This document shows, in pieces, positions 1 to 64,000 of a DNA stretch of 64,000 nt. The notes below the pieces were generated by a model. The model was not told the origin of the DNA. It saw nothing but the letters and a program-made list of their open reading frames with translations, and ran no database searches. The stretch comes from an uncultured bacterium (lineage in GTDB: Bacteria; Abyssobacteria; SURF-5), in NCBI GenBank assembly GCA_964607485.1, contig CAZSKP010000014.1, positions 36,085 to 100,084 of the forward strand, in the 5' to 3' direction. The position numbers and the translations under genes were made by a program. The first letter of the stretch is position 1. The number at the start of each line of letters is the position of its first letter.

Positions 1-1
1 C

Positions 2-199
2 GCTGTCATTGCGCCCGAGTATCTCGCCCACGTCTTCGACCCGTTCTTCACGACCAAGTCCGACGGCACAGGGCTCGGCCTTCCGATTGTCAGAAGAATA
101 CTGAAAGCGCACGGCGGCTCGGTGGAAATATCAAGCGAAACGGGCCACGGCACGCGCGTAACCCTCACGCTCCCGCTCAACTCGGAGAACACGGAATGA
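2..199 (+). CDS. Sensor histidine kinase, C-terminal HATPase fragment (5' end outside window)
   Basis: Frame 2 reads ...HVFDPFFTTKSDGTGLGLPIVRRILKAHGGSVEISSETGHGTRVTLTLP (F and G2 boxes); TGA overlaps the ATG of the next gene (ATGA). Confidence 0.9.
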   Translation, partial: AVIAPEYLAHVFDPFFTTKSDGTGLGLPIVRRILKAHGGSVEISSETGHGTRVTLTLPLNSENTE

Positions 200-1584
200 A
201 TTCAGAGAAGATATTGCTCGTCGATGACGACTCAAGCCTGCGCAAGGTGCTCCAATTCAACCTCGAACAGGAAGGCTACACCGTCATCCCGGCCTCGGAC
301 GGGAAAGAGGCGCTGGAGCTGTACACCGAACACGAGCCCGCGCTGGTCATCACCGATATCAAAATGCCGGGAATGGACGGCATCGACCTGCTCAAGGAAA
401 TCAAGAGGCGCGACATCGAACAGCTCGTCGTCGTCATAACGGCCTTCGGGACGATCGATACGGCCATCGAGGCCATGAAGCTCGGTGCGTACGATTACAT
501 AACGAAGCCGTTCAACCGCGACGAGCTGAGGATGGTCGTGCGCAAGGCGCTCGAGCTCGAGCGGCTGCGCTCACGCGCCCGGCTCCTGGAAGCACAACTG
601 GTCGAGCGCTTCAGCTTCGAGAACATCATCGGCGGAAGCTCGCGCATGGCGGAGGTGTTCGAAATGGTCCGGCGCGTCGCCCCCAGCGATGTGACCGTGC
701 TCATCAAGGGGGAAAGCGGAACCGGAAAGGAGCTTATCGCGCGCGCGATCCACTACAACAGTCCCCGCTCGAAGGAGAATTTTGTCGCGGTCAACTGCTC
801 GGCGATTCCGGAAAATCTTCTCGAAAGCGAACTGTTCGGACACAAGAAGGGCGCCTTTACTGGAGCGGTTGCCGACAAGGTCGGCAAGTTTGAGCTGTCC
901 AGCGGGGGCACGATATTCCTCGACGAGGTGGCCGACCTGCGGTTCGAGCTCCAGGCAAAGCTGCTGCGCGTGCTCCAGGAGAAAGAAATCGAGCGCGTGG
1001 GCGATCCCCGCCCCATCAAGGTGGATATCCGCGTCATCGCCGCCACCAACAAGGACCTCGAGGCCATGCTGGCCGACGGGCAATTCCGCGAAGACCTCTA
1101 TCATCGCATCAACGTCGTCCCGATACCGCTCCCGCCGCTGCGCGAAAGGAGCGACGACATTCCGCTCCTCGTGCATCATTTCAAGAACAAGTTCGGCGAG
1201 GCCGAATGCACGGTGGAGCCCGAAGTGCTGTCCGCCTTGAAGAGCTACCCGTGGCCTGGCAACGTGCGCGAGCTCGAAAACGTCGTCCAGCGCTCGCTCC
1301 TGCTGCGAAAGAATCCCGAGCGCCTGACCCTCGACGACCTGCCCGACCACATCCGCGGCGCCGCGACCGCAGCGCCGGAGCATCTGTTCCACATCCCCGA
1401 CGAAGGGCTGAACCTCGAAGAGGTCGAGAAGGAGCTTTTGTCCTACAGCCTCCGAAAGCACAACTGGAACCAGACCCGCGCCGCCAAGTTCCTTGGCATC
1501 ACCCGCCAAGCCCTGATCTACCGGATGGACAAATACGGCCTGAAATCCGAAAAACCCGACACGGCAGACCAGCCGGAAGAATGA
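196..1584 (+). CDS. NtrC/AtoC-family sigma-54-dependent response regulator (REC, AAA+, Fis-type HTH)
   Basis: REC LLVDDD...DIKMP; Walker A GESGTGKE; GAFTGA; FLDEV; C-terminal WNQTRAAKFLGITR HTH. Confidence 0.95.
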   Translation: MNSEKILLVDDDSSLRKVLQFNLEQEGYTVIPASDGKEALELYTEHEPALVITDIKMPGMDGIDLLKEIKRRDIEQLVVVITAFGTIDTAIEAMKLGAYDYITKPFNRDELRMVVRKALELERLRSRARLLEAQLVERFSFENIIGGSSRMAEVFEMVRRVAPSDVTVLIKGESGTGKELIARAIHYNSPRSKENFVAVNCSAIPENLLESELFGHKKGAFTGAVADKVGKFELSSGGTIFLDEVADLRFELQAKLLRVLQEKEIERVGDPRPIKVDIRVIAATNKDLEAMLADGQFREDLYHRINVVPIPLPPLRERSDDIPLLVHHFKNKFGEAECTVEPEVLSALKSYPWPGNVRELENVVQRSLLLRKNPERLTLDDLPDHIRGAATAAPEHLFHIPDEGLNLEEVEKELLSYSLRKHNWNQTRAAKFLGITRQALIYRMDKYGLKSEKPDTADQPEE

Positions 1585-1690
1585 TTCATATCGGGACACG
1601 TCGCATATTGTCACGGCCCGGATTAGGCGAGCACGGGCTGTCGGAAGGCGAAATCGGGCCTCGTGCGGGTCAGTGGAGGGAAATTTCTTG

Positions 1691-1720
1691 TTGCAAACAA
1701 AAAATCAGTCGTGATATAAT
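1691..1720 (+). promoter_or_regulatory. Putative sigma-70 promoter upstream of the DUF167-PNP operon
   Basis: TTGCAA-18 nt-TATAAT with extended -10 TG. Confidence 0.55.
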
Positions 1721-1758
1721 CGCGCGATTAGGGGAAAAACGGAGAGGACGAGGGTCCT

Positions 1759-2058
1759 TTGGCATATCTGGAAGCGACGCGAGACGGGGTCGTCCTCTGT
1801 GTTCGCGTTCAGCCACGCTCGTCGAGGAACGAGGTGGCAGGCGTGATGGGCGATTGCCTGAAATTGCGGGTAAACGCGCCGCCGGTCGAGGGAGCCGCCA
1901 ATGAGGCGTGTCGTCAGTTCCTCTCCAAGCTGTTCGGAATCGCGAAAGGGCGCGTGAAGATACTGTCGGGCGCGAAATCCCGGCAAAAGCGCATCCTTTT
2001 GGAAGGCCTCGACGAGGGAACGGCCTCGGCTCGGATATCCGAATTACTGCAACGATAA
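1759..2058 (+). CDS. DUF167 (YggU/UPF0235) family protein
   Basis: VRVQPRSSRNEV, LKLRVNAPPVEGAAN, GAKSRQK motifs; TTG start after GAGG. Confidence 0.88.
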   Translation: MAYLEATRDGVVLCVRVQPRSSRNEVAGVMGDCLKLRVNAPPVEGAANEACRQFLSKLFGIAKGRVKILSGAKSRQKRILLEGLDEGTASARISELLQR

Positions 2059-2232
2059 GAGTAGCACTATTCCTCTGCCGGGAGAATAGTTGGGAAGGAG
2101 AACCGCTATTGCTCGATCTCAGGCGAACCATTCGGATATCCGAATTACTGCAACGATAAGAGTAGCACTATTCCTCTGCCGGGAGAATAGTTGGGAAGGA
2201 GAACCGCTATTGCTCGATCTCAGGCGAACCAT
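2031..2232. repeat. Exact 101-bp tandem duplication (2031-2131 and 2132-2232)
   Basis: Both copies read TCGGATATCCGAATTACTG...CAGGCGAACCAT with no mismatch seen. Confidence 0.95.
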
Positions 2233-3034
2233 TAATGAGACCAGCGCCGCAATCAAGAAGAGGGTCAGTATAAAACCGACAGTAGGCATCATTCTAGGCA
2301 CCGGGTTGGGCGAACTCGTAAAGGAGATCAAGGGCAAAAAGTCTATTCCCTACGACGAGCTTCCGAATCTTCCCGTCTCCACGGTGAAAAGCCACGAGAA
2401 TCAGATGGTCTTCGGCAAAATCGGGCAGAAAACCGTCGTCGCGATGCAGGGACGCTTTCACTACTACGAGGGATATTCGATGAAAGAGATCACGTTCCCC
2501 GTCAGGGTGATGAAGGCGCTCGGCATCAAGACGCTCGTCGTGTCGAACGCTGCCGGCGGAATGAATCCCGATTTCAAGGCCGGCGACCTCATGCTGATAA
2601 CCGACCACATCAACCTGATGGGCGACAACCCGCTCATAGGCCCGAACGACGACGCGCTGGGGTCGCGGTTCCCCGACATGATCGAACCCTACGACGGCGC
2701 GCTCGCCCGGTTGGTGGAGAGAGTGGCCCTGGAGGAAAAGATACCGCTCAGGCGGGGCGTGTACGTCGCCGTCACCGGGCCGAACCTCGAAACGAGGGCC
2801 GAATACCGTTTTCTGAGAACGATAGGGGCCGACGCCGTTGGCATGTCAACCGTGCCCGAGGTCATCGTGGCCGTTCATGCCGGCCTACGGGTGCTCGGAA
2901 TAAGCTGCATCACCGATGAATGTCTTCCCGACGCCTTGAAACCGGCGAACATCGAGATGATACTGAAGGTCGCCGCAGAAGCCGAGCCGAAGCTCAGCCG
3001 GCTCATAAGCGAGACAATCAAGTCCATGCGCTGA
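2210..3034 (+). CDS. punA: Purine nucleoside phosphorylase (PNP-I, inosine/guanosine type)
   Basis: [46 protein letters not shown] start at 2210 after GGAAGGAG (the longer listed ORF runs through the duplication). Confidence 0.9.
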
Positions 3035-3081
3035 ACGCGGGGGCGCCACTCGAAAAGGACGGGGAGGTCAGGGAAAAAGAC

Positions 3082-4083
3082 ATGGGAACCTTCATAGCCA
3101 GAGTTCTTCTGGTGGTATTCAGCGCCTCCATAGGGTATGTGATCGGCGGCACGTTCGAGCCTGTGGCGACGTGGCACTCGTTGCTCGGTTTGCTCATCGG
3201 CACCGTCGTCGCGTTCGCGGTGATAGCGATCGAATTCCTGATCAAGAAATTCTCGTTCGAAGGGCTTGTCGCGCCAACCGTCGGGATGATACTGGGGATG
3301 GTCATAGCCAGCTTTATTGTCCAATGGCTGGACCTCGTGGTCCCCACCGAATTCGTCCTGTTCCAGCAGGCCAGACACTTTTTAATGATCGCCCTCATGC
3401 TCTTCCTGGGCTACCTCGGCTTCTCCATCGGGTTCAAGCTGAAGGGTGACCTCAGAATACTCCCGGCCCCGCAGTTCGGACGGGGAGCGCTCAACGCGCC
3501 GAAAGTGCTCGATACGAGCGTGATCATCGACGGCCGCATAGCCGACATCTGCAAGCTGGGGTTCGTCGAGGGCACATTGGTCATCCCCCGCTTCGTCCTG
3601 AATGAGCTGCAAGGCATTGCCGACTCGCCCGAGCCGCTTCGGCGGACCCGCGGGAGGCGGGGCCTGGACATCCTCAACGAGATCCAGAAGCAGGTATCCA
3701 TAGACGTTCGCATCAGCGAGGTGGACTTCTCCGACGTGCGCGAGGTCGATTCGAAGCTGGTCAGGCTGGCCAAACAGTTGAACGCCAAAATAGTCACGAA
3801 CGATTTCAACCTGAACAAGATCGCCCAATTTCAGGGAATCGAAGTGCTCAACGTCAACGACCTGGCCAACGCGCTCAAGCCGATAGTGCTGCCCGATGAG
3901 GACTTCATCATCAAGATCATCAAGGAAGGCAAGGAGCCGGGGCAGGGAGTCGGCTACCTCGACGACGGGACGATGGTTGTGGTGGAAAGCGGCTCTAGGC
4001 TGATTGGGAGGGAAGTGAAGGTCACGGTCACAAGCGTTCTTCAGACCTCGGCCGGCCAGATGGTATTCACCAAGATCAAGTGA
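3082..4083 (+). CDS. PIN/TRAM-domain membrane protein (YacL family)
   Basis: N-terminal TM helices, [38 protein letters not shown]; position upstream of ispDF. Confidence 0.92.
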
Positions 4084-4183
4084 ACCTCCCGCGCGTCGCT
4101 CGCGCACCCGCCGACCCGCATCCCCCGCCGTGAAACAGCGCCAGGGCATACGTTTATCCGTCTGAGAGACGGGACAATACCGG

Positions 4184-4876
4184 ATGCGCGCCGTAGCCAT
4201 AATACCAGCCGCCGGACGCGGAGAGAGGATGCGGTCGCCGACCCCCAAGGCGCTCACGCCGCTGCTGGGCAGGCCTCTCCTCGCATGGACTCTCGAACCA
4301 ATCATCGACGTCGGCCTTTTTTCTGAGATCCTCATAGCATGTCCGCCCGAACAGAGGGACCTCGTCGGCCGAGTTCTGAGTGAAGAGATCAATGCCGGGG
4401 CGAGCGCGAGAGCGGTTGCCGGAGGCGAAACAAGGCAGGACTCGGTCGCCAACTGTCTCCGGGAAATTTCGGTCCAATGCGACCTGGTGGCGATTCACGA
4501 CGGAGCCCGGCCGCTGTTGACCCCTCAGCTCATGCTGGACGTTCTCGGCCGAGCGGGCGAGACGGGCGCGGCAATAGCCGCCGTCCCGTGCAATGACACC
4601 GTCAAACTCTGCGATGAGGACGGTGTTGTGTCTGAGACCCTCGACCGGTCGCGCCTTCGGCTGGTGCAGACGCCCCAGTGCTTTCAACACGACCTGCTCG
4701 TCCGCGCGCATGAAAAAGCGCGCCGAGAGGGATACACCGCCACCGACGACTCTGCCCTCGTGGAACGCGCGGGCGCGTCGGTGCACGTCGTCATGGGCTC
4801 ATACGAAAACATAAAGGTGACAACCCCCGAGGACATCCTGTTTTGTGAGGAAGTCCTCAAGCGGAGGCAGGTCTGA
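4184..4876 (+). CDS. ispD: 2-C-methyl-D-erythritol 4-phosphate cytidylyltransferase
   Basis: IIPAAGRGERM, GGETRQDSV, IHDGARP, QTPQ, TDD, NIKVTTPED. Confidence 0.96.
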   Translation: MRAVAIIPAAGRGERMRSPTPKALTPLLGRPLLAWTLEPIIDVGLFSEILIACPPEQRDLVGRVLSEEINAGASARAVAGGETRQDSVANCLREISVQCDLVAIHDGARPLLTPQLMLDVLGRAGETGAAIAAVPCNDTVKLCDEDGVVSETLDRSRLRLVQTPQCFQHDLLVRAHEKARREGYTATDDSALVERAGASVHVVMGSYENIKVTTPEDILFCEEVLKRRQV

Positions 4877-5352
4877 TGCGAGTCGGCCTCGGGTTCGACA
4901 TACATCGCCTCGCCAAGGGCGACGGCGTCGTGCTCGGAGGAGTGAAGATACCCTTCGAGAAGAAGTTGATTGGCCACTCTGACGCCGATGTGCTCTGCCA
5001 CGCGCTGATAGACGCGCTCCTCGGCGCGGCGGGCCTCGGCGACATCGGCCAGCATTTCCCCGACACCGACCCGAAGTACAAAGGCGCCTCGAGCATCGGA
5101 CTTCTGAGGCAGGTGGCCGCCGAAGTCCGGTCCGCAGGCTACGGGATCTGCAACGTCGATGCAGTCGTCGTCGCCGAGGCGCCCCGACTGTTGGAACATA
5201 GGGCGAATATACAGGGCACGATCGCGGAGGCGCTGGCCGTCGAGGTTTCGCGCGTGAGCGTGAAGGGCAAGACGGCGGAGGGAATCGGCCCAATCGGAGC
5301 CGGCGAGGCAATCTGTGTGCATGCCGTCGCGCTGCTCGAAGAGGCGAAATGA
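4876..5352 (+). CDS. ispF: 2-C-methyl-D-erythritol 2,4-cyclodiphosphate synthase
   Basis: RVGLGFDIH, GHSDADVLCHA, DIGQHFPDTD, VKGKT. Confidence 0.96.
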   Translation: MRVGLGFDIHRLAKGDGVVLGGVKIPFEKKLIGHSDADVLCHALIDALLGAAGLGDIGQHFPDTDPKYKGASSIGLLRQVAAEVRSAGYGICNVDAVVVAEAPRLLEHRANIQGTIAEALAVEVSRVSVKGKTAEGIGPIGAGEAICVHAVALLEEAK

Positions 5353-6803
5353 CGGAAGTCAGGGTAAGATTCGCGCCAAGTCCCACGGGCTATCTTCACA
5401 TCGGTGGAGCGAGGACCGCCCTCATAAACTGGGCGTTTGCCAGGCAAAACGGCGGCACGTTTGTGCTCCGGATCGAGGATACCGACGCCGAGCGTTCGAC
5501 CGAGGCCTCGTTCGAGGCGATGACCGCATCGCTCAAGTGGCTCGGCCTGGAGTGGGACGAGGGAACGGAGAAAGGAGGCCCCCACGGCCCGTACCGCCAG
5601 TCGGAATGTTTTCAGATGTACGAGAGCGAGGCGGCGAAGCTGCTCGAGGCCGGGAATGCTTACCACTGCTACTGTCTGCCCGAGGAGCTTGAGCAGCGGC
5701 GCAAGCTGGCGTTGAGCGAAGGCCGCACGTCGGGCTATGACAACCGGTGCCGGCTTCTCTCTTCGTCTCAGAAGGAAGAATTCGTCCGGGAAGGACGCCG
5801 GCCGGTCGTCAGGTTCCGCGTCCCAGACGCGCAGGCGGTCTTCGTTGACGACATGGTGCGAGGCCGGGTGCGTTTCGATCCCGGGACAATAAGCGATTTC
5901 ATCATCCTGAGGGCCGACGGCAGACCGACTTTCCATTTCGCGAATGTGCTCGACGACGTGCGGATGCGCATTACGCACGTTATCAGGGGCGACGACCATC
6001 TGCCCAACACACCGAGGCATGTGCTGCTGTACAAGGCGCTGGGCGCGGAGCCGCCCCGTTTCGCGCACCATTCTCTCATCCACGGCCCCGATGGCGCCCG
6101 CCTGAGCAAGCGGCACGGGGCGACCGCCATCGAGGAGTTCAAAGAGGCGGGCTACCTGCCGGAGGCGCTTGTAAACTGGTTTGGGCTGTTGGGCTTTGCG
6201 CCTCCCGACGGTCAGGAGGTGTTCGGGCTGCGCGAGTTTGCGCAGCACCTCGACCTGCCCGCGCTGGGAAAGAGCGCCGCCATCTTCGACCGCGCCAAGC
6301 TGGACTGGCTCAACGGAATCTACATCCGCAACATGTCCTCGGACAGGCTCTGGAAGCTCTGCGAACCGTACCTGACCAGGGCCGGGTACGACGTGACCGG
6401 ATACTCGGAACAGTCGCTCGCCAATATCGTCGATTCGATAAGGCGCAACATGACGGTGCTGCCGGACTGCGTCGAACAGGCGGCGCCGTACTTCAGGCCC
6501 ATCGAGGAGCTGCTCGAGCCCGATGCGCGCGAATACCTGAAATCGACCCCGGCCGCGCGCGAGGTGGTCGCCGCCTTTGCCGAGGAGTTGAAGAACAGAA
6601 ATTCTCTCGCGCCGGAAGACATACGAGCAATCGGCAAAGCCCTGCAAAAGAAGGTTGGAGCAAAAGGTAAGGACCTGTACATGCCCATACGCATCGCCGT
6701 TACGGGCAGAGTGCACGGACCCGAACTCACACACGCGCTTCCGTTGCTCGGCACGGCGGGCTGCCTGCGTCGTATCGAAAGAATTCAAGCGACGGTCTGG
6801 TAA
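5349..6803 (+). CDS. gltX: Glutamate--tRNA ligase
   Basis: RFAPSPTGYLHIGG (HIGH motif), LRIEDTD, CYC zinc site, RLSKRHG (KMSKS-like), anticodon-binding C-terminus. Confidence 0.95.
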   Translation: MTEVRVRFAPSPTGYLHIGGARTALINWAFARQNGGTFVLRIEDTDAERSTEASFEAMTASLKWLGLEWDEGTEKGGPHGPYRQSECFQMYESEAAKLLEAGNAYHCYCLPEELEQRRKLALSEGRTSGYDNRCRLLSSSQKEEFVREGRRPVVRFRVPDAQAVFVDDMVRGRVRFDPGTISDFIILRADGRPTFHFANVLDDVRMRITHVIRGDDHLPNTPRHVLLYKALGAEPPRFAHHSLIHGPDGARLSKRHGATAIEEFKEAGYLPEALVNWFGLLGFAPPDGQEVFGLREFAQHLDLPALGKSAAIFDRAKLDWLNGIYIRNMSSDRLWKLCEPYLTRAGYDVTGYSEQSLANIVDSIRRNMTVLPDCVEQAAPYFRPIEELLEPDAREYLKSTPAAREVVAAFAEELKNRNSLAPEDIRAIGKALQKKVGAKGKDLYMPIRIAVTGRVHGPELTHALPLLGTAGCLRRIERIQATVW

Positions 6804-6823
6804 GATTGCACCGGAAAATTTGC

Positions 6824-6852
6824 TTGCATTCCCGAAAAGGCTCTGATAGAAT
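6824..6852 (+). promoter_or_regulatory. Putative sigma-70 promoter for the HU/IHF gene
   Basis: TTGCAT-17 nt-TAGAAT with extended TG. Confidence 0.5.
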
Positions 6853-6970
6853 TACGCCGTTTATTATCGAAGGGGATGTCGGCCGGAGGCCAATCGCCTC
6901 GGGGTGAATCCTTCTCTTTCGAGCACTAACTAGAATGGGATATGTTTTGCATGGATGGGGGTGGCTTGCA

Positions 6971-7243
6971 TTGACAAAACAAGAACTCATCGATATCGTC
7001 TCCGAAAAAGGCGGCCTCACAAAGAAAGAGACCGGCGCGGTGCTTGATATAATCCTCGACACCATAACCGAGAGCATGAAGCGGGGGGAAAAGGTGGCCC
7101 TCGTTGGGTTTGGCACGTTCGAGGCTAAGACGCGGAAGGCCCGCGAAGGCCGTAACCCGGCAACCGGCGAAACCATTCAGATCGCGGCTCGCACCGTTCC
7201 CTCATTCAAGGCCGGGCGCGCGCTCAAAGAGGCATTGGCATAG
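6971..7243 (+). CDS. hup: HU/IHF-family histone-like DNA-binding protein
   Basis: TKQELID...GFGTFE...AREGRNPATGETIQIAA..VPSFKAG; TTG start inferred. Confidence 0.93.
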   Translation: MTKQELIDIVSEKGGLTKKETGAVLDIILDTITESMKRGEKVALVGFGTFEAKTRKAREGRNPATGETIQIAARTVPSFKAGRALKEALA

Positions 7244-7324
7244 TTCCGACCCCCCGGCCCGCAGAGTCCCGTCGGTCCAGGATGCGGAAGTGATTGGGGT
7301 GCTGCCCATGTTCGGAGGCTACGG

Positions 7325-7675
7325 ATGGATGGGAAAGCCCCAAAGAAGATATACTTCTCCATTGGCGAAGTCAGTGCAATGACAGATGTTCCGCAGCACG
7401 TCCTTCGTTACTGGGAAGAGGTTTTTCCGTCTCTGAGACCCCCGAAGAGGCGGAGCGGAACCCGCGCCTACCGACAGCAGGACATCGAAAAAGTGCGCCT
7501 CATCAGGCGGCTTCTCTATAAGGAGGGCTACACCATCCGGGGCGCCCGCAAGCGTCTGCGGGGGGAGATGGCGGAACACGAAAAGGCGGAGAAATTCAAG
7601 TCGTTCTCCGCCGCGCTCACCGACATCGAAAAAAGTCTGGAAAATATCATAGAGATCCTCGACTCCGACCGGTAG
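7325..7675 (+). CDS. MerR-family HTH protein (the type found between ihfA/hup and tRNA-Pro)
   Basis: YFSIGEVS...HVLRYWE...RRSGTRAY...LLYKEGYTIRGA. Confidence 0.9.
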   Translation: MDGKAPKKIYFSIGEVSAMTDVPQHVLRYWEEVFPSLRPPKRRSGTRAYRQQDIEKVRLIRRLLYKEGYTIRGARKRLRGEMAEHEKAEKFKSFSAALTDIEKSLENIIEILDSDR

Positions 7676-7717
7676 GCCCGCCCGCGACGACCGCATTATT
7701 GTCCGGTTTGCGGGTGC

Positions 7718-7746
7718 TTGAATTTTCCTTTCCTTTAGAGTAAGAT
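7718..7746 (+). promoter_or_regulatory. Putative sigma-70 promoter for tRNA-Pro
   Basis: TTGAAT-17 nt-TAAGAT about 70 nt upstream of the tRNA. Confidence 0.45.
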
Positions 7747-7817
7747 AATAATATGCGGGAAGCTCGCCGGAGGTTGCTCGGGGTGGGCACAGCGGGGCGG
7801 CTTCTCTGCTAGAAATT

Positions 7818-7894
7818 CGGGGCGTGGCGCAGTTGGTTAGCGTGCTTGACTGGGGGTCAAGAGGTCGCTGGTTCAAATCCAGTCGCCCCGACCA
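7818..7894 (+). tRNA. tRNA-Pro (anticodon GGG)
   Basis: 77 nt; acceptor CGGGGCG/CGCCCCG; anticodon arm CTTGA-CTGGGGG-TCAAG; T loop GGTTCAAATCC; encoded ACCA end. Confidence 0.97.
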
Positions 7895-7911
7895 CGCAAC
7901 TATTTGAGAAT

Positions 7912-7945
7912 AGGCCACTTATGAAGCTATGTAAGGAGCCTTTTC
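7912..7945 (+). terminator. Imperfect hairpin with T tract after tRNA-Pro
   Basis: AGGCCACTTAT...GTAAGGAGCCT followed by TTT. Confidence 0.35.
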
Positions 7946-8032
7946 TGCTTTTTCTCCCCACCGTGTGGCCCAAGTCGTGGCGCACAAAACTGCCATATAT
8001 CGCATTTAATCTCATTCTTTGCAACCAATCGC

Positions 8033-8059
8033 GCCTGCTTGACCGGATGTCAAGCAGGC
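8033..8059. repeat. Perfect 11-bp inverted repeat near the islet 1 left end
   Basis: GCCTGCTTGAC-cggat-GTCAAGCAGGC. Confidence 0.7.
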
Positions 8060-8291
8060 TCATGCAACCTCGTTGCGTAACTCAGGCATTGGGAGGGCGT
8101 ATCTGTTAAGAAAAGCTTACCTGCTACCACCATTATTTGACGCTACAATTAACCAGGATTTCCTTGCTGAAACGTAAGCCAGCATGATATGAATATGACC
8201 AAGCGTGTACTCGTAGTGCAGATTGGTCGTCAGGTGAAAGCCGTATATCATATCCTCCTTCCTGGAGTGCATCCGTAACTAGAGGTAAGTA

Positions 8292-9524
8292 ATGCTACGA
8301 GTTCATGAGGTAGAGTTGTCCCAACTGAGGCCTTGGGAGGACAACCCGAGGCTAAACGACCGAGCGGTTGACTCAGTCGTCCGCAGCATCCGCACCTTCG
8401 GCTTCAATGTTCCGATTCTTTGTGACCAGAATCTGACAATCATCGCAGGCCACACGCGCTGGAAAGCCGCGAGGCAAATGGGGCTGGAGGCGGTCCCTGT
8501 GATCGTTCTCAAGATGTCGGACTCGGAGAGGCGAGCATTTTCAGTAGCGGACAACAAGACGGCCGAGATCGCCGACTGGGATTTTTCAAAGCTCCGGGAG
8601 GTTCTGGAAGAATTGAGTTCAGAAAACGTTATTCTGGAGAATCTGGGTTTCAGCGAAGAAGAGTTGCGTCGATTTCTCGGGGACGCGGGTGAGGATGAGG
8701 ATGAACTTCCAGAGGTTGAAGGCGATCCGCAAACGAAAGAAGGTGACCTTATAGTTCTCGGCCCTCATCGTTTGCTGTGTGGTGATTCAAGAGACGCAAG
8801 AATGGTCGATGTTTTGACACAAGGGGAGAAAGTTGACCATGTGTTTGGAGGGCCACCGTATTTCAACCAGCGAGACTACGCCCATTGGGATGAATATTCG
8901 CAATACCTGCTCGACATGCGAAAGATCATCGATAACTGTCGCGACATACTCAAGGACGGTGGTGTGCTCATGTGGAACATAGCAAACGAGTGCGCATCGC
9001 ATCGCGATCACACGAGCCACCATTCCATATTGATGGAGGAATCGGGATTACGTTATTTGGATACCATCATATGGTCAAAGCAAGGTGCCAATTACGCCAT
9101 CCCAAGGAATTTTCATATTCGGCGCAATCGCTGTTACTATCCAGATCTCAAATGGGAAGCGCTACTTGTATTCCAGAAATCGGGCGATATGCCAAGAATG
9201 ACGCATGAGGGCGTTGAGTACATGTCGGAGTACCACACTGATGTCTGGGAGATACCGGCCGTCACGAATCAACTGGAAAAATACGGACATCCAGCTGTGT
9301 GTCCCGTGGAAATACCATACCGTTCTCTCCAGGCCTACACCGGAAGTAAAGCAAGTGTCTTTGAGCCTTTCGGCGGCTCCGGGACAACCTTGATTGCGGC
9401 CGAGAAAGCGTCACGGCGTGCATTTGTTATGGAAAGAGATCCCTTTTACTGTGATATAATTACTAAACGCTGGGGAAATATGACAGAAGAAAAGGCAAAT
9501 CGACTGCACATCGTCCTATCATAG
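8292..9524 (+). CDS. ParB/Srx N-terminal domain fused to a beta-class N4/N6 DNA methyltransferase
   Basis: NPR, FGFNVPI, IIAGHTR, ADNK (ParB-N); HRLLCGDS; motif IV variant GPPY precedes motif I FEPFGGSGTT. Confidence 0.88.
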   Translation: MLRVHEVELSQLRPWEDNPRLNDRAVDSVVRSIRTFGFNVPILCDQNLTIIAGHTRWKAARQMGLEAVPVIVLKMSDSERRAFSVADNKTAEIADWDFSKLREVLEELSSENVILENLGFSEEELRRFLGDAGEDEDELPEVEGDPQTKEGDLIVLGPHRLLCGDSRDARMVDVLTQGEKVDHVFGGPPYFNQRDYAHWDEYSQYLLDMRKIIDNCRDILKDGGVLMWNIANECASHRDHTSHHSILMEESGLRYLDTIIWSKQGANYAIPRNFHIRRNRCYYPDLKWEALLVFQKSGDMPRMTHEGVEYMSEYHTDVWEIPAVTNQLEKYGHPAVCPVEIPYRSLQAYTGSKASVFEPFGGSGTTLIAAEKASRRAFVMERDPFYCDIITKRWGNMTEEKANRLHIVLS

Positions 9525-9540
9525 CGGGAGGCATGCGAGA

Positions 9541-10710
9541 ATGCCACATGAGATTCGGGAACTTTTGGTAAAGACAGATGCACCGGAGCCGTCGCTTCCG
9601 GCCGAGTACCAACCAGTTCGGCCGGAAGGGTTTGACATCGCGCGGATCGTCCTGGCCAAAGGAAGCCTGAGCACGCCCGAGCGCAAGCGCTTTGTTGAAC
9701 GTATCTGCACTCTTTACCCGTCAGCGTCACTTATCGATCGCTCGAATCTCCCACACAACCGAGTCGATCTCGCCGAGGCCGACCCAGTCGCGCTCCATAA
9801 CGAGGGGAAACGAACGCTTGTTCTTGGTGAACTCAAGAGCGCAGTGCGCAAGAGCGAGGAAGAAGGCAACACCTGTCCCAACTACTGGCACTTCTCCGTG
9901 TACGGCTACTGCTTCTATGGTTGTTCTTATTGTTACCTATCCGGCACACGCGGCATCTGGAACTCGCCGACGGTCAAGATATATGTCAATCTGCCGGAGA
10001 TCCTTGCGAGAATCGACCGCGTCGCAAACCGCTTTAAGCATCCAACAGCGTTCTACCACGGCAAGCTTCAAGACGGTCTGGCGCTTGATCCGCTTACAGC
10101 CTACTCAACAGTTTTGGTTCCCTTCTTTGCACAGCACCCATTCGCCCGACAGATAATACTCACCAAGAGCGACGCTACTGGAAGACTTCTCGACCTGGAT
10201 CATAACGGCCGCACGATACTTTCCTGGAGCCTCAATCCGCCGGAGATTGCTGAACGATTCGAAGCGAACGTCCCTTCGATAGAAGCACGGATCACGGCAA
10301 TGCAAAAGGTCTCGGAGACAGGCTACACCGTACGCGCAGTCATCATGCCGCTGATCCCGGTTCCTGGCTGGCGGGAAAAGTATGATCGATTCATTCGCGA
10401 TTTGCTCTCGCGCATGCCGATCCAACGTCTCACACTCGGCGGGATCTGCAGCTACAAGAATGCAGTGAGACTTATGGAGCAAAAGCTCGGCACAGAGAAT
10501 GCAATCTCCAACCACATAGTCAACGATAAAGCAGGCGACGGCCGCGCGCGTTATGATCCTGCGCTTCGGGTCCGCATGTATATGCATCTGCTTCGAACAG
10601 CGAAAGAAATGCAGCCGGACCTTGAGTTCGCGCTCTGCCTTGAGGACCAGGGCGTTTGGAGAACAGTTAACGAAGAAGTGCGTTTGGGGAGCTGTAACTG
10701 CATTCTGTAG
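9541..10710 (+). CDS. Spore photoproduct lyase-like radical SAM protein
   Basis: CFYGCSYCYL (CxxxCxxC), LTKS, SWSLNP, late ALCLE motif typical of SPL-like proteins. Confidence 0.8.
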   Translation: MPHEIRELLVKTDAPEPSLPAEYQPVRPEGFDIARIVLAKGSLSTPERKRFVERICTLYPSASLIDRSNLPHNRVDLAEADPVALHNEGKRTLVLGELKSAVRKSEEEGNTCPNYWHFSVYGYCFYGCSYCYLSGTRGIWNSPTVKIYVNLPEILARIDRVANRFKHPTAFYHGKLQDGLALDPLTAYSTVLVPFFAQHPFARQIILTKSDATGRLLDLDHNGRTILSWSLNPPEIAERFEANVPSIEARITAMQKVSETGYTVRAVIMPLIPVPGWREKYDRFIRDLLSRMPIQRLTLGGICSYKNAVRLMEQKLGTENAISNHIVNDKAGDGRARYDPALRVRMYMHLLRTAKEMQPDLEFALCLEDQGVWRTVNEEVRLGSCNCIL

Positions 10711-10745
10711 TAATAGTGAGTCATCAAGGAAAGAGGAATACCCGG

Positions 10746-11141
10746 ATGAGCGAAGACCTTTACGTGGAGAAGCTGGCACACTTCAAGGAAAACGAGAAGC
10801 CCGAGGCAGTGCTCCTTATCGCAGACGAACCGAATCTGGTCAAGATCGTCGTGTCGTGGACGAATACAAGGGTCAGGTGTGCGCAGAAGCTCAGTTGTCT
10901 CCGCGGCGACTCGGAGAGCGAGGTTTGGGAATGGCTCTGGAAGAACGCAATCTACTCACGCAAGGAACTAATTGCCAAGAGCTCTCTCCCCGAGCACGGT
11001 TTCGACAGGAAAATGATTCCTTTGATAGGCAACCGGGTGCTGTATCCAGACGGCACGGTTAATTCTTTCGTACAACGCTATCTCCGAGACCGCGTCAGGA
11101 AGCTGTTCGACGCCAAGCCCAAGAGACCGAGGAATAAATAG
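10746..11141 (+). CDS. Hypothetical protein (131 aa), third gene of the islet 1 operon
   Basis: ATG after AAGGAAAGAGG; co-oriented and close to the radical SAM gene; no family recognised. Confidence 0.7.
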   Translation: MSEDLYVEKLAHFKENEKPEAVLLIADEPNLVKIVVSWTNTRVRCAQKLSCLRGDSESEVWEWLWKNAIYSRKELIAKSSLPEHGFDRKMIPLIGNRVLYPDGTVNSFVQRYLRDRVRKLFDAKPKRPRNK

Positions 11142-11576
11142 CCTTATTTGAGGTCCGATTCGGGATACGTATTGTGAGTGCGCGGGTTCTCAGGTGTTGG
11201 ATGCAGAAATTAGTAGTGTCAAGAATTTTCTCTAAAAAGGCTCCGTTCTTTGGTTCTTGGGTTTGGGATGCGAAGCGAATCAGCGGCAGACGTTGTGGGA
11301 ATGTGGATTACCCGAAGGGTTATCCAAGTGAGGTGGGAAGGCATGGCTTTCCTGGATCACATTCAAGATTAGCAATAAGCACTTGACTGTCTTGATAAGG
11401 GAGGTGTTATCAATAAAATGTGAGAGGCGGAACTTGACTGTGGCCTAAACTGTGGCCCATGCCACTGTGTTTTCTACGTTTTTCTGCAAGCGGGTGCAAT
11501 TCTTCTGATTTTGCAACTTAAAAACTTGCAATCATTTGCGAAGTAGTACAATTTGCTGCAGAAGATCGAGAATATT

Positions 11577-11621
11577 CTGGGGGTCAAGAGGTCGCTGGTT
11601 CAAATCCAGTCGCCCCGACCA
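11577..11621 (+). repeat. att-type direct repeat: exact copy of the tRNA-Pro 3' 45 bp
   Basis: CTGGGGGTCAAGAGGTCGCTGGTTCAAATCCAGTCGCCCCGACCA identical to 7850-7894. Confidence 0.95.
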
Positions 11622-11641
11622 GACGTAAGTAATTGTGTTTT

Positions 11642-11682
11642 CAGCCACTTAGACACTGTTAATCTGAGTGGCTGTTTTCTTT
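11642..11682 (+). terminator. Rho-independent terminator-like hairpin after the second att copy
   Basis: CAGCCACTTAGA...TCTGAGTGGCTG followed by TTTTCTTT. Confidence 0.65.
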
Positions 11683-12029
11683 GCTCAAACTTGACTGTGT
11701 ACCAGGTGTGTACTAAGCTGTGTCTCAGAGGAAGGTCACGATGATTGCAAACCTTAACGAACTTCAATTCATATTTGCCGGGAGACCCACCCCCGGCACA
11801 ATAAGATTCTGTTGGCAACGTGTTCACGACAACACGGAGGTAATTAATTATGACCTTCATTCTAACTTAATGACTGGTACCGTCGGTAGGGGCAGGGCAG
11901 AGCCTCCGAAAGACTCAAGACGAAGTTGGTCAACTGAATTTTCGGTTCAATGAACATTACAAATTCTCGTCCTGAATCCACCCTTGTCATTTCTCGGTTT
12001 TCAAGCAGCCATTGCCCGTCACCCGTTTG

Positions 12030-13112
12030 TCAAGAAATTTCTCCGGCAATTCTGAGAAATAAACTTGCATCTTCGTCTTTATATCTTTCCCTTATAGACA
12101 GTATTTCATCCTTAATCGCCAAAAAGGCATCGACCACAGCGGGATCAAAATGGTTTCCCCGTCCTTCTTCGATAATGGCAAATGACTTTTCAAGGGAGAA
12201 AGGTTCCTTATAAGGCCGCTTGGAAGTCAGAGCGTCAAAAACATCTGCTATGGCTACGATTCGACCAACTCCTGGGATTTCCTTTCCTTTAAGACCTCTT
12301 GGATATCCACTTCCGTCCCATTTTTCATGGTGGGTAAGGGCGACCACTTCCCCTAGCCTAAGGTATCCCGCTTTCGCTCCTTCAAGAATCTTTCCTCCAA
12401 ATGTCGTATGTTGTTTCATGATTTCCCACTCATCCCGATCAAGCTTTCCCGGTTTTAGCAGTATCCGATCCGGAATGCCGAGCTTTCCAACATCATGCAT
12501 AGGGGCAGCATAGAGAATCCGTCGGATCACATCCTCACTCAGTCCCATTTGTCTGGCTACAGCCGCTGAGTAATGACTCATTCTCTTAATATGGGCACCC
12601 GTATCTTCGTCTTTATATTCGGCCGCACGGGTCAATCGGTAGATGGAATCAAGGGAGAATGCTTCGAGATTCTGAAAGGCCTGCCGCAGCTGTTTCGTTC
12701 GTTGTTCAACCTCTTCCTCAAGTAGTCGGTTCTGATTGTAAAGAGCAAGATGTGTGTGTACCCTCGCCAGAACAATTGGAGCGGACACTGGCTTGGTAAT
12801 ATAGTCTACTCCTCCGGCTTGAAAACCACGGCGTTCATCTTCCTGTCCTCCCATAGTTGTGACAAAAACAACAGGAATTCTTGAAGTCTCCGGGTTGGCC
12901 TTCAACCGCTTGCAGGTGTCATAACCATTCATCTCAGGCATCATGACGTCAAGGAGAATGATATCCGGTTTGACTTTTGTCGCCACGTCAAGTGCCTTCG
13001 CACCATCTTTGGCAAAAGACAGCTGATACTGGTCCTGCAATATTGCCCCCAGCAATTGCAGATTGTTTGGCTCATCATCCACCACGAGGACCTTCCATTT
13101 ATCGTTTTTCAT
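12030..13112 (-). CDS. Response regulator with HD-GYP cyclic-dinucleotide phosphodiesterase domain (RpfG family)
   Basis: REC LVVDD...LLDVMMP; MHDVGK, HHEKWDGSGYP, DVFDALTSKRPYK. Confidence 0.95.
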   Translation of the reverse strand: MKNDKWKVLVVDDEPNNLQLLGAILQDQYQLSFAKDGAKALDVATKVKPDIILLDVMMPEMNGYDTCKRLKANPETSRIPVVFVTTMGGQEDERRGFQAGGVDYITKPVSAPIVLARVHTHLALYNQNRLLEEEVEQRTKQLRQAFQNLEAFSLDSIYRLTRAAEYKDEDTGAHIKRMSHYSAAVARQMGLSEDVIRRILYAAPMHDVGKLGIPDRILLKPGKLDRDEWEIMKQHTTFGGKILEGAKAGYLRLGEVVALTHHEKWDGSGYPRGLKGKEIPGVGRIVAIADVFDALTSKRPYKEPFSLEKSFAIIEEGRGNHFDPAVVDAFLAIKDEILSIRERYKDEDASLFLRIAGEIS

Positions 13113-13113
13113 A

Positions 13114-16083
13114 TTATCCCTCCAAATCTATATTCAGGCTGCTAGTGAGGTTGACTGTTTCTCGTTTAGCTTCGTCAAAATCAAACCTTTCCACATGTTT
13201 CACAATGGGATATAGCTGATCCTGCAAGAGATATTTCTCAAGCTCAGACAAGAACGGTTGAATAGCGTATGGACTGAACTGGTCGAATGCAGCCAGCATT
13301 TCGGCGAAAAGCTCTTTCAAGCGAGGCACGTCCATTTCTTTCTTTGGCATTTCTTGCACGTCTTGTTCTGCTTTCAACTGTCCGATGGAAGCGACTGCAC
13401 TATTGAGTGCCGCAGCAAGCGCCGGGAGCCGGTCCTTTGCATCGCCAATGCGTTTCTTCTTGATGGCATCACTAATGTGGATTACGACATTAGCCACTTC
13501 TGTTATCCACAAATTGCCTGCCACCCCCTTAAGCGCATGGACATAACGGTAAGCGCCATCTGTATCGCCTTCGTCAAAAAAGCGGCTCAAATCGGCGGCA
13601 GCGTTGCCGTAATCGCACGAGAATACCAGCAATGCCTTAGCATAGGCTTCCGGATTCTGCCAGTGCTGTATGCCTTTTTCTATATCGACGCCATCAAGAG
13701 GTGGCAGTTCCAATACGGATTGGGGTCCGGTATCTGGTTGAATTTGCACAACCATTTCGCCCACGCCTTCCGGGACCACGTCTTCCATTGTTCTAAAAAG
13801 CTTGCTAAAATCGATCGGCTTGGCCACAACAGCATCCATTCCCGCTTCGAAACACTTGTCCTTTTCCCCTTTCATTATGCTGGCTGTTATGGCGATGACC
13901 GGCATATGTCCTCCGGTGCCGGCCTCCAGAGCGCGAATACGTGCCGTAGCCTCAAGCCCGTCCATTTCTGGCATCTGTACATCCATGAGAACGACATCGA
14001 TCTTCTCTCGCAAAAAAGCCTCCACGGCCTCACGGCCATTGCGGGCCACCGTAACCTTGTGACCCTGCTGCTCGAGGCGAATTTTGGCTAGGGCAACATT
14101 CGTTGCCATGTCTTCAGCCAATAATACCTTGAAACCTCGTCGAGAACTTGGCGAAACAGCTCTGCCTGGAACGACAAACAGATCAGCCTCTTCCGGAACT
14201 AGGTCGGTAGGGGTCATGTTGACCGTGAAATGAAATGTGCTTCCTTTACCCACCTCGCTCTCCGCCCAGATCCGGCCTCCCATCAGCTCAACCAACTCCC
14301 GCGCAATGGTGGTGCCCAGACCGGTACCGCCAAACCGGCGCGTAGTCGAAGTATCGGCCTGGGTAAACGGTTCGAATATCCGGCTCAACTCGTCAGTCGA
14401 GATGCCAATCCCCGTATCCTCGACCATGAAATGAAGTTGACCTTCCTCCTCAGCGGGAAGCAGTCGCATGGACACACTGCCCCTTTCCGTAAACTTGAGA
14501 GCGTTGCCCACCAGATTGATAATGATCTGCCTGAGGCGCAACGGGTCACCAATAAACGCTCCCGACAAAGATGGGTGAATATCAAGCTGCAGCCCAAGTC
14601 CTTTCTCCCGCGCTTTCATGTTCATCGTCGCATGAATTTCCTGCATCAATCGGAGTATACTGAAAGGACGATGTTCAATGGTCAACTTGCCGCTTTCCAT
14701 TTTGCTGATATCAAGGATATCGTCTATCAATCTCAGGAGACCACTAGCGGAGATTTGTGCGATAGTGAGATGCTTGCGCTGATGTTCCGGTAGCGATGGG
14801 TCTTCCAATACCAGTTCCAAGAAACCGAGAATGGTATTCATCGGCGTTCGAATCTCATGGGACATGTTGGCCAGAAAATTGCTCTTGGCCGCATTGGCCA
14901 TTTCGGCCTGGACAGTGGCGAGCTCAGATTTCTTGCTCGCCTCTTCCGCCTCCTCACGCGCCTTGACCAACTCCGTCACGTCAACGAAAGACGCGATGCC
15001 GCCTGTGACTTCACCCGAGGTGTCGCGAATAAGAGTGGCGTTCTTTAGAATCGTCAGGCGACGGCCATCCTTCGTGACGATCATGCATTGCCTGCGAAAA
15101 ATGGGCTCTTTGGACTCAAGGACACAAAGCCCGCACTCCATCATGCACGACTCGCCCGACAGAATATTGCAGTGTTGGCCAACTGCTTCTTTCTCGCTAA
15201 AGCCTGTCAGCCGGCAAAACTCGCGGTTGACACTGGTGATGGTCTTGTCAGCGTCAACCGTGAACATTGCGGTGGCCGCCGTATCCAGAATATGTTGCTG
15301 GAATTGGTTAATACGCAGGATTTCCGCACTCGCCTGTTCATGCTCAGCGGTCTGATAAGCCAAGCGCTGCGCCCCCAGTCCGATTCCAGACAGCCCGATC
15401 ATCAAAAACAGGGCATGGCCAATATATACCCCTCTAGTATGAGATTTCTTGATTGCCCACAGGGGTGCCATAGGTATTGAGATGCTTATTCCTCCACGTA
15501 TGTCTCCCTCCCGGTACCCTTGTACGGCATGGCATTGTAGGCACTCCTTTGTAGTAATTAATGGGCGCATCAAACGCATATAAGCCTTGCCTTCTATTTC
15601 TTCGATCGAACTAACTTCTTCCATTCCTTGTTCGAAAGCTTTTAAAGCCTGGATCTCCCAGGCGTCCGGCGCATTCTCCGGACGTATGGGATCAATGCTC
15701 GTAATATGGCCAATGGAACCATACTCTTCATGGCCCAACTCATGAACTTGGCGAGTCATATAAGCCGGATTGATTTTAGTCAGCCGGGTTCCCGAAGAAG
15801 TAGTGATTTCGCGCTCTGACGCCTTGAGGTAGGGATTAGGAGTTGCTATCTCAGATACCGGCACATAGACACCCCCATGTTTCGCATTCCATTCACGATA
15901 GACAACGTCTTTCTGATGCAGCGCTCTGGCCTCAGTGCGGGCCATAGAAAGGATTTCCTGTCTCGAAAGGTGGACATTCCAACCCAGTGATATCGCGACG
16001 ATAACTGTCCAAACTGCCGCCATGATCCAACCGACTCGCTTCCATTGAATCGGATACGCGCCTGTCCCTTCTAGCTTGTCCAT
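13114..16083 (-). CDS. Hybrid sensor histidine kinase: TM, DUF3365-like heme-c domain, PAS, HisKA, HATPase, REC, Hpt
   Basis: INPAYMTRQ and CLQCH between TM helices; FLANMSHEIRTP; GGTGLG; MDVQMP; VHALKGVAGNL. Confidence 0.92.
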   Translation of the reverse strand: MDKLEGTGAYPIQWKRVGWIMAAVWTVIVAISLGWNVHLSRQEILSMARTEARALHQKDVVYREWNAKHGGVYVPVSEIATPNPYLKASEREITTSSGTRLTKINPAYMTRQVHELGHEEYGSIGHITSIDPIRPENAPDAWEIQALKAFEQGMEEVSSIEEIEGKAYMRLMRPLITTKECLQCHAVQGYREGDIRGGISISIPMAPLWAIKKSHTRGVYIGHALFLMIGLSGIGLGAQRLAYQTAEHEQASAEILRINQFQQHILDTAATAMFTVDADKTITSVNREFCRLTGFSEKEAVGQHCNILSGESCMMECGLCVLESKEPIFRRQCMIVTKDGRRLTILKNATLIRDTSGEVTGGIASFVDVTELVKAREEAEEASKKSELATVQAEMANAAKSNFLANMSHEIRTPMNTILGFLELVLEDPSLPEHQRKHLTIAQISASGLLRLIDDILDISKMESGKLTIEHRPFSILRLMQEIHATMNMKAREKGLGLQLDIHPSLSGAFIGDPLRLRQIIINLVGNALKFTERGSVSMRLLPAEEEGQLHFMVEDTGIGISTDELSRIFEPFTQADTSTTRRFGGTGLGTTIARELVELMGGRIWAESEVGKGSTFHFTVNMTPTDLVPEEADLFVVPGRAVSPSSRRGFKVLLAEDMATNVALAKIRLEQQGHKVTVARNGREAVEAFLREKIDVVLMDVQMPEMDGLEATARIRALEAGTGGHMPVIAITASIMKGEKDKCFEAGMDAVVAKPIDFSKLFRTMEDVVPEGVGEMVVQIQPDTGPQSVLELPPLDGVDIEKGIQHWQNPEAYAKALLVFSCDYGNAAADLSRFFDEGDTDGAYRYVHALKGVAGNLWITEVANVVIHISDAIKKKRIGDAKDRLPALAAALNSAVASIGQLKAEQDVQEMPKKEMDVPRLKELFAEMLAAFDQFSPYAIQPFLSELEKYLLQDQLYPIVKHVERFDFDEAKRETVNLTSSLNIDLEG

Positions 16084-16089
16084 TGTTGT

Positions 16090-16361
16090 GCTTCCTTCAC
16101 TTTTTCGTCCAAGTCAGGAATGTGTTCTTTTTGGCAACTCGGGCAAAGGGTAATTCTGTCTTTAGATACGAGAAAGAAAATTCTAAATCTTAGCACCTGG
16201 TATAAAGGATGCTCTGCAAGATCGGAAGCATATTTGCTCCCAGTCTTTTCCTCGTTTCGATAAGCCTCCATCTTGGCGCAGCCGTTGACAAATAGGATTG
16301 CCGCCGTATCCAGTGTCGCTGGAGTTGGCTAATACGCAGGATTCCCGCATTCACCTCATGC
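16090..16361 (-). pseudogene. Probable relic of a paralogous PAS/sensor gene
   Basis: 16300-16361 is a degenerate copy, with small deletions, of kinase sequence 15275-15343; downstream remnant reads YQV...LCPSCQKEHIPDL. Confidence 0.45.
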
Positions 16362-16427
16362 CCCCCTCATCAAAAGAGATTAGGTAATTTGCGTAAATAC
16401 ACTTCACCCTCTCCCCCAACAAATAGA

Positions 16428-16496
16428 TGCATCATGCGTGCCATGTCCAGGCACCATTTCTGCAAGAAATCTCAAAGGCGATTTAACATATTGAAA
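16428..16496 (-). promoter_or_regulatory. Putative sigma-54 promoter with upstream IHF-like site for the kinase/HD-GYP operon
   Basis: Minus strand TGGCACGCATGATGCA (-24 GG/-12 GC spacing correct) at 16428-16443; TTTCAATATGTTA (one mismatch to WATCAANNNNTTR) at 16484-16496. Confidence 0.5.
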
Positions 16497-16732
16497 TAAC
16501 AGTTGTTACATTTAGGGGAACAGGGGCGGTCGGGGCTTGAATATAAATGGGTTGGGTGAGCTAGAATGTACATTATTGCTCGCTTTCTGCAAGCAATAAA
16601 GGATAATGCATTTTACCAAGAGTAAGATCGGGATAGAGTGCTCGGGGAGACATCTTCCACCCGTCCAATTATGGCGGTGATTGCCAGCTTGTGGCTGCAC
16701 AAGCCATGTCACGGCAATATGTTATAAATATC

Positions 16733-16781
16733 ACTGGGGGGGGCAAGAGGTCGCTGGTTCAAGTCCAGTCGCCCCGACCAC
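16733..16781 (+). repeat. Third, degenerate copy of the tRNA-Pro 3' end (att remnant)
   Basis: ACTGGGGGGGGCAAGAGGTCGCTGGTTCAAGTCCAGTCGCCCCGACCAC: G8 in place of G5T and one A>G change. Confidence 0.9.
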
Positions 16782-16795
16782 ATAACCATTTGAGC

Positions 16796-16829
16796 TGAGG
16801 CCGCTCAGAGAATCACCTGAGTGGCCTCA
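16796..16829 (+). terminator. Hairpin after the third att copy
   Basis: TGAGGCCGCTCAG...CTGAGTGGCCTCA. Confidence 0.55.
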
Positions 16830-17002
16830 TTCCTTCTGGATTTGACAAGTGCGGCCGTTATGGATCCTTAGTTGACAACCGACGAGAAGAATTGAACTCA
16901 GCGTGCGAGGTAATGCCGATTGGGTTCTTTCAAGTTGGCCTCGGGTCAGCAGTGGTACGGTTTTTCGGGGACAATCTATGACTTCTCCAGGCACCGGAGG
17001 GC

Positions 17003-18226
17003 CTAAGGCCCAATGTCACCAATTTCCTGTTCCCTTTCTTTGGCCCACTCAATTTGAGAATCCTTGATTCTGGCAGCGACTGTTTCTGCCGCCAAGCGAT
17101 GGCCTTCCGGCGACCAATGCGGGTCATTTTTCAGGAAGAGAGAAAAGGGTTCGGGATGACCACGGAAGATTGGGGTAAGATCTATGCATGGAACGTCCAG
17201 GGCGGCGCATACCTCCGCCAGACGTTTTGAGGGGCGGTCCCAGTCGATATCCTCTGACTCCGGATCCAACCCTGCATATCTGATACTGATGTCGAATATT
17301 TCCCTATCCGCATCCTCTTTTTTTGGAACGTAGAGCACGATTAAGCGTCCTCCACCTTCCATTGCCGATTCCTTCATGCGTGAAACCAAGAGACGCACCA
17401 CGTCCCAAGCAAGGTCCATCTCAGGAGAGGGAGGACCATAGATGTCCACTATCGAAAAATCCATTGCGTCTTTCTTTGCAGGCCCCACTTGAGAAGCATC
17501 ATCAGAAGGCTGATGCCTTGCCCTCAAAGCATTCGCCCGCCGTTGTAACTCGCGTTTGTCCTTCAGAATCCTCAGCCGGTACTCAATGAATCCGAATAGC
17601 CAGCTGTTATGACGAAACCACTGGGTTATCGGCGAACTGAGCACTTTCTTGACGGGTCGATTTCCTATCCGTAAGGTACCGTCCTCTGCAATCACGGCCA
17701 CGGGGCGCGTGCCCTGTTGGTCATCGAAGTTATCCCTGAGGTCGTTCCAGACAAAGGCAAGCATGGTCAGGTCGGGCTTATATCGCACGCCTTCCATCTG
17801 GAGACGCACTAATTCCTGCACAGTGCTATAACCGCTGACTCCCAGGTTGATGGTCTGAGTGTCAGGAATCAATTCCTGAAGAATCGTGGAAAATGTATCT
17901 TCGTTATCCACTCCGAATCCCCACATGAAACTGTCACCCAGCACAACGATGCGTCGGGTTCCGAGAGGCTTTGCGAAATCTTTCTCGCTGTCCCGGAGCC
18001 CCCGGCTGTTGTTAGCTACATGCACGTCGAATCCTCCCGGAAGAAAGAAGCGCGCATTAATATTGGGCAAACCCACCCACCCTGCATCAGGGTCGCTGCG
18101 GTGCAACTTCGCCGTCGAGATGACCATTATCCTGGGCTTCACAAGTCGTATGGCCCCTTCCAATATCAACAGGACAAGAATCGTGCTGATGACAACCAAC
18201 GAAAGACGTTCCACCCACTGTCTCAT
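17003..18226 (-). CDS. Membrane-anchored SGNH/GDSL hydrolase or acyltransferase-family protein
   Basis: N-terminal TM helix, NSRGLRD, VLGDSFMWG, NLGVSGYS, WND, DPHWSPEGH. Confidence 0.88.
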   Translation of the reverse strand: MRQWVERLSLVVISTILVLLILEGAIRLVKPRIMVISTAKLHRSDPDAGWVGLPNINARFFLPGGFDVHVANNSRGLRDSEKDFAKPLGTRRIVVLGDSFMWGFGVDNEDTFSTILQELIPDTQTINLGVSGYSTVQELVRLQMEGVRYKPDLTMLAFVWNDLRDNFDDQQGTRPVAVIAEDGTLRIGNRPVKKVLSSPITQWFRHNSWLFGFIEYRLRILKDKRELQRRANALRARHQPSDDASQVGPAKKDAMDFSIVDIYGPPSPEMDLAWDVVRLLVSRMKESAMEGGGRLIVLYVPKKEDADREIFDISIRYAGLDPESEDIDWDRPSKRLAEVCAALDVPCIDLTPIFRGHPEPFSLFLKNDPHWSPEGHRLAAETVAARIKDSQIEWAKEREQEIGDIGP

Positions 18227-18315
18227 AAGCTACGCTATCGTTCTTGTGTCGGTTAGTGGAAAGGATGTGCTTTTACCGATGATTATTATTGATATTACCG
18301 TCGCCATGAGCCTGC

Positions 18316-20175
18316 CTAATCCAACTCGAAGTCCTCTTTCCAATCGTGTGTTTCCTCCCACGTCGGCTGGGACGATTTGTCGAAGAGGTAATTCTCCATC
18401 ACGAGGTAATCCATTTCCGTCCGCATGAAACAACGGTAGGCTTCCTCGGGAGTGCACACGATGGGCTCGCCGCGCACATTAAAACTCGTATTGATCAGTA
18501 CCGGGCAGCCCGTGTGTTTCTTGAAGGTATGAACAAGTTCCCAATAGCGTTCGTTGGTCTCACGATTCACGGTCTGTATTCGCGCCGAGTAATCGATGTG
18601 TGTGACGGCCGGGATGTCGGAGCGGCGGTAATAGAGGCGCTCGAAAAGCGGCAGGTCGTGGTAACCATTCGGCAATGGGTTGAGGCGGTCGGCCCTTACC
18701 GGCGCGACGAGGAGCATGTACGGCGAAGGTCGGTCAAGCTCGAAATAGTCTGCGCAATCTTCTTCAAGCACGGAGGGCGCGAATGGCCGGAAACCCTCAC
18801 GATACTTGATCTTCAGGTTGAGTCGCTTTTGCATGTCGGGGTCTCGCGGGTCCCCGAGGATGCTACGATTGCCCAATGCCCTTGGGCCGTATTCCATGCG
18901 CCCCTGGAACCATCCGACAACGTTCCCTGCCGCCAAGAGCCGGGCTACTTCCTCACAGAGGAGTCGAAAATCCGGGTAATGGCGGTACGGCGCTTCGAAC
19001 CTTCGGGCAACGCGCACGATGTCGGCTGAGCCATACTCGGGCCCCAGCAAAGAGCCTTGCATTTCGTCATGTCCGGGTGTGGGACAGCGCTTCTCATCTT
19101 TCCATATGTGCCAGGCCGCCAGCGCAGCCCCCAATGCGCCGCCGGCGTCGCCCGCAGCCGGCTGAACCCACAGATTCTTGAAAAGCCCGCGGCGCAGCAG
19201 CTTCCCATTGGCGACACAGTTGAGCGTCACTCCTCCCGCGAGCGCGATATTATCCGAGCCAGTCAGTTCAAGTGCCGTGGATGCGAGTCGCAGAAAGATT
19301 TCCTCCGTCACGTGCTGTATTGCCAACGCGAGGTCCATGTAGGACTGAGTGAGTTGGCCATTCAAGGGTCGTGGCGGAATGCCAAACAGTGCCTCCCATC
19401 GGTCGTCGTGACACATGGTGAGACCGGTGGCATAGTTGAAGTACTCCATGTTCAACAGTATTGACCCGTCTTCGCGCAAGTCAACCAATTCGTCCAGAAT
19501 CTGTTGCCGATACCGTTTGGTCCGGTCACTCTCCGGGTTGCCATAGGGGGCGAGGCCCATGAGCTTATACTCGCCGCTGTTGACTCTGAAACCGCAGTAG
19601 TAAGTAAATGCAGAGTAAAGGAGCCCGAGAGAATGAGGAAAATGCAATTCCTTGAGAATCCGAATCTCTTTTCCGCTGCCCTTCCCGATAGTCGTCGTGG
19701 CCCACTCTCCTACCCCGTCGATTGTCAAGATTGCCGCTTCCTCAAACGGTGAAGGGAAAAAAGCACTGGCTGCGTGGGAAAGGTGGTGCTCGGGGAATAA
19801 TAGCGTTGGGTTGCCGTCACCCAGCTTGGCCAACTCCTTCTTCAAGAGCTGGCGCATGAGCAGTTTCTCCTTGATCCAAACGGGCATGGCCGAAAGGAAG
19901 CTCTGCAGCCCCTTTGGAGAAAAGGCGTGATAGGTTTCAAGCAGTCGTTCGAATTTGATGTAGGGCTTATCGTAGAACGCGACGGCGGTCAATTCGGCAG
20001 GAGTGACATTCCCCTCCGCGAGCACGTAAGCTGCCGCTCGAGTGGGAAATGAGGCATCGTACTTCTTCCTGCTGAAGCGCTCCTCCTGGGCTGCGGCTAT
20101 GATGTTGCCGTCAATGATCAATGCGGCAGCGCTGTCGTGATAGTAGGCCGATATGCCCAAAATTGCTGATCGCAT
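18316..20175 (-). CDS. O-carbamoyltransferase (NodU/CmcH/SxtI family)
   Basis: LGISAYYHDSAA, QEERFSRKK, HHLSHAASAF, DGVGE, EYKLMGLA, GPRALGNRSIL, LINTSFNVRGEPIV. Confidence 0.95.
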   Translation of the reverse strand: MRSAILGISAYYHDSAAALIIDGNIIAAAQEERFSRKKYDASFPTRAAAYVLAEGNVTPAELTAVAFYDKPYIKFERLLETYHAFSPKGLQSFLSAMPVWIKEKLLMRQLLKKELAKLGDGNPTLLFPEHHLSHAASAFFPSPFEEAAILTIDGVGEWATTTIGKGSGKEIRILKELHFPHSLGLLYSAFTYYCGFRVNSGEYKLMGLAPYGNPESDRTKRYRQQILDELVDLREDGSILLNMEYFNYATGLTMCHDDRWEALFGIPPRPLNGQLTQSYMDLALAIQHVTEEIFLRLASTALELTGSDNIALAGGVTLNCVANGKLLRRGLFKNLWVQPAAGDAGGALGAALAAWHIWKDEKRCPTPGHDEMQGSLLGPEYGSADIVRVARRFEAPYRHYPDFRLLCEEVARLLAAGNVVGWFQGRMEYGPRALGNRSILGDPRDPDMQKRLNLKIKYREGFRPFAPSVLEEDCADYFELDRPSPYMLLVAPVRADRLNPLPNGYHDLPLFERLYYRRSDIPAVTHIDYSARIQTVNRETNERYWELVHTFKKHTGCPVLINTSFNVRGEPIVCTPEEAYRCFMRTEMDYLVMENYLFDKSSQPTWEETHDWKEDFELD

Positions 20176-20316
20176 CAGCCACTTAGTTCTTCCCGCACGC
20201 TTCGAGCCGTGATTGCTTCCGGGCTGTTCCACATTGTTGCCGATCTTGAGGTACAAAAAGACAGGGGGATTTTCCTGGGGCAAGTACCACTGGTTCTCTA
20301 TAAGCGGAAGGCGGCA

Positions 20317-20466
20317 TCAGAATATTGTGTAAATAAAGGGGGCAATCGCCGAGCCACTGGTGAGGAGAATCAAGGCGCCGAACAGCAACAGACTCAGAAT
20401 GATCGGGAGCAACCAGAACTTCTTTCTGACTCTCAGATATCCCCACAAATCGCTCAGGAGCTCCAT
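20317..20466 (-). CDS. DUF5989 / SxtK-like small membrane protein (49 aa, absent from the ORF track)
   Basis: MELLSDLWGYLRVRKKFWLLPIILSLLLFGALILLTSGSAIAPFIYTIF; RKKxWLxP and APFIYT signature. Confidence 0.9.
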   Translation of the reverse strand: MELLSDLWGYLRVRKKFWLLPIILSLLLFGALILLTSGSAIAPFIYTIF

Positions 20467-20488
20467 AATCTTTTCCCACTTGGAGAAA

Positions 20489-20884
20489 CTAATAAGGTCG
20501 TTCGATATCTTCGGGTCCGTATCTATGGTCGCGCGTGGTAAAGACAGAGGTCTTTCCCTTTTTCCACTGATTCTTCCGCATAAGGTCGGAACCGCCCATC
20601 CGCCGCACCGCCCCCAGCGGAGTTACCACTCCGTAAAAGAGCACTGTCAGGACCACTCTTGAGACTATCGTACCCATCAGATGGGCAATACCAAACCAGA
20701 CTTTCGCCGGATAGAAGAAAAGGTTTGGCCACACCATATCAGCTACCAGGAGCAGCATCGCCAGAAGCAAGAACCTTGGATGCTCTCCGAAGTAAGCCAC
20801 GAAAAGGCAAATCAGGACTAATGCCATGCCTGTGTCTTTAGACTGGTCCCGACTTGTGATTTCGCTCGTGTTCCCTTTTCTCAT
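20489..20884 (-). CDS. SxtJ-family membrane protein
   Basis: KDTGMALVLI, WFGIAHLMG..VSRVVLT.LFY.VVTP.G, C-terminal DIERPY; adjacent to DUF5989 and carbamoyltransferase genes. Confidence 0.85.
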   Translation of the reverse strand: MRKGNTSEITSRDQSKDTGMALVLICLFVAYFGEHPRFLLLAMLLLVADMVWPNLFFYPAKVWFGIAHLMGTIVSRVVLTVLFYGVVTPLGAVRRMGGSDLMRKNQWKKGKTSVFTTRDHRYGPEDIERPY

Positions 20885-20926
20885 GAAAAGAAAAGTTTCC
20901 CCCCTTAGCCGAGGATTTGCGCGTAT

Positions 20927-20956
20927 ATTATATAGAGAGCTTCTGAAGCCTGTCAA
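20927..20956 (-). promoter_or_regulatory. Putative sigma-70 promoter for the sxtJ/K/I-like operon
   Basis: TTGACA-18 nt-TATAAT on the minus strand. Confidence 0.6.
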
Positions 20957-21215
20957 CTAACTGAGGGGTGGTCATAATGACACTTCTCCGAGGAGATGTG
21001 GACTTGTGTAAATCGTATGTATCAAAAAGATGCAGTTGTTGTATGGAAGGCGCAAGAAATGGGGGGGGGAAAGGTCTTCTTCTGGAAAGGTTAGTATTCT
21101 TCACTTGGGCATAGTGCCGCTTTTGGCAAAGCGAAAATAGACACCCAGTCCCGCATACGCACGCATCAAAATGGTAATGACACAGATTCTCATCGCTTCT
21201 TGACAATATGTTGAA

Positions 21216-24200
21216 TCAGCTCGATTCATCCTGCGTCCTCGGGCTTGCATTCGAGCCGGGCGACAGCTCCTCTTTCCACTGCAGATACGTGCTGTAATAC
21301 TGCAGGATTTCCGATTCACATCCAGAGTCAACGGACGTTCCCTCAGGCTCGATGATCTCAATCGCTCCGGCGAATACCTCTCCACTGGAGCCGTTGATGC
21401 TGATGGCGTCCGTCTCCCCGAACGCAAGCGAATCGGCCTGCAAAATCCTCGCGTGCTCGTCGATGATCAGCCCCTGACACCCGGTGATGCACGGCTTGCC
21501 CATGCGACGAGAGTTGATTGCCGCGTGGGAGGTCATCCCGCCCTCTCGCGTGAGCACGCCCTTCGAGGATGCAATCCCGCCGATGTCCCTTGGAGTCGTG
21601 CGGTTCGCTACCAGGATAATGTCCTCGCCTGCCTGGGTTCGGATGATGGCGTCCTCACTGTTGAACGCGAGGTGGCCGGTGGCCACTCCCGGCGATGCGG
21701 GATTTCCCTTCGCAAGCAAATGTCTCGATGCGCTCGGGTCGAACATGGGGAGAAAAAGCTGTCTGAGGCCGGTCTCGTCGAGCCTCCCGACGGCTGTCTG
21801 CTGGTCAATGATACCTTCGTTGGCAAGCTCGACTGCAATTCTCAAAGCCGCCAAATCCGTCCGCTTCGCCGGCCGCGTCTGGAGCAGATAGAGCGCATTC
21901 CCCTCGACCGTGAACTCGATGTCTTGCACGTCGCGCAAGTGCGCCTCGAGCTTGCGTGCCACCGCCTCGAGCTCGCGAAACGTTTCCGGAAAACGATGTT
22001 CCAGCGAGAAAGAGGGGTCTGTGCCATCGCGTGCCGAGCTCAGCGGCAGCGGTTCGCCGTGGCCGCACACCAGCACCTCGCCTTGTGAACGCGGCAGATA
22101 CTCTCCGAAAATTTGGCGGTCTCCGGTTACGGGATTGCGCGAGAAGACTACTCCCGAGCACGATTCCGGGCAGAGGTTGCCAAACACCATCTGCTGGATG
22201 GTGGCCGCCGTGCAGAACTGGTGGGGGATGTTGAAAATCTGGCGGTAAGTGATGGCGCTGTCGCTCTGCCATGACAAGAATATCGCTCTGAGCGCCCCCA
22301 TGAGCTGTTCTCGCGGGTCCTGCGGGAGGGGAGCGCCGATGGCGTCCGCAACTCTCTTCAACAGGGTCTTCACCATCCGTTTCATCTCTTCCGCGGACGC
22401 GCACGCCGGATTACTCTCGGCAAGAGCCGGCTCGCGCGTGTCGGAATAGCCCATGACGGAGGAGGCGTACTTTGATATCAGCCTGAAATAGCACTCGTAC
22501 GCAAACAGAGAGTCACCGGTGATATGGGCCAAACCTTCGACTGTTTCGTCGTTAAGCCCAATATTCAAGACGGTGTCCAACATCCCCGGCATTGAAACGC
22601 ACGCGCCCGCCCGCACCGCCAGCAGAAGCGGCTTCTCCGGAGAGCCGAGCCTGCACCCGGTGATTTCTTCCAGCTCCTCGATGCTCTCGGACAGGAGCTT
22701 CTGGGTGCGGTTACACAAGACATGGCCGTCGGAGAAGAACATGTTGCACACTTTCGATGTGAGCGTAAACCCGGGAGGCACATTCAGCCCCAGCCGGGCC
22801 ATTTCGGCAAGGAATGCGCCTTTCTCCCCCAGTATCGGGTAATGCGCCACCTGCCCCTCGGCTGCTCCCGGCCGGAAGAAATAGGCGAGTTTGGCCGGGT
22901 CAACCTTTTTAGAGATTGCGTCCAGGTCGCGCCTGATTCGGGCCACCTTAATGGCGGAGATTTCCCTGATGGGCGGATGACGCACGCGCTTCATGAACTC
23001 GGCGATGCGCGCGCGAGAGAAATTGAGCAGCCTCAGCGTAAGCTCGGAAAGATGTTGCAGCGTCGTCTCGCGGAATAGGCCGTCCACGAACGCGCTCGCC
23101 GCCTCGTCGGCGTGCGGAATCTGGCGTGACGAAAGAATTTCGCGCGTGGTATCGTAATAGGTCTGAACGATCTTGTCCGTCGCCGCTCCTATCTCGGCGT
23201 TGATACGCTCGACGATCGAATAGACGGTATAGAAGTTGAGGTCGCTCGATTCCTTGAGCGCGAGGAGCTGCCTGCCGTAGTCTCTGATTTTCTTCGTGCA
23301 CTGTCCCTTGGCGCGCACGCTCAAAATCATCGAATGCATCACATCGATGGCCAGCGGAAGCGCCTCGACCGTGATGTCGGCCAGAATCACATTGCTCGCC
23401 TCGCCGTAGATAATGTAGCCGAGACGTTCGAGTGTCAGGTCGAGCCAGATGGCCTCCAGCGTTACCTCGATTGTCCGCGTTTGAACCAGCGGATTCTTGA
23501 TTGTGTCGCGCAGCGATATCCGCACCTCGCCGAGCATCAAGGCGGCGTTGAGGATGTCCCGCGCTCGCAGATACCCGATGAATCGCTCGAGCGATTCGAA
23601 CAGATGGGGGAAGAAGAGAGAAACCGCCTCGCGCCGCCATGAATCGATGAGGGCATGTATCTCCTCCGGCTCCTTTTTGTCTGCGCTTGTCAGCCCGGCC
23701 CTCAAGTTCTCGAAAAGTCGTTTGACATTGGGATTCTCTGCGTCGAGAATCGATTCTTCGAGCAGATTGACGAGAATCTCCACATTGGTTTCAATCAACG
23801 ATCTGTTCCGCTTCTCGATACTGCCGAGGAGATACCGAAGCTGGCTGTTGACCCGGGGCGATACAATCTGCGAAATGTTGCTGAGGAGTTGGTATATGTC
23901 TTCTACCCGGTCTTCGATGTTCCCCGGATGGGGCTCAAAAACATTTGCGAGTTCCCTCTCCAGCTCTTTCAACAAGCCGAGTATCGGCTGGAATTTGTCG
24001 GGGCGGTACTGAAACACTTTCTGATACTTGTTTATTGCGGTCAGAGGCTCGGAGTCGGCGTTCTCCACATAGGCGAGGAGCGCTCGCACGAGGTCGAGGT
24101 TGCGCGGAGAGAGCTTGCTGTGGATTTCTCCCCTGATATCCTCGGTGATGGGGGATGGGAACGCGTATTCTATCTCTTCGGCGAGCCCGCGCAACGCCCG

Positions 24201-24530
24201 AATCTCGTCTTGCGACGCGCCGAAGAAGGGCAGGCTCTTGACCAGTTGCCGCACGAGCAGATACATGTCGTCCGAGGACAGGTCTATGCACATCAGTTCT
24301 TCGAGCTTCTCGCGCATCTGCTTCGAGAGCGCAATGCTATCGGCCTTCTCGGCGAAGCCGCTGCCCCGGTAGCCGGCCAGGCTGCCCGTCTCAACGCGCA
24401 GATTCACGTTGAGCGCCTTGATGAGGTCGGTGCTGCCGAGCGGGTCGGAGACAATTCGCTCGATGCAGGCGAACACCTTCTCCCAGCTATTGATGGGCTC
24501 AAACTCTGATTCTTTGACCTCAACACTCAT
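21216..24530 (-). CDS. PPDK-derived dikinase: ~550-aa helical N-terminal region + ATP-grasp domain + swivelling phospho-His domain, no pyruvate-binding barrel
   Basis: GEKGAFLAEM, VPPGFT, AVRAG..SMPGMLDTVLN, QQMVFGN, QDIEFT, LQTR, GGMTSHAA; ends soon after the His domain; alternative start at 24560. Confidence 0.85.
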   Translation of the reverse strand: MSVEVKESEFEPINSWEKVFACIERIVSDPLGSTDLIKALNVNLRVETGSLAGYRGSGFAEKADSIALSKQMREKLEELMCIDLSSDDMYLLVRQLVKSLPFFGASQDEIRALRGLAEEIEYAFPSPITEDIRGEIHSKLSPRNLDLVRALLAYVENADSEPLTAINKYQKVFQYRPDKFQPILGLLKELERELANVFEPHPGNIEDRVEDIYQLLSNISQIVSPRVNSQLRYLLGSIEKRNRSLIETNVEILVNLLEESILDAENPNVKRLFENLRAGLTSADKKEPEEIHALIDSWRREAVSLFFPHLFESLERFIGYLRARDILNAALMLGEVRISLRDTIKNPLVQTRTIEVTLEAIWLDLTLERLGYIIYGEASNVILADITVEALPLAIDVMHSMILSVRAKGQCTKKIRDYGRQLLALKESSDLNFYTVYSIVERINAEIGAATDKIVQTYYDTTREILSSRQIPHADEAASAFVDGLFRETTLQHLSELTLRLLNFSRARIAEFMKRVRHPPIREISAIKVARIRRDLDAISKKVDPAKLAYFFRPGAAEGQVAHYPILGEKGAFLAEMARLGLNVPPGFTLTSKVCNMFFSDGHVLCNRTQKLLSESIEELEEITGCRLGSPEKPLLLAVRAGACVSMPGMLDTVLNIGLNDETVEGLAHITGDSLFAYECYFRLISKYASSVMGYSDTREPALAESNPACASAEEMKRMVKTLLKRVADAIGAPLPQDPREQLMGALRAIFLSWQSDSAITYRQIFNIPHQFCTAATIQQMVFGNLCPESCSGVVFSRNPVTGDRQIFGEYLPRSQGEVLVCGHGEPLPLSSARDGTDPSFSLEHRFPETFRELEAVARKLEAHLRDVQDIEFTVEGNALYLLQTRPAKRTDLAALRIAVELANEGIIDQQTAVGRLDETGLRQLFLPMFDPSASRHLLAKGNPASPGVATGHLAFNSEDAIIRTQAGEDIILVANRTTPRDIGGIASSKGVLTREGGMTSHAAINSRRMGKPCITGCQGLIIDEHARILQADSLAFGETDAISINGSSGEVFAGAIEIIEPEGTSVDSGCESEILQYYSTYLQWKEELSPGSNASPRTQDESS

Positions 24531-24549
24531 TCTGCCGTCAGATGCTCCC

Positions 24550-27500
24550 TCAGCGTTCATCCAGCCCGTCGAGCGCCGACAGCGTCCGCGTCGCCAGATA
24601 CTTCAAGGCCGCGCCGCCGCCCGTACACAAGGTAAACTTCTCCTTCGCCGCCTCGATTCCGCCCATGCGACGATTCACGGCGGCAACTCCGTCGCCGCCG
24701 ACCACGAGCTTTGCCTTGGCCGGGCACTGCGCGATGGCGTCCACAATCCAGTTTGTTCCCTCAGCGAATTGCTCCACTTCGTAGAGCCCGACGGTTCCGT
24801 TGTAGATGATCGTGCCTGCTTCAGCGAGAATGGCTTGAATCTCGCCCGCCGTCCTTGTGGCGGCGCCGTCGCTCGCGGCCGCAATATCAAACAGGTATGA
24901 ACCGAAAGGAATGCTTTCCGCATCAAGAACGCGCGAAGACACTCGCAGGAGCGGCCTGAACTTGTCGGGCAGCTCGAAGGCAACGTGCACGTCCTTGGGA
25001 ATCACGACCTTGACGTCGAATTCAGCCGCCAGCTCTATCAGCCTGTGGGCGGCCGCCACCTCGCGCTCGACCTCGAGCACGTCGGCACCCGAGAGCGAGT
25101 TGCCGGCCGACAGGCCGCTCGCAACGAGAAAGGCCGGGGATGCCGTCACAAATGTCTGAATGGCGCCATGGCGTATCATTGCTTCGACCGCGGGAATCTT
25201 TTCGCTTATCTTTACGCCGCTGACGAAAGCGACGACGGGCCGGCTGGCCTCGCGCAGTATTCCATCGAGAGTTTCAAGCTCGCTCCCCGTCAGCAAACCC
25301 AACACTTTATGCCCGTGGACGAGGTTCATCAGCGGCAGAAACGAGGCGTGAAGCCCGCGATGGGAGGCGCCGAACGCGCTGTTGACATAGTTAACCCGTC
25401 GCTGCGAGTCCGGGTCGAGATGGCCGAAGAGCGTGTCAAAAATGGCCTTCGCGAAATGCCGATTGCCCGACTCCTCTCCTTCGTGGAAACGCAGATTCTC
25501 GAGATAGAGAACCTGACCGGGCCCGAGGCCGCGCGCGAGTGACGCTGTCTGGGCATCGACGACGCCGGGCGCCATGAAGAAATCCCTCTCGGGAACAAGG
25601 ACATTCCGGTCCCGCAGTATTTCGGCGAACCGCTGGCCTGCAATCCTCAAACTGAACAGGTCAATGACTTGACCGTCCTCCGTCTGGAGGAACTGGAAAT
25701 CTCTCTTGCGCCCATTGTGCGACATCACAATGACTCTCGCGTTTCGCTTGATGAGGTGCGCAATGTCGTCCGCGCTTGCAAATATCCGATGGTCATCGAT
25801 GATTGAAGGTCTTATGGTGTTGGTGGCCGGGTCATAAAGCGGCTCCACGACGTTATGGTCAACCCGTACCATCCAGTACATGCCGTCGAACGCTTCGTCA
25901 GGCAGGTCGAGAAGCGAGGATTTCTTTGAATAGGGACTCTCGGATTTCGGGGGCACGTCGGGCACATAGGGAAATTGTGTGAAATCCTTCTGGTACGCCT
26001 TTTCCGCAGGCAGCATCACTTCTTCGAGGAATTCGACGTACATTTTCGACGGTCGCCACTCGTTTTCGTACCAGCCGATCAACTGGATGACGGTCATTGG
26101 CTCGCCGCTGGGAGCCACGAAATGGACGACCTCGACGTTCCTCTTACACAGCGTTACGCCCGCCTCCGCAAGCTCTCGCAGCAGTCTGATTTGCGTTGAG
26201 CGGTCGATTTCCTTGTCCCTGAGGAACTGAAATCTCTGATGGTCGCCCTCGCGGCATGCATCCTCCAGCACTTTGGCGGCAGCCTCGATATCATCAATCG
26301 TGTAATGTCCTCGGAGCACATAGGTGGGAGCCATGATGGAAACAGTTTCTATCGGGAACCGTATCGAGTACACCGGCGTGTGTGAAGTTCCCGCGGCGTC
26401 CACGAGAGCGGTGCTGGCGCTTGCGCCCGACGTCGTCTCGAAGATGTTTCCTGTCGCGTCGGTGCCGCGCCGTATGTCTTTCTTGTACTCTATCGGGTCG
26501 ATTATGTCGGGGCCGACGTGCTCGCCGGTGAGCGCGTGATAGGTCGGCCCGATTCCCTCGAGCACCATTGCGCCGGCAACCTCGTAGAATCCGTTCCAGT
26601 CAAACCGGCCCTCCTCGGCGCCGCGGTGCATTGCCACCTCGACGAGACGGTTCAGATTGGCCAGACATCCAGTCGTGCACGAGGCCGGGGAAAGAAAGTA
26701 ATGCTTCGCGGGATCATACTTGTGGTCATTGATGTGCCTTATGAAGGTGGCATCGCGCCACTCGTCTTCCTTGCTCGAGCCGGGCGCGGTGATCATTGCC
26801 CGCAGGGCGCCGGCGCGCCTGTGGCGGTTGACGCCGTCCAAGTTGTTGAAGCGGCCAGTCGCATCTATGGCGACGTGTACAGGCATCCCGGCCAGTATGA
26901 AGCATTTCCACGGATAGTTCGCCGGGTCTCTGAATACCGGGTGGCTGAACACGAGCGATCGCTTCCCGTCCAGCTCAATCCAATCACGACCGTATTGAAC
27001 GGTGCCCGGATAGCGACCCTGAACATAATCCTTCTCGTTCATCAGCTCGGCGAGGCGCTTGGCATCGGGGCCGCCCACCGCGATGACGCGCAGCGTGTCG
27101 CTCTTCGAGGCTATGCGGAACGTGCAGCTTCCCATGCGGCCGCCCGGAGCGTTGATGGTGATGTTGTACACTCCCGGCAGTGAGGGATACAGTATCGAGT
27201 TCGGCCTGCTGATGGTCTGCCATCGCTGTCGCTGTCCATCATACTGGTCGATCGACAGAAAGGTCACCCGGTCGAAGAGCTCCGTCTTCTCGTTGTAATC
27301 CAGGTGATGAACCCGGATGGTCGCCCGGAGCTTGTCGCCGTATTCGTATACATCATGTATCAGTATTTCCCAGTCGTATTCGCGGCTGAGCCGGAGCGCG
27401 TATTTGCGAAGCGCATCGTAGTATCGCCCCATCACATGATGCACATTCTCAAGCGACGCGGCGGTGAGCAGCGAAGTCGCGTACAGCTTGTGCCGGTTCT

Positions 27501-29838
27501 CGTGGAGCGCGACCATCGCGACAGCCTCTCCCGTCTCGTCACGCAAAACCTCCTGCAGGATGATAGGCTGCGACTCGAGGAAGAGCAGCCTCACAGCGTC
27601 CTCGGTCAATTCGCGGTCGGATACGCGGATCGTGCCCGTGCCCCCCATGGAGCCTGCGTACATGCGGGCTCGACGTTTCGTGGCGTGCGCCTGCGTTTTC
27701 TGTTCATACTTCCGGGCAAGACGCGGGATGTGACGCTTTGAAAAGTCGGTCTGTTGAGCGATGTCAAGCTTTGCCCAGTGACGGCTTGCCGCGGGCATAC
27801 CCGGCGTGAATGTGTCAGCCCTCTCTCCGAGCTCTCGCTTAAGAGAATGGCCGGCGATGAGGCGCAGCGCTTCCTCGACATCCGCCACAGCCTCGTCGAG
27901 GAAAAAGGCGATGCTCACCTGGGTGCCGGCATCGTTCTGGCTGACATAGACCTGGTTAGGGTCGAACATAATTCTGGAACTTCCGAAATTGAGATTCGAG
28001 GTCAACTGCACCCACCATTCGGGCAGGCTGAGCACTTCAAGTTCCTGCGCTTTCGCCTTGAAGAGCGAGATTATCCTCTCTCGCGAGAGCCTCGAATCGA
28101 CCACCGCGTTCAAGCGGAGAAGCTTGCCGCGCGGAATATTCGTCTTGAATTCGTTAGTGGCGAGCAGCTTTGTATCATCACCGGCCAGCCCCAGCATCCT
28201 CGCCACACCGGCGAAGCGCTTCGGATTCTTCTTATGGATGACCTGGTACACTCCGGCTACTCTGTATGTTGGCTGGACAACTGCCGGTTCGTCATGCTTC
28301 TCGACAATATCGGCTCCCAGCACAAAGATCTTCCCCATCTCGGAAAGGGCGGATATCCCGAGCGCATACGCAACTTCTTCGGCAGGCATGATGCCGAACG
28401 CGCTTCTTCCTTCAGGGTATTTCTCATTTAAGAGGGAGTGGACGGTCGCATCGTCACTTGTCTGTGTCCGAGCGACAACAAGTTGTGCCCCTTCTTTACG
28501 AATACGCTCCAGTAACTGCGGCTCAATCTTACGAGCGTGATCTTCGCTGATGAGGATATAGTCGATGCCCAAAGCCTTCCAGGGAAGGGACTCAAGAACG
28601 GCCGGCGCTTCGGTCAGGCTCCCGTGATACACACTGATGGCAGATTTCTGTTTGCCGATAGAAAGGAAGCCTTTCTCATCACCCTCGACCTCTTCATAGA
28701 TTCCAAGCTGCGAGTTGTACTTCAGCCACTGCATAATGTCTTTGGCTTTCTGCCCGACAAAGACCACTGCCTCCAGCTCATTGACATACGCGCTGCCGAT
28801 CCTGCGCAGAGCGGCGATAATGTTCTGGTTGTATCCGACAACCGCAATCCGGCGCGGTGCGTTTCCGGGTGAGAGATGCGCCAAGATACGGGAACGAATG
28901 GCCGCAAGATGTCCGGCCTCGAGCTCGAGGAAGGGCGATTCCGAAAGTCTGAACACATCGTAGAATTCATTCATCCCCGGAACAAACTTCGCTAACTCAT
29001 CCAGCGAGCGCTTCCTCTTTTCGGGATCCCTCTGAAAACGATCCAACTGAGCGAGAAGCCTGTCGATTTCGCGAACTTCCGTTACCGGCGCTATCCTCAT
29101 CCCTCGTTGCTCAATCAGTGCACGAACCGCGTCAAGCGAGGGATGGCCCACCTCCTCCATAACGTATGCTTCCTCGGAAAGTTCGGGGGTTTGCTTCTCG
29201 ACTCTTCTCGCCATCGCGGCGAGTGCACCCGACCGAGCCTGCATGTTAAACATGAACGAAGCTGCTTCCGACAGAATTCCTTCAGGCACGTGTCGATGAA
29301 CACTGGGACGATTGAAGTCGTCACAGAACTCGGCGAAAAGATGGTAAACGCCGTCTTCGCCGTCAAATATGTTCGTCCCGTATGCCGCCTTGAACTCCTC
29401 TGCAAGAGCTTCCTCCCCGATTCCTTCCCTCGCCATGAACTCCCGGAGCCCGGAGTGGAGAAGGGGAAAGAGTTGGAGGCGTCGCGCCATCCACTCGACA
29501 CCTTCGTGAACGAGCGTCCGGTTCAATACGCGGCGGCGACGATGCTGAAAGCTTTCGTTCGAGTTTTGAGCGGTTATCTCTGAGCGACAGATCCATTCGA
29601 GGAAGGAGTACGTGTCGAGGACATCGGAATAGATGATTCCCTGATTGTCGGCGAGTGTCGCTATAGGGAATTGTTCGAGGGCTGGTGCGAGATCTATGTC
29701 TTGAAGCGCCGGGTCGGCGCGCGCAGCTGTCTCCACAAGTCGATGAATGTAAGTTGAAGAGGGCCGGTGCAAAATTATCGGTATCTGAGAGAAGCCTTCG
29801 GGACGGGCGAGAAGCTCGGGTGGGCTTGGCAAAAGCAT
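24550..29838 (-). CDS. Giant fusion (~1762 aa): unknown N-domain + degenerate GAPDH-like domain + linker + divergent GAPDH + phosphoglycerate kinase
   Basis: Pseudo-GAPDH (~27850-28860): RIAVVG, LKYNSQLG, LPWKALGID. GAPDH (~26020-27175): INAPGGRMG, IDATG, ITAPG, ASCTTGCL, WYENEW. PGK (24550-~25920): VRVDHNV, SHNGR, LENLRF, AFGASHR, GGDG, TGGGA. ATG 29838 follows GAGGAG. Confidence 0.88.
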   Translation of the reverse strand: MLLPSPPELLARPEGFSQIPIILHRPSSTYIHRLVETAARADPALQDIDLAPALEQFPIATLADNQGIIYSDVLDTYSFLEWICRSEITAQNSNESFQHRRRRVLNRTLVHEGVEWMARRLQLFPLLHSGLREFMAREGIGEEALAEEFKAAYGTNIFDGEDGVYHLFAEFCDDFNRPSVHRHVPEGILSEAASFMFNMQARSGALAAMARRVEKQTPELSEEAYVMEEVGHPSLDAVRALIEQRGMRIAPVTEVREIDRLLAQLDRFQRDPEKRKRSLDELAKFVPGMNEFYDVFRLSESPFLELEAGHLAAIRSRILAHLSPGNAPRRIAVVGYNQNIIAALRRIGSAYVNELEAVVFVGQKAKDIMQWLKYNSQLGIYEEVEGDEKGFLSIGKQKSAISVYHGSLTEAPAVLESLPWKALGIDYILISEDHARKIEPQLLERIRKEGAQLVVARTQTSDDATVHSLLNEKYPEGRSAFGIMPAEEVAYALGISALSEMGKIFVLGADIVEKHDEPAVVQPTYRVAGVYQVIHKKNPKRFAGVARMLGLAGDDTKLLATNEFKTNIPRGKLLRLNAVVDSRLSRERIISLFKAKAQELEVLSLPEWWVQLTSNLNFGSSRIMFDPNQVYVSQNDAGTQVSIAFFLDEAVADVEEALRLIAGHSLKRELGERADTFTPGMPAASRHWAKLDIAQQTDFSKRHIPRLARKYEQKTQAHATKRRARMYAGSMGGTGTIRVSDRELTEDAVRLLFLESQPIILQEVLRDETGEAVAMVALHENRHKLYATSLLTAASLENVHHVMGRYYDALRKYALRLSREYDWEILIHDVYEYGDKLRATIRVHHLDYNEKTELFDRVTFLSIDQYDGQRQRWQTISRPNSILYPSLPGVYNITINAPGGRMGSCTFRIASKSDTLRVIAVGGPDAKRLAELMNEKDYVQGRYPGTVQYGRDWIELDGKRSLVFSHPVFRDPANYPWKCFILAGMPVHVAIDATGRFNNLDGVNRHRRAGALRAMITAPGSSKEDEWRDATFIRHINDHKYDPAKHYFLSPASCTTGCLANLNRLVEVAMHRGAEEGRFDWNGFYEVAGAMVLEGIGPTYHALTGEHVGPDIIDPIEYKKDIRRGTDATGNIFETTSGASASTALVDAAGTSHTPVYSIRFPIETVSIMAPTYVLRGHYTIDDIEAAAKVLEDACREGDHQRFQFLRDKEIDRSTQIRLLRELAEAGVTLCKRNVEVVHFVAPSGEPMTVIQLIGWYENEWRPSKMYVEFLEEVMLPAEKAYQKDFTQFPYVPDVPPKSESPYSKKSSLLDLPDEAFDGMYWMVRVDHNVVEPLYDPATNTIRPSIIDDHRIFASADDIAHLIKRNARVIVMSHNGRKRDFQFLQTEDGQVIDLFSLRIAGQRFAEILRDRNVLVPERDFFMAPGVVDAQTASLARGLGPGQVLYLENLRFHEGEESGNRHFAKAIFDTLFGHLDPDSQRRVNYVNSAFGASHRGLHASFLPLMNLVHGHKVLGLLTGSELETLDGILREASRPVVAFVSGVKISEKIPAVEAMIRHGAIQTFVTASPAFLVASGLSAGNSLSGADVLEVEREVAAAHRLIELAAEFDVKVVIPKDVHVAFELPDKFRPLLRVSSRVLDAESIPFGSYLFDIAAASDGAATRTAGEIQAILAEAGTIIYNGTVGLYEVEQFAEGTNWIVDAIAQCPAKAKLVVGGDGVAAVNRRMGGIEAAKEKFTLCTGGGAALKYLATRTLSALDGLDER

Positions 29839-29945
29839 AATCGCGCTCCTCAGATGTAACACGCCTATACTTTTGGCAGCACAATACTTATGCAATCCGC
29901 GTCACAACCTGAAAGGTGGGAGCGAACAGAATTCAGCCTACGGTA

Positions 29946-29974
29946 ATTTTACCCTCATTTCCGAGAATAGTCAA
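29946..29974 (-). promoter_or_regulatory. Putative sigma-70 promoter for the GAPDH-PGK fusion / dikinase operon
   Basis: TTGACT-17 nt-TAAAAT on the minus strand about 110 nt upstream of the start codon. Confidence 0.55.
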
Positions 29975-30124
29975 CGGCGGGCCGGCGACAGGCTTATGGT
30001 GTGGAGGGTACTTGACTTGTGAAGGGACTCCTCTCATTGTGGCACTGTTTTTCAGGAGGCAAGTCACCCCACTGAGGAGGGTAAACGTTGCACCTGTTGC
30101 TGGATTAGACTGAGCTCGTCACGA

Positions 30125-31504
30125 TTAGTAGAGCCCGTCGTTTCTCATGTCAACCAACGATGACTTCAGTGCGCCAATTATTGCATCGACATCGTCGGGC
30201 GTGTGCGCCGTTGACAGGAAGACGACGTGCATGTCAGGCATGAAAACGCCATGCCGCCGCATGTAGTAGGGGAGCAACTTCTCTGCTATCTCGTTGGCGT
30301 TCTGCTCCATCTGGCGCAAGTCTTGCGGGTCGTCTTCGAGGAATCTTGCGATCACCGCACTCTCCAATCCCATCAAGCAGAACGGCATGTTGTTCTCTCG
30401 GGCGTATTCGTTGACCTCTTTGGTAAGTCGTTCTCCCTGCTCTTTCAAATAGGGATATACGGCATCCTGATTCTCTTTGAGGTAACTCAGCAACGCGCTG
30501 CCCGCCGCGCATGAGACCATGTTTCCGGAATTGGTCCCGACGGCGTGGATCTTCGTGTTGAGGTCCTCCAGCGGGTTGCCCGTCGTAACGGCCACTTCCA
30601 TGATGTCGCGCCTGCCGACGACAGCGCCAAGCGGCAGCCCTCCGCCGACAATCTTGCCGAATGTCGCCAAATCGGGCTTTATGTCCCATCGATCCTGCGC
30701 GCCCCCGTAACACGCCCGGAATCCCGTCACCACTTCATCAAAGATCAGTATCACGTCCTGTTCCTTCGTGACTTCTCGCAGCTTTTTCAGGAAGTCGATG
30801 TTCAGCTTCGGCCAGCCGGGCCCCATGGGCTCCACGATAACGCAGGCAAGGTCTTTCGCATTCTCGCGTATGATATCGAAGGCGGCCTCATGGTCGCGCG
30901 GAAGCACAATCGTCGTTTCCAGGATATGACGGCATATGCCCGGCGTATCGAGGACACCCTCCGGTCTCTCTATCGGACCGCGGCGTTCGGTTCCTATGTT
31001 GGAGCTTACGCTGACATCCGGGTGGGTGCCATGATATCCGGCTTCAAATTTTGCGATTTTCTCTTTCCCCGAAAACGCGCGGGCTATCTTGATTGCCTGC
31101 ATCGTCGACTCAGTGCCGGAATTTGTAAACAGAGACCTCTCGGCGCATGCAACCGCGTCAATTATCAACTTTCCAAGCCTATGCTCCAACTCATGCCCGA
31201 CAACCACGCTGGTGCCCCGCGTAACCGCTTCCTGCACCGCTCTTACGACGACCTCCGGCGAATGGCCCAGGATGTGCGGCCCGTAGCTCATCGCGATGTC
31301 GATAAACTCGTTTCCGTCAAGGTCGATGAATCGACAGCCCTTCGCCTGCTTGATGATCATCGGGATGAAAGGAGAATTGCGCGGTCCCTCGGTGAAGAAC
31401 GAGATTGTCCCGTCCTCTTGCCTCTGTGTGTGGGCCTCCATGCATTTCTTCTGCTTGACCATCAACTCCTGGATGATGGGAAGCTCCAGTACTTCTTTCA
31501 TCAT
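30125..31504 (-). CDS. Class III PLP aminotransferase, glutamate-1-semialdehyde aminomutase-like paralog
   Basis: DLDGNEFID, GPHILGH, NSGTE, LIFDEVVTGFR, PDLATFGKIVGGGLP. Confidence 0.88.
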   Translation of the reverse strand: MMKEVLELPIIQELMVKQKKCMEAHTQRQEDGTISFFTEGPRNSPFIPMIIKQAKGCRFIDLDGNEFIDIAMSYGPHILGHSPEVVVRAVQEAVTRGTSVVVGHELEHRLGKLIIDAVACAERSLFTNSGTESTMQAIKIARAFSGKEKIAKFEAGYHGTHPDVSVSSNIGTERRGPIERPEGVLDTPGICRHILETTIVLPRDHEAAFDIIRENAKDLACVIVEPMGPGWPKLNIDFLKKLREVTKEQDVILIFDEVVTGFRACYGGAQDRWDIKPDLATFGKIVGGGLPLGAVVGRRDIMEVAVTTGNPLEDLNTKIHAVGTNSGNMVSCAAGSALLSYLKENQDAVYPYLKEQGERLTKEVNEYARENNMPFCLMGLESAVIARFLEDDPQDLRQMEQNANEIAEKLLPYYMRRHGVFMPDMHVVFLSTAHTPDDVDAIIGALKSSLVDMRNDGLY

Positions 31505-31518
31505 GGCAGTATCCTCCC

Positions 31519-32124
31519 CTAATCCTTTGTTTTCTCGTCCAGGTAGAGCCGGACGAAGTTCTTCGTCAGCCTATGCATTCTTTCAAGGGATATATTCTTG
31601 TCATCAATGTGTTTCTGCAAGGATACCCCGTCCTGAATTGCCACGAGCATACTTGCGAGGTCGTGTGCCTCCTTGGATGACAGCCCCGCCGTCTTGCCGG
31701 TTTCCGTAAGCAGTCGAAGTACTGCGGCTCGATATCGACGGAACAATCTGGTCATGCTTTTTTGGACCCTTGGATTGCGTTGGGCTTCGACGATACAACT
31801 ATAGTAGAAGCCGGGAGGTTCAGTGTTATTCATTTCAGGGCTGAACAAAAATTCGAGACCTTTTTCGAAACGCTTTTCCGGGTCCTCGTATTCACCCATC
31901 TGGGCGGAGTAAGAGTGCATGAGGTCATCTACGAGTTTTTCGACCAATTCCTCAATCATATCGTCTCTGTCTTTGAAATAATGATAGAGAATGCTGGGTT
32001 GAACCCCCGCCTCCTTTGCTATCGTCTTGATGGGGCTATTCTGCAGGCCGTGTTTTGAGATGCACCGACGCAGCGCGTCCAAAATCTGGGCTCTTCGCTC
32101 ATCCGCCAGGCTCTTCCTGCCCAT
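31519..32124 (-). CDS. TetR/AcrR-family regulator (BetI-like C-terminus)
   Basis: RRAQILDA...IAKEAGVQPSILYHYFKDRD HTH. Confidence 0.92.
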   Translation of the reverse strand: MGRKSLADERRAQILDALRRCISKHGLQNSPIKTIAKEAGVQPSILYHYFKDRDDMIEELVEKLVDDLMHSYSAQMGEYEDPEKRFEKGLEFLFSPEMNNTEPPGFYYSCIVEAQRNPRVQKSMTRLFRRYRAAVLRLLTETGKTAGLSSKEAHDLASMLVAIQDGVSLQKHIDDKNISLERMHRLTKNFVRLYLDEKTKD

Positions 32125-32145
32125 GCCGTCTCCTCGAATATTATA

Positions 32146-32194
32146 TAGATTGAATATTCAATCTAATTATACCGCGAGCCTCTGCATTTGTCAA
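32146..32194 (-). promoter_or_regulatory. Consensus sigma-70 promoter with a perfect 20-bp palindromic operator for tetR
   Basis: TTGACA-17 nt-TATAAT (32194 to 32166) directly followed by TAGATTGAAT|ATTCAATCTA (32146-32165). Confidence 0.8.
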
Positions 32195-32312
32195 CAGTGT
32201 GCTTACGGGAGACTTCCGGGATCGGGAGAGTCCCAGGGTGAATATCGGAAAGGAGCGGGATGTTCGCAATTCCGGAGCAGAGACCTTGAATATTCCGCAT
32301 GGCTGTCACTGA

Positions 32313-33416
32313 TCAGAGGTGGTTACCCGAGGCCGAAAAGTAGCGATGGAATTTCGGGGGAAGCGATTGAGGATTCGGTGCATTCTCAAGAAAAGGTTTC
32401 AGGTCCACGGAATTCAAGGTGTGCCAGAACAGGATTGTCTTCTCCGCGTTTTGGTTCTTTGCGACAAAACTCATGAGAGCCGCCATCGTCTTGCCCGTAT
32501 AGGTCACGTCCAGGGGTAATCCCTCGTGTTCACGCGTTGTTTCGATGGCTGCTCTCCCTTCCACGGTGGGACCGGCGTACTCCTCTCCAAAGAAATCGTG
32601 GATGAGCATGATATCTTCTGCTCGGTACCGTGGGCAGCGTATCGGACAATTGCAACGCTTGAGGAAGCGAACGGCGCGATTGATTTCCCAGGCAATGATG
32701 CGTTCATTGGAAAATATCCGGTCGAGCACTCGAACGCCGATGACCTTGCTCTCAAGGCCAGCCAGACGCAGACCGAGCTGAAGCCCGGCCATTGTCCCGC
32801 CGGTGCCGACCGTTATGAAAATGATGTCCGGCGCCGGCAGCAATCCTTCCTCTATTTGGTCTCTCAGTTCGAAGGCCGCATTCACGTAGCCCAGACAGCT
32901 CAGGGCGGAGGAGCCGACCATGGGAACGAGGTAAGGCCGCTTGCCGGTGAAAGGATTCGTATGCTTGAGATACTGAAAGAGCAACTTCAAGACCAGGTCG
33001 GCTGAGGATTTCGCATAGTCCATCGTGGCTCCGAGCGCGGCGTCGATCAAGAGATTCCGGCGCACATAATCATGTATCGGTTGCTGTCTGAACACCGCCG
33101 AGATCTTGTCGAAGCCCAACTCGCGTCCATAGATGCACGAAGCCATGACCTGGTTTGAGCCGAGCGAACCCCAACAGATGAGGGCGCTCCGATTTTTCCT
33201 CTTCGCATCTGCAAGCACAAACTCCATCATGCGAACCTTGTTGCCACCGTAAATGGCGCTGCTTTCGTCGTCCCTCTTAATCCACAAGCCAGGACACTGA
33301 AGATGTCGGCCCAATTTCTCCAGCGGGTGAACTCTGGTAGGGTACTTGCCCATCGGGGTCCACGGAACCTCATCCTGAAGTACGGGATAGGCCCGAAACA
33401 GGGGTGGTTGATACAT
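32313..33416 (-). CDS. ACC deaminase / D-cysteine desulfhydrase family PLP enzyme
   Basis: LWIKRDD..YGGNKVR, GSN, GTGGT.AGL, LDVTYTGK. Confidence 0.88.
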   Translation of the reverse strand: MYQPPLFRAYPVLQDEVPWTPMGKYPTRVHPLEKLGRHLQCPGLWIKRDDESSAIYGGNKVRMMEFVLADAKRKNRSALICWGSLGSNQVMASCIYGRELGFDKISAVFRQQPIHDYVRRNLLIDAALGATMDYAKSSADLVLKLLFQYLKHTNPFTGKRPYLVPMVGSSALSCLGYVNAAFELRDQIEEGLLPAPDIIFITVGTGGTMAGLQLGLRLAGLESKVIGVRVLDRIFSNERIIAWEINRAVRFLKRCNCPIRCPRYRAEDIMLIHDFFGEEYAGPTVEGRAAIETTREHEGLPLDVTYTGKTMAALMSFVAKNQNAEKTILFWHTLNSVDLKPFLENAPNPQSLPPKFHRYFSASGNHL

Positions 33417-33532
33417 ATTCTACTCGCTCCTCTGGCAGGTCTCGCGAGAATTAGTATATCAGAATGCGGCGGGATTTTGGACCTAAAGGATTATTCTCTG
33501 CCGGCTGGTCCTGGCGGCAGTGCCACCGTGCT

Positions 33533-34234
33533 CTAGAGACGCCCATACTTCTCATACACATCCCTGAGCGAAGCTCCTTTCCGGAGTTCCTCTCGCGAGC
33601 GTTTTTCGGCGCCGACGACCTCCTCGGCTTTTTCGACAATAAGCTTCAGGTCCGCGGAATGCGGAATGACGACGATGCCGTCGCGGTCGGCAAACACGAT
33701 ATCATTCGGGTTCACTTCGACTCCGCCGCATACGATCTTCTCGTTGATTGCCACCAGCTTTGACCGACCGACCGAATCGGTGGGTATGCTCCCCTTTGCC
33801 CACACGGGAAAGTTGACCTCCAGCACACGTCGGATGTCGCGCATCGGTCCATCGACCACTGCGCCTCTTGCGCCCCCATAGTATTTTGTGGTCGTGGCCA
33901 TGAGCTCTCCGTAGGCGCCCGCGCCCCAAAAACCGTTTGTGCTGACAACGATGACCTGCCCCTTATCCAGACTCTGGCAGAACGCATCCAGCAGTCCTAC
34001 TACAAAAGAAGGGTCCATTTCGTCGAGCGTTATCTTTCGATCGTCCCTGTCCTCGGCCATGGTGAAAGCGGGGCCCGCTATGGCCGCATCGGGAATGATG
34101 GGGGCAAAGCCGACTTCCATCACTTGCGACCACATGCCGAGCTCGTCGAGGATGTCTGACACGGCGGCGGTGTAGAGCTTCTCCAGTCTGTCACAGAGCC
34201 GTAACACTTCATCCCTTGATAGGTCGTTTGCCAC
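33533..34234 (-). CDS. RraA / 4-hydroxy-4-methyl-2-oxoglutarate aldolase family protein
   Basis: TAAVSDILD, GAYGELM, GAVVDGPMRD, DIVFADRDGIVVIP; GTG start inferred after GGGAG. Confidence 0.85.
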   Translation of the reverse strand: MANDLSRDEVLRLCDRLEKLYTAAVSDILDELGMWSQVMEVGFAPIIPDAAIAGPAFTMAEDRDDRKITLDEMDPSFVVGLLDAFCQSLDKGQVIVVSTNGFWGAGAYGELMATTTKYYGGARGAVVDGPMRDIRRVLEVNFPVWAKGSIPTDSVGRSKLVAINEKIVCGGVEVNPNDIVFADRDGIVVIPHSADLKLIVEKAEEVVGAEKRSREELRKGASLRDVYEKYGRL

Positions 34235-34339
34235 TGTCTTTCTCCCGCGGTTATTGCAGTTGACCAAGCACGTCGCTTTCAATAGAATATCTGGCAAGCT
34301 GAGAGATATCTTATCAGATCGAGGAAAGAGGGGGCAAAG

Positions 34340-35956
34340 ATGTCGCTGAAGAAGAGAAGCAAGGTGCTGCTGGAGAATCAGGACAGGACCGCCACTGCAA
34401 TAGTCAGGCGGGAGTTGCTCAAGGCGATAGGCCTGACCGACGAGGAGATAAATCTGCCGTTTGTTGGGATCGCCAATTCCTGGACGGAGCTGACTCCGGG
34501 CCATATGCACCTGCGAGAGATTGGAGAAGCGGTGAAGGCCGGCGTGAGGCTGGCCGGAGGCACGCCGCTTGAATTCAACACTCCCGCTCCCTGCGACGGA
34601 TACGGAAATGGTTTAGAGGGGATGAAGTATGTGCTGCCGCAGCGAGACTTAACCGCTGATTTCATCGAGATGATGGTCCGCGCTCATCATCTGGACGCAG
34701 TTGTTTTCATTTCCTCATGCGACAAGATCGTTCCCGGCCAGCTCATGGCCGCCGCCAGGCTCGACATCCCATCTATTTTTGTCACCGGCGGACCGATGCT
34801 TCCCTTCGACATGTTCTTGCCGAAAGAGGCTCCGCGCATTCTCAGCCAGCTCTGCTGTCCCGGCGCGGGGGCCTGCTCCGGTATGGGGACCGCCAACACG
34901 ATGCAGTTTCTCACTGAGGCCCTCGGGATGAGCCTTCCCGGGTCGGCCGCAACTCATGCGGTCCATTCGGAGAAGACTCACGCGGCGAAAAGAAGCGGGA
35001 TGCAGATCCTGAAGCTGCTCGAAGGGGACATAACGCCCAAGAAGATCCTGACGAAGAACGCACTCGAGAACGCCATCATGGTTCAGCAGGCCACCGGCGG
35101 CTCGACTAACGCCGTGCTTCATCTTCTGGCGCTCGCAAACGAATTGAGAATTGATTTGGACATCGAGATGTACAATGAGTTGGGCAGGCAAATACCTCAC
35201 ATCTGCGGCGGCATGCCGTCGGGCCCTTATTTCATACTGGACATCTACAAGGCCGGCGGCGTCCCGGCCGTGATGCTTCGGCTCAGGGACAAGCTTCATA
35301 TCGACGCTTTGACAGTGACCGGACAGAACCTGGAAGCAAACCTGTCGCGAGCGCTGATACTCGATGAGGAAGTAATCAGGCCGCTCGACAGGCCATTTCA
35401 TGACGAAGGCGGAATTGCCATCCTGCATGGAAACCTCGCTCCCGAATCGGCCGTTGTCAAGCAAAGCGGTGTTCCGCAAGATATGCTGGTGCACAGGGGG
35501 CCGGCGCGAGTGTTCGACAGCGAAGCGGCAGCTATTGAGGCCGCCTTTGACAAGAAGTTTCAAGAAGGCGATGTTATCGTTATCCGCTACGAAGGTCCGA
35601 AGGGAGGACCCGGAATGCGAGAGATATTGACCGTGACTGAGCTCTTATTCCAGATGAATCTGGCGGACAGCGTGTCAATCGTAACTGACGCGCGCTTTTC
35701 CGGGTTCAGCCGCGGTCCGGCAGTGGGCCACGTGAGTCCGGAGGCCTTCGCAGGCGGGCCAATCGCGGTGGTTGAGGAGGGGGATATTATTGAAATCAAT
35801 ATCCCCGAAAGACGCCTTCAGGTCGAGTTGCCCGACGAGGAAATTCGCAGCCGGTTGGGACATTGGAAAAAGCCTGACAGAGAGACAGGGGGCTATCTTG
35901 ACCGGTACCGGGCCCTCGTTTCATCCGCTCACTTCGGGGCGATCCTGAAGACATGA
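34340..35956 (+). CDS. ilvD: IlvD/Edd-family [Fe-S] dehydratase (dihydroxy-acid or sugar-acid dehydratase)
   Basis: PGHMHL, CDG, SCDKIVPG, GACSGMGTANTM, GGSTNAVLHL, GPKGGPGM, TDARFSG, VGHVSPEA. Confidence 0.85.
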   Translation: MSLKKRSKVLLENQDRTATAIVRRELLKAIGLTDEEINLPFVGIANSWTELTPGHMHLREIGEAVKAGVRLAGGTPLEFNTPAPCDGYGNGLEGMKYVLPQRDLTADFIEMMVRAHHLDAVVFISSCDKIVPGQLMAAARLDIPSIFVTGGPMLPFDMFLPKEAPRILSQLCCPGAGACSGMGTANTMQFLTEALGMSLPGSAATHAVHSEKTHAAKRSGMQILKLLEGDITPKKILTKNALENAIMVQQATGGSTNAVLHLLALANELRIDLDIEMYNELGRQIPHICGGMPSGPYFILDIYKAGGVPAVMLRLRDKLHIDALTVTGQNLEANLSRALILDEEVIRPLDRPFHDEGGIAILHGNLAPESAVVKQSGVPQDMLVHRGPARVFDSEAAAIEAAFDKKFQEGDVIVIRYEGPKGGPGMREILTVTELLFQMNLADSVSIVTDARFSGFSRGPAVGHVSPEAFAGGPIAVVEEGDIIEINIPERRLQVELPDEEIRSRLGHWKKPDRETGGYLDRYRALVSSAHFGAILKT

Positions 35957-36041
35957 AAGACGGTGCCGTGAGAGATTCGTGCGGTTCGCAATTCTTGGTC
36001 CGAATATTCTTTTCCCCTTTTCTCCCTGAGACCTCGATCTC

Positions 36042-37193
36042 CTAACATCCCATCAGCCGGCCTATGATCTCCTTCATGACCTCCGAGGTGCCGCCTCCGA
36101 TTGTGGTGAGTCGCGTATCGCGCCATGCGCGCGAGATGGGGTATTCGTTCATGTAGCCGTATCCGCCGTGAATCTGGAGACAGCGGTCGATTATCTTGAA
36201 AGCAGTCTCGCAGCAGAACAGCTTCGCCATCGAGACTTCCTTCACGCACTCGACCCCGTTGTTCACGAGATATGCCGCGTGATAGGCGAGCTGCCGGGCC
36301 GCCTCGAGTTCGGTCGCCATGTCGGCAAACTTGTGGCGCGTGACCTGGAACTTGGCGATGGGCCTGCCGAACTGGACGCGGTCCTGCGCGTAATTGAGCG
36401 TCATATCCAGCGCCCTCTGAGCGCCTGCGACGGAGGCGATAGCCGCAATCAGCCGCTCGCCCTGAAAATTTATCATGGCGGTGTAGAAACCCTGCCCTTC
36501 CACGCCGAGCAGGTGCGACGCGGGGATCCTGTAATCTTCGAACACGAGCTCGGCGGTGTCGGACACGCGGTTGCCGACCTTATCGAGCTTGCGGCCCACA
36601 GAGAAACCGGGCAGCTTGGTCGGCGCGACGAACATGCTGATGCCGCCGTGACCAGCCTCGGTGTCGGTCTTGGCCGCGAGCGCAATGAAGTCCGCCCGCG
36701 TTCCGTTGGTGATGAACATCTTGGTTCCGTTGATGACGTATTCGTCGCCGTCGCGAACGGCGGTCGTCCTCATGCTCGCCACGTCCGAGCCCGCCCCGGG
36801 CTCCGTGATGCCCAGCGCGGCGATCATCTCGCCTCGAATCGCCGGCGCCAGATATGTGCGCTTGATCTCGTCCGATCCGATGAGGTGAAGGGGACCGGTG
36901 CCCATGTCGCTCTGCACGAGGACCGACATCACGAGCCCCGCGAGCCCGCACAGGGCGAGTTCCTCGGCAAACACGACCGAATAGAAATAATCGAGACCCG
37001 AGCCTCCGTATTCCTCCGGATATCGAATTCCCAGCAAGCCGAGTTCTCCCATGCGCCTGAATACTTCGCGCGGAAACTCTTCGGCTTTGTCCCACTCCTC
37101 GGCATGCGGCGCGAGCTCCTTCTGAACGAAGTCGCGCACCGTTTTGCGAAACATCTCATGCTCTTCGGTAAAATACGGGTATCTTGATGTCAT
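36042..37193 (-). CDS. Acyl-CoA dehydrogenase
   Basis: ITEPGAGSDV, GTKMFITNG, RVQFGRPI, QIHGGYGY, IGGGTSEVMK. Confidence 0.95.
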   Translation of the reverse strand: MTSRYPYFTEEHEMFRKTVRDFVQKELAPHAEEWDKAEEFPREVFRRMGELGLLGIRYPEEYGGSGLDYFYSVVFAEELALCGLAGLVMSVLVQSDMGTGPLHLIGSDEIKRTYLAPAIRGEMIAALGITEPGAGSDVASMRTTAVRDGDEYVINGTKMFITNGTRADFIALAAKTDTEAGHGGISMFVAPTKLPGFSVGRKLDKVGNRVSDTAELVFEDYRIPASHLLGVEGQGFYTAMINFQGERLIAAIASVAGAQRALDMTLNYAQDRVQFGRPIAKFQVTRHKFADMATELEAARQLAYHAAYLVNNGVECVKEVSMAKLFCCETAFKIIDRCLQIHGGYGYMNEYPISRAWRDTRLTTIGGGTSEVMKEIIGRLMGC

Positions 37194-37207
37194 CGATGAT
37201 TTTCTCC

Positions 37208-37624
37208 TCAACACTTGCCGGCGGGCCTGAACTTTGGTATGGCGATCTCATCGGTAGCATGGTCGAAGAGTACCTCGACCTTCATCCCGACGCTTACCTC
37301 CTCCGGGACACAGCCAACCACGTTGCTCATCATGCGAACGCCCTCATCGAGCTCCACAAGAGTGACAACGTACGGGATGTCCTGCACAAATGCCGCGCTG
37401 GGTGCGCGACGGATGATCGTATATGAATAAATCGTTCCCCTTCCGCTCGCCTCGACCCAATTCAGACTCTCGGAAAGGCAGCTTCGACAGTGCGACTGTG
37501 GGAAAAATTGGAACACGCCGCAATCGCCGCATCGCTGCAGCAGCAGTTTGTGCTCCCTGGCGGCTTCCCAGAACCTCGCCGTAACGAGGTCCGGCACGGG
37601 AAGCGGTTTTGAATATTCCGTCAT
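37208..37624 (-). CDS. DUF35 zinc-ribbon/OB-fold protein
   Basis: FWEAA, CGDC...CRSC, ASGRGTIYSYT, VELDEGVRMM. Confidence 0.93.
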   Translation of the reverse strand: MTEYSKPLPVPDLVTARFWEAAREHKLLLQRCGDCGVFQFFPQSHCRSCLSESLNWVEASGRGTIYSYTIIRRAPSAAFVQDIPYVVTLVELDEGVRMMSNVVGCVPEEVSVGMKVEVLFDHATDEIAIPKFRPAGKC

Positions 37625-37633
37625 GACATCGCC

Positions 37634-38830
37634 TCAATCGGTTCCTAGAACGAGCGCCGTATGCGAGGAGAAATGGCCGCCGAGCCCGTTTATCAATCCC
37701 CTCTTTGCGCCCCTCACCTGCCTTTTTCCCTCCACCTCGCCCCGCAGCTGCTTGACTGCCTCGATGATGTGAAAGATGCCCGACGGCAGTCCGGGATGGC
37801 AGTGGGCATGACAGCCTCCGTGAGTAACAATCGGTATCTCGCCCCCGATTTCGATTCTCTGCCCTCCCTCGACGAACGGACCGCCCTCTCCCTCTTTGCA
37901 GAAACCGAAACTTTCAAGGAACAATATGGGCGTTATCGAAAAGCAGTCGTACAGCTGGGCGAAATCCATGTCCTTCGGCCCGAGGCCCGACATCTCGTAC
38001 ACCTGGTGGGCGGCATCGGCGCTGCCGTTGCGAAGGAGGTTGCCGGCCAGGGTGACGTGCTCCTGCGTCGTGCGGGACCCCGCCCCGAGAACGAGTACCG
38101 GCTCCTTCTTCAGGTCGCGGGCCCTCTCGGCCGAAGTGACCACGATCGCGCCGCCTCCGTCGGATATGATCGAGCACATGTCTTTCGTCAGCGGCGAGGA
38201 TATCTGCTTGGACGCAAGGACGTCGTCGATCGTGAGGGGGTCGCGCTTTTGCGCATCGGGATGCATCGAGGCGTGTTTGCGAATGCTGACGGCCACCTGC
38301 GCCAGTTGCTCGAGCGTGGTGCCGTATTCGTGCATGTGCCTCGTCGCTGCAAGCGCATACGTGCTGACCAGCGTAGGCCCGTAAGGGACCTCGAACTGCG
38401 AGTGGCCTATCCGCGAAAAAAGTTCGGTGATGCCCTCGCCGATCACTGCCATAAACTCGCCGTAGCCCGTGAAAGAGCGGATCGTGTCGGCAGCCGCAAT
38501 GAGGACGGCGCTGGCCATGCCGCTGTGTATGGCGTTGGCCGCGCTGATGACGAGCTGGATGTGGGTGGCGCCGCCTATCTGCATCGAGGTCGTAAAGCGA
38601 GGCCTGATGCCCACGTATTCGGAGAACATGACACTGTGCATCAGGATTAATTGGTTGGCAATACCGGCGGTGAGCACGCCGTCGATGTCGGCGTTCGTGA
38701 GCCCGCAGTCTTCGAGCGCGCGTTTCGCAGCCTGCGCGTGAAGCTGCATCGGGCCCTTGTCGTGAACCGTGCCGAGATCGCTTTCGCCTATGCCCACGAT
38801 TGCGATCTCGCCGCTCCAGCCGTCACCCAT
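37634..38830 (-). CDS. SCP2-type thiolase-superfamily protein (Ltp2-like)
   Basis: IAIVGIG, DIDG, SDGGGA, QLYDCF, THGG..HPG, EAVKQLRG; paired with DUF35. Confidence 0.9.
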   Translation of the reverse strand: MGDGWSGEIAIVGIGESDLGTVHDKGPMQLHAQAAKRALEDCGLTNADIDGVLTAGIANQLILMHSVMFSEYVGIRPRFTTSMQIGGATHIQLVISAANAIHSGMASAVLIAAADTIRSFTGYGEFMAVIGEGITELFSRIGHSQFEVPYGPTLVSTYALAATRHMHEYGTTLEQLAQVAVSIRKHASMHPDAQKRDPLTIDDVLASKQISSPLTKDMCSIISDGGGAIVVTSAERARDLKKEPVLVLGAGSRTTQEHVTLAGNLLRNGSADAAHQVYEMSGLGPKDMDFAQLYDCFSITPILFLESFGFCKEGEGGPFVEGGQRIEIGGEIPIVTHGGCHAHCHPGLPSGIFHIIEAVKQLRGEVEGKRQVRGAKRGLINGLGGHFSSHTALVLGTD

Positions 38831-38987
38831 TTTGAAGTCTTTATCCTGAACTATTCATCCGCCGTCATTTGCAATGAGCACAATATAGCGGATTCTTGCC
38901 TGAAATTCAATTGAAGGGAATTATGCGGCTCCCCCCACCAGCCGTCGATTATATCTATCTGCATATGTGATGCAAAACCGTTGTTTC

Positions 38988-39067
38988 CGTCATTCCCGTG
39001 GAAACGGGAATCCAGAATGTCAAAATGAGCGCAAGCCTGCTGGATGCCCGCTTTCGCGGGCATGACG
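38988..39067. repeat. REP-like palindromic element (two inverted GTCATxCCCG..AA..GGG.ATCCAG units)
   Basis: CGTCATTCCCGTGGAAACGGGAATCCAG ... CTGGATGCCCGCTTTCGCGGGCATGACG. Confidence 0.8.
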
Positions 39068-39105
39068 ACATTTCTTGCATTACTCATGCAGGAATCAATG
39101 AGAGG

Positions 39106-41451
39106 CTATGAAAGTTCGGACTCGCTGAAGAACACTTTCGAATCGCCGATATCAGTAACGTCGCCAACTATCTGGAATGTGCCTTCCAGTCGTATGTCAT
39201 CCGACGCCGCGCCTACCATGACCTCGACAGTTCCGGGCTCGACGACGTACTGCATACCTGTGTCATGGAAGCCAAGCTGATTGACAAAGAGTGTGAAGGT
39301 CACCGTCCGATTCTCGCCGGGCTTCAGCGTAAGCCTTCTGAATCCCTTCAATTCTTTAACCGGCCGGGTGATATTCGATTCCGCGTCATGCACGTACAGT
39401 TGGACAACCTCGTCGCCATTGCGGTCGCCGACGTTCTTGACATCGACGCTTATCTCGACCCTTTCCCCGGCCTTAACCTCTCCGGAGCCGATTCGAAGGT
39501 TGCTGTACTCGAAGCTCGTATAACTCAATCCGTGACCGAACGCGAACAGCGGCGTGCAGCTTGTCGAGACATAGTCGCCGTAAATGACCGACCTCGCACC
39601 CGACGGCTTGTGATTGTAATAGAGAGGTATCTGCCCGACCGTCCGCGGAACGGTGATCGGCAGCTTGCCGCCGGGATTGTAGTCGCCGAATAGCACGTCC
39701 GCCACCGCCTCGCCGCCCTCCTCGCCCGGCACCCATGCCTCGATAATTGCGGCGGCATTCTCTGCAATCCATGAAATCGAAAGCGGCCTTCCGTTAATGA
39801 GAACGACAACCACGGGCCTGCCCGTTTCGCAAACCGCGCGAACCAATTCCTCCTGCACGCCCGGAAGATTGAGGTCGGCGCGATCGCGGAACTCTCCGCT
39901 GGTGCAGTCCATCGCCAATCCGGATTTCTCGCCGACGACAACCACCGCGACATCCGCCTTGTTCGCAACCTCGACCGCCTCGGCGAAGCCCTCGGTCGAA
40001 TCACCGTTGATTTCACAGCCCTTGGCGAAATGAACAACCGTCTCTGACGAGACTCGTCGCTTTATGGCTTCGAGAACGCTCGTCATCGATACCGTGATGG
40101 CTTCGCCCGTCAAATCGTCCGGCATGTTCCTGCCGCCTTGCAGCGCCATGGCGAGCGATGGCTGGGACGCGTGGGAATAGTCGCCGACCACGCTCCTGAT
40201 GTTGTCGGCATTCGGACCGATGACGGCGATTGAAGGCACATCCTTCTTGAGAGGCAGCAGAGCGCCCGTGTTCTTCAGGAGCACGATCGATTTCTGCGCC
40301 AGTTCGCGTGCGAGCGCCCGCTGGTCGCCTGTCTCGAACACTGCCTCGATTTTATCGGTCGGCACATAGGGATTTTCGAACAGTCCCAGCTCGAGCTTCA
40401 TCTTCAGGATTCGAGCGACAACCTTATCTATCAATTCCTCGGTGACCATGCCATCCTTTACAGCCTCGTGGAGCGGCCCGCCGTAGCAATCTGTGTGCGG
40501 AAGCTCGACGTCGATTCCGGCCTCGAGCGCCATCGCGGCGGCTTCGGCTTTGTCTTTAGCCACACGGTGATATTGTGCCAGGGTGGGTACCGTGTGATAG
40601 TCCGACACGACTATTCCGTTGAAGCCCCACTCGTTGCGAAGAATCTCCGTGAGCAGCTTCTTTGAGCAGCCGCATGGTATCCCGTCTAATTCGTGGTAGG
40701 CGTTCATCATCGAGGCGAGACCGGCCTCTTTCACCGCCGCCTCGAAGGGCATGAGGAATACATCGCGCAATTCCCTCGGCATAATCTTCGCGGGCGCCCA
40801 GTTGAGGCCGCCTTCCGGCACGCTGTATCCGACGAAATGTTTTCCCGTCGCAACAATGCCATCCTTCAAGTTGGGCCCCTGCAACCCTTTCACGTATGAG
40901 ACGCCCATCCGCGATATGAGGTACGGGTCCTCGCCAAAGGTCTCCTCGGTCCTGCCCCACCTGGGGTCGCGTGCGACATCGAGCACCGGCGAGAGTCCCT
41001 GGTGCGCGCCCGTGGCCTTCATTTGCTTTCTGATCACGGACGCCATCTGCTCGATGAGTTCCGGCGACCACGTGCCGGCAGCGCCTATTATTTGGGGGAA
41101 ACACGTCGCCCCGGCGGCCATGTACCCGCTGCAGCATTCCTCGTGAACCATTGCCGGGATGCCCAGGCGAGTGTTTTCGGTTAAGTGCTTCTGGATCGAG
41201 TTCGTCAGCTCGGCGGCTTCAGTTGGTTGCAGATTGCTTGCCCCGGCGACACGAGTAAGTTGCCCGATGCCGTCTTTAATCCGCTCCTTTGTCATCTCCT
41301 CGGCGTACGCCATGTTTTCGTACAGCTCGACCGAGCCAAGCTGAGCGATTTTCTCATCGAGCGTCATCCTCGCAAGAAGATCGGAGACCCGTCCTTCGAC
41401 GGGAAAGGAGGCATCTTTGTAGACAGGCGTGCTGTCGGAAGTGTCACTCAT
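39106..41451 (-). CDS. Glycoside hydrolase family 3 (beta-xylosidase/glucosidase), no signal peptide seen
   Basis: RDPRWGRTEETFGEDP, GKHF, IVVSDY nucleophile motif, SIVLLKN, FGHGLSY, C-terminal fn3-like domain. Confidence 0.95.
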   Translation of the reverse strand: MSDTSDSTPVYKDASFPVEGRVSDLLARMTLDEKIAQLGSVELYENMAYAEEMTKERIKDGIGQLTRVAGASNLQPTEAAELTNSIQKHLTENTRLGIPAMVHEECCSGYMAAGATCFPQIIGAAGTWSPELIEQMASVIRKQMKATGAHQGLSPVLDVARDPRWGRTEETFGEDPYLISRMGVSYVKGLQGPNLKDGIVATGKHFVGYSVPEGGLNWAPAKIMPRELRDVFLMPFEAAVKEAGLASMMNAYHELDGIPCGCSKKLLTEILRNEWGFNGIVVSDYHTVPTLAQYHRVAKDKAEAAAMALEAGIDVELPHTDCYGGPLHEAVKDGMVTEELIDKVVARILKMKLELGLFENPYVPTDKIEAVFETGDQRALARELAQKSIVLLKNTGALLPLKKDVPSIAVIGPNADNIRSVVGDYSHASQPSLAMALQGGRNMPDDLTGEAITVSMTSVLEAIKRRVSSETVVHFAKGCEINGDSTEGFAEAVEVANKADVAVVVVGEKSGLAMDCTSGEFRDRADLNLPGVQEELVRAVCETGRPVVVVLINGRPLSISWIAENAAAIIEAWVPGEEGGEAVADVLFGDYNPGGKLPITVPRTVGQIPLYYNHKPSGARSVIYGDYVSTSCTPLFAFGHGLSYTSFEYSNLRIGSGEVKAGERVEISVDVKNVGDRNGDEVVQLYVHDAESNITRPVKELKGFRRLTLKPGENRTVTFTLFVNQLGFHDTGMQYVVEPGTVEVMVGAASDDIRLEGTFQIVGDVTDIGDSKVFFSESELS

Positions 41452-41528
41452 CGGAATAATCTCCTCATCGTCCTTATTGATTGCTTAATAGACGGGGACA
41501 GTGTCAAACCTACGGGCGACTAGACTTG

Positions 41529-43061
41529 TTATTGCGTCGCATCAAGATTCGATAGCCGCCGGAAGTGTTCCTTGTTCGACGGATACAGCTCTCGGTAAAT
41601 TGAATAAAGTCTTTTGTATAATTCGACGTTTTCGGATATCGGGATGGTTTCGGACGACTTCCTGACGGTCGCCTTTGCAGCCTCTGCGCAACTTGAGAAA
41701 ACACCCGCGCCCACACCCGCGAGCAGGGCCGCACCGAACGGGGCCGCGTCGGTCACGCTCAGCGTGCACACCTTTTGTCCGAACACGTCGGCCTGTATCT
41801 GCCGCCACAAGGGACTCTTTGCGCCGCCGCCGGCGAGGACGATCTCCCCGACGTCCACTCCGAGTTCCCGCACGAGCTCCAGACTGTCGCGCAGGCCGAA
41901 TGCGACGCCTTCCATCACCGCGCGCACCATGTGAGCCTTCGTGTGCCGGAGGTTCAATCCGACGAACATGCCCCGGGCGTCGGAGTCGGCATGCGGCGTC
42001 CTCTCGCCGCTGAGATAGGGCAAGAAGAGCAGTTCCCCGGCGCCGGGCGCCGCTGAGGAAGCCATGTCGGAGAGCAGGTCATATACGTCGATGCGGCCGG
42101 CTTGCGCGCGCTCGATTTCGACGCGGCAGAGATTATCCTTGAACCATTTGAGCGAAAGCCCGGCCGTGAGCATGACACCCATCAGGTACCACCTGTCCGG
42201 CACGGCGTGGTTCATGCAATGCAGCCGCATCCGCTCGTCCACGCGATGCTCCGAGAGCGCTGCGAGCACAACGCCCGACGACCCGATGCTCGACTGAAGC
42301 GTTCCCTCCTCGATGATTCCCGCGCCAACCGCAGCGCAGGCGTTGTCCGCGCCGCCGCCGACCACCGGCGTGCCTTCCCGGAGACCGGTCGCCTCGGCGG
42401 CCGCGCGAGTTATCCGGCCCGAGACCTCGTGCGAGCCGACGACACGCGGCATTATTTCGAGATCGATATCGAGCGCCGAGAGGATCTTCTCCGACCACTT
42501 GCGCTCGCCGACATTGAACAGAATGGTGCCCGCCGCGTCGGAGACGTCGGTCGCAAGCTCGCCCGTCAGTTTGTAGCGGATGTAGTCCTTCGCGATGAGC
42601 AGATGCCGAAGCTTGCCATAGTTCTCAGGCTCATTCTCGCGCAGCCATAGCACCTTCGGTGCGGTGAAGCCCTCGAGCGCCGGATTCGACGCCTCGTCGC
42701 GTAGCAGCTCAAATCCGACGCGCTCGTTTATCTCCTCGCACTGTTTAGTCGTCCGAACATCGCACCACATGATTGCCGGGCGTATGACTCTACCGTTCTC
42801 ATCGAGGAACACCGAGGTATGCATCTGTCCCGACAGCCCTACGGCCGCGATCTCGCCCGGCTCGACACCCTTCTCTATAGGCTGACGCGTCGCGACGCAG
42901 AAGGCGTCCCACCAATCGGCCGGATTCTGCTCGGCCCACTTCGCGCGCGGCGACGAGATCTCATAGCCCGAAAAACTCTCCGCCGCGATCGAGCCGTCCG
43001 GCCTGACAGCGAGCGCCTTCACCCCCGTCGTCCCGACGTCAACCCCGAGCATGATCGGCAT
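41529..43061 (-). CDS. xylB: Xylulokinase (FGGY family)
   Basis: GVDVGTTGVK, SGQMH, FTAPK, GGADNA, FLPYLSGERTP; adjacent to xylA. Confidence 0.93.
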   Translation of the reverse strand: MPIMLGVDVGTTGVKALAVRPDGSIAAESFSGYEISSPRAKWAEQNPADWWDAFCVATRQPIEKGVEPGEIAAVGLSGQMHTSVFLDENGRVIRPAIMWCDVRTTKQCEEINERVGFELLRDEASNPALEGFTAPKVLWLRENEPENYGKLRHLLIAKDYIRYKLTGELATDVSDAAGTILFNVGERKWSEKILSALDIDLEIMPRVVGSHEVSGRITRAAAEATGLREGTPVVGGGADNACAAVGAGIIEEGTLQSSIGSSGVVLAALSEHRVDERMRLHCMNHAVPDRWYLMGVMLTAGLSLKWFKDNLCRVEIERAQAGRIDVYDLLSDMASSAAPGAGELLFLPYLSGERTPHADSDARGMFVGLNLRHTKAHMVRAVMEGVAFGLRDSLELVRELGVDVGEIVLAGGGAKSPLWRQIQADVFGQKVCTLSVTDAAPFGAALLAGVGAGVFSSCAEAAKATVRKSSETIPISENVELYKRLYSIYRELYPSNKEHFRRLSNLDATQ

Positions 43062-43097
43062 CTTAACTAATTTTCTCCGAAAGTTGTATTTGAACTG

Positions 43098-44420
43098 TCA
43101 TGTTTTCCCAAAAATATATTTGTTCAGGATGTTTTCAAGGAGTTCTTGTCTGCCGCTTCTGGGCTCCGGCTCGCCCTTGCTGACAGCCCAATCCTCGAGT
43201 TCCGTCAGGGTGGTCTTGCGTTGGAGCGCTTTCTTGCCCATGCCGCGGGAATAGCCGGCGTAGCGGTCGCGCAGGGGCCGGCTGAGCGCGTTGTCTTCGA
43301 CAAGCTTGTGCGCAACCTCCAGCGCTCTGGCAAAAGTATCCATCCCTCCAATGTGTGCGTGGAATAGATCAATCGTGTCGAAGGACCCTCTTCTGACCTT
43401 GGCGTCGAAATTCAATCCTCCAAATTTGAGCCCTCCCTGTTGAAGGATGATATACATGGCCCACACCGCACCATAGATATCGGTAGGGAATTGATCGGTA
43501 TCCCATCCAAGCGTCGGATCGCCGCGATTGATGTCCAAGCTGCCGAGCTTTTCCGCACGTGACGCTACCATCAGTTCATGCTCGAACGAGTGGCCTGCAA
43601 GCGTTGCATGATTCGCCTCTATGTTCAGCATGAAGTGATCAATGAGGTCAAACTCTCTCAGAAAACCCAAACACGTCGAAGCATCGAAATCGTACTGGTG
43701 AGTCGAGGGTTCCTTGGGCTTGGGCTCGATAAAGAATTTCCCCTTGAACCCGGCTTTTTTGGCGTAATCGACAGCCATATGCAGCATGGCCGCAAGCTGT
43801 TCGAGTTCCTGGCCGATGTTTGTGTTAATCAGAGACACGTAGCCCTCGCGTCCGCCCCAGAAAACATATCCGGTCCCATCGAGTTCGACCGTCGCATCAA
43901 TCGCTCGTCTGATCTGGCTTGCGGCATGAGCAAAGACGAGGGGATCGGGGTTGGTTGCGGCGCCGTGGGTATAGCGAGGATGGCTGAAGAGGTTGGCGGT
44001 CCCCCAAAGAAGTCTGACGCCTGTTTCGCGCTGAAGCTTTTTCGCCTTCTTCACCATCTTCTGAAGGTTCCTGTTTGTTTCCTTTATCGTGTCGCCCTTG
44101 GGCGCGATGTCCCGATCATGGAAGCAATAGTGTTTCACTCCAAGCTTGGTGAAGAACTCGAAGGCGGCTTCAAGGGTCTTTTCCGCAATATCCATCGGAC
44201 TTGATCCCTCACGCCATCGCCGATCATAGGCCGGCCCGCCGAACGGGTCGGAGCCGGTACCCATAAAGGTATGCCAAAAGGCGACCGCGAATTTCAAGTG
44301 TTGCTCCATCGTCTTCCGACCGACCTTCTTCTTCGGATTGTAGTACTTGAATGACAGGGGATTCGCGGAATCGGGCCCTTCATATCTAATCTCTCTTACT
44401 TCGGGAAAGTAACCTGTCAT
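43098..44420 (-). CDS. xylA: Xylose isomerase (class II)
   Basis: FWHTF, FHDRDIAP, FWGGREGY, IEPKPKEP..HQYD, NIEANHATL, WDTDQFP, NFDAK. Confidence 0.97.
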   Translation of the reverse strand: MTGYFPEVREIRYEGPDSANPLSFKYYNPKKKVGRKTMEQHLKFAVAFWHTFMGTGSDPFGGPAYDRRWREGSSPMDIAEKTLEAAFEFFTKLGVKHYCFHDRDIAPKGDTIKETNRNLQKMVKKAKKLQRETGVRLLWGTANLFSHPRYTHGAATNPDPLVFAHAASQIRRAIDATVELDGTGYVFWGGREGYVSLINTNIGQELEQLAAMLHMAVDYAKKAGFKGKFFIEPKPKEPSTHQYDFDASTCLGFLREFDLIDHFMLNIEANHATLAGHSFEHELMVASRAEKLGSLDINRGDPTLGWDTDQFPTDIYGAVWAMYIILQQGGLKFGGLNFDAKVRRGSFDTIDLFHAHIGGMDTFARALEVAHKLVEDNALSRPLRDRYAGYSRGMGKKALQRKTTLTELEDWAVSKGEPEPRSGRQELLENILNKYIFGKT

Positions 44421-44482
44421 GAACCGTTCCTTTCTCTATGTCTGGAATATGGAACAGCGAACACGAGCGGGTTCATTCGCAT

Positions 44483-46051
44483 TCATGGGATTATTTGGCG
44501 AAACTTGGCTTCAGAAACCAACGGAACAAGCCCAGCGAGGAACCCGTTGAATATGCTGACCCTAATCCACCAGGAGAGAAGCCAGTCGCCTGTCATCGTA
44601 AAGAGATAAGTAGCCGGAATCTCGCAGGCGGCCAGCAGCACAAACAAGGTCACTGATCCGGCGACGAGAAACTGGCCCAATGGCGACCAGACGAAGAAAG
44701 ACGCAACGGCGACGGAGGTCGCAGAGATAAGGCTCCCGGCGAGTCCCAGAGCAAGACCCGTCTGCCAGTCGGTCGAACGTTGCACGCTCCTTCGCAGCAA
44801 CTCGTCGCATGCAAAGTAAATCCCGCTGACCAGAAACGCCAGGCCGAACCAGAATAATCGTCGGCCCGCAGGCAGTACACTCACCAGCCAACGATCGAAA
44901 AGAAACAGCATGAGCGTCGCTGCAAGGAGCGCCATTCGCGCTCCCCAAGGTCCCCGCGGTATCCCAATCCCAAATCCCGGCTTAATCATCACAAGAAGCA
45001 GGAGAGGGACAGCTGCAATCGCAAAAAGGACAAGGATTCTCCCATATGCCAAAAGCGGGATCTTTTGGACCGACGGGATTGAGTTACTGAAGATGGCGGC
45101 CATGCCCCAACCGGCTATGAATAGTAACAGCATTGCCCATGCAGGAATTCCTCGACTGCCGCTTTCTTCAACCGTTCGCCAAAAGAACAGCCCTATGCCG
45201 GCCACCGCCATAGAGCCGCCCAGCAAGACTCCGATTGCCAATACCAGAAGTTGTGTCCAGTTCGTTACAAGTAATCGCTCGTTCGTGTTGCCGCTGATTT
45301 GGTTTATCCAGCGCAGGATTGTACGGTGGGAGGCCTTGTCGAGAATAATGCTGAAATGGTTGGTCTCGGGCATGACCTGCGCCCTTCTTGCAGTTCCCTG
45401 TCCAATCTCGCCATATGTCTTGTTGAGTTCCGGACGCTTCACTCTTGTGCCGTTCGTGAGTGCAATGTGCGTCTGTCTCTTGACTGTTCCGAGATCGCGT
45501 TCCGCCACCAGAATTAGAACGTTCGAAGGTCGCTCTTTATCCAGTGCGGCTGAAACCGTTGACAAGAGGACGACCCCATCAACGGACGGAGTCTCCCATG
45601 CCGTTTGCAAGGCGTAGCGCGTTCCCTCGCTATGGCCGATCAGGAAATGGCGCGAATCGGGTCGGGCTTCAAGAAAAGGATGTGTGGCTTCCGATGATTC
45701 GATACCGTGAGATGTGTACGCCATCGTGACCTTGGAATTCGGCGAGCCGGAATTGGCCACAAGCCGGACAGCATAGCCGTCGCGAAGCAAGGAGAGAGCA
45801 AGAGGAAAATACGTTTGAATGCTCGAGCCGAATCCCGTGTAGATGACGACTCTTCCTAGCTCGGGTTCATCCGGTTGCAAATCGTAGCAGGCAATATCAT
45901 AGTCAAGCTTGTCAGAAGGGACCGACTGCCATTTTCCTCCATAGCGGAGAAGATCCCAACTTCCCATCAGATGACAAGCCAGCGCCAATACCAGGCCTGC
46001 CGCAAACAGCGTCAACCCGAGCCTATGTCTTGTACGGGGATTATCCAACAT
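44483..46051 (-). CDS. Alpha/beta-hydrolase domain fused to a multi-TM C-terminal region
   Basis: N-terminal TM, LIGHSEG nucleophile elbow, later His in NHFSI, then several hydrophobic helices. Confidence 0.7.
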   Translation of the reverse strand: MLDNPRTRHRLGLTLFAAGLVLALACHLMGSWDLLRYGGKWQSVPSDKLDYDIACYDLQPDEPELGRVVIYTGFGSSIQTYFPLALSLLRDGYAVRLVANSGSPNSKVTMAYTSHGIESSEATHPFLEARPDSRHFLIGHSEGTRYALQTAWETPSVDGVVLLSTVSAALDKERPSNVLILVAERDLGTVKRQTHIALTNGTRVKRPELNKTYGEIGQGTARRAQVMPETNHFSIILDKASHRTILRWINQISGNTNERLLVTNWTQLLVLAIGVLLGGSMAVAGIGLFFWRTVEESGSRGIPAWAMLLLFIAGWGMAAIFSNSIPSVQKIPLLAYGRILVLFAIAAVPLLLLVMIKPGFGIGIPRGPWGARMALLAATLMLFLFDRWLVSVLPAGRRLFWFGLAFLVSGIYFACDELLRRSVQRSTDWQTGLALGLAGSLISATSVAVASFFVWSPLGQFLVAGSVTLFVLLAACEIPATYLFTMTGDWLLSWWIRVSIFNGFLAGLVPLVSEAKFRQIIP

Positions 46052-46343
46052 GAGAAACGAATTCGACCGTCCCGTTCCCTTGACGTGACGAGCACCGAAG
46101 GTTCACGGACAATCTTTGTTCCGTTGGACTGGGCCAACCTCACTGTTAATTCGAAAGGCTTTCCGTCCTCAATAGATTAGGGTTCAGCAAGAAATAAGTC
46201 AAGCTTCGGTGAGAAGGATGGGGTTCCCATGCGTACGCCCGCACCGAGACGTGGTCCGGGAAACGTGGGATAGAAAGGAGAAAGCGGAAGCTTCGCTCTT
46301 TCGGGACGGGTGAGAACTGAAGGCTTCCGTCCACGAAGTTCGT

Positions 46344-46847
46344 TTATCTGCTGAAAGCTTTCCGAATAATTGTCTCGACAACCGTTTCCAGGTCGATCTC
46401 ACTAGGCAAATCTATCTCGATGTCGGCGTATTTTCTATAGAGAATCAATCGTTCGTCAAAAAGAGCCCTCAAGCCTTTCCTCTTGAGCCCGACGATTCCT
46501 CGTGTGTCCTTGTTTGCGAGCCTTCTCTCAATGCTTCTGAATGACATGTTCAGAAAAATGATCAGGGAATTTTCCGCCAACAATTTCATCGCTTTTTCAG
46601 AGTAAATTACGCTTCCGCCCGGGGAGATTATGCATTTATCCAGCTTCCCCATTTCCAATATGGCGTTCTCCTCGGTCTCCATGAATTTTTCGTCGCCAAA
46701 ATCGTCCAGAATTTGTTGCAGCTTCAGCCCGAGGCGCTGCTCAATTATCTCGTCGGTATCTATGAACACGTATTCCAACCTCCTGGCCAATTCTCGGCCG
46801 AGCATGCTTTTCCCCACGCCGGGCATGCCAATCAGGGTCGCGTTCAT
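46344..46847 (-). CDS. aroK: Shikimate kinase
   Basis: LIGMPGVGKS, DTD, ISPGGSVIY, ER..Y..YAD. Confidence 0.9.
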   Translation of the reverse strand: MNATLIGMPGVGKSMLGRELARRLEYVFIDTDEIIEQRLGLKLQQILDDFGDEKFMETEENAILEMGKLDKCIISPGGSVIYSEKAMKLLAENSLIIFLNMSFRSIERRLANKDTRGIVGLKRKGLRALFDERLILYRKYADIEIDLPSEIDLETVVETIIRKAFSR

Positions 46848-47029
46848 TCTCTCTGTTCGGTCCATTTCGCGCGATAATAAAATAGGCAGTGGTCACATGA
46901 ATGGGCAGGCCCCGCACCTGCTCACGCTCGATGGCTGCGCGTTGGGGCCAACCTCGAGGTGTTGTCCGCACAAGAGCGTATCAGTGAGTTAGCCGGAAAC
47001 CGCGCATTGTCGTGGGCTGCGACGGATGG

Positions 47030-47467
47030 TTACTGCAACACGAGGTCCGCCCGCCCGATATCTTGCAAATACTGGGGATAGGCGTCGTATAACGGCTTGA
47101 TCGCTGGCAAGAGCTTCAGGATTTTGGGAATAGGACCCTTGGCTATGATCTTCTTCTTGGTAAGCGCGACCGGCAAGTTCACCTTTCCGTGCCAGAACTC
47201 GTGCGCCGTGTCGCCGCTGAGCGTGAACGTCGCGACGGGCTCGTTCGTGTTGTCGTTGACGAGAACGCCCATCGGGTTCGTTGTGGCATCGAGGGTGAGG
47301 CTCAGCTCGGGATCGCGCCATACAAACTTGAGAATGAGGTTGGCCTTGCTCATGGATTCATAGGCGGGCTGCATGACGGGGTCGCCCTCCGCCGCGAGCT
47401 TCGAGACCTTCTTGAAGAAGCCTCCCATGATTTCCGCCATTTCGTCCGCGTCCTTGAAAACGGCCAT
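47030..47467 (-). CDS. SCP2 sterol/lipid-binding domain protein
   Basis: DTAHEFWHGKVNLPVAL..KKIIAKGPIPKILKL pattern. Confidence 0.75.
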   Translation of the reverse strand: MAVFKDADEMAEIMGGFFKKVSKLAAEGDPVMQPAYESMSKANLILKFVWRDPELSLTLDATTNPMGVLVNDNTNEPVATFTLSGDTAHEFWHGKVNLPVALTKKKIIAKGPIPKILKLLPAIKPLYDAYPQYLQDIGRADLVLQ

Positions 47468-47505
47468 TTCGTTGCCTCCTTTGTCATCCTGGATTCGAGT
47501 CGGTC

Positions 47506-48300
47506 CTACGCGCGGATCTTCTCACTTGCCACGCACGCCGCCCCCAGTGCGCCAATTATCTGAGGGTCGATGCCGTCGGGGAAGCTCTTCAGGTCGAATT
47601 TCAGTTTCTTTTGCAGAGCGTCTAATACCCCTCGATTCTTTGCGACGCCGCCCGTGACCGCGATGGCTTCCTTCAACCCGACCCTGCCAACCATAGTGCT
47701 CACACGATTTGCGAGCGAGATGTGCAGGCCTTTCACGATGCTCGGGAGCGGAACTTCTTCGTTTATGAGGTTTATCACTTCCGACTCGGCGAAGACGCTG
47801 CACATGCTGCTGATGGTCGTCGGGTCTCCCTCCTGGAAATGGAGCTCGGACAGCTCTTCCAGCTCGATGCCCATGCTGCGCGCCATCATTTCGAGGAAAC
47901 GTCCCGTGCCCGCGGCGCACTTGTCGTTCATGGCGAAATCGAGCAGGTTGCCCTCGTCGTCGAGCCGTATCGCCTTGGTGTCCTGGCCTCCGATATCGAT
48001 AATCGTGCGGACATCGTTCAGGAGCATGTAGGCGCCTTTCCCGTGGCAGGAGATTTCCGAGACGTTGACATGCGCGAAATCCACTTTTGCACGGCCGTAT
48101 CCTGTGCCCACGATGTAGGCGACGTCCGCTTCGCCGCATCCGGCCCTTTTGAGCGCTTCGTGGAAAACCTCCCTGGCGGTCTTCGTGGGATTGGTGGTGC
48201 TCGGGCCGGTCACATAGCTCAGGATGTGGCCGTCGTTCAAGATCAGGGCCTTGCTCGCAGTGGAGCCGATGTCGACGCCCGCCGTTATTGTTGTTGACAT
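47506..48300 (-). CDS. 2-hydroxyacyl-CoA dehydratase activator (HgdC/BcrAD ASKHA ATPase)
   Basis: GVDIGST, GTGYGR, SEISCH, DIGGQD, MNDKCAAGTGRFL, CSVFAESE, TGGVAKN. Confidence 0.93.
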   Translation of the reverse strand: MSTTITAGVDIGSTASKALILNDGHILSYVTGPSTTNPTKTAREVFHEALKRAGCGEADVAYIVGTGYGRAKVDFAHVNVSEISCHGKGAYMLLNDVRTIIDIGGQDTKAIRLDDEGNLLDFAMNDKCAAGTGRFLEMMARSMGIELEELSELHFQEGDPTTISSMCSVFAESEVINLINEEVPLPSIVKGLHISLANRVSTMVGRVGLKEAIAVTGGVAKNRGVLDALQKKLKFDLKSFPDGIDPQIIGALGAACVASEKIRA

Positions 48301-48326
48301 TTTCCCCTCTCCTCAAACAGCCGCAC

Positions 48327-49649
48327 TCACGCTCTCTCCTTTTTCATCTCCACTCTGGGGAGCACGATGTCGTTCACAAAGCGCGAGAATTCTTCCTGAA
48401 TCGCCTCGACAGGAGTTACCCTCGGGTCGAACATGTCGTATTCGAACACGAGCAGCGGCACTCCTTCCTCGCGAGACGCTTCCTTGAACAGGCCGAGTCC
48501 GCCCCACGCATGTTTGCACGCGACATGGCCGGCGAAAATGCCGCAGTCGCCCTTGAACTCGCGACACAACTGGAGGTAATCATCGACATACGCCTCGATG
48601 GGCCCTTTGAACTGACGCGACATGGGCATGAGCCTGATCAGCTTCCTGGCCAAACCCTCCAGCATTGCGTCGGGACTGGAGGTGTCGATGTACCCTTCCG
48701 GCGCGTAGTAGCCGAACAGGTCCATCGGAATGCACATCTTCAGTTCGAACTCGAGCCAGTCGTAAAACGACAGGTCGAACCAGATGGGGTCTTGATACCA
48801 GATTCCGCGGATGGCCTCGCCGCCTTCGACCGCCGATTCGCCCCTCTCGATTCTCTCCCTGCATTCAATCGCAAGCTCCTCGGCTACGTGGCATCCGGCC
48901 TCGGAACCCGACGCCACAATGACCAGCCCCGTCATGAGCGACGAAACCTTGCTGGCCTGCGGGCATGGGACATGTTTCCTGCCTTCGTTCCACTCCCACA
49001 GGTGCGTTGACATCCGGTTCGAGAGCTCGCACACCTCAGCCAGCTTGTCCCAGGAGAACTTGAGGCCCGTGTGTTCCTCGAGATAGGGAATCGCGTTGCG
49101 AAGCTGCTTGGCGACATACCTGATTTCCCGCTCGCCGTAAAGGTAGGGGATGTCAATCAGGCGAAGCGGCTTGCCGGTCACATGCATGAGGGTCTGTGAC
49201 GCCGCTATCTGCGAGTCGCACGGCGTGTTGGCGAAGAACAAGCATGTTGGGTCGGGCATCACTTTTTTCAGGGCGGCGCCGAGCGCACCCTTGTCGATTG
49301 AGCATACCTCGGGCGCCAGGCCGTGGGCCTCCGCCTTATCAATATTCTCGATGTTGAAATTCAAATCGCCCACGAGCGTGTTGAATCCGGTGACCATCTC
49401 GATGGGATAGCTTTGGACGGGCCCGTCGAGCGCACGAATGATTTCGGGGCTGATGCCGCAGTTGTGCCAGACCATCGGCACGTTGTCGTCCATCGCCTGG
49501 AAAACGTCTTCGATAAACTGCTTAAACGTCGAGAAATGCGCCCTCAGCCCTCTGGATGCCGGGTCGGCTTCGTAGAGTGCGATCAGGCCTTCGACCCCTT
49601 CGTATATGGATTCCCATTCGTCCCAGCGATCTTTTCCCAGAATTGCCAT
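48327..49649 (-). CDS. 2-hydroxyacyl-CoA dehydratase / benzoyl-CoA reductase family subunit
   Basis: PEII.A, VCS..K, TPCDS, IDIP, HVACK, EYDMFDPR. Confidence 0.82.
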   Translation of the reverse strand: MAILGKDRWDEWESIYEGVEGLIALYEADPASRGLRAHFSTFKQFIEDVFQAMDDNVPMVWHNCGISPEIIRALDGPVQSYPIEMVTGFNTLVGDLNFNIENIDKAEAHGLAPEVCSIDKGALGAALKKVMPDPTCLFFANTPCDSQIAASQTLMHVTGKPLRLIDIPYLYGEREIRYVAKQLRNAIPYLEEHTGLKFSWDKLAEVCELSNRMSTHLWEWNEGRKHVPCPQASKVSSLMTGLVIVASGSEAGCHVAEELAIECRERIERGESAVEGGEAIRGIWYQDPIWFDLSFYDWLEFELKMCIPMDLFGYYAPEGYIDTSSPDAMLEGLARKLIRLMPMSRQFKGPIEAYVDDYLQLCREFKGDCGIFAGHVACKHAWGGLGLFKEASREEGVPLLVFEYDMFDPRVTPVEAIQEEFSRFVNDIVLPRVEMKKERA

Positions 49650-49667
49650 GACCCGATACCTCCCTTT

Positions 49668-50798
49668 CTACTTCCCGATCTTTTCCAGGAACGCCTGGAC
49701 GCGCGTTTTCACCTGTCCTGCCGCCGTGACCCCATACTCCCTGTCCAGCACCAGGATGGGGATATTCTCTTCCTTCAATGTCCATTGCAGATTGTGACCG
49801 TCGCTGGCCCACGGGTCGCAGAATTTCATGCGCTGAAAGACGACTCCGTCTGCGCTGAAATCCTTCACGAGGCCCTTGAGGATTTCCGCTCTCTTGGGAA
49901 ATTCGCCGACCGTTCTCGCGCACGGCACATGGTAGAAATAGCGGTGAAGGAGATTTTCCATGATGTCGCCGTCCTCGTTCACCAGTTCTGAGAAATAGCG
50001 CGCGCCGAAGCAGACATCTTCCGCGACGACGAGGCCTCCCTGCTCCTCGATGTTGCGCAAATATGCGGGCTCGTCGAATTCTCCGCCGGTGAGTATCAAG
50101 CGCGCCCGGTAGGAGCTCCTTGTCTCTCCGTCGCCAAGTTCCGCGAGGAGCCGTTCCAGCATCGGGTTGAAATCTTCCTTCGGCATCACGTGTGCGGCGA
50201 CGGAAACCGTAAGGGCGTCGGCTCCCGTGATGGGCGGATTGGCCTTCTTCCTGATGTCAGCGAGCCGCAGCAAGAGCCTGCGCGTTTCGTTGTGGAGCTT
50301 GACGGCTGCCTTCAAGCTGTCGTCTTCGATCTTGACGGAGAAGTGCTCCTCGATGCTCGCTGCCAGGTTTGCAATCTCTTCCTTATACCAATCGAAAACG
50401 TGTTCCTCAAACGTCCGCGGAATGGACATGAACGCCTTGAACGGGATGTCCACCTTGTTTTTCCACACGTCGAACGCCCTTCGCACGTGGTCGCATGTGT
50501 TCGCCAGAATCACGCCGCCGAGGAACTTCATCTCTCCTTCGAGAGCCAGATTGACGCTGTGCCTCACGAACGTGCACAGGCGGGCGCTGAGGTACGTGTC
50601 GGCGATGGAGGTATCCTTGCTGCCCGCTCCCCGAACGCGATAGGGAAGCATTCCGGCCGCCGTGATCAGTTCCTCGGGAATGTATGAGCAATAATACCCA
50701 ACGACCTTTTTGCCGCTGTTGAGCCAGCGGTCGAGGTACTCATTTCGGGGCGAGGAGATCGCCTCTCGAAATGTGTTCATGATTTCCTGTTCGTTCAT
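49668..50798 (-). CDS. 2-hydroxyacyl-CoA dehydratase / benzoyl-CoA reductase family subunit (HgdB-like)
   Basis: GYYCSYIPEELITAAG, LCTF, NTCD, DVCFG, KFCDP, QVKTRVQAFLE; ATGA overlap with the upstream gene. Confidence 0.88.
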   Translation of the reverse strand: MNEQEIMNTFREAISSPRNEYLDRWLNSGKKVVGYYCSYIPEELITAAGMLPYRVRGAGSKDTSIADTYLSARLCTFVRHSVNLALEGEMKFLGGVILANTCDHVRRAFDVWKNKVDIPFKAFMSIPRTFEEHVFDWYKEEIANLAASIEEHFSVKIEDDSLKAAVKLHNETRRLLLRLADIRKKANPPITGADALTVSVAAHVMPKEDFNPMLERLLAELGDGETRSSYRARLILTGGEFDEPAYLRNIEEQGGLVVAEDVCFGARYFSELVNEDGDIMENLLHRYFYHVPCARTVGEFPKRAEILKGLVKDFSADGVVFQRMKFCDPWASDGHNLQWTLKEENIPILVLDREYGVTAAGQVKTRVQAFLEKIGK

Positions 50799-51571
50799 GC
50801 TGACACCTCTTCCTTCTTTGACCACAATCGTCGCACGATGTTCTGCACGTCGGCAAGAAAAGGAGCACTTGCCGGTATTTCGAAGATCGTTCTCCCTTCC
50901 CTATCGTTTTTTCTCAGCGTTGCGTCCTCCCGGATCATCCCCCAGGAGCCCAAGTTCATCCTGCTCAGCGTTTCGTTCGGGCAAGAATCCTCTTCGTCCA
51001 TCCGATTGATGATAGTCCCCACTTGGCAGTTCATTCCCAAATCGCCCGCAACCTCGACGAGTTTCTCCGCGGTCTGGACGCTGCGGAGGGAACAGTCCAT
51101 CAGAAGAACGAGGTAGTCAACGTGTCTCATGACATCGCGGTACACCTGCTCCAGCCCGGCCTCGGCGTCGATGAGAACGATGTCGTAATTGCCCGCCAGA
51201 GTCTCCACGGCATCTCTCAGCAGCCGATTCACAGGGCAGAAACAGCCTTTGAACCGCGAATGTCCCATCCCCAGGAAGTCAAACGAGGGGGTCTCGATGA
51301 GCGATTCCATCAGCAGGTAATTGAATGATGCAGCGATTTCCTCTTTCCGCTTGTTGGATTTGGCGTCCTGGATAAGCCGATCCCTGACAGTTCCGATGGT
51401 TGCCGTCTCGCGGGCGATTCCCAGGAGTTGCTGGAGCCCACCGGCGGGGTCGGCGTCGATTGCGAGAGCTTTCCTCTTTTCTTCGGAGAACACGCGCACG
51501 CAAGCCGCCGTGAAAGCGCTCTTTCCCACGCCTCCTTTGCCGCAGGCGGCAATCACCGTCGCACCCGCCAC
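50795..51571 (-). CDS. CooC/AcsF-like MinD-family ATPase
   Basis: CGKGGVGKS, AIDADP, GCFCPVN (CxC), IDAEAGLE. Confidence 0.88.
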   Translation of the reverse strand: MAGATVIAACGKGGVGKSAFTAACVRVFSEEKRKALAIDADPAGGLQQLLGIARETATIGTVRDRLIQDAKSNKRKEEIAASFNYLLMESLIETPSFDFLGMGHSRFKGCFCPVNRLLRDAVETLAGNYDIVLIDAEAGLEQVYRDVMRHVDYLVLLMDCSLRSVQTAEKLVEVAGDLGMNCQVGTIINRMDEEDSCPNETLSRMNLGSWGMIREDATLRKNDREGRTIFEIPASAPFLADVQNIVRRLWSKKEEVSA

Positions 51572-52345
51572 TTACTTCCCTCCCTCACTGAATGTTTCCG
51601 CATGCAGGTTGCGTCTCTTCACTTCCTGCGCCACATCCCTCAGCGCGTCGCACTCCGGCTTATCGGGACACGAGTCGCAGTCGTAAGGGTTTTCGCATTC
51701 ATAGTCTTTGCCGGTCCTCTTCCTGGCTTTTTCGAGCTGCTCGTCGCGTCGCCTCTCGTTCACACGCCTGGCTATCCGCATAATTTCCTTCACCCGGTCA
51801 TGCATGCCCACGACGAAGATCGCTTCAGCGGCTTCGACGACCGGCGCCGAGTCATGTATCGTTTGAAGAAGATACTCGCCCCAGACCTGCAGCGAGAAGC
51901 CGTCCTGCACAGCTTTAGTGCTCACCCTGGCCCATATCTTTTCGTCCATCAACCGTACCATGCAGCCGTCCAACTGGCCGGCGGCGGGCAGCGCCATTCT
52001 GAGTTTGGACAGATGTTCCGGCTTGATGCCGGCGCCGCCGACAAGCGCGACGTGCGCGAAGGGATAGCGCCCGCGCTCAAGGTGTCCGAGGTCGGTGCCG
52101 ACTATGAGGATTCGGCCGTCATCGATAAGAGATGTATCGTTCGTGCTGAGAACGAGCGCCGCCGAGGGAACCGAAGGGTGTCCTAACTCCAGATGCGTTT
52201 CCGACTGAGAAACAATCCGCGACGTGCCTTGAGGTCGCATGAAACGTTCGGGCGCAGACGACGACCCACTGCTGAAGCTCGATCCACGGGCATGCTCGGG
52301 GATTCTTTCGAGCACGCTTCTTATTTCTCCAATGCAGCCGTCCAT
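51572..52345 (-). CDS. Stand-alone acetyl-CoA synthase (AcsB/CdhC) middle-domain-like protein with Cys-rich tail
   Basis: LELGHP, DGRILIVGTDL, IWARVSTKAVQDGFSL...G resemble the ACS middle domain; tail CENPYDCDSCPDKPEC. Confidence 0.65.
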   Translation of the reverse strand: MDGCIGEIRSVLERIPEHARGSSFSSGSSSAPERFMRPQGTSRIVSQSETHLELGHPSVPSAALVLSTNDTSLIDDGRILIVGTDLGHLERGRYPFAHVALVGGAGIKPEHLSKLRMALPAAGQLDGCMVRLMDEKIWARVSTKAVQDGFSLQVWGEYLLQTIHDSAPVVEAAEAIFVVGMHDRVKEIMRIARRVNERRRDEQLEKARKRTGKDYECENPYDCDSCPDKPECDALRDVAQEVKRRNLHAETFSEGGK

Positions 52346-52392
52346 TGTGTCCTCACAAAATCCGGAGCGTCGATGGTGTCAGATGCCGGAGT

Positions 52393-53712
52393 TCAGCTCG
52401 TCAGATGCTTCGCCAGTCGCTTTCCAAGGCCGATGCAGGTCAGCACCGGCGGCAATCCCCACGGCTGCGGGATAACGCTGGTATCGCACACGTAGAGGTT
52501 CTCGATTTTCGTTTGCAGGTTCTTGTCCACCACGAGTCCGATGGGGGCCGTGCCGCCCGGATGCGCGCCCCTGTCGACCGAATAGAAGATGTCAGAAGCG
52601 TCGCAGCCGGCCTTCTCGAGGACCCGTTCCGCGATCCGGGTTCCCTTATCGAGTTTGAGCCGGTCATCGTAGCTCAACGGCTTCGAGAACGAGCCGTCAA
52701 GGTTCAGGCGTCCGCCCATGTCGTCGCGAATCTTGACCATGATGCCCAGCACCGAGTTGTAGTTTCGCACCTTGGGCAAATACGACGGGTTGCGCAGGCC
52801 GACAGACAGCGCAAACAGGAGGCTCGGCTCGACCAGCGGCGAGAGGACGAAGCCTTCTTCCACATGCTCGTAGGTGCCGACGCTCATCGGCGGGACAGAC
52901 GACGTGCCCCTTCCCTTGTCGCGTGGAACTCCATAGACCATCCGCAGCGGGTCGCAGAAGAATCCCTGGCCGGCTTCCGGTATGCCCGACCGCTGAAGAA
53001 TGACGGGCGTGCCCATGCCGCCGCTGGCAACAATCACCACCTTGGCGAACACTTCCACGGGTACACCGGAGGCATTTCTGCCTCTCACGCCAACGGCCGT
53101 TCCATTCTCCGTGATGACTTCTCTGATATTGACTTTCTTGAGCAAGATGGCGCCCTTTTCGACTGCCTCGGCCACGTACTCCTTCGCCGTCCACTTCGCC
53201 CCGCGCTTGCATCCGAGGATGCAGTCGGAACAGCCGGGCTCGCATTTTGCGGGGTCTATGAACTTCCTGAACGGCTCCCAGTTGTACCCCAGGTCGTTGG
53301 CGGCGGACATCAGACGCATGCTGGGAGGGCCAAGCAACTCGTCCGGCAGAGTGGTGATTCTCAGTTCCTCTTCCGCCTCGTTCACTTCATACTCGAGGTC
53401 AACGCCGTATTTCTCCTTGAGCCAAGCAGGCGGCCGTGTCGCCGTTGCAGTAAAAACAAGGGACGAACCCCCTATCGCGAGCGCCCGGACGACGTTCAGC
53501 CCCTCTTCGGAATAGACAAAGCCCGCGCGATCCACGTGCCTCACGAGTGAGAAGTGGTTGCCCAGGCGTTTGGGCTGCGTGCCCCGGTCGATGAACACCA
53601 CGCGCTTTCCGGCTTTTGTGAGCTCACGGCCGACGGTTGCGCCGCCCGGTCCCGTTCCGACGACCACGACGTCAGCTTCTAATCTGATATTTTGGCTGGT
53701 GGTAGAGTTCAT
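52393..53712 (-). CDS. GMC-family FAD oxidoreductase
   Basis: DVVVVGTGPGG, IGGSS, CEPGCSDCILGC, ASGGMGTP, AHPGGT, NLYVCDTSVIP. Confidence 0.9.
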   Translation of the reverse strand: MNSTTSQNIRLEADVVVVGTGPGGATVGRELTKAGKRVVFIDRGTQPKRLGNHFSLVRHVDRAGFVYSEEGLNVVRALAIGGSSLVFTATATRPPAWLKEKYGVDLEYEVNEAEEELRITTLPDELLGPPSMRLMSAANDLGYNWEPFRKFIDPAKCEPGCSDCILGCKRGAKWTAKEYVAEAVEKGAILLKKVNIREVITENGTAVGVRGRNASGVPVEVFAKVVIVASGGMGTPVILQRSGIPEAGQGFFCDPLRMVYGVPRDKGRGTSSVPPMSVGTYEHVEEGFVLSPLVEPSLLFALSVGLRNPSYLPKVRNYNSVLGIMVKIRDDMGGRLNLDGSFSKPLSYDDRLKLDKGTRIAERVLEKAGCDASDIFYSVDRGAHPGGTAPIGLVVDKNLQTKIENLYVCDTSVIPQPWGLPPVLTCIGLGKRLAKHLTS

Positions 53713-53758
53713 TGTGCACCCTCCTGCGTGCCCCGCACGGACATGACCAATGTTTCTC

Positions 53759-54550
53759 CTATGACCGGTTCCTCTCCTGTTCTTTGGCGACCTCATTCAA
53801 AGCGGCGACGCCACCCTCGGAAAAGGCGCGGACGGCCTCCAAGAGTTTCTTCCGTCGAATGTTGGATATGAAGGCTTCGACGGTCTTCACCGAGTTCTCC
53901 GCGATCTTGGGGAGCAGTTCCTGGGCCTGCTCGGGAAAGCGTTTGGCGAATTTTCTGGCAAACACTTTCACCTCTTCCAGCGCGAGCATGCTGATGATGT
54001 CGCTCTGAAGGCGGAAATCCTCAACGGAGAATCCCGCCTCCACTGTGAGACCTCCCTTGCGGACCTCGGAGAAAGCCTCCACTATCCTGATATCTATTCC
54101 CTCATACATTTTCTCCCCGGCTTCGTTTGTCGTCGAGGAGATCATCTCGCATCGCTCCATCTCTTGTATTTCTTCCGGCGATAGCCCCGTCCGCTCACTG
54201 AGCTCCGCCAGACCGAAAGGCCCGAGAGCCGGCGCGATATCGAGCAGGCGTTCAGGTTCGCTGCCGGTCGCTCTGATGACATCAATTTCGGAGAGGGACA
54301 GGTTGCCATTGGCTTGATCGATAATCTGCTTGATAATATCCAGCGGAAGGAACCGCTTCAGTTGCAGTTCCTTGATGAGCCTGATGCGTTCCACGTAGCT
54401 TTCGTCATAGTAGGCCATATTCCTCTTTGTCTTGAGCGGTCGTGGAAGGAGTCCTTTATTGATATAGAAGTGGATGGCCTGCCTGTCTAATCCTGTCCTT
54501 CTCACGAGGTCCGACATTTTCATGAGTTTGTTTGTACTCTTGGCTGGCAT
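53759..54550 (-). CDS. MerR-family regulator with two HTH-like segments
   Basis: MSDLVRRTG..RQAIHFYINKGLLP, NMAYYDE, LPLDIIK; second LAELSERTGL segment. Confidence 0.88.
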   Translation of the reverse strand: MPAKSTNKLMKMSDLVRRTGLDRQAIHFYINKGLLPRPLKTKRNMAYYDESYVERIRLIKELQLKRFLPLDIIKQIIDQANGNLSLSEIDVIRATGSEPERLLDIAPALGPFGLAELSERTGLSPEEIQEMERCEMISSTTNEAGEKMYEGIDIRIVEAFSEVRKGGLTVEAGFSVEDFRLQSDIISMLALEEVKVFARKFAKRFPEQAQELLPKIAENSVKTVEAFISNIRRKKLLEAVRAFSEGGVAALNEVAKEQERNRS

Positions 54551-54589
54551 TGTTATCTCCGATTGGCCCGAGCATTCATATAGTATATA

Positions 54590-54632
54590 GTGTAACTTTA
54601 CACATTGTATCACCGGCCTCGGAATCTGTCAA
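54590..54632 (-). promoter_or_regulatory. Sigma-70 promoter with adjacent inverted repeat upstream of the MerR gene
   Basis: TTGACA-17 nt-TACAAT (54632 to 54604) followed by GTGTAA-nn-TTACAC (54590-54603). Confidence 0.7.
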
Positions 54633-54702
54633 GAAAAAAATGAGGCCTCGACAGCTTGGCCGCTCAACGACTCTGGCAAAAGGCCGAAGTTCGGAAAACC
54701 AA

Positions 54703-55653
54703 TTATCTCCGGGGCAGAGCGTTCGTCGCTCTGCCGAGCTGGCGGCCGGAGAGGGCTATCAGCAGGACAGAGAGGGTCAAGAACGGCAAGCATCTTGTGA
54801 GTTGATGATAGGGAGTCAGCGCGGTGTTCAGGTTGGCGAACCCAGACAGACCGGCGGCGTCGTTGGTGAGGCCGTGAACCATAATGGCGGGAATGACGCT
54901 GCCTCCCGTGCGGTTCATGAAGTAGCAAGCAATGATAGAGGCGGTCACCGTGCCCACAAAGAAGGCGGGCAGGTACATGAAGAGGTACTGGAGCAGGCCC
55001 AGTCGTTGTATGACTCCTTCTACGATGTCGCGTGGGACGTGCCAGAGTCCCCAGGCTAACCCAACCACGAGCGCGGCCGTCAGCGGGGTGGTGAGATTCG
55101 TTTGGATCGCCGATTGGGCGTAGCCGCGCCAACCGAGTTCTTCGAGGACGCCGCCCTGGTCGAGGAAAGCGCCGCTCAGAAGGGCGATGAGAAGCGCCGG
55201 ACCGAATATCCCTTCGGGTTGGGCATACTTGGCGCCGCCCGGGATGGCCGAGCGGATGCCATATACGGCGATGAGGCATATGGGGATGAGGATAAAGAGA
55301 AGGATGTAGGCGCTGAGCGCCTGACTCCAGCGAGTATCCGGCCCGATCGGTTTGAAGCGTGTAAGGAGCTGCCGGAGGCTGGGGCGACGTGTCCAGCCGC
55401 ACATTATCAAGGCTGCGATGCTCGGGACACTGGATCCAAGTATCAGCAGCCACAGTGCCGGTTCGGCAAGGGCAAGACGAACGACGGCGAGAAGATTGGA
55501 GGTCTGTTCGATACCCGTCTTTTCGGTGGCGCTTGCCGCTGCCGCGCCGAAGTCCATTGTGGCGCCGGTGAGCGTGCTGAGGATGGGCACGAGGGCGAGG
55601 AGCAGGACAGTGAGGACGAAAAAGATGACGATGGGTTTCCACGTGGTCGGCAT
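54703..55653 (-). CDS. CPBP (CAAX protease/Abi) family intramembrane metalloprotease
   Basis: EELGWRGY, WGLWHVP, GSVIPAIMVHGLTN; many TM helices. Confidence 0.92.
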   Translation of the reverse strand: MPTTWKPIVIFFVLTVLLLALVPILSTLTGATMDFGAAAASATEKTGIEQTSNLLAVVRLALAEPALWLLILGSSVPSIAALIMCGWTRRPSLRQLLTRFKPIGPDTRWSQALSAYILLFILIPICLIAVYGIRSAIPGGAKYAQPEGIFGPALLIALLSGAFLDQGGVLEELGWRGYAQSAIQTNLTTPLTAALVVGLAWGLWHVPRDIVEGVIQRLGLLQYLFMYLPAFFVGTVTASIIACYFMNRTGGSVIPAIMVHGLTNDAAGLSGFANLNTALTPYHQLTRCLPFLTLSVLLIALSGRQLGRATNALPRR

Positions 55654-55890
55654 ATCTGGAGCGACTTCCGCGTTAGGGTAATGGGGACAGTGGAACGATC
55701 ATCTATCAGGGTGATACGGCATCAATCCGCATCGTTGCCCCGCCGATTGCATGAACGAATGCTCATGGACGCCCCGGATGCGCTTGTGTCCATCCGACAC
55801 GACGGCCTCTGCACTTGCCAGCAGGAGATATTATAAGTCAGCGGAATTTGAATTTCTAGTGAATAGTGGAAATGGAGGAGCAGACTTTCA

Positions 55891-56436
55891 TCATACATCC
55901 CTTCTACGACGCCTTCTGGCCTGATCAAGAACCATTATGCCAACAATCAGCAAAGGGACCCCCGCTGCAACCGGCAACACCCGAGTTGTCTGCAGAACCG
56001 GTTTCTGCCGGACGTGAAATTGGATGGTCGGACTGGTAAACACTATATGGCTGCCACGGTCGGTGACGCTCACCACCACCCGGTAGTCGCCGCCCTTGAT
56101 CAGCCGCATGGGCCAGTCGGTCCGCAGCGACTCACCCGGTCCGAGGGCCGCACCGGTAATGGCCTTGTGTGCGCTCCAATCTTCCAGATCCACCGGCTGC
56201 TCATTTCCCGGGTCGATCTCTACGAGGCTGATCCAAGCGACCAAGCCTTCGATGGGTTTTGCGCCCGTATTGGTGATCGTGCTCCAGAATCGCAGGTGAT
56301 CCCCCATGATGGGCGCCGGTGGGTTTTGCTCATCCGGCCGCAGATCAAGGGTCAACGGCGCCTGGGCCGCGAATGCGACCGGTGCGAGCAAGGCCGTCAC
56401 CATAAAAGCTGGCAGAAGATATTTCCACATATTCAT
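55891..56436 (-). CDS. Exported beta-rich hypothetical protein with C-terminal membrane anchor
   Basis: Signal peptide, beta-strand-like body (ITNTG, GDYRVVVSV), C-terminal TM followed by an Arg run. Confidence 0.7.
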   Translation of the reverse strand: MNMWKYLLPAFMVTALLAPVAFAAQAPLTLDLRPDEQNPPAPIMGDHLRFWSTITNTGAKPIEGLVAWISLVEIDPGNEQPVDLEDWSAHKAITGAALGPGESLRTDWPMRLIKGGDYRVVVSVTDRGSHIVFTSPTIQFHVRQKPVLQTTRVLPVAAGVPLLIVGIMVLDQARRRRRRDV

Positions 56437-56448
56437 GATAGTTTCCTC

Positions 56449-57204
56449 TCATAGAAAATTGGGGTGGCGGGCACTGCGTCGGGCCGCCAGCAGACAAAGA
56501 ACCAACCACGCCGCCACCAGGGTAAGTCTTGCCAGTTGGGCGGAAAACGGTTCGCTGTCAATAATGACGCTGTCGAAGGTGTTGAGCGCCCCGGCGAACG
56601 GGTTTACCGCGTCCAGGCCGCGTCCGATGGCCGAGCCCCGCAGACCCGGGCCGAGCAGAAGCGGACTTGCGGTCAGCATCAGCAAGGTGACCGCGCTCAA
56701 CAGCGACGCCAACACACTGCCCGTGCGGGCGGATAGAGCCATGGCCAAATAGCCGAATCCCAGCACCACGGGCGTTCCAAAAAGGGCCAGGTAGAATATG
56801 GCCGCTCCAAGATTCTGGCCGCTCGCGCCCACGGCCCATAGATAAGGCATCGCCACCACAAACATGAAAACCCATGCACTCAGCAAGCCCAGGACCTTGC
56901 CGCTAAGCAAAGCGTTTGCGTCGACCGGCGCGCAGAGCAGCGGCACCAGCGTGCCTCGCTCCCTTTCACCGGCGTAAGCGTCGCTGCCTAGAATGGCTGC
57001 AAGCAGGGCTCCGGCCGCCAAGACCGTCCCGGTCATCATGTAAACTACTTCGGCATTGTCGAGCAGGCTGAGCTCGGTATTGCTGACCAAGAGCAGACTG
57101 AAAGCGGACAGAAGGCCGCTATAAGCTATCAGCCACAACAGGCCGCGCTGGCTACGCAGCATCTTCGCGCTCTCTTGGTAAGCGATTGTCCAATGCGCTT
57201 TCAT
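56449..57204 (-). CDS. ABC-2 type permease (NosY-like)
   Basis: AGERERGTL..LL.AP, GK motif, about six TM helices; ATGA overlap with the ATPase gene. Confidence 0.88.
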   Translation of the reverse strand: MKAHWTIAYQESAKMLRSQRGLLWLIAYSGLLSAFSLLLVSNTELSLLDNAEVVYMMTGTVLAAGALLAAILGSDAYAGERERGTLVPLLCAPVDANALLSGKVLGLLSAWVFMFVVAMPYLWAVGASGQNLGAAIFYLALFGTPVVLGFGYLAMALSARTGSVLASLLSAVTLLMLTASPLLLGPGLRGSAIGRGLDAVNPFAGALNTFDSVIIDSEPFSAQLARLTLVAAWLVLCLLAARRSARHPNFL

Positions 57205-58136
57205 ATTGCCGCCTCCTGTGCGTGAGCGGAATCCGGTGCGGTGATGTTCAAGTAGAGTTCTTCCAAGCTCGACGCTTCGGAGCGAATCTCCAGGACGCGC
57301 CAGCCGCGTTGCCACAGTTTTCCCCAGATGGCGGAAGGTCCGCCGGGGATTCCAGATTGGAGCTGAACGCGCCACCAGCCGCCTTCGATGGCCAGCAGGG
57401 AAACCCCGGCCGGAAGATTGGAAGTATCCGGCGTACCTTCCATGCGCAGACGATAAGAGTATCCGGCCCCCCGTTCCGCCAGTAAATCGCCAAGGCCGCC
57501 CTCGAGGCGGGTGCGGCCCTGATCGATAATTCCAATGCGGCTGCACAGGCGGTCCACATCGTCGAGCAGGTGCGTGCACAACAGTACTCCGGTCTTGCCA
57601 TCGGCCGCAAAATTCAATAACAGATCGTGAATCTCGCGCCGTCCCTTGGGGTCGAGCCCATTGGTGGGTTCGTCCAGAATCAGGAGCCTGGGATGCGGCG
57701 CCAAGGCTCTGGCCACGGCCAGGCGCTGCTTCATTCCTCTGGAATATGTCCCTATGGGACGATGCCTCACCGAGCCGAGCCCCACCTCTTCCAGCAGCTC
57801 CCGAATGTCCTTCTCGTTTTGAGGCTGTCCATACAAACAGCTATACCAGTCCAGGTAGGCGGGCGCCGTCATCCAATCATAAAACCCCGCCTGCTCCGGC
57901 ATGACACCGACGTCTCGGCGGATATCCAGGGCATGGTCAGCGGGATCGTGATTCAGCACGCGGATTCGGCCGCCGCTGCGCTCGCGCAAGCCCAACAAAG
58001 CGAAAATGGTTGTGGACTTGCCGGCCCCGTTGGGCCCCAGCAAACCGTAGATATCACCGGGTTGCAGGTGCAGATCGACACCCTTAAGGATTTCCTTTCC
58101 CTCAATATGTAACTGCAGGTTCTCGATGCTTATCAT
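57201..58136 (-). CDS. ABC transporter ATP-binding protein (CcmA/DrrA type)
   Basis: GPNGAGKST, YSRGMKQR, LILDEPTNGLDP, H-loop CTH. Confidence 0.95.
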   Translation of the reverse strand: MISIENLQLHIEGKEILKGVDLHLQPGDIYGLLGPNGAGKSTTIFALLGLRERSGGRIRVLNHDPADHALDIRRDVGVMPEQAGFYDWMTAPAYLDWYSCLYGQPQNEKDIRELLEEVGLGSVRHRPIGTYSRGMKQRLAVARALAPHPRLLILDEPTNGLDPKGRREIHDLLLNFAADGKTGVLLCTHLLDDVDRLCSRIGIIDQGRTRLEGGLGDLLAERGAGYSYRLRMEGTPDTSNLPAGVSLLAIEGGWWRVQLQSGIPGGPSAIWGKLWQRGWRVLEIRSEASSLEELYLNITAPDSAHAQEAAI

Positions 58137-58190
58137 GGCGTTAGCCTCACAAAATGGAATCAAAGTTGAGCGATTTTGCCCGCAACCACC

Positions 58191-58212
58191 CGTCATGCCT
58201 GCGAAAGCAGGC
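58191..58212. repeat. Single truncated REP-like unit related to 38988-39067
   Basis: CGTCATGCCTGCGAAAGCAGGC. Confidence 0.55.
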
Positions 58213-58555
58213 CGGGATCGGCGTATCCCCTCTGCCAGATACTATATCACTGATGAATGAAAATGGTATACTGTGCACAAATCGGCCTTACGATACAGGA
58301 GCTTATTCTCCCTATAAGCCTTGATGTGCTGCACATTTACGAGGTCTTGAATGAGAACGTTGAATGCTGTGGGCGAATCCGAAGGTACAGGCTTCAAATG
58401 GTTGGGCGTTTGGCCAAGACCCCTTTTCTTGGAATTGGAGGCCCCACGGACTACTGTGGGAAGCGGCGCTTTACTAAATACAATAAACATGATATGTTCT
58501 CTGGAGCTTGGAGCAGCCCAAAACGCACCGAGGAAACGAAAGAGAGTGAGCCGGA

Positions 58556-59962
58556 ATGACGTCATCAATCATAAGAACACTGCAGAAGGCATTGGGGCCT
58601 GAGAAGGTCCTCACCGACTCAAACACGCTGAGCGAGAGAAGACACGACTACTGGGTGCTGAGCCAGTTGGAGGACATGCAGGGACGCGGCGCGCCCAACC
58701 CCGCGTGCGTCGTACAGCCGGCCGAAACCGCCGACGTGGTCGCCGTCGTGAACGCCTGCCGCGAGAGCGCGACGCCGCTCGTGCCGTTCGGGCTGGGTTC
58801 GGGCGTATGCGGAGGGGTGAAGGTGGACGCCGCCACCGTGCTGTTGGACATGAGCGCGATGAATCGGACCCGCAAAATCGACGTGGACAACCTGCTCGCC
58901 ACGTTCGAGGCAGGAGTCAGAGGGGCCGACGCGGAAGCGGCCCTGGCCAAGCGCGGGCTGATGTCGGGCCACTACCCCCAATCTATCGACGTGAGCAGCG
59001 TTGGCGGCTGGGTGGCTACCCGCTCGGCCGGGCAGTTCTCGAGCGCTTATGGCAGCATAGAGGACGTGCTGCTCGGGCTGGAAGTCGTCCTGCCAAACGG
59101 AGAAGTGCTGGAGACGCGCCTGACCCCCCGCTCCTCCACGGGACCCGACCTGAAAAACATCTTCCTGGGCAGCGAGGGGACTCTGGGCGTAATCACCGCG
59201 GTCACGCTTTCCGTCCGCTGGAAACCCGAGAAGCAGGACTACAGCGTCTATCACGCGCCGAGCATGGATGCCGGCTTCGATGTCCAGCGCCTCATCGTCC
59301 AGTCGGGGTGGGCCCCGCCCGTGATGCGGCAATACGACACGGCGGAGGCATGGCGCCTGTTTCCCGACCAGGCCCGGGGCAACGACGCCCTGCTGGTCCT
59401 CGTGCACGAGGGGCCCGCGGTCAGAGTCGAGGCGGAAAAAGCGGCATGCGCCACCTTGGCCGCCGGAGCCGACTGCGAGCCAGCGCCGACGGCGGCCGCG
59501 GAAAAGTGGATGGAAGAACGCAACGATGTCCCCACGTTTGAAGAGTTTCTGAAGAACGGCGTCATTCTCGATACGATCGAAATAGCCGCCACGTGGGACC
59601 GCATCGGCGCCATCTATCGCGACGCCGTGGCTTCGCTCAGCGAGGTCGAGAACATATTGAACGCGTCCGCCCATAGTTCCCACTCGTATCGCTCGGGCAC
59701 GAATCTCTATTTCACGTTCGCCGCTCGGCCCGACGACCCGAACGACATGGCCGCGACGTACAACGAATGCTGGCGTCGAACGCTGGAGGCCACCGTCGCG
59801 AACGGCGGCGGAATCTCGCACCACCACGGCATAGGACGCCTGCGCCGCGACTGGCTGCCCAGGGAACTGGGAGGGGCGGGCGTCGGAGTGCTTCGGAGCA
59901 TCAAACAGGCCCTGGACCCGACCAACTTCATGAATCCGGGGGTGCTGATACCAGACAGGTGA
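58556..59962 (+). CDS. FAD-linked oxidoreductase, VAO/GlcD family (alkyl-DHAP synthase-like)
   Basis: PFGLGSGVCGG, GHYPQS, GGWVATRSAGQFS..YG.IED, GSEGTLGVIT, HSSHSY, SHHHGIG, MNPG. Confidence 0.85.
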   Translation: MTSSIIRTLQKALGPEKVLTDSNTLSERRHDYWVLSQLEDMQGRGAPNPACVVQPAETADVVAVVNACRESATPLVPFGLGSGVCGGVKVDAATVLLDMSAMNRTRKIDVDNLLATFEAGVRGADAEAALAKRGLMSGHYPQSIDVSSVGGWVATRSAGQFSSAYGSIEDVLLGLEVVLPNGEVLETRLTPRSSTGPDLKNIFLGSEGTLGVITAVTLSVRWKPEKQDYSVYHAPSMDAGFDVQRLIVQSGWAPPVMRQYDTAEAWRLFPDQARGNDALLVLVHEGPAVRVEAEKAACATLAAGADCEPAPTAAAEKWMEERNDVPTFEEFLKNGVILDTIEIAATWDRIGAIYRDAVASLSEVENILNASAHSSHSYRSGTNLYFTFAARPDDPNDMAATYNECWRRTLEATVANGGGISHHHGIGRLRRDWLPRELGGAGVGVLRSIKQALDPTNFMNPGVLIPDR

Positions 59963-59976
59963 GAAGGAGACGGGAC

Positions 59977-60873
59977 ATGACACAGGCGAAGGCAAACGAC
60001 ATTCAATTAGAGTACGACACATTCGGCGACATTTCATCGCCGCCGCTCGTGTTAATCATGGGCCTCGGCGTTCAAATGATAATGTGGGACGAGGAGTTCT
60101 GCCGGCAGCTTGCTCAGAAAGGGCATTACGTGATCCGGTTCGACAATCGGGACATCGGCCTTTCAACCAAGTTCGACGACGCCGGAGCGCCGGACGTGAT
60201 GAAGGCATTGAGCGCCCTGATGCAAGGCAAAAAGGTCGATGCCCCTTACTCGCTGGACGATATGGCCGACGACACGGTCGGACTGATGGACGCGCTCGGC
60301 ATCGACACGGCTCACGTCTGCGGCGCGTCGATGGGAGGGATGATCGCCCAGACCATTGCCATCCGCCATCCGGCGCGCGTCAGGAGCCTCACCTCGATAA
60401 TGTCCACCACGGGCGCCCTCGACCTGCCCCAGCCCAAGCCGGAGATCATGGCCTTCCTGCTCACACCGCCGCCGCAAGAGCGCGAGGCGAACATAGAACA
60501 CGGCCTGAAACTGTGGCGAACGATCGGAAGCCCCGGTTTTCCCCCCGATGAGGAGCGGATACGAAGAATGGCGGCGCTTTCCTACGACCGATGTTTTCAT
60601 CCTGAAGGCGTCGCCCGACAGATTATGGCAGTCTGGGCGCAAGGCGACAGGACGCCGGCGCTCAAGTCGGTGACGACGCCCACCCTGGTCATCCACGGAG
60701 CCGCCGACCCGCTGCTTCTGGTCGAGTGCGGCGAGGCCACGGCAAGGGCCGTGCCCGGCTCATCGCTCCTCGTCATCGAGGGCATGGGCCACGACCTCCC
60801 CGTCGGCGCCTGGCCGCAAATCATCGATGCAATCGCCGCGCACACAAGCAAAGCGGGTCAAGCGGTTGCGTGA
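59977..60873 (+). CDS. Alpha/beta-fold hydrolase
   Basis: LIMGLG, IRFDNRDIGLS, GASMGGMI, IHGAADP, GMGHD; ATG after AAGGAG. Confidence 0.92.
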   Translation: MTQAKANDIQLEYDTFGDISSPPLVLIMGLGVQMIMWDEEFCRQLAQKGHYVIRFDNRDIGLSTKFDDAGAPDVMKALSALMQGKKVDAPYSLDDMADDTVGLMDALGIDTAHVCGASMGGMIAQTIAIRHPARVRSLTSIMSTTGALDLPQPKPEIMAFLLTPPPQEREANIEHGLKLWRTIGSPGFPPDEERIRRMAALSYDRCFHPEGVARQIMAVWAQGDRTPALKSVTTPTLVIHGAADPLLLVECGEATARAVPGSSLLVIEGMGHDLPVGAWPQIIDAIAAHTSKAGQAVA

Positions 60874-60914
60874 AGGCGCCGGGCAGCTTCATACGCTGAA
60901 GCGAGGCTCAGAGA

Positions 60915-61667
60915 GTGCCGGCTGAAAAATCAGAGGCCATAGTTCTGCACACGTATAACCTCACGGAGTCGAGCAAGATAGTCGTGTTGCTCACTCCGCT
61001 CAGAGGCAAGGTGCGCGCCGTGGCCAAGGGCGTGAGGCGCACAAAGAGCAAGTTCGGGAGCGCGCTCGAGCCCATGACCCATGTGGAGGTGCAGGTCCAC
61101 TTCAAGGAGGGCCGCGACCTCCAGACGCTTTCGCAGGCGGAGACCCGCGAATCTTTTCCAACCATTCGTTCGGACCTTTCGCGGCTGGGACTGGCCTCGG
61201 TGATGTGCGAGCTGATGGAGCAGTTCGTCCAGGAGGGCGAGGAATCCGCCCGATTGTTCGTGCTCCTGCTCATCTCGCTGAAGACGCTTGCGTGCACGTC
61301 GAAAAACTATGAGAGCCTGCTGATTTCCTTCTACATGAAACTTCTCGACATCTCCGGCCTTCTGCCCGAACTGAGCCAGTGCGTTCGCTGCAAGGGCGGG
61401 CTTCGGGAACGCGCCTATCTCGATGCGAGCGCGGGCGGCGCGCTGTGCGGGAAGTGCAGCGGCGGCGCGGGAGAGAAGGTGTCCGCCGGTTCGCTCACAA
61501 TAATGCGCCGGCTGTTGTCCTCGGACTGGACCATGCTCGAGCGCATCCGTCTCGGGGCGGCGTCTGCCGAGGAGATTCTGAGCGCGCTCAACGCGTACAT
61601 ACTCCATCATACCGGCCGCGAGCTCAGGTCGGCCAAGTTCCTCCGCAGCCTGTCGAAACTGAGGTGA
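60915..61667 (+). CDS. recO: DNA repair protein RecO
   Basis: AIVL..E.SKIV.LLT..GKV.AVAKG.R..KS.FG..LEP; CVRC...CGKC zinc finger. Confidence 0.93.
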   Translation: MPAEKSEAIVLHTYNLTESSKIVVLLTPLRGKVRAVAKGVRRTKSKFGSALEPMTHVEVQVHFKEGRDLQTLSQAETRESFPTIRSDLSRLGLASVMCELMEQFVQEGEESARLFVLLLISLKTLACTSKNYESLLISFYMKLLDISGLLPELSQCVRCKGGLRERAYLDASAGGALCGKCSGGAGEKVSAGSLTIMRRLLSSDWTMLERIRLGAASAEEILSALNAYILHHTGRELRSAKFLRSLSKLR

Positions 61668-61686
61668 CGGAGCGCGCCGGGGCCGC

Positions 61687-61715
61687 TTGCAAAAATCAGC
61701 GGACTGTGTTATATA
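61687..61715 (+). promoter_or_regulatory. Putative sigma-70 promoter for the pilT genes
   Basis: TTGCAA-17 nt-TATATA with extended TG. Confidence 0.45.
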
Positions 61716-61807
61716 AAGCTATCAACTATTCACAGCATAACGGTCCTTAGGATCGGCCAAACCCACACCTTAGCGTCGGGCCTGCCCGTTTTCACGGAGA
61801 AGTCCAC

Positions 61808-62890
61808 TTGGCAGAAGTTGACAGAATACTTGCCGAAGCCGTCAAGCTAGGGGCATCGGACATACACCTTTGTGCCAACACGGTTCCCATGATTCGCCTC
61901 TGGGGCGAGATAAAGCCCTTGCCCGCCCACTCGGAGGTGCCGGCGGAGGAAAACAAGCGGCGTCTGTTCGAGATACTCACGACCAGACAGATTGAGGACC
62001 TGGGCCGAAACCTCGCCATAGACATCTCGTACGTCGTGGAAAAGCTCGGGCGGTTCAGGGTCAACATTCATCACGAGGATAGAGGCATCTCCGGCTCGTT
62101 CCGGGTGGTTCCTTCGAAGATAAGAACGGTGGAAGAGCTGAGCCTGCCCGAGGCGGCGAAGAATCTCACGCGGCTTCATCAGGGGCTTGTGCTCGTGACA
62201 GGTCCGTCGGGCTGCGGCAAGTCCACAACGCTGGCCGCATTGATCGACCTGATTAACAGGGAATCCCGCCGTCACATCATTTGCATCGAGGACCCGGTCG
62301 AATTCGTGCACAGGAGCGGCCTGTCCCACATCGACCAGCGCGAGGTGGGGGTGCATACGCGCAGCTTCACCACCGCGTTGAGGGCGGCCTTGCGCGAGGA
62401 CCCCGACGTGATTCTCGTGGGCGAGATGCGCGACCTGGAGACCATCGCGATGGCGATAACCGCCTCCGAGACGGGGCACCTCGTGTTCAGCACCCTCCAC
62501 ACCCGCAACGCGGCGAAAACGATCGAGCGGATAATAAACGTGTTTCCCCCCGACCAGATTGCGCAGATACGCACGATGCTGGCGGAATCGCTGGCCGGAG
62601 TCATCTCGCAACAGCTCATCCGAAATTCAAGGGGCACGGGCCGCGTGCTGGCTCTGGAGATCCTGCTGCGCACGACGGCGCTCGCCACACTCATACGCGA
62701 AGGCAACACGTATCGCATTCCTTCGCTCATGCAGACCGGCAAGAGATACGGGATGATGCTCATGGACGACCACATTGCGTCTCTTTACAAGAGCGGCCTC
62801 ATCGACCCGAAGCACGCTCTCGAGAAGGTGATCGACCGTGAGGAGTTCTTAAGCCTGATGGGGGGCAAGACAAGCCCTGCCAAAACCTAG
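61808..62890 (+). CDS. pilT: Type IV pilus retraction ATPase (PilT/PilU family)
   Basis: ASDIHL, GPSGCGKSTT, IEDPVE, AALREDPDVILVGEMRD, ETGHLVFSTLHT. Confidence 0.92.
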   Translation: MAEVDRILAEAVKLGASDIHLCANTVPMIRLWGEIKPLPAHSEVPAEENKRRLFEILTTRQIEDLGRNLAIDISYVVEKLGRFRVNIHHEDRGISGSFRVVPSKIRTVEELSLPEAAKNLTRLHQGLVLVTGPSGCGKSTTLAALIDLINRESRRHIICIEDPVEFVHRSGLSHIDQREVGVHTRSFTTALRAALREDPDVILVGEMRDLETIAMAITASETGHLVFSTLHTRNAAKTIERIINVFPPDQIAQIRTMLAESLAGVISQQLIRNSRGTGRVLALEILLRTTALATLIREGNTYRIPSLMQTGKRYGMMLMDDHIASLYKSGLIDPKHALEKVIDREEFLSLMGGKTSPAKT

Positions 62891-62911
62891 AACGACTTTT
62901 CGGGAGGCTCT

Positions 62912-63970
62912 TTGCCCGCGGAGATCGACAGATTCCTGAGGTTCCTGGTCAAACACGACGGCTCCGACCTGATGCTTGCCTCGGGCTCGAAGCCGATGGC
63001 GCGCGTGCACGGCGACTTGTTCGCGCTCGATTTCGGACAAGACAGCTCGGTGCTCACTACCGACAACACCCGTAACCTCATCTACGAGATACTCACCGAC
63101 GAACAGATACGACGCTTCGAGCGTTCGGGCGACCTGGATTTCGCCTACGAAGTGCCTGACTGCGCACGTTTCAGATGCAACGCGTACAAACAGACGAAGG
63201 GCGTGGGCATCGTCCTGCGGACCATCCCGACCAAGATCAAGACCATCGAGGAGCTCGGTCTGCCTTCGGGAGTGAAGCAGCTTGCCCGCTCCACGCGAGG
63301 GTTCATCCTCGTCACGGGACCGACCGGAAGCGGGAAGACGACCACGCTGGCCGCAATGATAGACCTCATAAACCATGAGCGCCGCACCCACATAGTCACG
63401 ATCGAGGAACCGATCGAGTATGTTCACAAGAATATCCGATCCCTGATAACACAGCGCGAGGTGGGACCGCACACGCATAGTTTCAAGGCGGCTTTGCGGG
63501 GAGCCGTCAGGCAGGACCCCGACATCATACTCGTCGGCGAGATGCGCGACCTCGACACCATCTCGATGGCGCTGACGACGGCCGAGATGGGCGCGCTCGT
63601 GTTCGGAACGCTTCACACGACGAGCGCCGCAAAGACAGTCAACAGGATCATCGACGTGTTCCCGTTCGAAGAGCGCAACCGCATCCGCGCCCTGCTTGCC
63701 GAGGCCCTCACGGGCGTGGTGGCGCAGCAGCTTGTCAGGAGGGCGGACAAGAAGGGCCGCGTCGCCGTGGCGGAAATATTGATAGGCACATCCGCAATTT
63801 CGAACACGATCAGGGAGGGAAAAATTGAGCAGATGGTCTCGCTCATGGAGACCGGGAAGAAATACGGAATGCAGATGTTAGACGAGCACCTGACGCAGCT
63901 CGTTCAAAAGATGGTCATCACCCCCTCCTCCGCGCGCAAGGTCGCAACCAACAAGAGCCTGTTCCGCTAA
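62912..63970 (+). CDS. pilT: Second type IV pilus retraction ATPase (PilT/PilU family)
   Basis: GPTGSGKTTT, IEEPIEY, RQDPDIILVGEMRD, FGTLHT, AISNTIRE. Confidence 0.9.
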   Translation: MPAEIDRFLRFLVKHDGSDLMLASGSKPMARVHGDLFALDFGQDSSVLTTDNTRNLIYEILTDEQIRRFERSGDLDFAYEVPDCARFRCNAYKQTKGVGIVLRTIPTKIKTIEELGLPSGVKQLARSTRGFILVTGPTGSGKTTTLAAMIDLINHERRTHIVTIEEPIEYVHKNIRSLITQREVGPHTHSFKAALRGAVRQDPDIILVGEMRDLDTISMALTTAEMGALVFGTLHTTSAAKTVNRIIDVFPFEERNRIRALLAEALTGVVAQQLVRRADKKGRVAVAEILIGTSAISNTIREGKIEQMVSLMETGKKYGMQMLDEHLTQLVQKMVITPSSARKVATNKSLFR

Positions 63971-64000
63971 TGGTCGCGCGAGAAGCGGATGTGGTCAAAC

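Follow-up and report, generated by a model that had tools for sequence, protein, structure and literature searches.

Pyruvate, phosphate dikinase (PPDK) is the textbook enzyme with a swivelling phosphohistidine; together with PPi-PFK it underpins the pyrophosphate economy of anaerobic glycolysis. Dikinase chassis are also known to acquire new acceptor domains, as in rifampin phosphotransferase (RPH) and glucan, water dikinase (GWD). In GWD and PWD (EC 2.7.9.4 and EC 2.7.9.5) the chassis serves an acceptor other than pyruvate, and the catalytic modules are preceded by a large region to which no function has been assigned. GWD has its His domain before the ATP-grasp domain, and CBM45 or CBM20 modules are present. 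In the literature we found no paper on a fusion or operon of a dikinase with phosphoglycerate kinase (PGK) of the kind described here. The consulted part of a PGK review describes fusions of PGK with TIM, PAS and CNB domains, and none with a dikinase (PMC7729029), while the consulted part of the Abyssubacteria paper does not mention dikinase, PGK or GAPDH (PMC6121073).

The gene described here is located in a 64-kb stretch of bacterial DNA (the window; all features below lie on its minus strand) and encodes a PPDK paralog that lacks the C-terminal barrel. The longest open reading frame (21216..24560, 1114 aa) starts with the ATG at 24560, from which residue numbers are counted. The start codon is likely the ATG at 24530 (M11), which gives a gene at 21216..24530 with a product of 1104 aa (residues 11-1114, plus stop), identical in length to the protein database record and in agreement with the coordinates given in an earlier note on this DNA. 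The reading frame is free of internal stops. The TGA of an upstream giant gene is found at 24550-24552, 19 nt before this ATG, and the 19-nt spacer (24531..24549) contains GAGGGAG, which implies that both genes form one operon; the barrel-less PPDK paralog is the second gene of this two-gene operon, behind the giant. The operon end is marked by a perfect sigma-70 consensus promoter (TTGACA-18-TATAAT, 20927..20956) of the next transcription unit. Since the next ORF starts only 259 bp after the stop codon, and this promoter occupies 20956..20927, there is no space for a barrel, as had been argued in the earlier note from a distance of about 260 bp.

The C-terminal half consists of a PPDK-type ATP-grasp nucleotide-binding domain (21846..22892, residues ~557-905), with the motifs LGEKG (577), VRAG...SMPGMLDT (649-663), MVFGN, QDIEFT (879-884) and LQTR (893), and a phosphohistidine swivel domain (21345..21719, residues ~948-1072), with the motif GGMTSHAA (1007-1014) that includes the predicted catalytic His1012 (codon 21525-21527). 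All motifs quoted in the earlier note could be located, and both domains are recognised by Pfam (PPDK_N, PF01326, E 5.5e-36; PEP-utilizers, PF00391, E 4.8e-18). In an alignment with four canonical PPDKs the hallmark motifs and the His are all kept where checked. Residues 557-1076 align to positions 2-514 of the 865 positions of TIGR01828 with 537.7 bits, which is under the curated equivalog cut-off of 843.45, and residues 568-1072 align to residues 9-514 of PPDK in the PDB (1kbl, E 8.7e-118). Judged by these alignments, the ATP-grasp domain and the phosphohistidine swivel of PPDK are intact, and the catalytic half derives directly from PPDK, whose domain order it keeps. The C-terminal tail (21219..21344, residues 1073-1114) ends the protein with a helix, YLQWKEE (LQWKEEL at 1093-1099), that aligns with the canonical PPDK linker helix just ahead of barrel strand 1, and the PEP-utilizers_C barrel (PF02896) gave no match in a Pfam scan of the whole protein; the end at LQWKEEL, where the barrel would begin, had been noticed correctly before.

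The loss of the barrel is a conserved state, and the gene is not a broken PPDK. The earlier note had reasoned that this copy would be a truncated PPDK if its orthologs retained the barrel; PF02896 was found in none of 22 close homologs (63-100% identity; the 19 full-length ones measure 1019-1118 aa). Five canonical PPDK matches with PF02896 align to the C-terminal half only, with 40-44% identity. The host genome encodes a separate canonical PPDK with barrel, and also its own canonical GAPDH and PGK. The proposed dikinase on a PPDK chassis that serves a partner other than the pyruvate barrel is therefore supported by both the homologs and the separate PPDK. In a tree of the PPDK half (19 rows, P0036 being left out as garbled), which does not resolve the order of the families, each family forms a clade, with the canonical PPDKs to one side (support 92/95). 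A locus search with P0036 as query was dominated by 80 actinobacterial canonical PPDK loci and uninformative for the family. The family of the barrel-less PPDK paralog is rare, and since its relatives carry the label 'pyruvate, phosphate dikinase', its recognition also corrects database names.

Ahead of the catalytic half lies an N-terminal domain (N-domain; 22896..24530, residues 11-555), the helical addition of the earlier note (there ~550 aa), which is conserved across about 545 residues. Its predicted model is all-alpha, with 24 helices and no strands over residues 11-555 (pLDDT 84.3, pTM 0.79). The most conserved block, DIRGEIHSKLSPRNL (24096..24140, residues 141-155), contains an invariant His147 (codon 24120-24122) and is common to a sister family of PGK-fused proteins; the consensus in both families is D-[IL]-R-x-E-[IV]-H-x-K-L-S-P-R. 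The N-domains of the two families share ~20% identity, and 32 columns are invariant over both (11 sequences), of which 14 are Arg, Lys, His, Asp or Glu, with many of these clustering in residues 94-143 of the domain. The four blocks that had been likened to GWD (101-113/120-127, 141-165, 372-384 and 490-512) are present and hold many columns that are conserved in the N-domain family. The block with the invariant His may resemble the central region of plant GWD, as had been suggested in the earlier note, which we regard as a lead and not as evidence.

No family for the N-domain was found in Pfam or NCBIfam, Foldseek and VIA-align gave nothing specific and no relative of known fold, and no PDB sequence was matched in a profile search. 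A phmmer search against 1.84 billion representatives yielded 23 matches, among which no GWD was recognised; eight distant full-length ones that were scanned are PPDK-type or unassigned. Only 19 close family members came back from an N-domain profile search among longer proteins, and the Atlas leads are of the PPDK family only, all below 0.9. Kinship with GWD or PWD thus found no support in these indirect searches. The N-domain is unrelated to the N-terminal half of the giant (hhalign probability 0.2%), and the extra N-terminal ~1100 aa of P0056, a relative of 2092 aa, has no likeness to the giant.

The giant partner gene (24550..29838) encodes 1762 aa from M20; its longest ORF, of 1781 aa, starts with a TTG at 29895. 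Its N-terminal half (27196..29838) is predicted to combine a helical region with a second, cryptic GAPDH-like fold; the AF2 model is of low confidence (pLDDT 56.1), and only the GAPDH-fold match has been taken from it, with caution. The following GAPDH-like module (26026..27162, residues 912-1290) keeps the SCTT cysteine, the catalytic His and WYENEW, and its NAD motif is altered. The C-terminal PGK-like module (24553..25890, residues 1336-1781) retains the residues of the 3-phosphoglycerate (3-PG) site and has remodelled glycine-rich loops for the nucleotide phosphates; in all eight giants the remodelling affects both GGGMA and GGGDT. Eleven genomes of the GTDB phylum of the host were searched, and three of the six that carry the N-domain encode the giant and the barrel-less PPDK paralog as a pair, which was also found on a metagenome contig (L127). 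Three of the six carriers (92-97% complete) have the gene without a giant (two queries) and with canonical PGK only, so in these genomes the paralog must work without a dedicated PGK module. A locus search with the giant alone as query returned SURF_17 only, and a metagenome scan with P0035 as query gave no match. The sequencing runs listed for this DNA are four DNA runs, all from one study, of which one may be its source, and include no RNA run.

The sister family carries the N-domain, the ATP-grasp domain, the swivel and a PGK in one polypeptide, with the PGK exactly at the position of the barrel. It was recognised in the distant N-domain relatives P0049 and P0051, in which PGK (PF00162) follows the swivel; the PGK-fused form is full length at five genome loci (five genomes), and N-domain, PPDK half and PGK occur together in 18 of 19 complete fused-type metagenome ORFs. 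These proteins of about 1390-1480 aa stem from Myxococcia, from Rifleibacterium/Ozemobacteraceae MAGs and from metagenomes. The homology of the N-domains of the two families is clear from an hhalign comparison (probability 97.8%, E 1.3e-12, 409 columns). In all five genomes the fused PGK is an extra copy in addition to a canonical PGK, and the neighbours of the fused genes are not conserved, with none like the giant. A 9-residue insert after HLGxP is found both in the fused PGKs and in the PGK modules of the giants. In the fused PGKs the Arg that binds the 3-PG phosphate is replaced by Glu or Asp (18 of 18), and the nucleotide site is apparently complete in about 14-15 of 18, which would fit better with a PGK that works with ADP/ATP in the ordinary way than with one that a phosphohistidine serves. 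In a tree of 12 rows the PGK of the giant, on a long branch, does not fall together with the fused PGKs, and the mechanism may not be the same in the two associations.

Gene order and gene fusions thus both point to special copies of GAPDH and PGK, and with them to the triose-phosphate node. We consider it highly probable that the gene represents a conserved barrel-less PPDK paralog that is functionally tied to PGK and GAPDH paralogs, and that it is not a GWD. A PPDK half without a pyruvate site, linked to PGK and GAPDH by fusion and operon, suggests that there is a step of phosphoryl transfer or control, not described so far, at the node of 1,3-bisphosphoglycerate (1,3-BPG) and 3-PG, the other ATP-yielding step of glycolysis. 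We propose that the enzyme would perform the first two partial reactions of PPDK (ATP + Pi + E-His <-> AMP + PPi + E-His~P), and that phosphoryl exchange by the swivel would follow at the step between 3-PG and 1,3-BPG, which the PGK-like module would serve and the GAPDH-like module would feed or drain. The N-domain could be the platform or second site that was formerly given by the barrel. The net reaction would be 1,3-BPG + AMP + PPi <-> 3-PG + ATP + Pi, or a close variant. Hydrolysis of 1,3-BPG yields about -49 kJ/mol and the conversion of AMP + PPi to ATP takes about +46, which would put the proposed reaction close to equilibrium, as is the case for PPDK. The explanation as a whole, in which the general part and the specific reaction are blended (a PPDK-derived half-dikinase at 3-PG/1,3-BPG), falls slightly short of probable in our judgement. 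The specific reaction, i.e. phosphate exchange at this step with the presumed acceptor, is tentative and taken by itself rather doubtful. Its strictest version, in which the giant and the paralog form a channelled '3-phosphoglycerate, phosphate dikinase' via His1012, as a PPi-linked PGK step in place of ordinary substrate-level phosphorylation and with the helical domain docking instead of the lost barrel, must be considered distinctly unlikely.

Alternatively, the N-domain could itself be an acceptor-binding catalytic domain for a substrate other than a triose (a small anionic metabolite, a polymer or a glucan), and the PGK and GAPDH modules would, in some lineages, supply or drain ATP locally. 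The N-domain is the one part shared by all members, the three genomes without giant or extra PGK included, and the 32 columns that remain invariant despite ~20% identity, many of them charged, suggest that it may be the acceptor site. The full nucleotide site in most fused PGKs is in line with such a role, as is the precedent of RPH and GWD. On the other hand, the Pfam, NCBIfam, fold and PDB sequence searches gave no clue to a substrate, and the PGK is fused exactly at the place of the barrel. Local ATP supply also appears stoichiometrically awkward, since PGK is unable to recycle the AMP that a dikinase sets free. The glucan acceptor suggested in the earlier note found no support: the whole protein has matches only to PPDK_N, PEP-utilizers and dikinase models in Pfam and NCBIfam, with no CBM45, CBM20 or other carbohydrate-binding module, and no glucan gene was found nearby or as a conserved neighbour, whereas gene order and fusions point to PGK/GAPDH modules. 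We hold a catalytic N-domain of this kind to be doubtful.

Quite improbable is a role in signalling or regulatory phosphotransfer, in which the PPDK half would read ATP, AMP, PPi and Pi, and His~P would signal to a response regulator or to the giant and so control flux. Single-domain response regulators and dCache histidine kinases are found directly upstream in two of the six carriers (L004 and G014), GAF-sigma54 activators follow remote relatives from another phylum in both loci examined (these relatives show weak N-domain block matches, E 1e-7 to 3e-4), and the N-domain is predicted to consist of helical bundles. However, the two upstream regulators are just 36% identical, and with at least 100 matches to receiver domains in the host genome their adjacency may be due to chance. 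Moreover, no regulator lies beside the copy in the window, and Pfam and NCBIfam revealed no Hpt or other signalling family in the barrel-less PPDK paralog; the association with response regulators is weak. Finally, the missing barrel and the score below the TIGR01828 cut-off (537.7 against 843.45) might suggest a PPDK copy that is truncated and decaying, has gained its N-terminal extension by chance and lacks a function of its own. This is hardly credible in view of the 22 close homologs of the same architecture, the intact catalytic motifs, the frame without stops, and an N-domain that is conserved across about 545 residues and has a homologous counterpart in a second family.

The channelled machine of giant and paralog would, if it exists, give energy-starved anaerobes a second PPDK-like energy-saving step in glycolysis or gluconeogenesis. 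A catalytic role of the step at the 1,3-BPG/3-PG node would change the bookkeeping of ATP yield for anaerobes of the deep subsurface and of digesters, and the dikinase superfamily would gain a new acceptor class; a regulatory role would mean a new coupling of adenylate and PPi status to triose-phosphate flux. The giant and the barrel-less PPDK paralog form a gene pair that can be tested directly.

Compared with the known dikinases, the protein shares with PPDK (EC 2.7.9.1, TIGR01828; Clostridium symbiosum 1KBL/1DIK) the ATP-grasp domain and the swivel, their order and their motifs, but the TIM barrel (PF02896) present there is absent here and the helical N-domain of ~545 aa has been added. The short actinobacterial 'PPDK' (NF004531/PRK05878) also has ATP-grasp and swivel without a barrel, and residues 575-1069 match it with 427.2 bits, which is below the cut-off of 456; that family, with a profile length of 534, lacks the helical N-domain. 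RPH and PEP synthase (PpsA) likewise combine an ATP-grasp domain and a swivel His with a swapped acceptor domain, but they match only weakly and in part (46.6 bits to NF041857, cut-off 999; 103.6 bits to the PEP synthase model NF005057, cut-off 598) and differ from the barrel-less PPDK paralog in lineage and in domain order (ATP-grasp, acceptor domain, swivel). In contrast to the order in GWD, the ATP-grasp domain (557-905) precedes the swivel (948-1072); a catalytic half far nearer to PPDK and a genomic context of GAPDH and PGK are further differences. The PGK-fused family has a homologous N-domain, ATP-grasp domain, swivel and His block, and likewise no barrel. The N-domain described here is ~80 residues longer, and the protein stops after the linker helix with no PGK module fused behind the swivel; whereas the PGK of the sister family follows the swivel in cis, the PGK-like module is found here at the end of the upstream giant, together with GAPDH-like domains.

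The PPDK (pyruvate, phosphate dikinase) paralog lies on the minus strand, where its longest open frame in the ORF listing spans 21216..24560 (1114 aa). The gene itself is placed at 21216-24530, as the earlier note had it, since the stop of the upstream gene (24550-24552) is followed on the minus strand by GAGGGAG and an ATG at 24530, the database record (P0003) has 1104 aa, and relatives start at the same place; residues are numbered here from the ATG at 24560. PPDK_N and the PEP-utilizers mobile domain could be identified with Pfam, and the same scan gave no match to PEP-utilizers_C (PF02896), the PEP/pyruvate TIM barrel. The NCBIfam equivalog for PPDK (TIGR01828) aligns residues 557-1076 with positions 2-514 of its 865 (537.7 bits, with a cut-off of 843.45), and a PDB search pairs residues 568-1072 with residues 9-514 of solved PPDKs (E ~1e-117), none of the 20 PDB matches touching residues 1-556. 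Alignment with four canonical PPDKs, one from the window's own genome, showed all hallmark motifs checked to be kept (LGEKG, VRAG..SMPGMLDT, MVFGN, DVQDIEFT, LQTRPAKRT, and GGMTSHAA with His1012), while the C-terminal helix YLQWKEE aligns with the canonical linker helix directly before the first barrel strand. Only 259 bp separate the gene from the next ORF, with a perfect promoter on the minus strand (20956..20927, TTGACA-18-TATAAT, 12/12 sigma-70 consensus match). The PPDK motifs, the stop just before the barrel and the gap of about 260 bp to the next promoter, all read earlier from the sequence by eye, were thus confirmed in every checkable point.

Past this promoter lie SxtJ-like, carbamoyltransferase and SGNH (SGNH-AlgX-like) genes (17003-20956); the real start of the SxtJ-like ORF is further down, because the listed TTG falls inside the promoter. 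These neighbours, and the class-III aminotransferase and TetR regulator upstream of the paralog and its partner gene, are not conserved in relatives. Elsewhere in the window, genes for a ParB-N-domain/N6-N4 DNA methylase and, behind it, a radical SAM protein of the spore-photoproduct-lyase family (8292-10710, plus strand) lie in a stretch with a G+C content of about 0.50 as compared to about 0.58, which may be a mobile or defence-related islet.

Loss of the barrel is a property of the family. A word-indexed search returned 29 proteins: 22 close homologs (63–100% identity; 19 of 1019–1118 aa, three partial), five canonical PPDKs and two weak others. PF02896 is absent from all 22 close homologs, and the five canonical PPDKs carry the barrel and match only the C-terminal half of the paralog (40–44% identity). 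The window's genome (97.5% complete) has a separate canonical PPDK with barrel. The orthologs do not retain the barrel, as they would if this copy were merely a truncated PPDK. Relatives are named 'pyruvate, phosphate dikinase' or 'phosphohistidine swiveling domain-containing protein' in databases. The same genome encodes PTS enzyme I, three tandem PEP-synthase/RPH-like genes with strong PPDK_N matches (contig C2:148284-155519; frames of 875–899 aa, about 880), and adjoining canonical GAPDH and PGK genes. At one locus (L172, 5701-9769), a barrel-less PPDK-like protein of about 1006 aa (PPDK_N and swivel) is divergently adjoined by a 298-aa TIM-barrel protein of the PEP-mutase/isocitrate-lyase family, a single case in which the barrel could be supplied in trans.

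The upstream partner gene (24550-29838, minus strand) encodes a giant protein of 1762 aa in the database, with about 10 known relatives of 1715–1762 aa. Its C-terminal module is PGK-like (PF00162, E 1.2e-58) and is preceded by a GAPDH-like module (Gp_dh_N, E 2.3e-11; TIGR01534, E 3.2e-33), in which the SCTT cysteine, the catalytic His, the RxP arginine and WYENEW are kept and the NAD motif is altered. The N-terminus is helical, and the N-terminal half gave no family match; a Foldseek search with its low-confidence model (pLDDT 56.1) had GAPDH structures as top matches (E ~2e-9, 355–395 columns), suggesting, together with the second module, that the giant probably holds two GAPDH-like folds. 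The PGK-like module has kept the 3-PG-site residues and has a 9-residue insert after HLGxP, and in all eight giants covering that region the glycine-rich loops are remodelled (GGGMAYTF to A-[SA]-P with a 3-residue gap; GGGDT to GDGV[TA]).

The helical N-terminal domain of the paralog (N-domain, about 545 aa) was found in six of 11 genomes of this GTDB phylum. Three of these carriers also have the N-terminal half of the giant, always directly upstream of the paralog (L001 and L043 among the relatives); two queries failed to find it in the other three (92–97% complete), where the neighbours are histidine kinases and receivers (L004), a contig end and non-coding DNA (L002), or a radical-SAM gene (L003). 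When metagenomes were scanned with the N-domain alignment, 41 loci came up, whose domains were mapped with BLASTP and a set of references, with L128 (cut short) and L129 (fragmentary) left out of the counts; in one, L127, the giant directly precedes the paralog. A canonical barrel-bearing PPDK is encoded divergently upstream of the paralog in L125 (4831-7734) and L126 (877-3780), and a fragment of one upstream of the giant-paralog pair in L127 (2-580), unlike the window's genome, where it is on another contig.

A sister family has a PGK domain C-terminal to the swivel, where the barrel would be, as first seen in two distant N-domain relatives (P0049, 1413 aa; P0051, 1372 aa). Full-length fusions are present in five species genomes (an uncultured Myxococcia MAG, a Rifleibacterium MAG, an Ozemobacteraceae MAG and two further MAGs), each of which encodes an ordinary PGK (about 415 aa) as well, making the fused one an additional, dedicated copy. 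The metagenome loci of the fused type number 36: in 18 a complete ORF joins N-domain, PPDK half and PGK, 17 are cut by contig ends, and one is PGK-less; in the latter (L144, 178-2790) the ORF stops after 871 aa although the contig continues, which may reflect an error of assembly, a frameshift or a form that naturally lacks PGK. Profile-profile comparison relates the N-domains of the two families (97.8% probability, E 1.3e-12, 409 columns). In the 18 fused PGK modules the Arg of HLGRP is replaced by Glu (14) or Asp (4) and the His after ENLRF always by Ala; the 9-residue insert is at the same site as in the giant, and nucleotide motifs are kept in about 14–15. When PPDK halves were placed in a tree of 19 rows, from which P0036 was excluded, the paralog and fused families each came out as a clade (100/100), with canonical PPDKs on one side (92/95), the support covering the clades and not the deeper order of families. 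A PGK tree of 12 rows groups the fused modules (100/99) and leaves the giant's module outside them, at the end of a very long branch; this may point to two separate recruitments of PGK or just to a failure of the tree at this point.

A confident AlphaFold2 model of residues 11-560 (25-sequence alignment) is all-helical, with 24 helices (pLDDT 84.3, pTM 0.79). Foldseek against the PDB gave nothing at E <= 0.001 (best TM 0.19 or lower), and the N-domain profile matched no PDB sequence. The domain is rare, as HMMER gave only 23 matches among 1.84 billion representative proteins, and in the eight architectures scanned it always precedes the PPDK half, except for one 428-aa fragment. One relative (P0056, 2092 aa) has a further N-terminal extension of about 1100 aa, with no likeness to the giant or to a Pfam family. 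An alignment of 11 sequences from both families, which share about 20% identity with each other, has 32 invariant columns, 14 of which are Arg, Lys, His, Asp or Glu, concentrated at residues 94-143 of the domain; part of this conserved set is the block D-[IL]-R-x-E-[IV]-H-x-K-L-S-P-R, whose His is His147 of the ORF. Judged by conservation, this charged pattern looks like a functional site.

The paralog combines an intact ATP-grasp and swivel His with a conserved new domain, has no barrel, and is linked by fusion or operon to PGK- and GAPDH-like paralogs. We propose that it would run the first two PPDK partial reactions (ATP + Pi + His <-> AMP + PPi + His~P), after which the swivel would serve a site at the 3-PG/1,3-BPG node. 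The net reaction could be 1,3-BPG + AMP + PPi <-> 3-PG + ATP + Pi, which should be feasible and near equilibrium in view of the free energies of 1,3-BPG (about -49 kJ/mol), PEP (about -62) and ATP -> AMP + PPi (about -46). Against this exchange, three carrier genomes are without any dedicated PGK module, the motifs of the fused PGKs suggest independent nucleotide binding, and the invariant charged residues of the N-domain could be the real acceptor site. Because of these points the specific reaction is put forward tentatively, as less likely than not, while a functional tie of this conserved barrel-less paralog to PGK and GAPDH paralogs, rather than a GWD (glucan water dikinase) role, is very likely.

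That the acceptor, possibly a glucan, is instead bound by the N-domain is conceivable but rather doubtful. A signalling role is improbable: receivers and kinases lie upstream in two of the six carriers, but these regulators share only 36% identity between the two, and receiver domains are common in the window's genome (at least 100 matches). The genes concerned encode single-domain response regulators and dCache histidine kinases, and immediately precede the paralog (L004, 24-9978) or the giant-paralog pair (L043, 19172-19570; L044, 679-2876). Remote relatives from another phylum (L171, 6792-13176; L173, 4154-10711) each have a gene for a GAF and sigma-54 activator behind them; these proteins of 1531–1549 aa have an extended N-region with a single weakly N-domain-like block, and Pfam detected PPDK_N in them but no swivel. 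The glucan version of an N-domain acceptor is very improbable, and a decayed remnant of PPDK hardly credible.

The GWD-type reading of the earlier note found no support in these analyses. Its four GWD-compared blocks do fall on conserved stretches of the N-domain, and the His block may bear some likeness to the GWD central region, a point that is not counted as evidence. No carbohydrate-binding module was found in the paralog and no glucan genes beside it, and indirect searches (the 1.84 billion representatives, profile searches of PDB sequences and of longer proteins, and the Atlas) gave no GWD-like protein. No such protein, fusion or operon is described in the literature searched, including passages of a PGK review (PMC7729029) and of the Abyssubacteria genome paper (PMC6121073). 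The paralog has the domain order of PPDK, not of GWD, and in NCBIfam no water dikinase model comes near the PPDK model in its match to the catalytic half; the protein belongs to the dikinase superfamily and has acquired a partner module new to it.

Follow-up and report, generated by a model that had tools for sequence, protein, structure and literature searches.

We found an adjacent pair of remodelled glycolytic enzyme genes in an uncultured subsurface bacterium of the Abyssobacteria (SURF-5), and their sequences support an operon-like arrangement. Both genes lie on the minus strand in the same direction with a gap of 19 bp. The first encodes a 1762-residue protein with GAPDH and PGK modules (hereafter, the giant), and the second a 1104-residue relative of PPDK without the PEP/pyruvate barrel (hereafter, the dikinase). 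The giant appears to belong, in reduced form, to a bacterial protein family that is rare, apparently undescribed and characterised by single chains uniting many enzymes of glycolysis. With moderate confidence, we read the pair as a GAPDH-PGK enzyme scaffolded by a dead GAPDH and a PPDK-derived kinase resembling the mycobacterial VadK, for which the giant would be a facultative partner.

Locus and gene calls

The window is a stretch of 64,000 nucleotides (contig CAZSKP010000014.1, positions 36,085 to 100,084). As called, the open reading frame of the giant occupies 24550..29895 (-) with a TTG start (1781 residues) and that of the dikinase 21216..24560 (-) (1114 residues). The likely start codons are ATG 29838, preceded by GAGGAG (29846-29851), for the giant and ATG 24530, preceded by AGGGAG, for the dikinase. 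With these starts, the genes span 24550..29838 (-) and 21216..24530 (-), stop codons included, and the products of 1762 and 1104 residues are identical to the database proteins P0003 and P0015, respectively. The TGA codon of the giant is at 24552-24550; with ATG 24560 as the dikinase start, the genes would overlap by 11 nt instead of being separated by 19 bp. Residue numbers follow P0001 for the giant, running to 1781 as in the TTG call, and P0002 for the dikinase. The co-oriented pair of a GAPDH-PGK giant and a barrel-less dikinase, 19 bp apart or overlapping, which the original prediction described, is borne out by the reading frames, the start sites and the Pfam and NCBIfam domains.

A single sigma-70-like promoter had been proposed for both genes. 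A candidate (TTGACT-17-TAAAAT; 29946..29974, minus strand), matching the consensus at 10 of 12 positions, is present upstream of the giant gene. This consensus match is weak evidence, because the 10-kb region contains seven promoter-like sites, compared with 3.6 ± 1.9 in shuffles. The proposed absence of tpi, eno or other glycolytic genes nearby agrees with our Pfam scan, which detected no glycolytic enzyme among the 40 other reading frames of the window that it covered, and neither phosphoglycerate mutase nor enolase. Full-length orthologues with 65-89% identity exist in independent assemblies, indicating that the locus is not an assembly artefact. Searched runs comprise four DNA metagenomes of sediment from a single study and no RNA run. 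Elsewhere, the genome has standard gap, pgk and PPDK genes as well, and the giant and dikinase thus look like an accessory, specialised set.

Modules of the giant

Pfam recognises Gp_dh_N (912-1018), a weak Gp_dh_C (1131-1215) and PGK (1336-1768) in the giant and matches nothing in residues 1-910. This N-terminal part is poorly modelled overall (mean pLDDT 60.9), and its 891 residues gave no match in the PDB when searched as a single sequence. It begins with a mostly helical domain (residues 20-330; 28906..29838, minus strand) that has a pLDDT of mostly 75-90 over residues 30-300. The domain occupies the position of TIM in the Omnitrophota relatives described below, is the least conserved module of the giant (52% and 45% identity to P0005 and P0011) and is weakly shared with P0155 and P0156.

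Three lines of evidence, from profiles and a structural model, identify the next region (residues ~349-680; 27856..28851, minus strand) as a full-length GAPDH duplicate, predicted to be catalytically dead since it lacks the catalytic Cys and His. First, hhalign aligns it with the active GAPDH module of the giant (probability 91.8%, E 7.3e-7). Second, its profile (A5) has 27 matches to PDB sequences at E<=1, all of them GAPDH or E4PDH, the best being 6fzi_A (E 6.6e-7, chain residues 3-326). Third, Foldseek retrieves GAPDH chains with its model at E ~4e-9. The original prediction had assigned large unexplained domains to both proteins; that of the giant is now largely accounted for by this duplicate, while that of the dikinase stands, as described below. 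Linker helices and a small α/β domain follow (residues 681-910; 27166..27855, minus strand), with strands and helices modelled at 736-881 (pLDDT 55-87). Conservation of this segment extends across the giants, and P0144 contains a weak repeat of it.

The second GAPDH module (residues 911-1300; 25996..27165, minus strand) looks active by Pfam, NCBIfam and its conserved residues. Its SCTTGC and HALTGE motifs align to SCTTNC and HAYTGD of solved GAPDHs, and C1073 (codon 26677-26679), H1120, T1123, R1143 and R1179 are kept in 12 of 14 giants. The roles of the catalytic Cys and His and of the anion-site Arg residues are known from the GAPDH literature, and the catalytic residues are invariant across the 10 sequences of alignment A4. 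The Rossmann domain is recognised (Gp_dh_N, 44.3 bits vs a cut-off of 31.7), whereas Gp_dh_C (20.2 vs 24.4 bits) and the equivalog model TIGR01534 (115.3 vs 367.2 bits) stay below their cut-offs, and the glycine-rich loop is altered to PGGRMGS. By these scores, the module is a divergent superfamily member rather than an equivalog, and the low equivalog score and the altered loop indicate that its activity or cofactor use could differ. It is the best conserved part of the giant (83% and 80% identity to the orthologues, 40% to Omnitrophota giants) and only 33% identical to the genome's own gap-pgk.

The PGK module (residues 1336-1781; 24553..25890, minus strand) matches PF00162 over model positions 6-377 of 379 (199.4 bits vs a cut-off of 27) and aligns to solved PGKs over the full length of those proteins. 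The motifs DDHRI, SHNGR, ENLRF, AFGASHR, GVKISEKI, NGTVGLYE and TGGGA are present. These include the basic patch for 3PG and the nucleotide motifs of PGK; members of the close family have conserved the substrate as well as the nucleotide motifs.

Modules of the dikinase

The C-terminal half of the dikinase (residues 557-1076; 21333..22892, minus strand) consists of the nucleotide-binding and phosphohistidine swivel domains of PPDK. Pfam finds PPDK_N (PF01326) and the mobile domain of PEP-utilizers (PF00391) and does not find PEP-utilizers_C (PF02896). The region is colinear with residues 10-515 of an 874-residue solved PPDK (E 1.4e-118). TIGR01828 covers only its model positions 2-514 of 865 (537.7 vs a cut-off of 843.45), and the protein ends 38 residues past the matched part. 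The GGMTSH motif with its Thr, which had been predicted to be retained, is present; its His is His1012 (codon 21525-21527).

Residues 1-555 have no Pfam match. The model predicts an all-helical domain of 24 helices with a pLDDT of 83.5 (residues 11-555; 22896..24530, minus strand), and homologues of this N-domain are found only within the long-dikinase family. Searches with it returned chance-level matches in the PDB by phmmer, nothing at E<=0.001 in the PDB by Foldseek and no usable match in the protein atlas. With VIA wide, the matches were generic four-helix bundles (Z no higher than 11.5), under the level that is meaningful for helical folds in this tool. A domain common to the N-terminal regions of the giant and dikinase was considered and rejected (hhalign probabilities of 0.5% and 0.1%).

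A family of fused glycolytic proteins

Relatives of the giant form what we define here as a fused glycolytic megaprotein family. The family is rare, with 22 matches among 1.84 billion representative proteins. Single colinear phmmer matches over residues ~250-1300 or 250-1780 link the giant to P0014 and P0144-P0151. The family core is a dead GAPDH, a linker and an active GAPDH in colinear order, with or without PGK and other enzymes, and the giant conforms to it. In members from Omnitrophota and other metagenomes, FBA, TIM, PFK, enolase, GAPDH and PGK are fused around the same dead-GAPDH module (X) in the Pfam architectures TIM-X-GAPDH-PGK(-enolase), FBA-TIM-X-GAPDH and PFK-X-GAPDH. In the Omnitrophota genome G041, an open frame of ~3300 residues (3304, the first 3267 of which were scanned for domains) reads FBA-GPI-PFK-dikinase and lies directly upstream of a 2160-residue TIM-X-GAPDH-PGK gene. 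These two adjacent giant genes carry seven activities, a complete dikinase included.

Unannotated neighbours of the Omnitrophota giants (923, 505, 556 and 403 residues) have no similarity to the dikinase or giant. A scan of metagenomes for related loci gave only two. Pattern scans found no relative on viral contigs with the family alignment, and none among the 600 pattern matches obtained with alignment A1. In a literature search covering largely the journals open without subscription, we found no report on fused glycolytic giants or a bacterial GAPDH-PGK fusion.

Linkage of the two genes

We then investigated whether the giant and dikinase occur together. The giant is followed by the dikinase in all three readable contexts of the close family (G000, G006 and G004). 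The genes are separated there by no more than a few tens of bases, without a promoter-like site in the gap, and the pairing persists down to 65% protein identity. A dikinase also adjoins a TIM-X-GAPDH-PGK giant in another phylum, the Omnitrophota. On the other hand, the long barrel-less dikinase occurs without a giant in five readable contexts (G007, G009, L049, L050 and the distant L060). Of the 10 family genomes, 6 have the long dikinase and only 3 the giant. In the dikinase tree, giant-linked copies fall in three separate clades, and giant linkage needs at least three changes. Independence of the two genes was therefore found on one side only: the dikinase does without the giant, but in all three readable contexts the giant comes with the dikinase. 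The linkage is real but facultative, and the five giant-less contexts together with the changes on the tree indicate that coupling is not obligatory. Signalling genes, namely a dCache histidine kinase and REC-only genes, are found upstream of the pair in G004 and again upstream of the dikinase in G007. A glycogen phosphorylase is encoded ~6 kb away from the distant dikinase homologue in the Victivallales locus L060, a single weak observation.

Alternatively, the two genes might have no functional link, being independent lineage-specific paralogues that are neighbours by descent in part of one family. The giant would then be an extra GAPDH-PGK, and the dikinase would phosphorylate some unrelated target or donate phosphoryl groups within the histidine kinase/receiver signalling arrays in its neighbourhood. 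The giant-less contexts, the tree, the unequal distribution among the family genomes and the arrays directly upstream of the dikinase in G007 are in its favour. We nevertheless consider this unlikely, given the invariant order and short promoter-less gap in the close family, the persistence of the pairing at 65% identity and the recurrence of a dikinase beside a related giant in another phylum.

Proposed function and alternatives

In the reading that we prefer, the giant would be a covalent GAPDH-PGK enzyme whose active-looking modules stand behind a dead GAPDH duplicate. The duplicate would probably serve as the partner subunit required in a GAPDH oligomer. The giant may interconvert glyceraldehyde-3-phosphate and 3-phosphoglycerate, passing 1,3-bisphosphoglycerate directly between the fused GAPDH and PGK sites, and would represent a reduced family member built on the core of dead GAPDH and GAPDH. 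The dikinase would be a PPDK derivative that kept the ATP-grasp and phosphohistidine domains; having lost the PEP/pyruvate barrel, it could not form PEP unaided. The analogy with VadK makes autophosphorylation on His1012 most likely. The phosphorylated protein may then act on or regulate partner proteins bound by its helical N-domain, and the giant could be one facultative partner, coupled physically or through regulation.

A second alternative is a gluconeogenic module from pyruvate to triose, in which both proteins run upward and the missing barrel comes in trans, for example from the canonical PPDK. In an autotroph making its sugars from acetyl-CoA, PEP formation at the expense of ATP would be coordinated with the reactions of PGK and GAPDH. 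The Wood-Ljungdahl pathway is reported in the description of Abyssubacteria (PMC6121073) and fits such a metabolism. The complete dikinase of G041 beside a GAPDH-PGK giant, the gluconeogenic FBPase_3 in the giant cluster of G149 and the barrel-less dikinase divergent beside a canonical 957-residue PPDK in the metagenome loci L049 and L050 also point this way. However, the dikinase of G041 belongs to the PEP-synthase type, with no more than 23% identity, and its adjacency may be convergent. The window also lacks phosphoglycerate mutase and enolase, and we know of no precedent for a PPDK barrel acting in trans. We therefore regard this module as distinctly unlikely.

The original prediction had the GAPDH-PGK make ATP locally and the dikinase spend it on the phosphorylation of a polymer or protein, for example in storage-glucan mobilisation; glucan water dikinase would be the analogue. 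The adjacency of the genes, the presence in place of the barrel of a large additional domain potentially able to bind an acceptor and the glycogen phosphorylase near the L060 homologue are compatible with it. Glucan water dikinase has carbohydrate-binding modules in its non-catalytic region, whereas the dikinase N-domain has no carbohydrate-binding or other Pfam match and its fold searches led only to generic helical bundles (best Z 11.5). No glycogen gene was found by Pfam among the 40 neighbouring reading frames, and the dikinase occurs without the giant. The polymer or glucan acceptor thus found no support, and we judge this reading highly unlikely.

Least probable, to a degree that we would call remote, is that the giant and dikinase are one machine in which phosphoryl groups pass back and forth between the swivelling phosphohistidine domain and the acyl-phosphate chemistry of GAPDH-PGK, coupling triose-phosphate redox to ATP + Pi <-> AMP + PPi instead of ADP/ATP. 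If true, the dikinase would catalyse a novel reaction, and energy would be conserved or spent in a novel way at the 3PG/1,3-BPG step; more broadly, the family would stand for covalent metabolons of glycolysis in bacteria.

A long-standing and still unsettled question is whether glycolytic enzymes form physical assemblies in which intermediates are handed on, and to it these proteins add a covalent fusion in bacteria. This genome has a GAPDH-PGK chain on what appears to be a dead-GAPDH scaffold, and in its Omnitrophota relatives two neighbouring genes encode as many as seven activities of the pathway. The giants would be natural test objects for the channelling of labile 1,3-bisphosphoglycerate and for pseudo-enzymes as scaffolds.

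Comparison with known systems

The closest known analogue of the dikinase, as judged by architecture, appears to be VadK (Rv1127c) of M. tuberculosis, a barrel-less, PPDK-derived histidine autokinase. It uses ATP and Mg to phosphorylate its own catalytic His, and enzymes of the methylcitrate cycle are pulled down with it (PMC13400623). Both have the nucleotide-binding and phosphohistidine domains of PPDK and the catalytic His motif and lack the PEP/pyruvate barrel. VadK acts on or with metabolic enzymes, not pyruvate. Its partners are methylcitrate-cycle enzymes, not GAPDH-PGK, and its reported mass is ~50.5 kDa, with no extra N-terminal domain described, whereas the dikinase has a helical N-domain of 545 residues (PMC13400623). 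The two truncations are probably independent. The NCBIfam model NF004531 scores 424.5 for the dikinase and 501.8 for the genome's own full-length PPDK and does not discriminate between them. If the analogy holds, the dikinase would extend the 2026 idea of a PPDK cut down to a regulatory histidine kinase to other phyla, with a large helical domain in addition. The dikinase shares 42-48% identity and GGMTSH with bona fide PPDKs and aligns to the solved chains 1kbl and 9pzl over residues 10-515, but lacks residues ~535-874, the PEP/pyruvate TIM barrel, and has the added N-domain.

Among glycolytic fusions, Thermotoga has a two-enzyme PGK-TIM protein, for which NCBIfam has the model NF010569. A TPI-GAPDH fusion is reported from stramenopiles (PMC3527533). 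Like the giant, both join consecutive glycolytic enzymes in one chain; as far as described, however, they are simple two-domain fusions, whereas the giant family adds a dead GAPDH and reaches at least four enzyme domains per chain. Giant viruses have a fused G3P (GAPDH) and PGK gene (Moniruzzaman et al. 2020, PMC7136201), which likewise places two consecutive steps in one polypeptide. In comparison with that fusion, the giant is bacterial, 1762 residues long and extended by a helical domain and a dead duplicate of GAPDH, and the giants found here are cellular examples of such a fusion.

The gene pair and its genomic setting

Two long minus-strand ORFs fill positions 21216-29895 of the window. 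The upstream one encodes a GAPDH-PGK fusion protein (the giant); it is open for 1781 aa from a TTG, and its start is likely ATG 29838, which has GAGGAG ahead of it and agrees with the 1762-aa database protein P0003. The downstream one encodes a relative of PPDK (the dikinase), with 1114 aa from ATG 24560 or, from the alternative start ATG 24530 preceded by AGGGAG, the 1104 aa of P0015; relatives of this ORF align only from residue 12-18 onwards. Residues below are numbered on the 1781- and 1114-aa translations. Because the stop codon of the giant is the TGA at 24552-24550, the gap between the two genes is 19 bp. The ORFs, the start sites and the matching P0003 and P0015 confirm the two co-oriented adjacent genes, 19 bp apart, of the original prediction, and the reported absence of neighbouring glycolytic genes holds as well, a Pfam scan having found none among the 40 other window ORFs. 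The promoter assigned to the pair is retained as a promoter-like site at 29974-29946, upstream of the giant, but as a consensus match only, from a scan that gave 7 matches against 3.6 +/- 1.9 in shuffled sequences. The same scan found no promoter-like site at the giant-dikinase junction. The gene downstream of the pair has its own perfect TTGACA-18-TATAAT (20956-20927). The genes behind it (17003-20956), for an SxtJ-like small protein, a carbamoyltransferase and an SGNH/AlgX-like hydrolase, seem to form a unit of their own.

Among genome records, the nearest, at 88% protein identity, belongs to a 'Candidatus Abyssobacteria' MAG. Ordinary gap and pgk genes, adjacent to each other and with 33% identity to the modules of the giant, are also present in the genome that contains the window (4.7 Mb, 97.5% complete), as is a full 957-aa PPDK with 43% identity to the dikinase. 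Therefore, the giant-dikinase pair is an accessory set and not the housekeeping pathway. Contig C2 of this genome has, at about 147700-154600, three adjacent open frames of 875-899 aa, further PEP-utilizer-type paralogues, each of which matches the dikinase model in its phosphohistidine part. Elsewhere in the window, the stretch 8000-18000, which comes after a tRNA-Pro gene (7818-7894), has a G+C content of 0.48-0.52 against 0.55-0.63 in the remainder and may be an acquired island; it encodes a ParB-N/DNA methylase, a spore-photoproduct-lyase-like protein, a hybrid histidine kinase and a receiver (REC)-HD protein. A 2-hydroxyacyl-CoA dehydratase-like set at 47506-52345 (a BcrAD/BadFG-type activator and two HGD-D subunits) adjoins a CbiA/MinD-like ATPase and a CdhC-like gene.

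Domain anatomy of the giant

Pfam and NCBIfam place a GAPDH module at residues about 911-1300 and a PGK module at residues 1336-1781. Aligned with solved GAPDHs, the former retains the cysteine motif SCTT(G)C, the catalytic histidine (HALTGE) and the arginines, while its glycine-rich loop is altered to PGGRMGS and two insertions are present. From these conserved residues, we infer that this divergent module is active. The PGK module aligns with solved PGKs over their full length and has the usual motifs.

Upstream of these modules, the original prediction had left some 900 residues unexplained. Residues about 349-680 are now accounted for as a complete but degenerate GAPDH duplicate (the dead GAPDH). 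This region matched the active GAPDH module in hhalign (probability 91.8%, E 7.3e-7), and a five-sequence profile of it retrieved only GAPDH and E4PDH chains from the PDB (27 at E<=1), the best match (E 6.6e-7) spanning chain residues 3-326. Foldseek likewise returned GAPDH chains (E about 4e-9), from a model of low confidence (mean pLDDT 60.9). In the profile alignment, an alanine occupies the cysteine position and the histidine is absent. The rest is described by shape only, from a predicted model that is poor for the N-terminal part: a mostly helical domain (20-330), and a linker with a small alpha/beta domain (681-910).

A family of fused glycolytic proteins

Searching 1.84 billion representative proteins with phmmer and the first 891 residues of the giant yielded 22 matches, comprising close relatives, fragments and proteins of 1661-2680 aa with a shared core in which dead GAPDH, linker and GAPDH are colinear. 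Pfam was applied to 13 of these matches and revealed the architectures TIM-X-GAPDH-PGK (P0145, P0149 and P0151), TIM-X-GAPDH-PGK-enolase (P0146), class II FBA-TIM-X-GAPDH (P0144 and P0148), PFK-X-GAPDH (P0147), TIM-X-GAPDH (P0150) and X-...-PGK-TIM (P0155 and P0156). The catalytic GAPDH residues are conserved in 12 of 14 aligned giants. The family is rare, being present in 2 of 201 sampled Omnitrophota genomes, and within the window's own family, 3 of 10 genomes have the giant itself. A metagenomic relative, P0014 (2199 aa), shows 47% identity to the giant across residues 261-1781 and has about 650 extra N-terminal residues; these open with a hydrophobic stretch resembling a signal peptide, an unusual feature in a glycolytic enzyme.

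Two loci were recovered from Omnitrophota MAGs. In the first (G041, contig C6), an open frame of about 3300 aa (L045:10199-19999; first 3267 aa scanned) contains class II FBA, cupin-type GPI, PFK and a complete PEP-synthase-like dikinase. A second giant of 2160 aa (L029:8738-15220) follows directly with TIM, dead GAPDH, GAPDH and PGK, so that seven glycolytic activities are spread across two adjacent giant genes. Just upstream, a protein of at least 2787 aa has many unrelated domains. In the second (G149), three large neighbouring genes (L059:101-15414) encode a 2021-aa protein with a 6-phosphogluconolactonase/GlcN6P-isomerase-like domain and a class V FBPase, a 923-aa protein lacking any Pfam match and a 2104-aa GAPDH-like-PGK-TIM protein, and are followed by IlvD/Edd and a TPP enzyme. 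This cluster looks gluconeogenic.

The dikinase

Residues 557-1076 of the dikinase match positions 10-515 of the solved 874-aa PPDKs in colinear order (E 1.4e-118), and GGMTSH is intact in this alignment, as originally noted. The C-terminus falls where the PEP/pyruvate barrel would start; lacking this barrel, the protein fails a defining feature of a PPDK. Residues 11-555 are confidently predicted to form 24 helices (pLDDT 83.5), for which a PDB sequence search, fold searches and a protein atlas yielded no informative resemblance. Homologues of this N-domain are confined to the long-dikinase family, whose distant member P0104, from a Victivallales MAG, shares this architecture and carries a homologous N-domain. 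Among described proteins, VadK of Mycobacterium tuberculosis, a PPDK without the barrel, comes closest; VadK was shown to phosphorylate itself on the catalytic histidine with ATP and Mg, and also to interact with methylcitrate-cycle enzymes and tune them (PMC13400623). An NCBIfam model that appears to represent VadK scores the genome's full-length PPDK above the dikinase.

Linkage of the two genes

The dikinase gene immediately follows the giant in all three giant-holding genomes, namely G000 (the window's own), G006 and G004, down to 65% identity, and in G041, from another phylum, a dikinase adjoins a related giant. Another giant copy, P0013 (1035 aa), is family-like to about residue 1010 and unrelated beyond, which suggests a frameshift or an assembly error within the GAPDH module; its contig equals that of the dikinase P0018 in length, which suggests a fourth pair.

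The long dikinase is found in 6 of the 10 family genomes. Five contexts have no giant upstream of it: four REC-only genes and dCache kinases in G007, a divergent radical-SAM gene in G009, a divergent canonical full-length 957-aa PPDK in the metagenomic loci L049 (4828-11273) and L050, and dnaG beside a distant homologue (L060). One genome (G003), whose contig ends 615 bp upstream of the dikinase, is outside both counts, and the contexts read represent a minority of family members. A quick maximum-likelihood tree of 30 rows groups the long dikinases in a single clade (SH-aLRT 100), within which giant-linked copies fall in three separate subclades. In its three readable contexts, the giant occurs with the dikinase, yet in five contexts the dikinase occurs without it; thus, of the dedicated two-gene module first proposed, the linkage holds in genomes that have the giant, but the dikinase gene does not depend on it. 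In G004, a dCache histidine kinase and two REC genes (L027:16172-18876) lie immediately ahead of the pair, echoing G007, and a signalling link to the dikinase is possible. Across the G007 locus as a whole (L025:3101-13136), the REC-only genes number seven and are accompanied by three kinases and a REC-fused Na/sulfate-type transporter.

Proposed function and comparison with known systems

The giant most likely interconverts glyceraldehyde-3-phosphate and 3-phosphoglycerate in two steps, handing the intermediate from one fused site to the other. Since GAPDH is oligomeric, the dead GAPDH may act as a built-in oligomer partner. By analogy with VadK, the dikinase would most likely autophosphorylate and then act on or regulate partners through its helical domain, and the giant could be one of these partners. 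Flux may be glycolytic or gluconeogenic. The gluconeogenic reading rests on the FBPase of G149, on the PPDKs beside the dikinase in L049 and L050, and on the Wood-Ljungdahl autotrophy reported for the lineage (PMC6121073), in a paper whose consulted passages do not mention the giant and dikinase genes.

A fused G3P+PGK gene has been described in 16 giant-virus MAGs by Moniruzzaman et al., who state that this architecture was not reported in cellular lineages (PMC7136201). Full-text searches, which covered few subscription journals, turned up no account of a bacterial GAPDH-PGK fusion or of glycolytic giants that combine several enzymes. We regard the giant as a fusion of known enzymes whose architecture is undescribed and includes a pseudo-enzyme as scaffold, and the dikinase as a new long form of barrel-less dikinase.

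Follow-up and report, generated by a model that had tools for sequence, protein, structure and literature searches.

A bacterial five-part protein joining a dead and a live GAPDH domain to PGK, with a PPDK-derived partner gene

A gene fusing GAPDH (there called G3P) and PGK has been described in giant viruses by Moniruzzaman et al. (2020), and the accessible parts of that report give it as "not reported in cellular lineages before" (PMC7136201). What was thus presented as unique to giant viruses occurs here in free-living bacterial relatives of 'Ca. Abyssobacteria'. As in the viral gene, a single frame encodes GAPDH and then PGK, i.e., two adjacent glycolytic steps, a likeness judged by domain order alone. 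The viral fusion is described there as two-domain, whereas the bacterial protein has in addition a helical N-terminal domain, a dead GAPDH domain and a domain that we call link2. The first-pass annotation of this DNA had overlooked these published fusions, as far as that report describes them. The giant proteins of Omnitrophota carry many sugar-metabolism domains, including "pyruvate-diphosphate kinase domains", according to the accessible parts of two preprints (bioRxiv 10.1101/2023.11.21.568195; bioRxiv 10.64898/2026.06.04.730025), and share with our protein the presence of many such enzyme domains on a single polypeptide. Unlike giants of the Omnitrophota type, the protein described here is compact and leaderless, has a segment (N1) in the place of TIM, and has the PPDK half encoded by a separate gene. 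The words GAPDH and phosphoglycerate have no occurrence in the accessible main text of West-Roberts et al. (2023) (bioRxiv 10.1101/2023.11.21.568195), and no description of a tandem of dead and live GAPDH was found in the accessible parts of the Omnitrophota giant-protein preprints. Other covalent pairs of glycolytic enzymes are the PGK-TIM fusion of Thermotoga (fus, NCBIfam NF010569) and the TPI-GAPDH fusions of stramenopile mitochondria (PMC3527533; PMC7729029), but these, as described in the accessible parts of the sources, have two domains and at most 70 kDa, include no pseudo-enzyme or unknown domains, and have TIM as partner rather than combining GAPDH with PGK. We found in the literature no bacterial GAPDH-PGK fusion, no dead-plus-live GAPDH tandem and no two-gene unit of this kind, although such domains may appear in preprint supplements. 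The 'Ca. Abyssubacteria' genome paper treats glycolysis in general terms only, with no match for GAPDH, PGK, dikinase or fusion.

We have analyzed a window of 64,000 nucleotides, i.e., the whole stretch of DNA under study, in which the giant gene and its surroundings are arranged as follows.

29946..29974, minus strand: promoter-like TTGACT-17-TAAAAT, 10/12, a consensus match only
29846..29850, minus strand: Shine-Dalgarno-like AGGAG, 7 nt 5' of the ATG at 29838, read directly in the sequence
24550..29838, minus strand: giant fusion gene (P0002), stop codon included, 1762 aa (ORF listing and database form)
28864..29781, minus strand: helical N-domain (structure model and local domain HMMs)
29194-29781, minus strand: N1 part of the helical N-domain, specific to this subfamily and P0031/P0032
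28864-29193, minus strand: N2 part of the helical N-domain, common to all giant relatives
27844..28863, minus strand: dead GAPDH-fold domain (psG), residues 345-684 of P0001 (model and hhalign)
27604..27843, minus strand: link1, a low-confidence stretch followed by a long helix (model)
27184..27603, minus strand: link2, an alpha/beta domain (confident model, pLDDT 89)
25999..27183, minus strand: divergent GAPDH domain, residues 905-1299 of P0001
24553..25941, minus strand: divergent PGK domain (Pfam and alignment with the genome's own PGK)
21216..24560, minus strand: partner gene (P0014), 1114 aa, directly downstream

The ORF listing gives a single open frame over 24550..29895 on the minus strand (1781 aa if counted from the TTG at 29895), in agreement with the uninterrupted ORF of the first-pass annotation. 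The ATG at 29838, with its AGGAG 7 nt upstream, is the likely start, and the length of 1762 aa counted from it is that of the database form P0002 and fits the end coordinate given earlier. The eleven motif strings that had been quoted from the translation are all present, each once and at its place (e.g., ASCTTGC at 26665-26685). The idea that the long frame arose by chimeric assembly, or by reading through separate genes, can be taken as already refuted. It could point to one NCBI/ENA assembly where the gene is in two pieces, P0012 (1035 aa) and P0037 (699 aa), on the same 157244-base contig, but the Logan version in that cluster is intact (P0038, 1758 aa) and nine other full-length forms exist. 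These relatives from other assemblies (P0003-P0010, 65–89% identical, and P0013 at 47%) keep the same domain order without stops. An independently assembled contig from run X1, possibly the source sample, spans 24000-30200 with no differences and no indels across the whole stretch, and in the alignment of 10 members conservation runs unbroken over the domain joints. Neither the misassembly nor the ORF-splitting stops that had been considered at the outset were found. The giant gene is genuine and not an assembly artefact. It is present in 3 of the 11 genomes of the phylum and is therefore dispensable, and the genome studied here has its own gap and pgk besides the fusion, a point for which a check had been proposed.

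That a GAPDH copy, a second GAPDH and a PGK share one chain was recognized in the first reading of the sequence, which nevertheless missed about 550 residues belonging to other conserved domains (the helical N-domain and link2). No Pfam or NCBIfam family matches residues 1-900, and for the dead domain the best E in a PDB sequence-profile search was 1.6 (PsbU). However, in a template-free AlphaFold2 model of residues 1-886 (mean pLDDT 75), GAPDH structures match model residues 327-664, i.e., window positions 27847-28860 (Foldseek, 6fzi_B, E 7e-18), so that the region 27850-28860, on which the earlier interpretation depended, does have a GAPDH fold. VIA-align of the dead domain to 7bex_A gave Z 24.7 (rmsd 3.7, 295 aligned), against Z 17–18 only for ASADH/ArgC. 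The dead and live domains were also matched by hhalign when deeper alignments were used (98.1% probability, E 1.2e-13, 256 columns; controls against PGK, E 0.27–0.8); with 10 close sequences alone the value was E 0.024, not significant, and significance appeared once distant relatives were added. The domain has GYNQNI where GFGRIG would be expected, without the GxGxxG loop, and no Cys at the aligned active-site stretch. The first copy is thus a catalytically dead domain of GAPDH fold, and both absences had been correctly read from the sequence. The long-form GAPDH of Corynebacterium glutamicum (8jb1_B, 468 aa) aligns through its residues 22-468 with model residues 218-665, covering N2 plus the dead domain (VIA Z 24.4), with 11% identity and with the Cys and the Gly-rich loop missing from the dead domain. 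Because VIA aligns both, N2 may correspond to the N-terminal extension of the long form, for which NCBIfam NF006139 would be the relevant family.

The model of 886 residues is the only one that includes the helical N-domain (residues 1-325), and the fold searches barely touched this domain. Comparison by hhalign of the N-domain and the linker with the other domains of the protein gave no signal. Link2 is the most conserved domain of all (86% identity), and its model had no Foldseek match at E <= 0.001. Its best VIA score was Z 5.8 (3dns_B, GNAT-like, 95 aligned), below the stated noise of the tool (7–8), and therefore we assign it no fold; ESM Atlas matches for link2 and for the N-domain of the partner protein reached scores of 0.84 or less. 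The dead domain is 67% conserved among relatives that are 65–72% identical, and this value together with the 86% of link2 indicates that both are under selection.

The second GAPDH copy is a divergent relative of type I GAPDH, not an equivalog. Pfam detects Gp_dh_N at 912-1018 (E 2e-11; PF00044, 44.3 against a cut-off of 31.7), while Gp_dh_C at 1131-1215 (E 5e-4) stays below the cut-off (PF02800, 20.2 against 24.4), as does TIGR01534 (115 against 367). In type I GAPDH the Cys of the S-C-T-T motif and a His are catalytic. Both are kept here, ASCTTGC and TYHALT aligning with ASCTTNC and TVHAYT of the genome's own GAPDH, and the domain also retains KDIRR, IRFP and WYENEW and the phosphate-site residues of that enzyme. 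Catalytic Cys, His and substrate residues are invariant in the 10 members aligned, and identity among relatives is 83%. The Gly-rich loop is altered (GGRMG for GFGRIG, with a change of one residue in length), so that the description of this copy in the first-pass annotation, catalytic residues kept and loop changed, holds against the canonical enzyme. The Asp that follows beta-2 ties GAPDH to NAD; at this place the domain has AVGG against AVND, i.e., a Gly for the Asp of VAVND in the canonical GAPDH of the same genome.

A similar division is seen in the PGK domain with which the giant protein ends, lacking the C-terminal end piece common to giants of the Omnitrophota type. It is found by PF00162 at 1336-1768 (E 1e-58, 199.4 bits for a cut-off of 27) and by NF010569 (NCBIfam, E 2e-52), with 73% identity among relatives. 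All the motifs of the 3-PG basic patch in the genome's own PGK are kept (RVDHNV, DDHRI, SHNGR, ENLRF and SHR), and so are the Lys residues of the GAKVSDK motif (VKISEK), whereas the nucleotide side carries substitutions (TASP for GGGM, NGT for NGP, GGDGV for GGGDT). Substrate-site landmarks with substitutions had been noted before, and the alignment now places the substitutions on the nucleotide side. With the altered dinucleotide loop of the live GAPDH, this suggests that cofactor and phosphoryl partner may both differ from the textbook ones.

An exhaustive profile search with the N-terminal 860 aa retrieved a set of distant giants (P0019-P0032, E 1e-12 to 1e-68). These are proteins of 1661–2680 aa in which, by local domain HMMs, the same core in the same order (N2 helices, dead GAPDH, link2, live GAPDH) is fused to PFK, class II aldolase, TIM, PGK or enolase, which indicates that proteins of this family handle true glycolytic intermediates. 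For this set the label Omnitrophota leans on the naming of three long proteins that carry PPDK (P0076, P0079, P0083). Of the 11 distant giants examined, 8 have SCTTGC; it is missing from P0019 and P0030, which end before the live domain, and from P0031 and P0032; the TIM motif YEPRWAIGTG was found in three distant giants and YEPRYAIGTG in a fourth. A leader resembling a signal peptide precedes 11 of the 12 distant giants inspected (P0022 being the exception) and also P0013, and is absent from P0002, P0004 and P0009, of the subfamily of the window. Our protein is thus a leaderless member of a rare and barely described family of giant glycolytic polyproteins. Its architecture had initially been given as not recognized; the wider giant family sharing the dead-plus-live GAPDH core had been missed, and this version was not found in print.

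The first-pass annotation had also passed over the gene that follows. A partner of about 1100 aa lies 3' of the giant gene in all four loci with a visible downstream side (one in genome contigs and three in metagenomes, the four giant loci on which our gene context is based), and both proteins are found on contigs of four matching lengths. In its database form (P0042) the partner starts at the ATG at 24530 and has 1104 aa. Its N-terminal domain, about 550 aa long, matches no family and is followed by the PPDK ATP-grasp and by the phospho-His swivel (GGMTSHAA), the half that the protein shares with PPDK (TIGR01828). Residues 557-1076 match positions 2-514 of the 865 of TIGR01828 with 537 bits (cut-off 843); of the three PPDK domains, PPDK_N and PEP-utilizers were found, but not PEP-utilizers_C, the PEP/pyruvate TIM barrel. 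Lacking the latter, the partner cannot act as an ordinary PPDK, of which a separate full-length version is present in the same genome; it has the N-terminal domain instead. The N-domain as query in a PDB sequence-profile search gave a best E of 0.66, and its HMM found no match in the long PPDK-bearing proteins P0064-P0084; among the long relatives there is a PGK-PPDK fusion (P0074). This N-domain is encoded by 6 of the 11 genomes of the phylum, and three of these (G004, G007 and G008) have no giant gene next to it, so the pairing is not obligatory from the side of the partner. Regarding other neighbors, a class III aminotransferase gene resembling glutamate-1-semialdehyde aminomutase and GntE is located upstream of the giant gene (30125-31504), and carbamoyltransferase, SxtJ-like and SGNH genes are found downstream. 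A dCache histidine kinase with two response regulators precedes the giant gene in G010 and the lone partner in G004.

We are inclined, with moderate confidence, to see the giant protein as a five-part cytoplasmic multi-enzyme, a fused G3P/1,3-BPG/3-PG module that would be linked to its partner and stand beside the canonical gap and pgk. The live GAPDH and PGK domains would interconvert glyceraldehyde-3-phosphate and 3-phosphoglycerate, the labile 1,3-bisphosphoglycerate passing between tethered sites, and the dead copy might replace the second subunit that GAPDH normally needs, much as the channelling and internal oligomer partner proposed in the first-pass annotation would have it. Such a module would act alongside the canonical enzymes and with the operonic PPDK-derived ATP-grasp/phospho-His protein. 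As for direction, we lean to NADP(H) and to the upward, gluconeogenic sense, because the Asp tying GAPDH to NAD is lost and the neighbor is of PPDK type. The system is compact (two genes, 1762 + 1104 aa) and bridges to Omnitrophota giants that are too big for direct study, so that channelling of 1,3-BPG between GAPDH and PGK could become testable. To the fusion itself the chain adds a conserved pseudo-enzyme and an alpha/beta domain without clear PDB match, in a gene tied to a PPDK without PEP domain; it could thus reveal the role of pseudo-GAPDH domains and show what the target of the ATP-grasp/phospho-His unit of PPDK is when the PEP site is absent.

An unlikely alternative, by analogy with the logic of Asp kinase and ASADH or of ArgB and ArgC, is a biosynthetic reduction of some other carboxylate, in which the PGK-like domain would make an acyl phosphate, the GAPDH-like domain would reduce it to the aldehyde and the upstream aminotransferase would aminate the product. 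The class III aminotransferase at 30125-31504, the carbamoyltransferase, SxtJ-like and SGNH genes downstream and the altered cofactor loop and nucleotide side would all suit such a pathway. Yet those neighbors are conserved in none of the three other loci, and a promoter-like site separates the giant gene from the aminotransferase. Moreover, none of the 3-PG-binding motifs and GAPDH phosphate-site residues is lost, and the fusion partners in the relatives are TIM, aldolase, PFK and enolase, facts that also leave little support for the different substrate suggested in the first-pass annotation.

It is equally improbable in our opinion that the protein serves mainly as a scaffold, sensor or regulator without catalysis, binding triose phosphates or nucleotides and controlling the PPDK-like partner or a signalling path. 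Of the GAPDH copies one is certainly dead, PGK is degenerate in P0026 and P0028 and GAPDH in P0031 and P0032, all domain scores are far under the equivalog cut-offs, and the dCache histidine kinase and two response regulators upstream of the giant gene in G010 and of the lone partner in G004 would fit a signalling role. But a scaffold would hardly agree with catalytic Cys and His and substrate residues that are invariant in 10 of 10 aligned members, nor with a live GAPDH and a PGK at 83 and 73% identity, values expected for working enzymes. Still less probable, we think, is an energy-coupling machine, in which the phospho-His swivel of the partner would exchange phosphate directly with PGK, at its altered nucleotide side, or with another site of the giant protein. 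This would couple the oxidation of triose phosphate to AMP + PPi -> ATP + Pi, as a substrate-level phosphorylation of the dikinase type acting on 1,3-BPG in place of PEP; run backwards, it would activate 3-PG at the expense of two anhydride bonds. A rough estimate from textbook free energies would place such a reaction near equilibrium. The assembly would be held together by the dead GAPDH and link2, and the leaderless form would correspond, in the cytoplasm, to the leader-bearing glycolytic megaproteins of Omnitrophota.

We have located the giant gene in a single open frame at 24550..29895 of the reverse strand, which in the ORF listing gives 1781 aa counted from a TTG. An ATG at 29838 has an AGGAG 7 nt upstream and is also where P0002, the database form of the protein (1762 aa, 100% identical), begins, so the gene is the one that the first-pass annotation had drawn at 24550-29838. 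All 11 motif strings quoted in that annotation are present, once each, at the places it gave. Two sites were located:

29974-29946, reverse strand: promoter-like site TTGACT-17-TAAAAT, upstream of the giant gene
26665-26685, reverse strand: ASCTTGC, motif of the first-pass annotation, found where it had been placed

In one Logan contig, from run X1 (possibly the source sample), the stretch 24000-30200 is unbroken and shows 0 differences, in agreement with the uninterrupted frame read at first, and fragments from three other runs of that study were identical except for one base outside the giant gene. No indels or joints across the gene were seen in these contigs.

In the 1781-aa translation, Pfam PGK matched residues 1336-1768 (E 1e-58), Gp_dh_N residues 912-1018 (E 2e-11) and Gp_dh_C, at a sub-threshold score, residues 1131-1215; the NCBIfam model GAPDH-I covered residues 919-1283 (E 3e-33, 115 bits vs. 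a cut-off of 367). Residues 1-900 gave no Pfam or NCBIfam match, and the first GAPDH copy also escaped a PDB sequence-profile search. We folded residues 1-886 of P0002 from a 24-row alignment without templates (mean pLDDT 75, pTM 0.59). In a Foldseek search of the PDB the top-ranking hits were all GAPDH chains, led by 6fzi_B (E 7e-18, TM 0.70 on the target, 354 columns, 19% identity). With VIA-align, over 48,161 representative chains, rank 1 was 7bex_A, a GAPDH (Z 24.7, rmsd 3.7, 295 aligned), and aspartate-semialdehyde and N-acetyl-glutamyl-phosphate reductases came next at Z 17-18. The 7bex_A match covers model residues 327-664, i.e., 27847-28860 of the window, practically the 27850-28860 for which a GAPDH fold had been proposed from the sequence.

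Profile comparisons point in the same direction. When 10 close sequences alone were used, hhalign of the dead against the live domain gave only E 0.024, which is not significant. When 15 dead-domain sequences, including distant relatives, were compared with a set of 14 live domains and the canonical GAPDH of the genome, the result was 98.1% in local mode (E 1.2e-13, 256 columns) and 99.0% in global mode (E 2e-17, 299 columns), with controls against PGK at E 0.27-0.8. Among the relatives, the dead domain of P0028 is still detected by Pfam Gp_dh_N (E 5.5e-6) and those of P0022, P0026 and P0040 by a custom live-domain HMM (E 1e-4 to 3e-4). The dead domain has GYNQNI at the position of GAPDH's GFGRIG and no Cys in the active-site stretch, the two losses already recorded in the first reading; it has the GAPDH fold and is a pseudo-enzyme.

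Every part of the protein is conserved. The dead domain is 67% identical among members with 65-72% overall identity. Identity is highest in link2, the domain between the two GAPDH copies (86%), followed by the live GAPDH (83%) and PGK (73%); the N-domain has about 51%. Residues 1-325 are mainly helical in the model of 1-886, and the last third of this N-domain (N2) together with the dead domain (model residues 218-665) was aligned by VIA to the 468-aa GAPDH of C. glutamicum, 8jb1_B, with Z 24.4. Residues 686-886, folded separately (pLDDT 89, pTM 0.83), form a long helix followed by the alpha/beta domain of link2. Foldseek found no match to link2 in the PDB at E <= 0.001, and the best VIA Z was 5.8, to a GNAT-like chain, without a confident PDB match. 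P0020, a relative of 2680 aa, has two extra link2 HMM matches after the live GAPDH, at residues 2120-2401, so some giants may carry more than one link2-like module.

The roles of the catalytic, substrate and cofactor residues of GAPDH and PGK are textbook knowledge, and we have placed them by alignment with the genome's own GAPDH and PGK. The live GAPDH keeps the Cys of SCTT and the His of TYHALT, as the first reading had it, the Thr three residues later, and also KDIRR, IRFP and WYENEW. Its Gly-rich loop is altered (GGRMG, of different length), several insertions are present, and AVGG stands at the canonical AVND position, whose Asp is usually tied to NAD, so that this Asp is lost. The PGK domain keeps RVDHNV, DDHRI, SHNGR, ENLRF, SHR and the Lys residues of VKISEK, and is altered on the nucleotide side (GGGM to TASP, NGP to NGT, GGGDT to GGDGV). 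With these motifs kept, the 3-PG and phosphate sites appear intact. Judging from these residues, cofactor and phosphoryl-partner specificity may differ from the canonical ones.

A word-based search returned 12 proteins, 47-89% identical and of 1020-2199 aa. Nine relatives are full-length, with identical domain order and 65-89% identity, and the tenth is P0013, at 47%; this protein (2199 aa) has at residues ~1-350 an additional N-terminal region with a signal-peptide-like start that is absent from the protein of the window. P0012 (1035 aa) and P0037 (699 aa) are a split form of the gene in one NCBI/ENA assembly (157244-base contig), and the gene is intact in P0038 (1758 aa), from a Logan assembly and of the same cluster; the split is probably a sequencing frameshift. 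An exhaustive HMMER search with the N-terminal 860-aa profile against 1.84 billion representatives yielded no more than 22 proteins at E <= 0.001, the distant ones aligning across the N-domain end, the dead GAPDH and the linker. Their architectures, from Pfam, NCBIfam and custom domain HMMs, place the giant in a family in which the remaining members carry enzymes of neighbouring glycolytic steps.

Architectures of distant relatives (core: N2, dead GAPDH, link2)
P0023, 1842 aa: PFK, core, GAPDH
P0020, 2680 aa: class II aldolase, TIM, core, GAPDH
P0024, 2243 aa: class II aldolase, TIM, core, GAPDH
P0025, 1661 aa: TIM, core, GAPDH
P0022, P0026 and P0028, 2067-2169 aa: TIM, core, GAPDH, PGK
P0021, 2559 aa: TIM, core, GAPDH, PGK, enolase

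Eight of the 11 distant proteins that were checked have SCTTGC; it is missing from P0019 and P0030, which end before the live domain, and from P0031 and P0032. Three distant proteins have the TIM motif YEPRWAIGTG and a fourth YEPRYAIGTG. A signal-peptide-like leader starts 11 of 12 distant giants inspected, as well as P0013, and is absent from the inspected N-termini of P0022 and of the window's subfamily.

The giant gene is present in 3 of the 11 genomes of the phylum that were searched (G000, G009 and G010). The window's own genome carries, on another contig, the separate canonical gap and pgk genes that the first-pass annotation had proposed looking for, adjacent to each other. It also has a PPDK of full length and other PPDK_N paralogues, so the giant gene comes in addition to these.

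The giant gene ends with a stop codon at 24550-24552, and the partner gene directly downstream starts at 24560, overlapping, or at 24530, 19 nt downstream, where its database form P0042 begins. Residues 557-1076 of the partner (P0014) match positions 2-514 of the 865 of the PPDK model (537 bits) and GGMTSHAA is present; it has no PEP-utilizers_C domain, and its first about 550 residues gave no family match. The partner follows the giant gene in all four loci with a visible downstream side (the window, L005, L018 and L020), and same-sized contigs (113440, 157244, 88333 and 11002) carry both proteins. Members of the partner family are named by source as Poribacteria, Lindowbacteria, Hydrogenedentota and Abyssubacteria. 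A functional link is also favoured by P0074, a long protein with PGK fused to a full PPDK, and by P0080 and P0082, in which enolase is joined to a PPDK half that lacks the PEP domain. What speaks against an obligatory pair is that the partner N-domain occurs in 6 of the 11 genomes, in three of which (G004, G007 and G008) no giant gene adjoins it or is found elsewhere. A dCache histidine kinase and two single-domain response regulators lie directly upstream of the lone partner in G004 (L034, contig C45, 3945-8813), and a dCache histidine kinase with two response regulators is also upstream of the giant gene in G010 (L019, contig C6, 3171-5875). The comparison suggests that the giant gene was gained or lost within a conserved kinase, response regulator and partner locus, which is possibly under two-component control. 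At L020, two HTH genes, of which one is MqsA-like, and a fragment of a phage integrase (10857-13219) lie a few kb downstream of the pair, a mobile-element context that could explain the patchy distribution; upstream of the pair is the start of a further, divergent PPDK_N gene (2-547). In G000, contig C2 (~148284-155519, L025-L027) has three adjacent ~880-aa frames on the reverse strand within ~7 kb, each strongly matched by PPDK_N (E 1e-80 or lower).

We propose that the giant would interconvert G3P and 3-PG, with 1,3-BPG passed between the tethered GAPDH and PGK sites. GAPDH otherwise needs a second identical chain for its subunit interface, and here the dead copy would provide that interface. 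The assembly may be held or regulated by link2 and the N-domain, and the PPDK-half partner might give or take phosphoryl groups. As to direction, loss of the Asp that is usually tied to NAD and the presence of a PPDK-type neighbour tend to favour NADP(H) and upward flow, whereas the PFK fusion in a relative leans the opposite way.

There is prior evidence of related fusions. From 16 MAGs of giant viruses, Moniruzzaman et al. (2020, PMC7136201) described a fused G3P and PGK gene, stated there to be "not reported in cellular lineages before", so the fusion principle is already known, although the giant of the window is bacterial. Giant proteins of Omnitrophota include TIM, GPI, FBPase, PGM/PMM, aldolase and "pyruvate-diphosphate kinase" domains, GAPDH and phosphoglycerate being absent from the main text (West-Roberts et al., 2023, bioRxiv 10.1101/2023.11.21.568195), and PGK/TIM domains occur in a 71,949-aa protein (2026 preprint, bioRxiv 10.64898/2026.06.04.730025). 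The accessible part of a PGK review lists PGK-TIM and other PGK fusions, among them no covalent GAPDH-PGK fusion (PMC7729029). The architecture, host group and two-gene unit found here did not appear in the searchable literature. We consider the finding real and unusual, part of a barely described family, with a function that is predicted.

Apart from the partner, no neighbour of the giant gene is conserved among the compared loci. Particular to the window are:

30125-32124, reverse strand: class III aminotransferase, upstream of the giant gene, with a TetR regulator upstream of it in turn, neither conserved beside the giant gene elsewhere
20489-20956, reverse strand: SxtJ-like small protein, downstream of the partner gene
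18316-20283, reverse strand: carbamoyltransferase, NodU/CmcH-type N and C domains, downstream of the partner gene
17003-18226, reverse strand: SGNH/AlgX-like hydrolase, downstream of the partner gene

The aminotransferase resembles, below cut-offs, glutamate-1-semialdehyde aminomutase and the guanitoxin GntE transaminase. The genes at 17003-20956 look like a separate glycan- or metabolite-modifying set; a promoter-like site with a perfect 12/12 match is at 20956-20927. Further on, at 12030-16083 of the reverse strand, a hybrid histidine kinase (Tll0287-like sensor, PAS, receiver, Hpt) adjoins a receiver-HD-domain protein.
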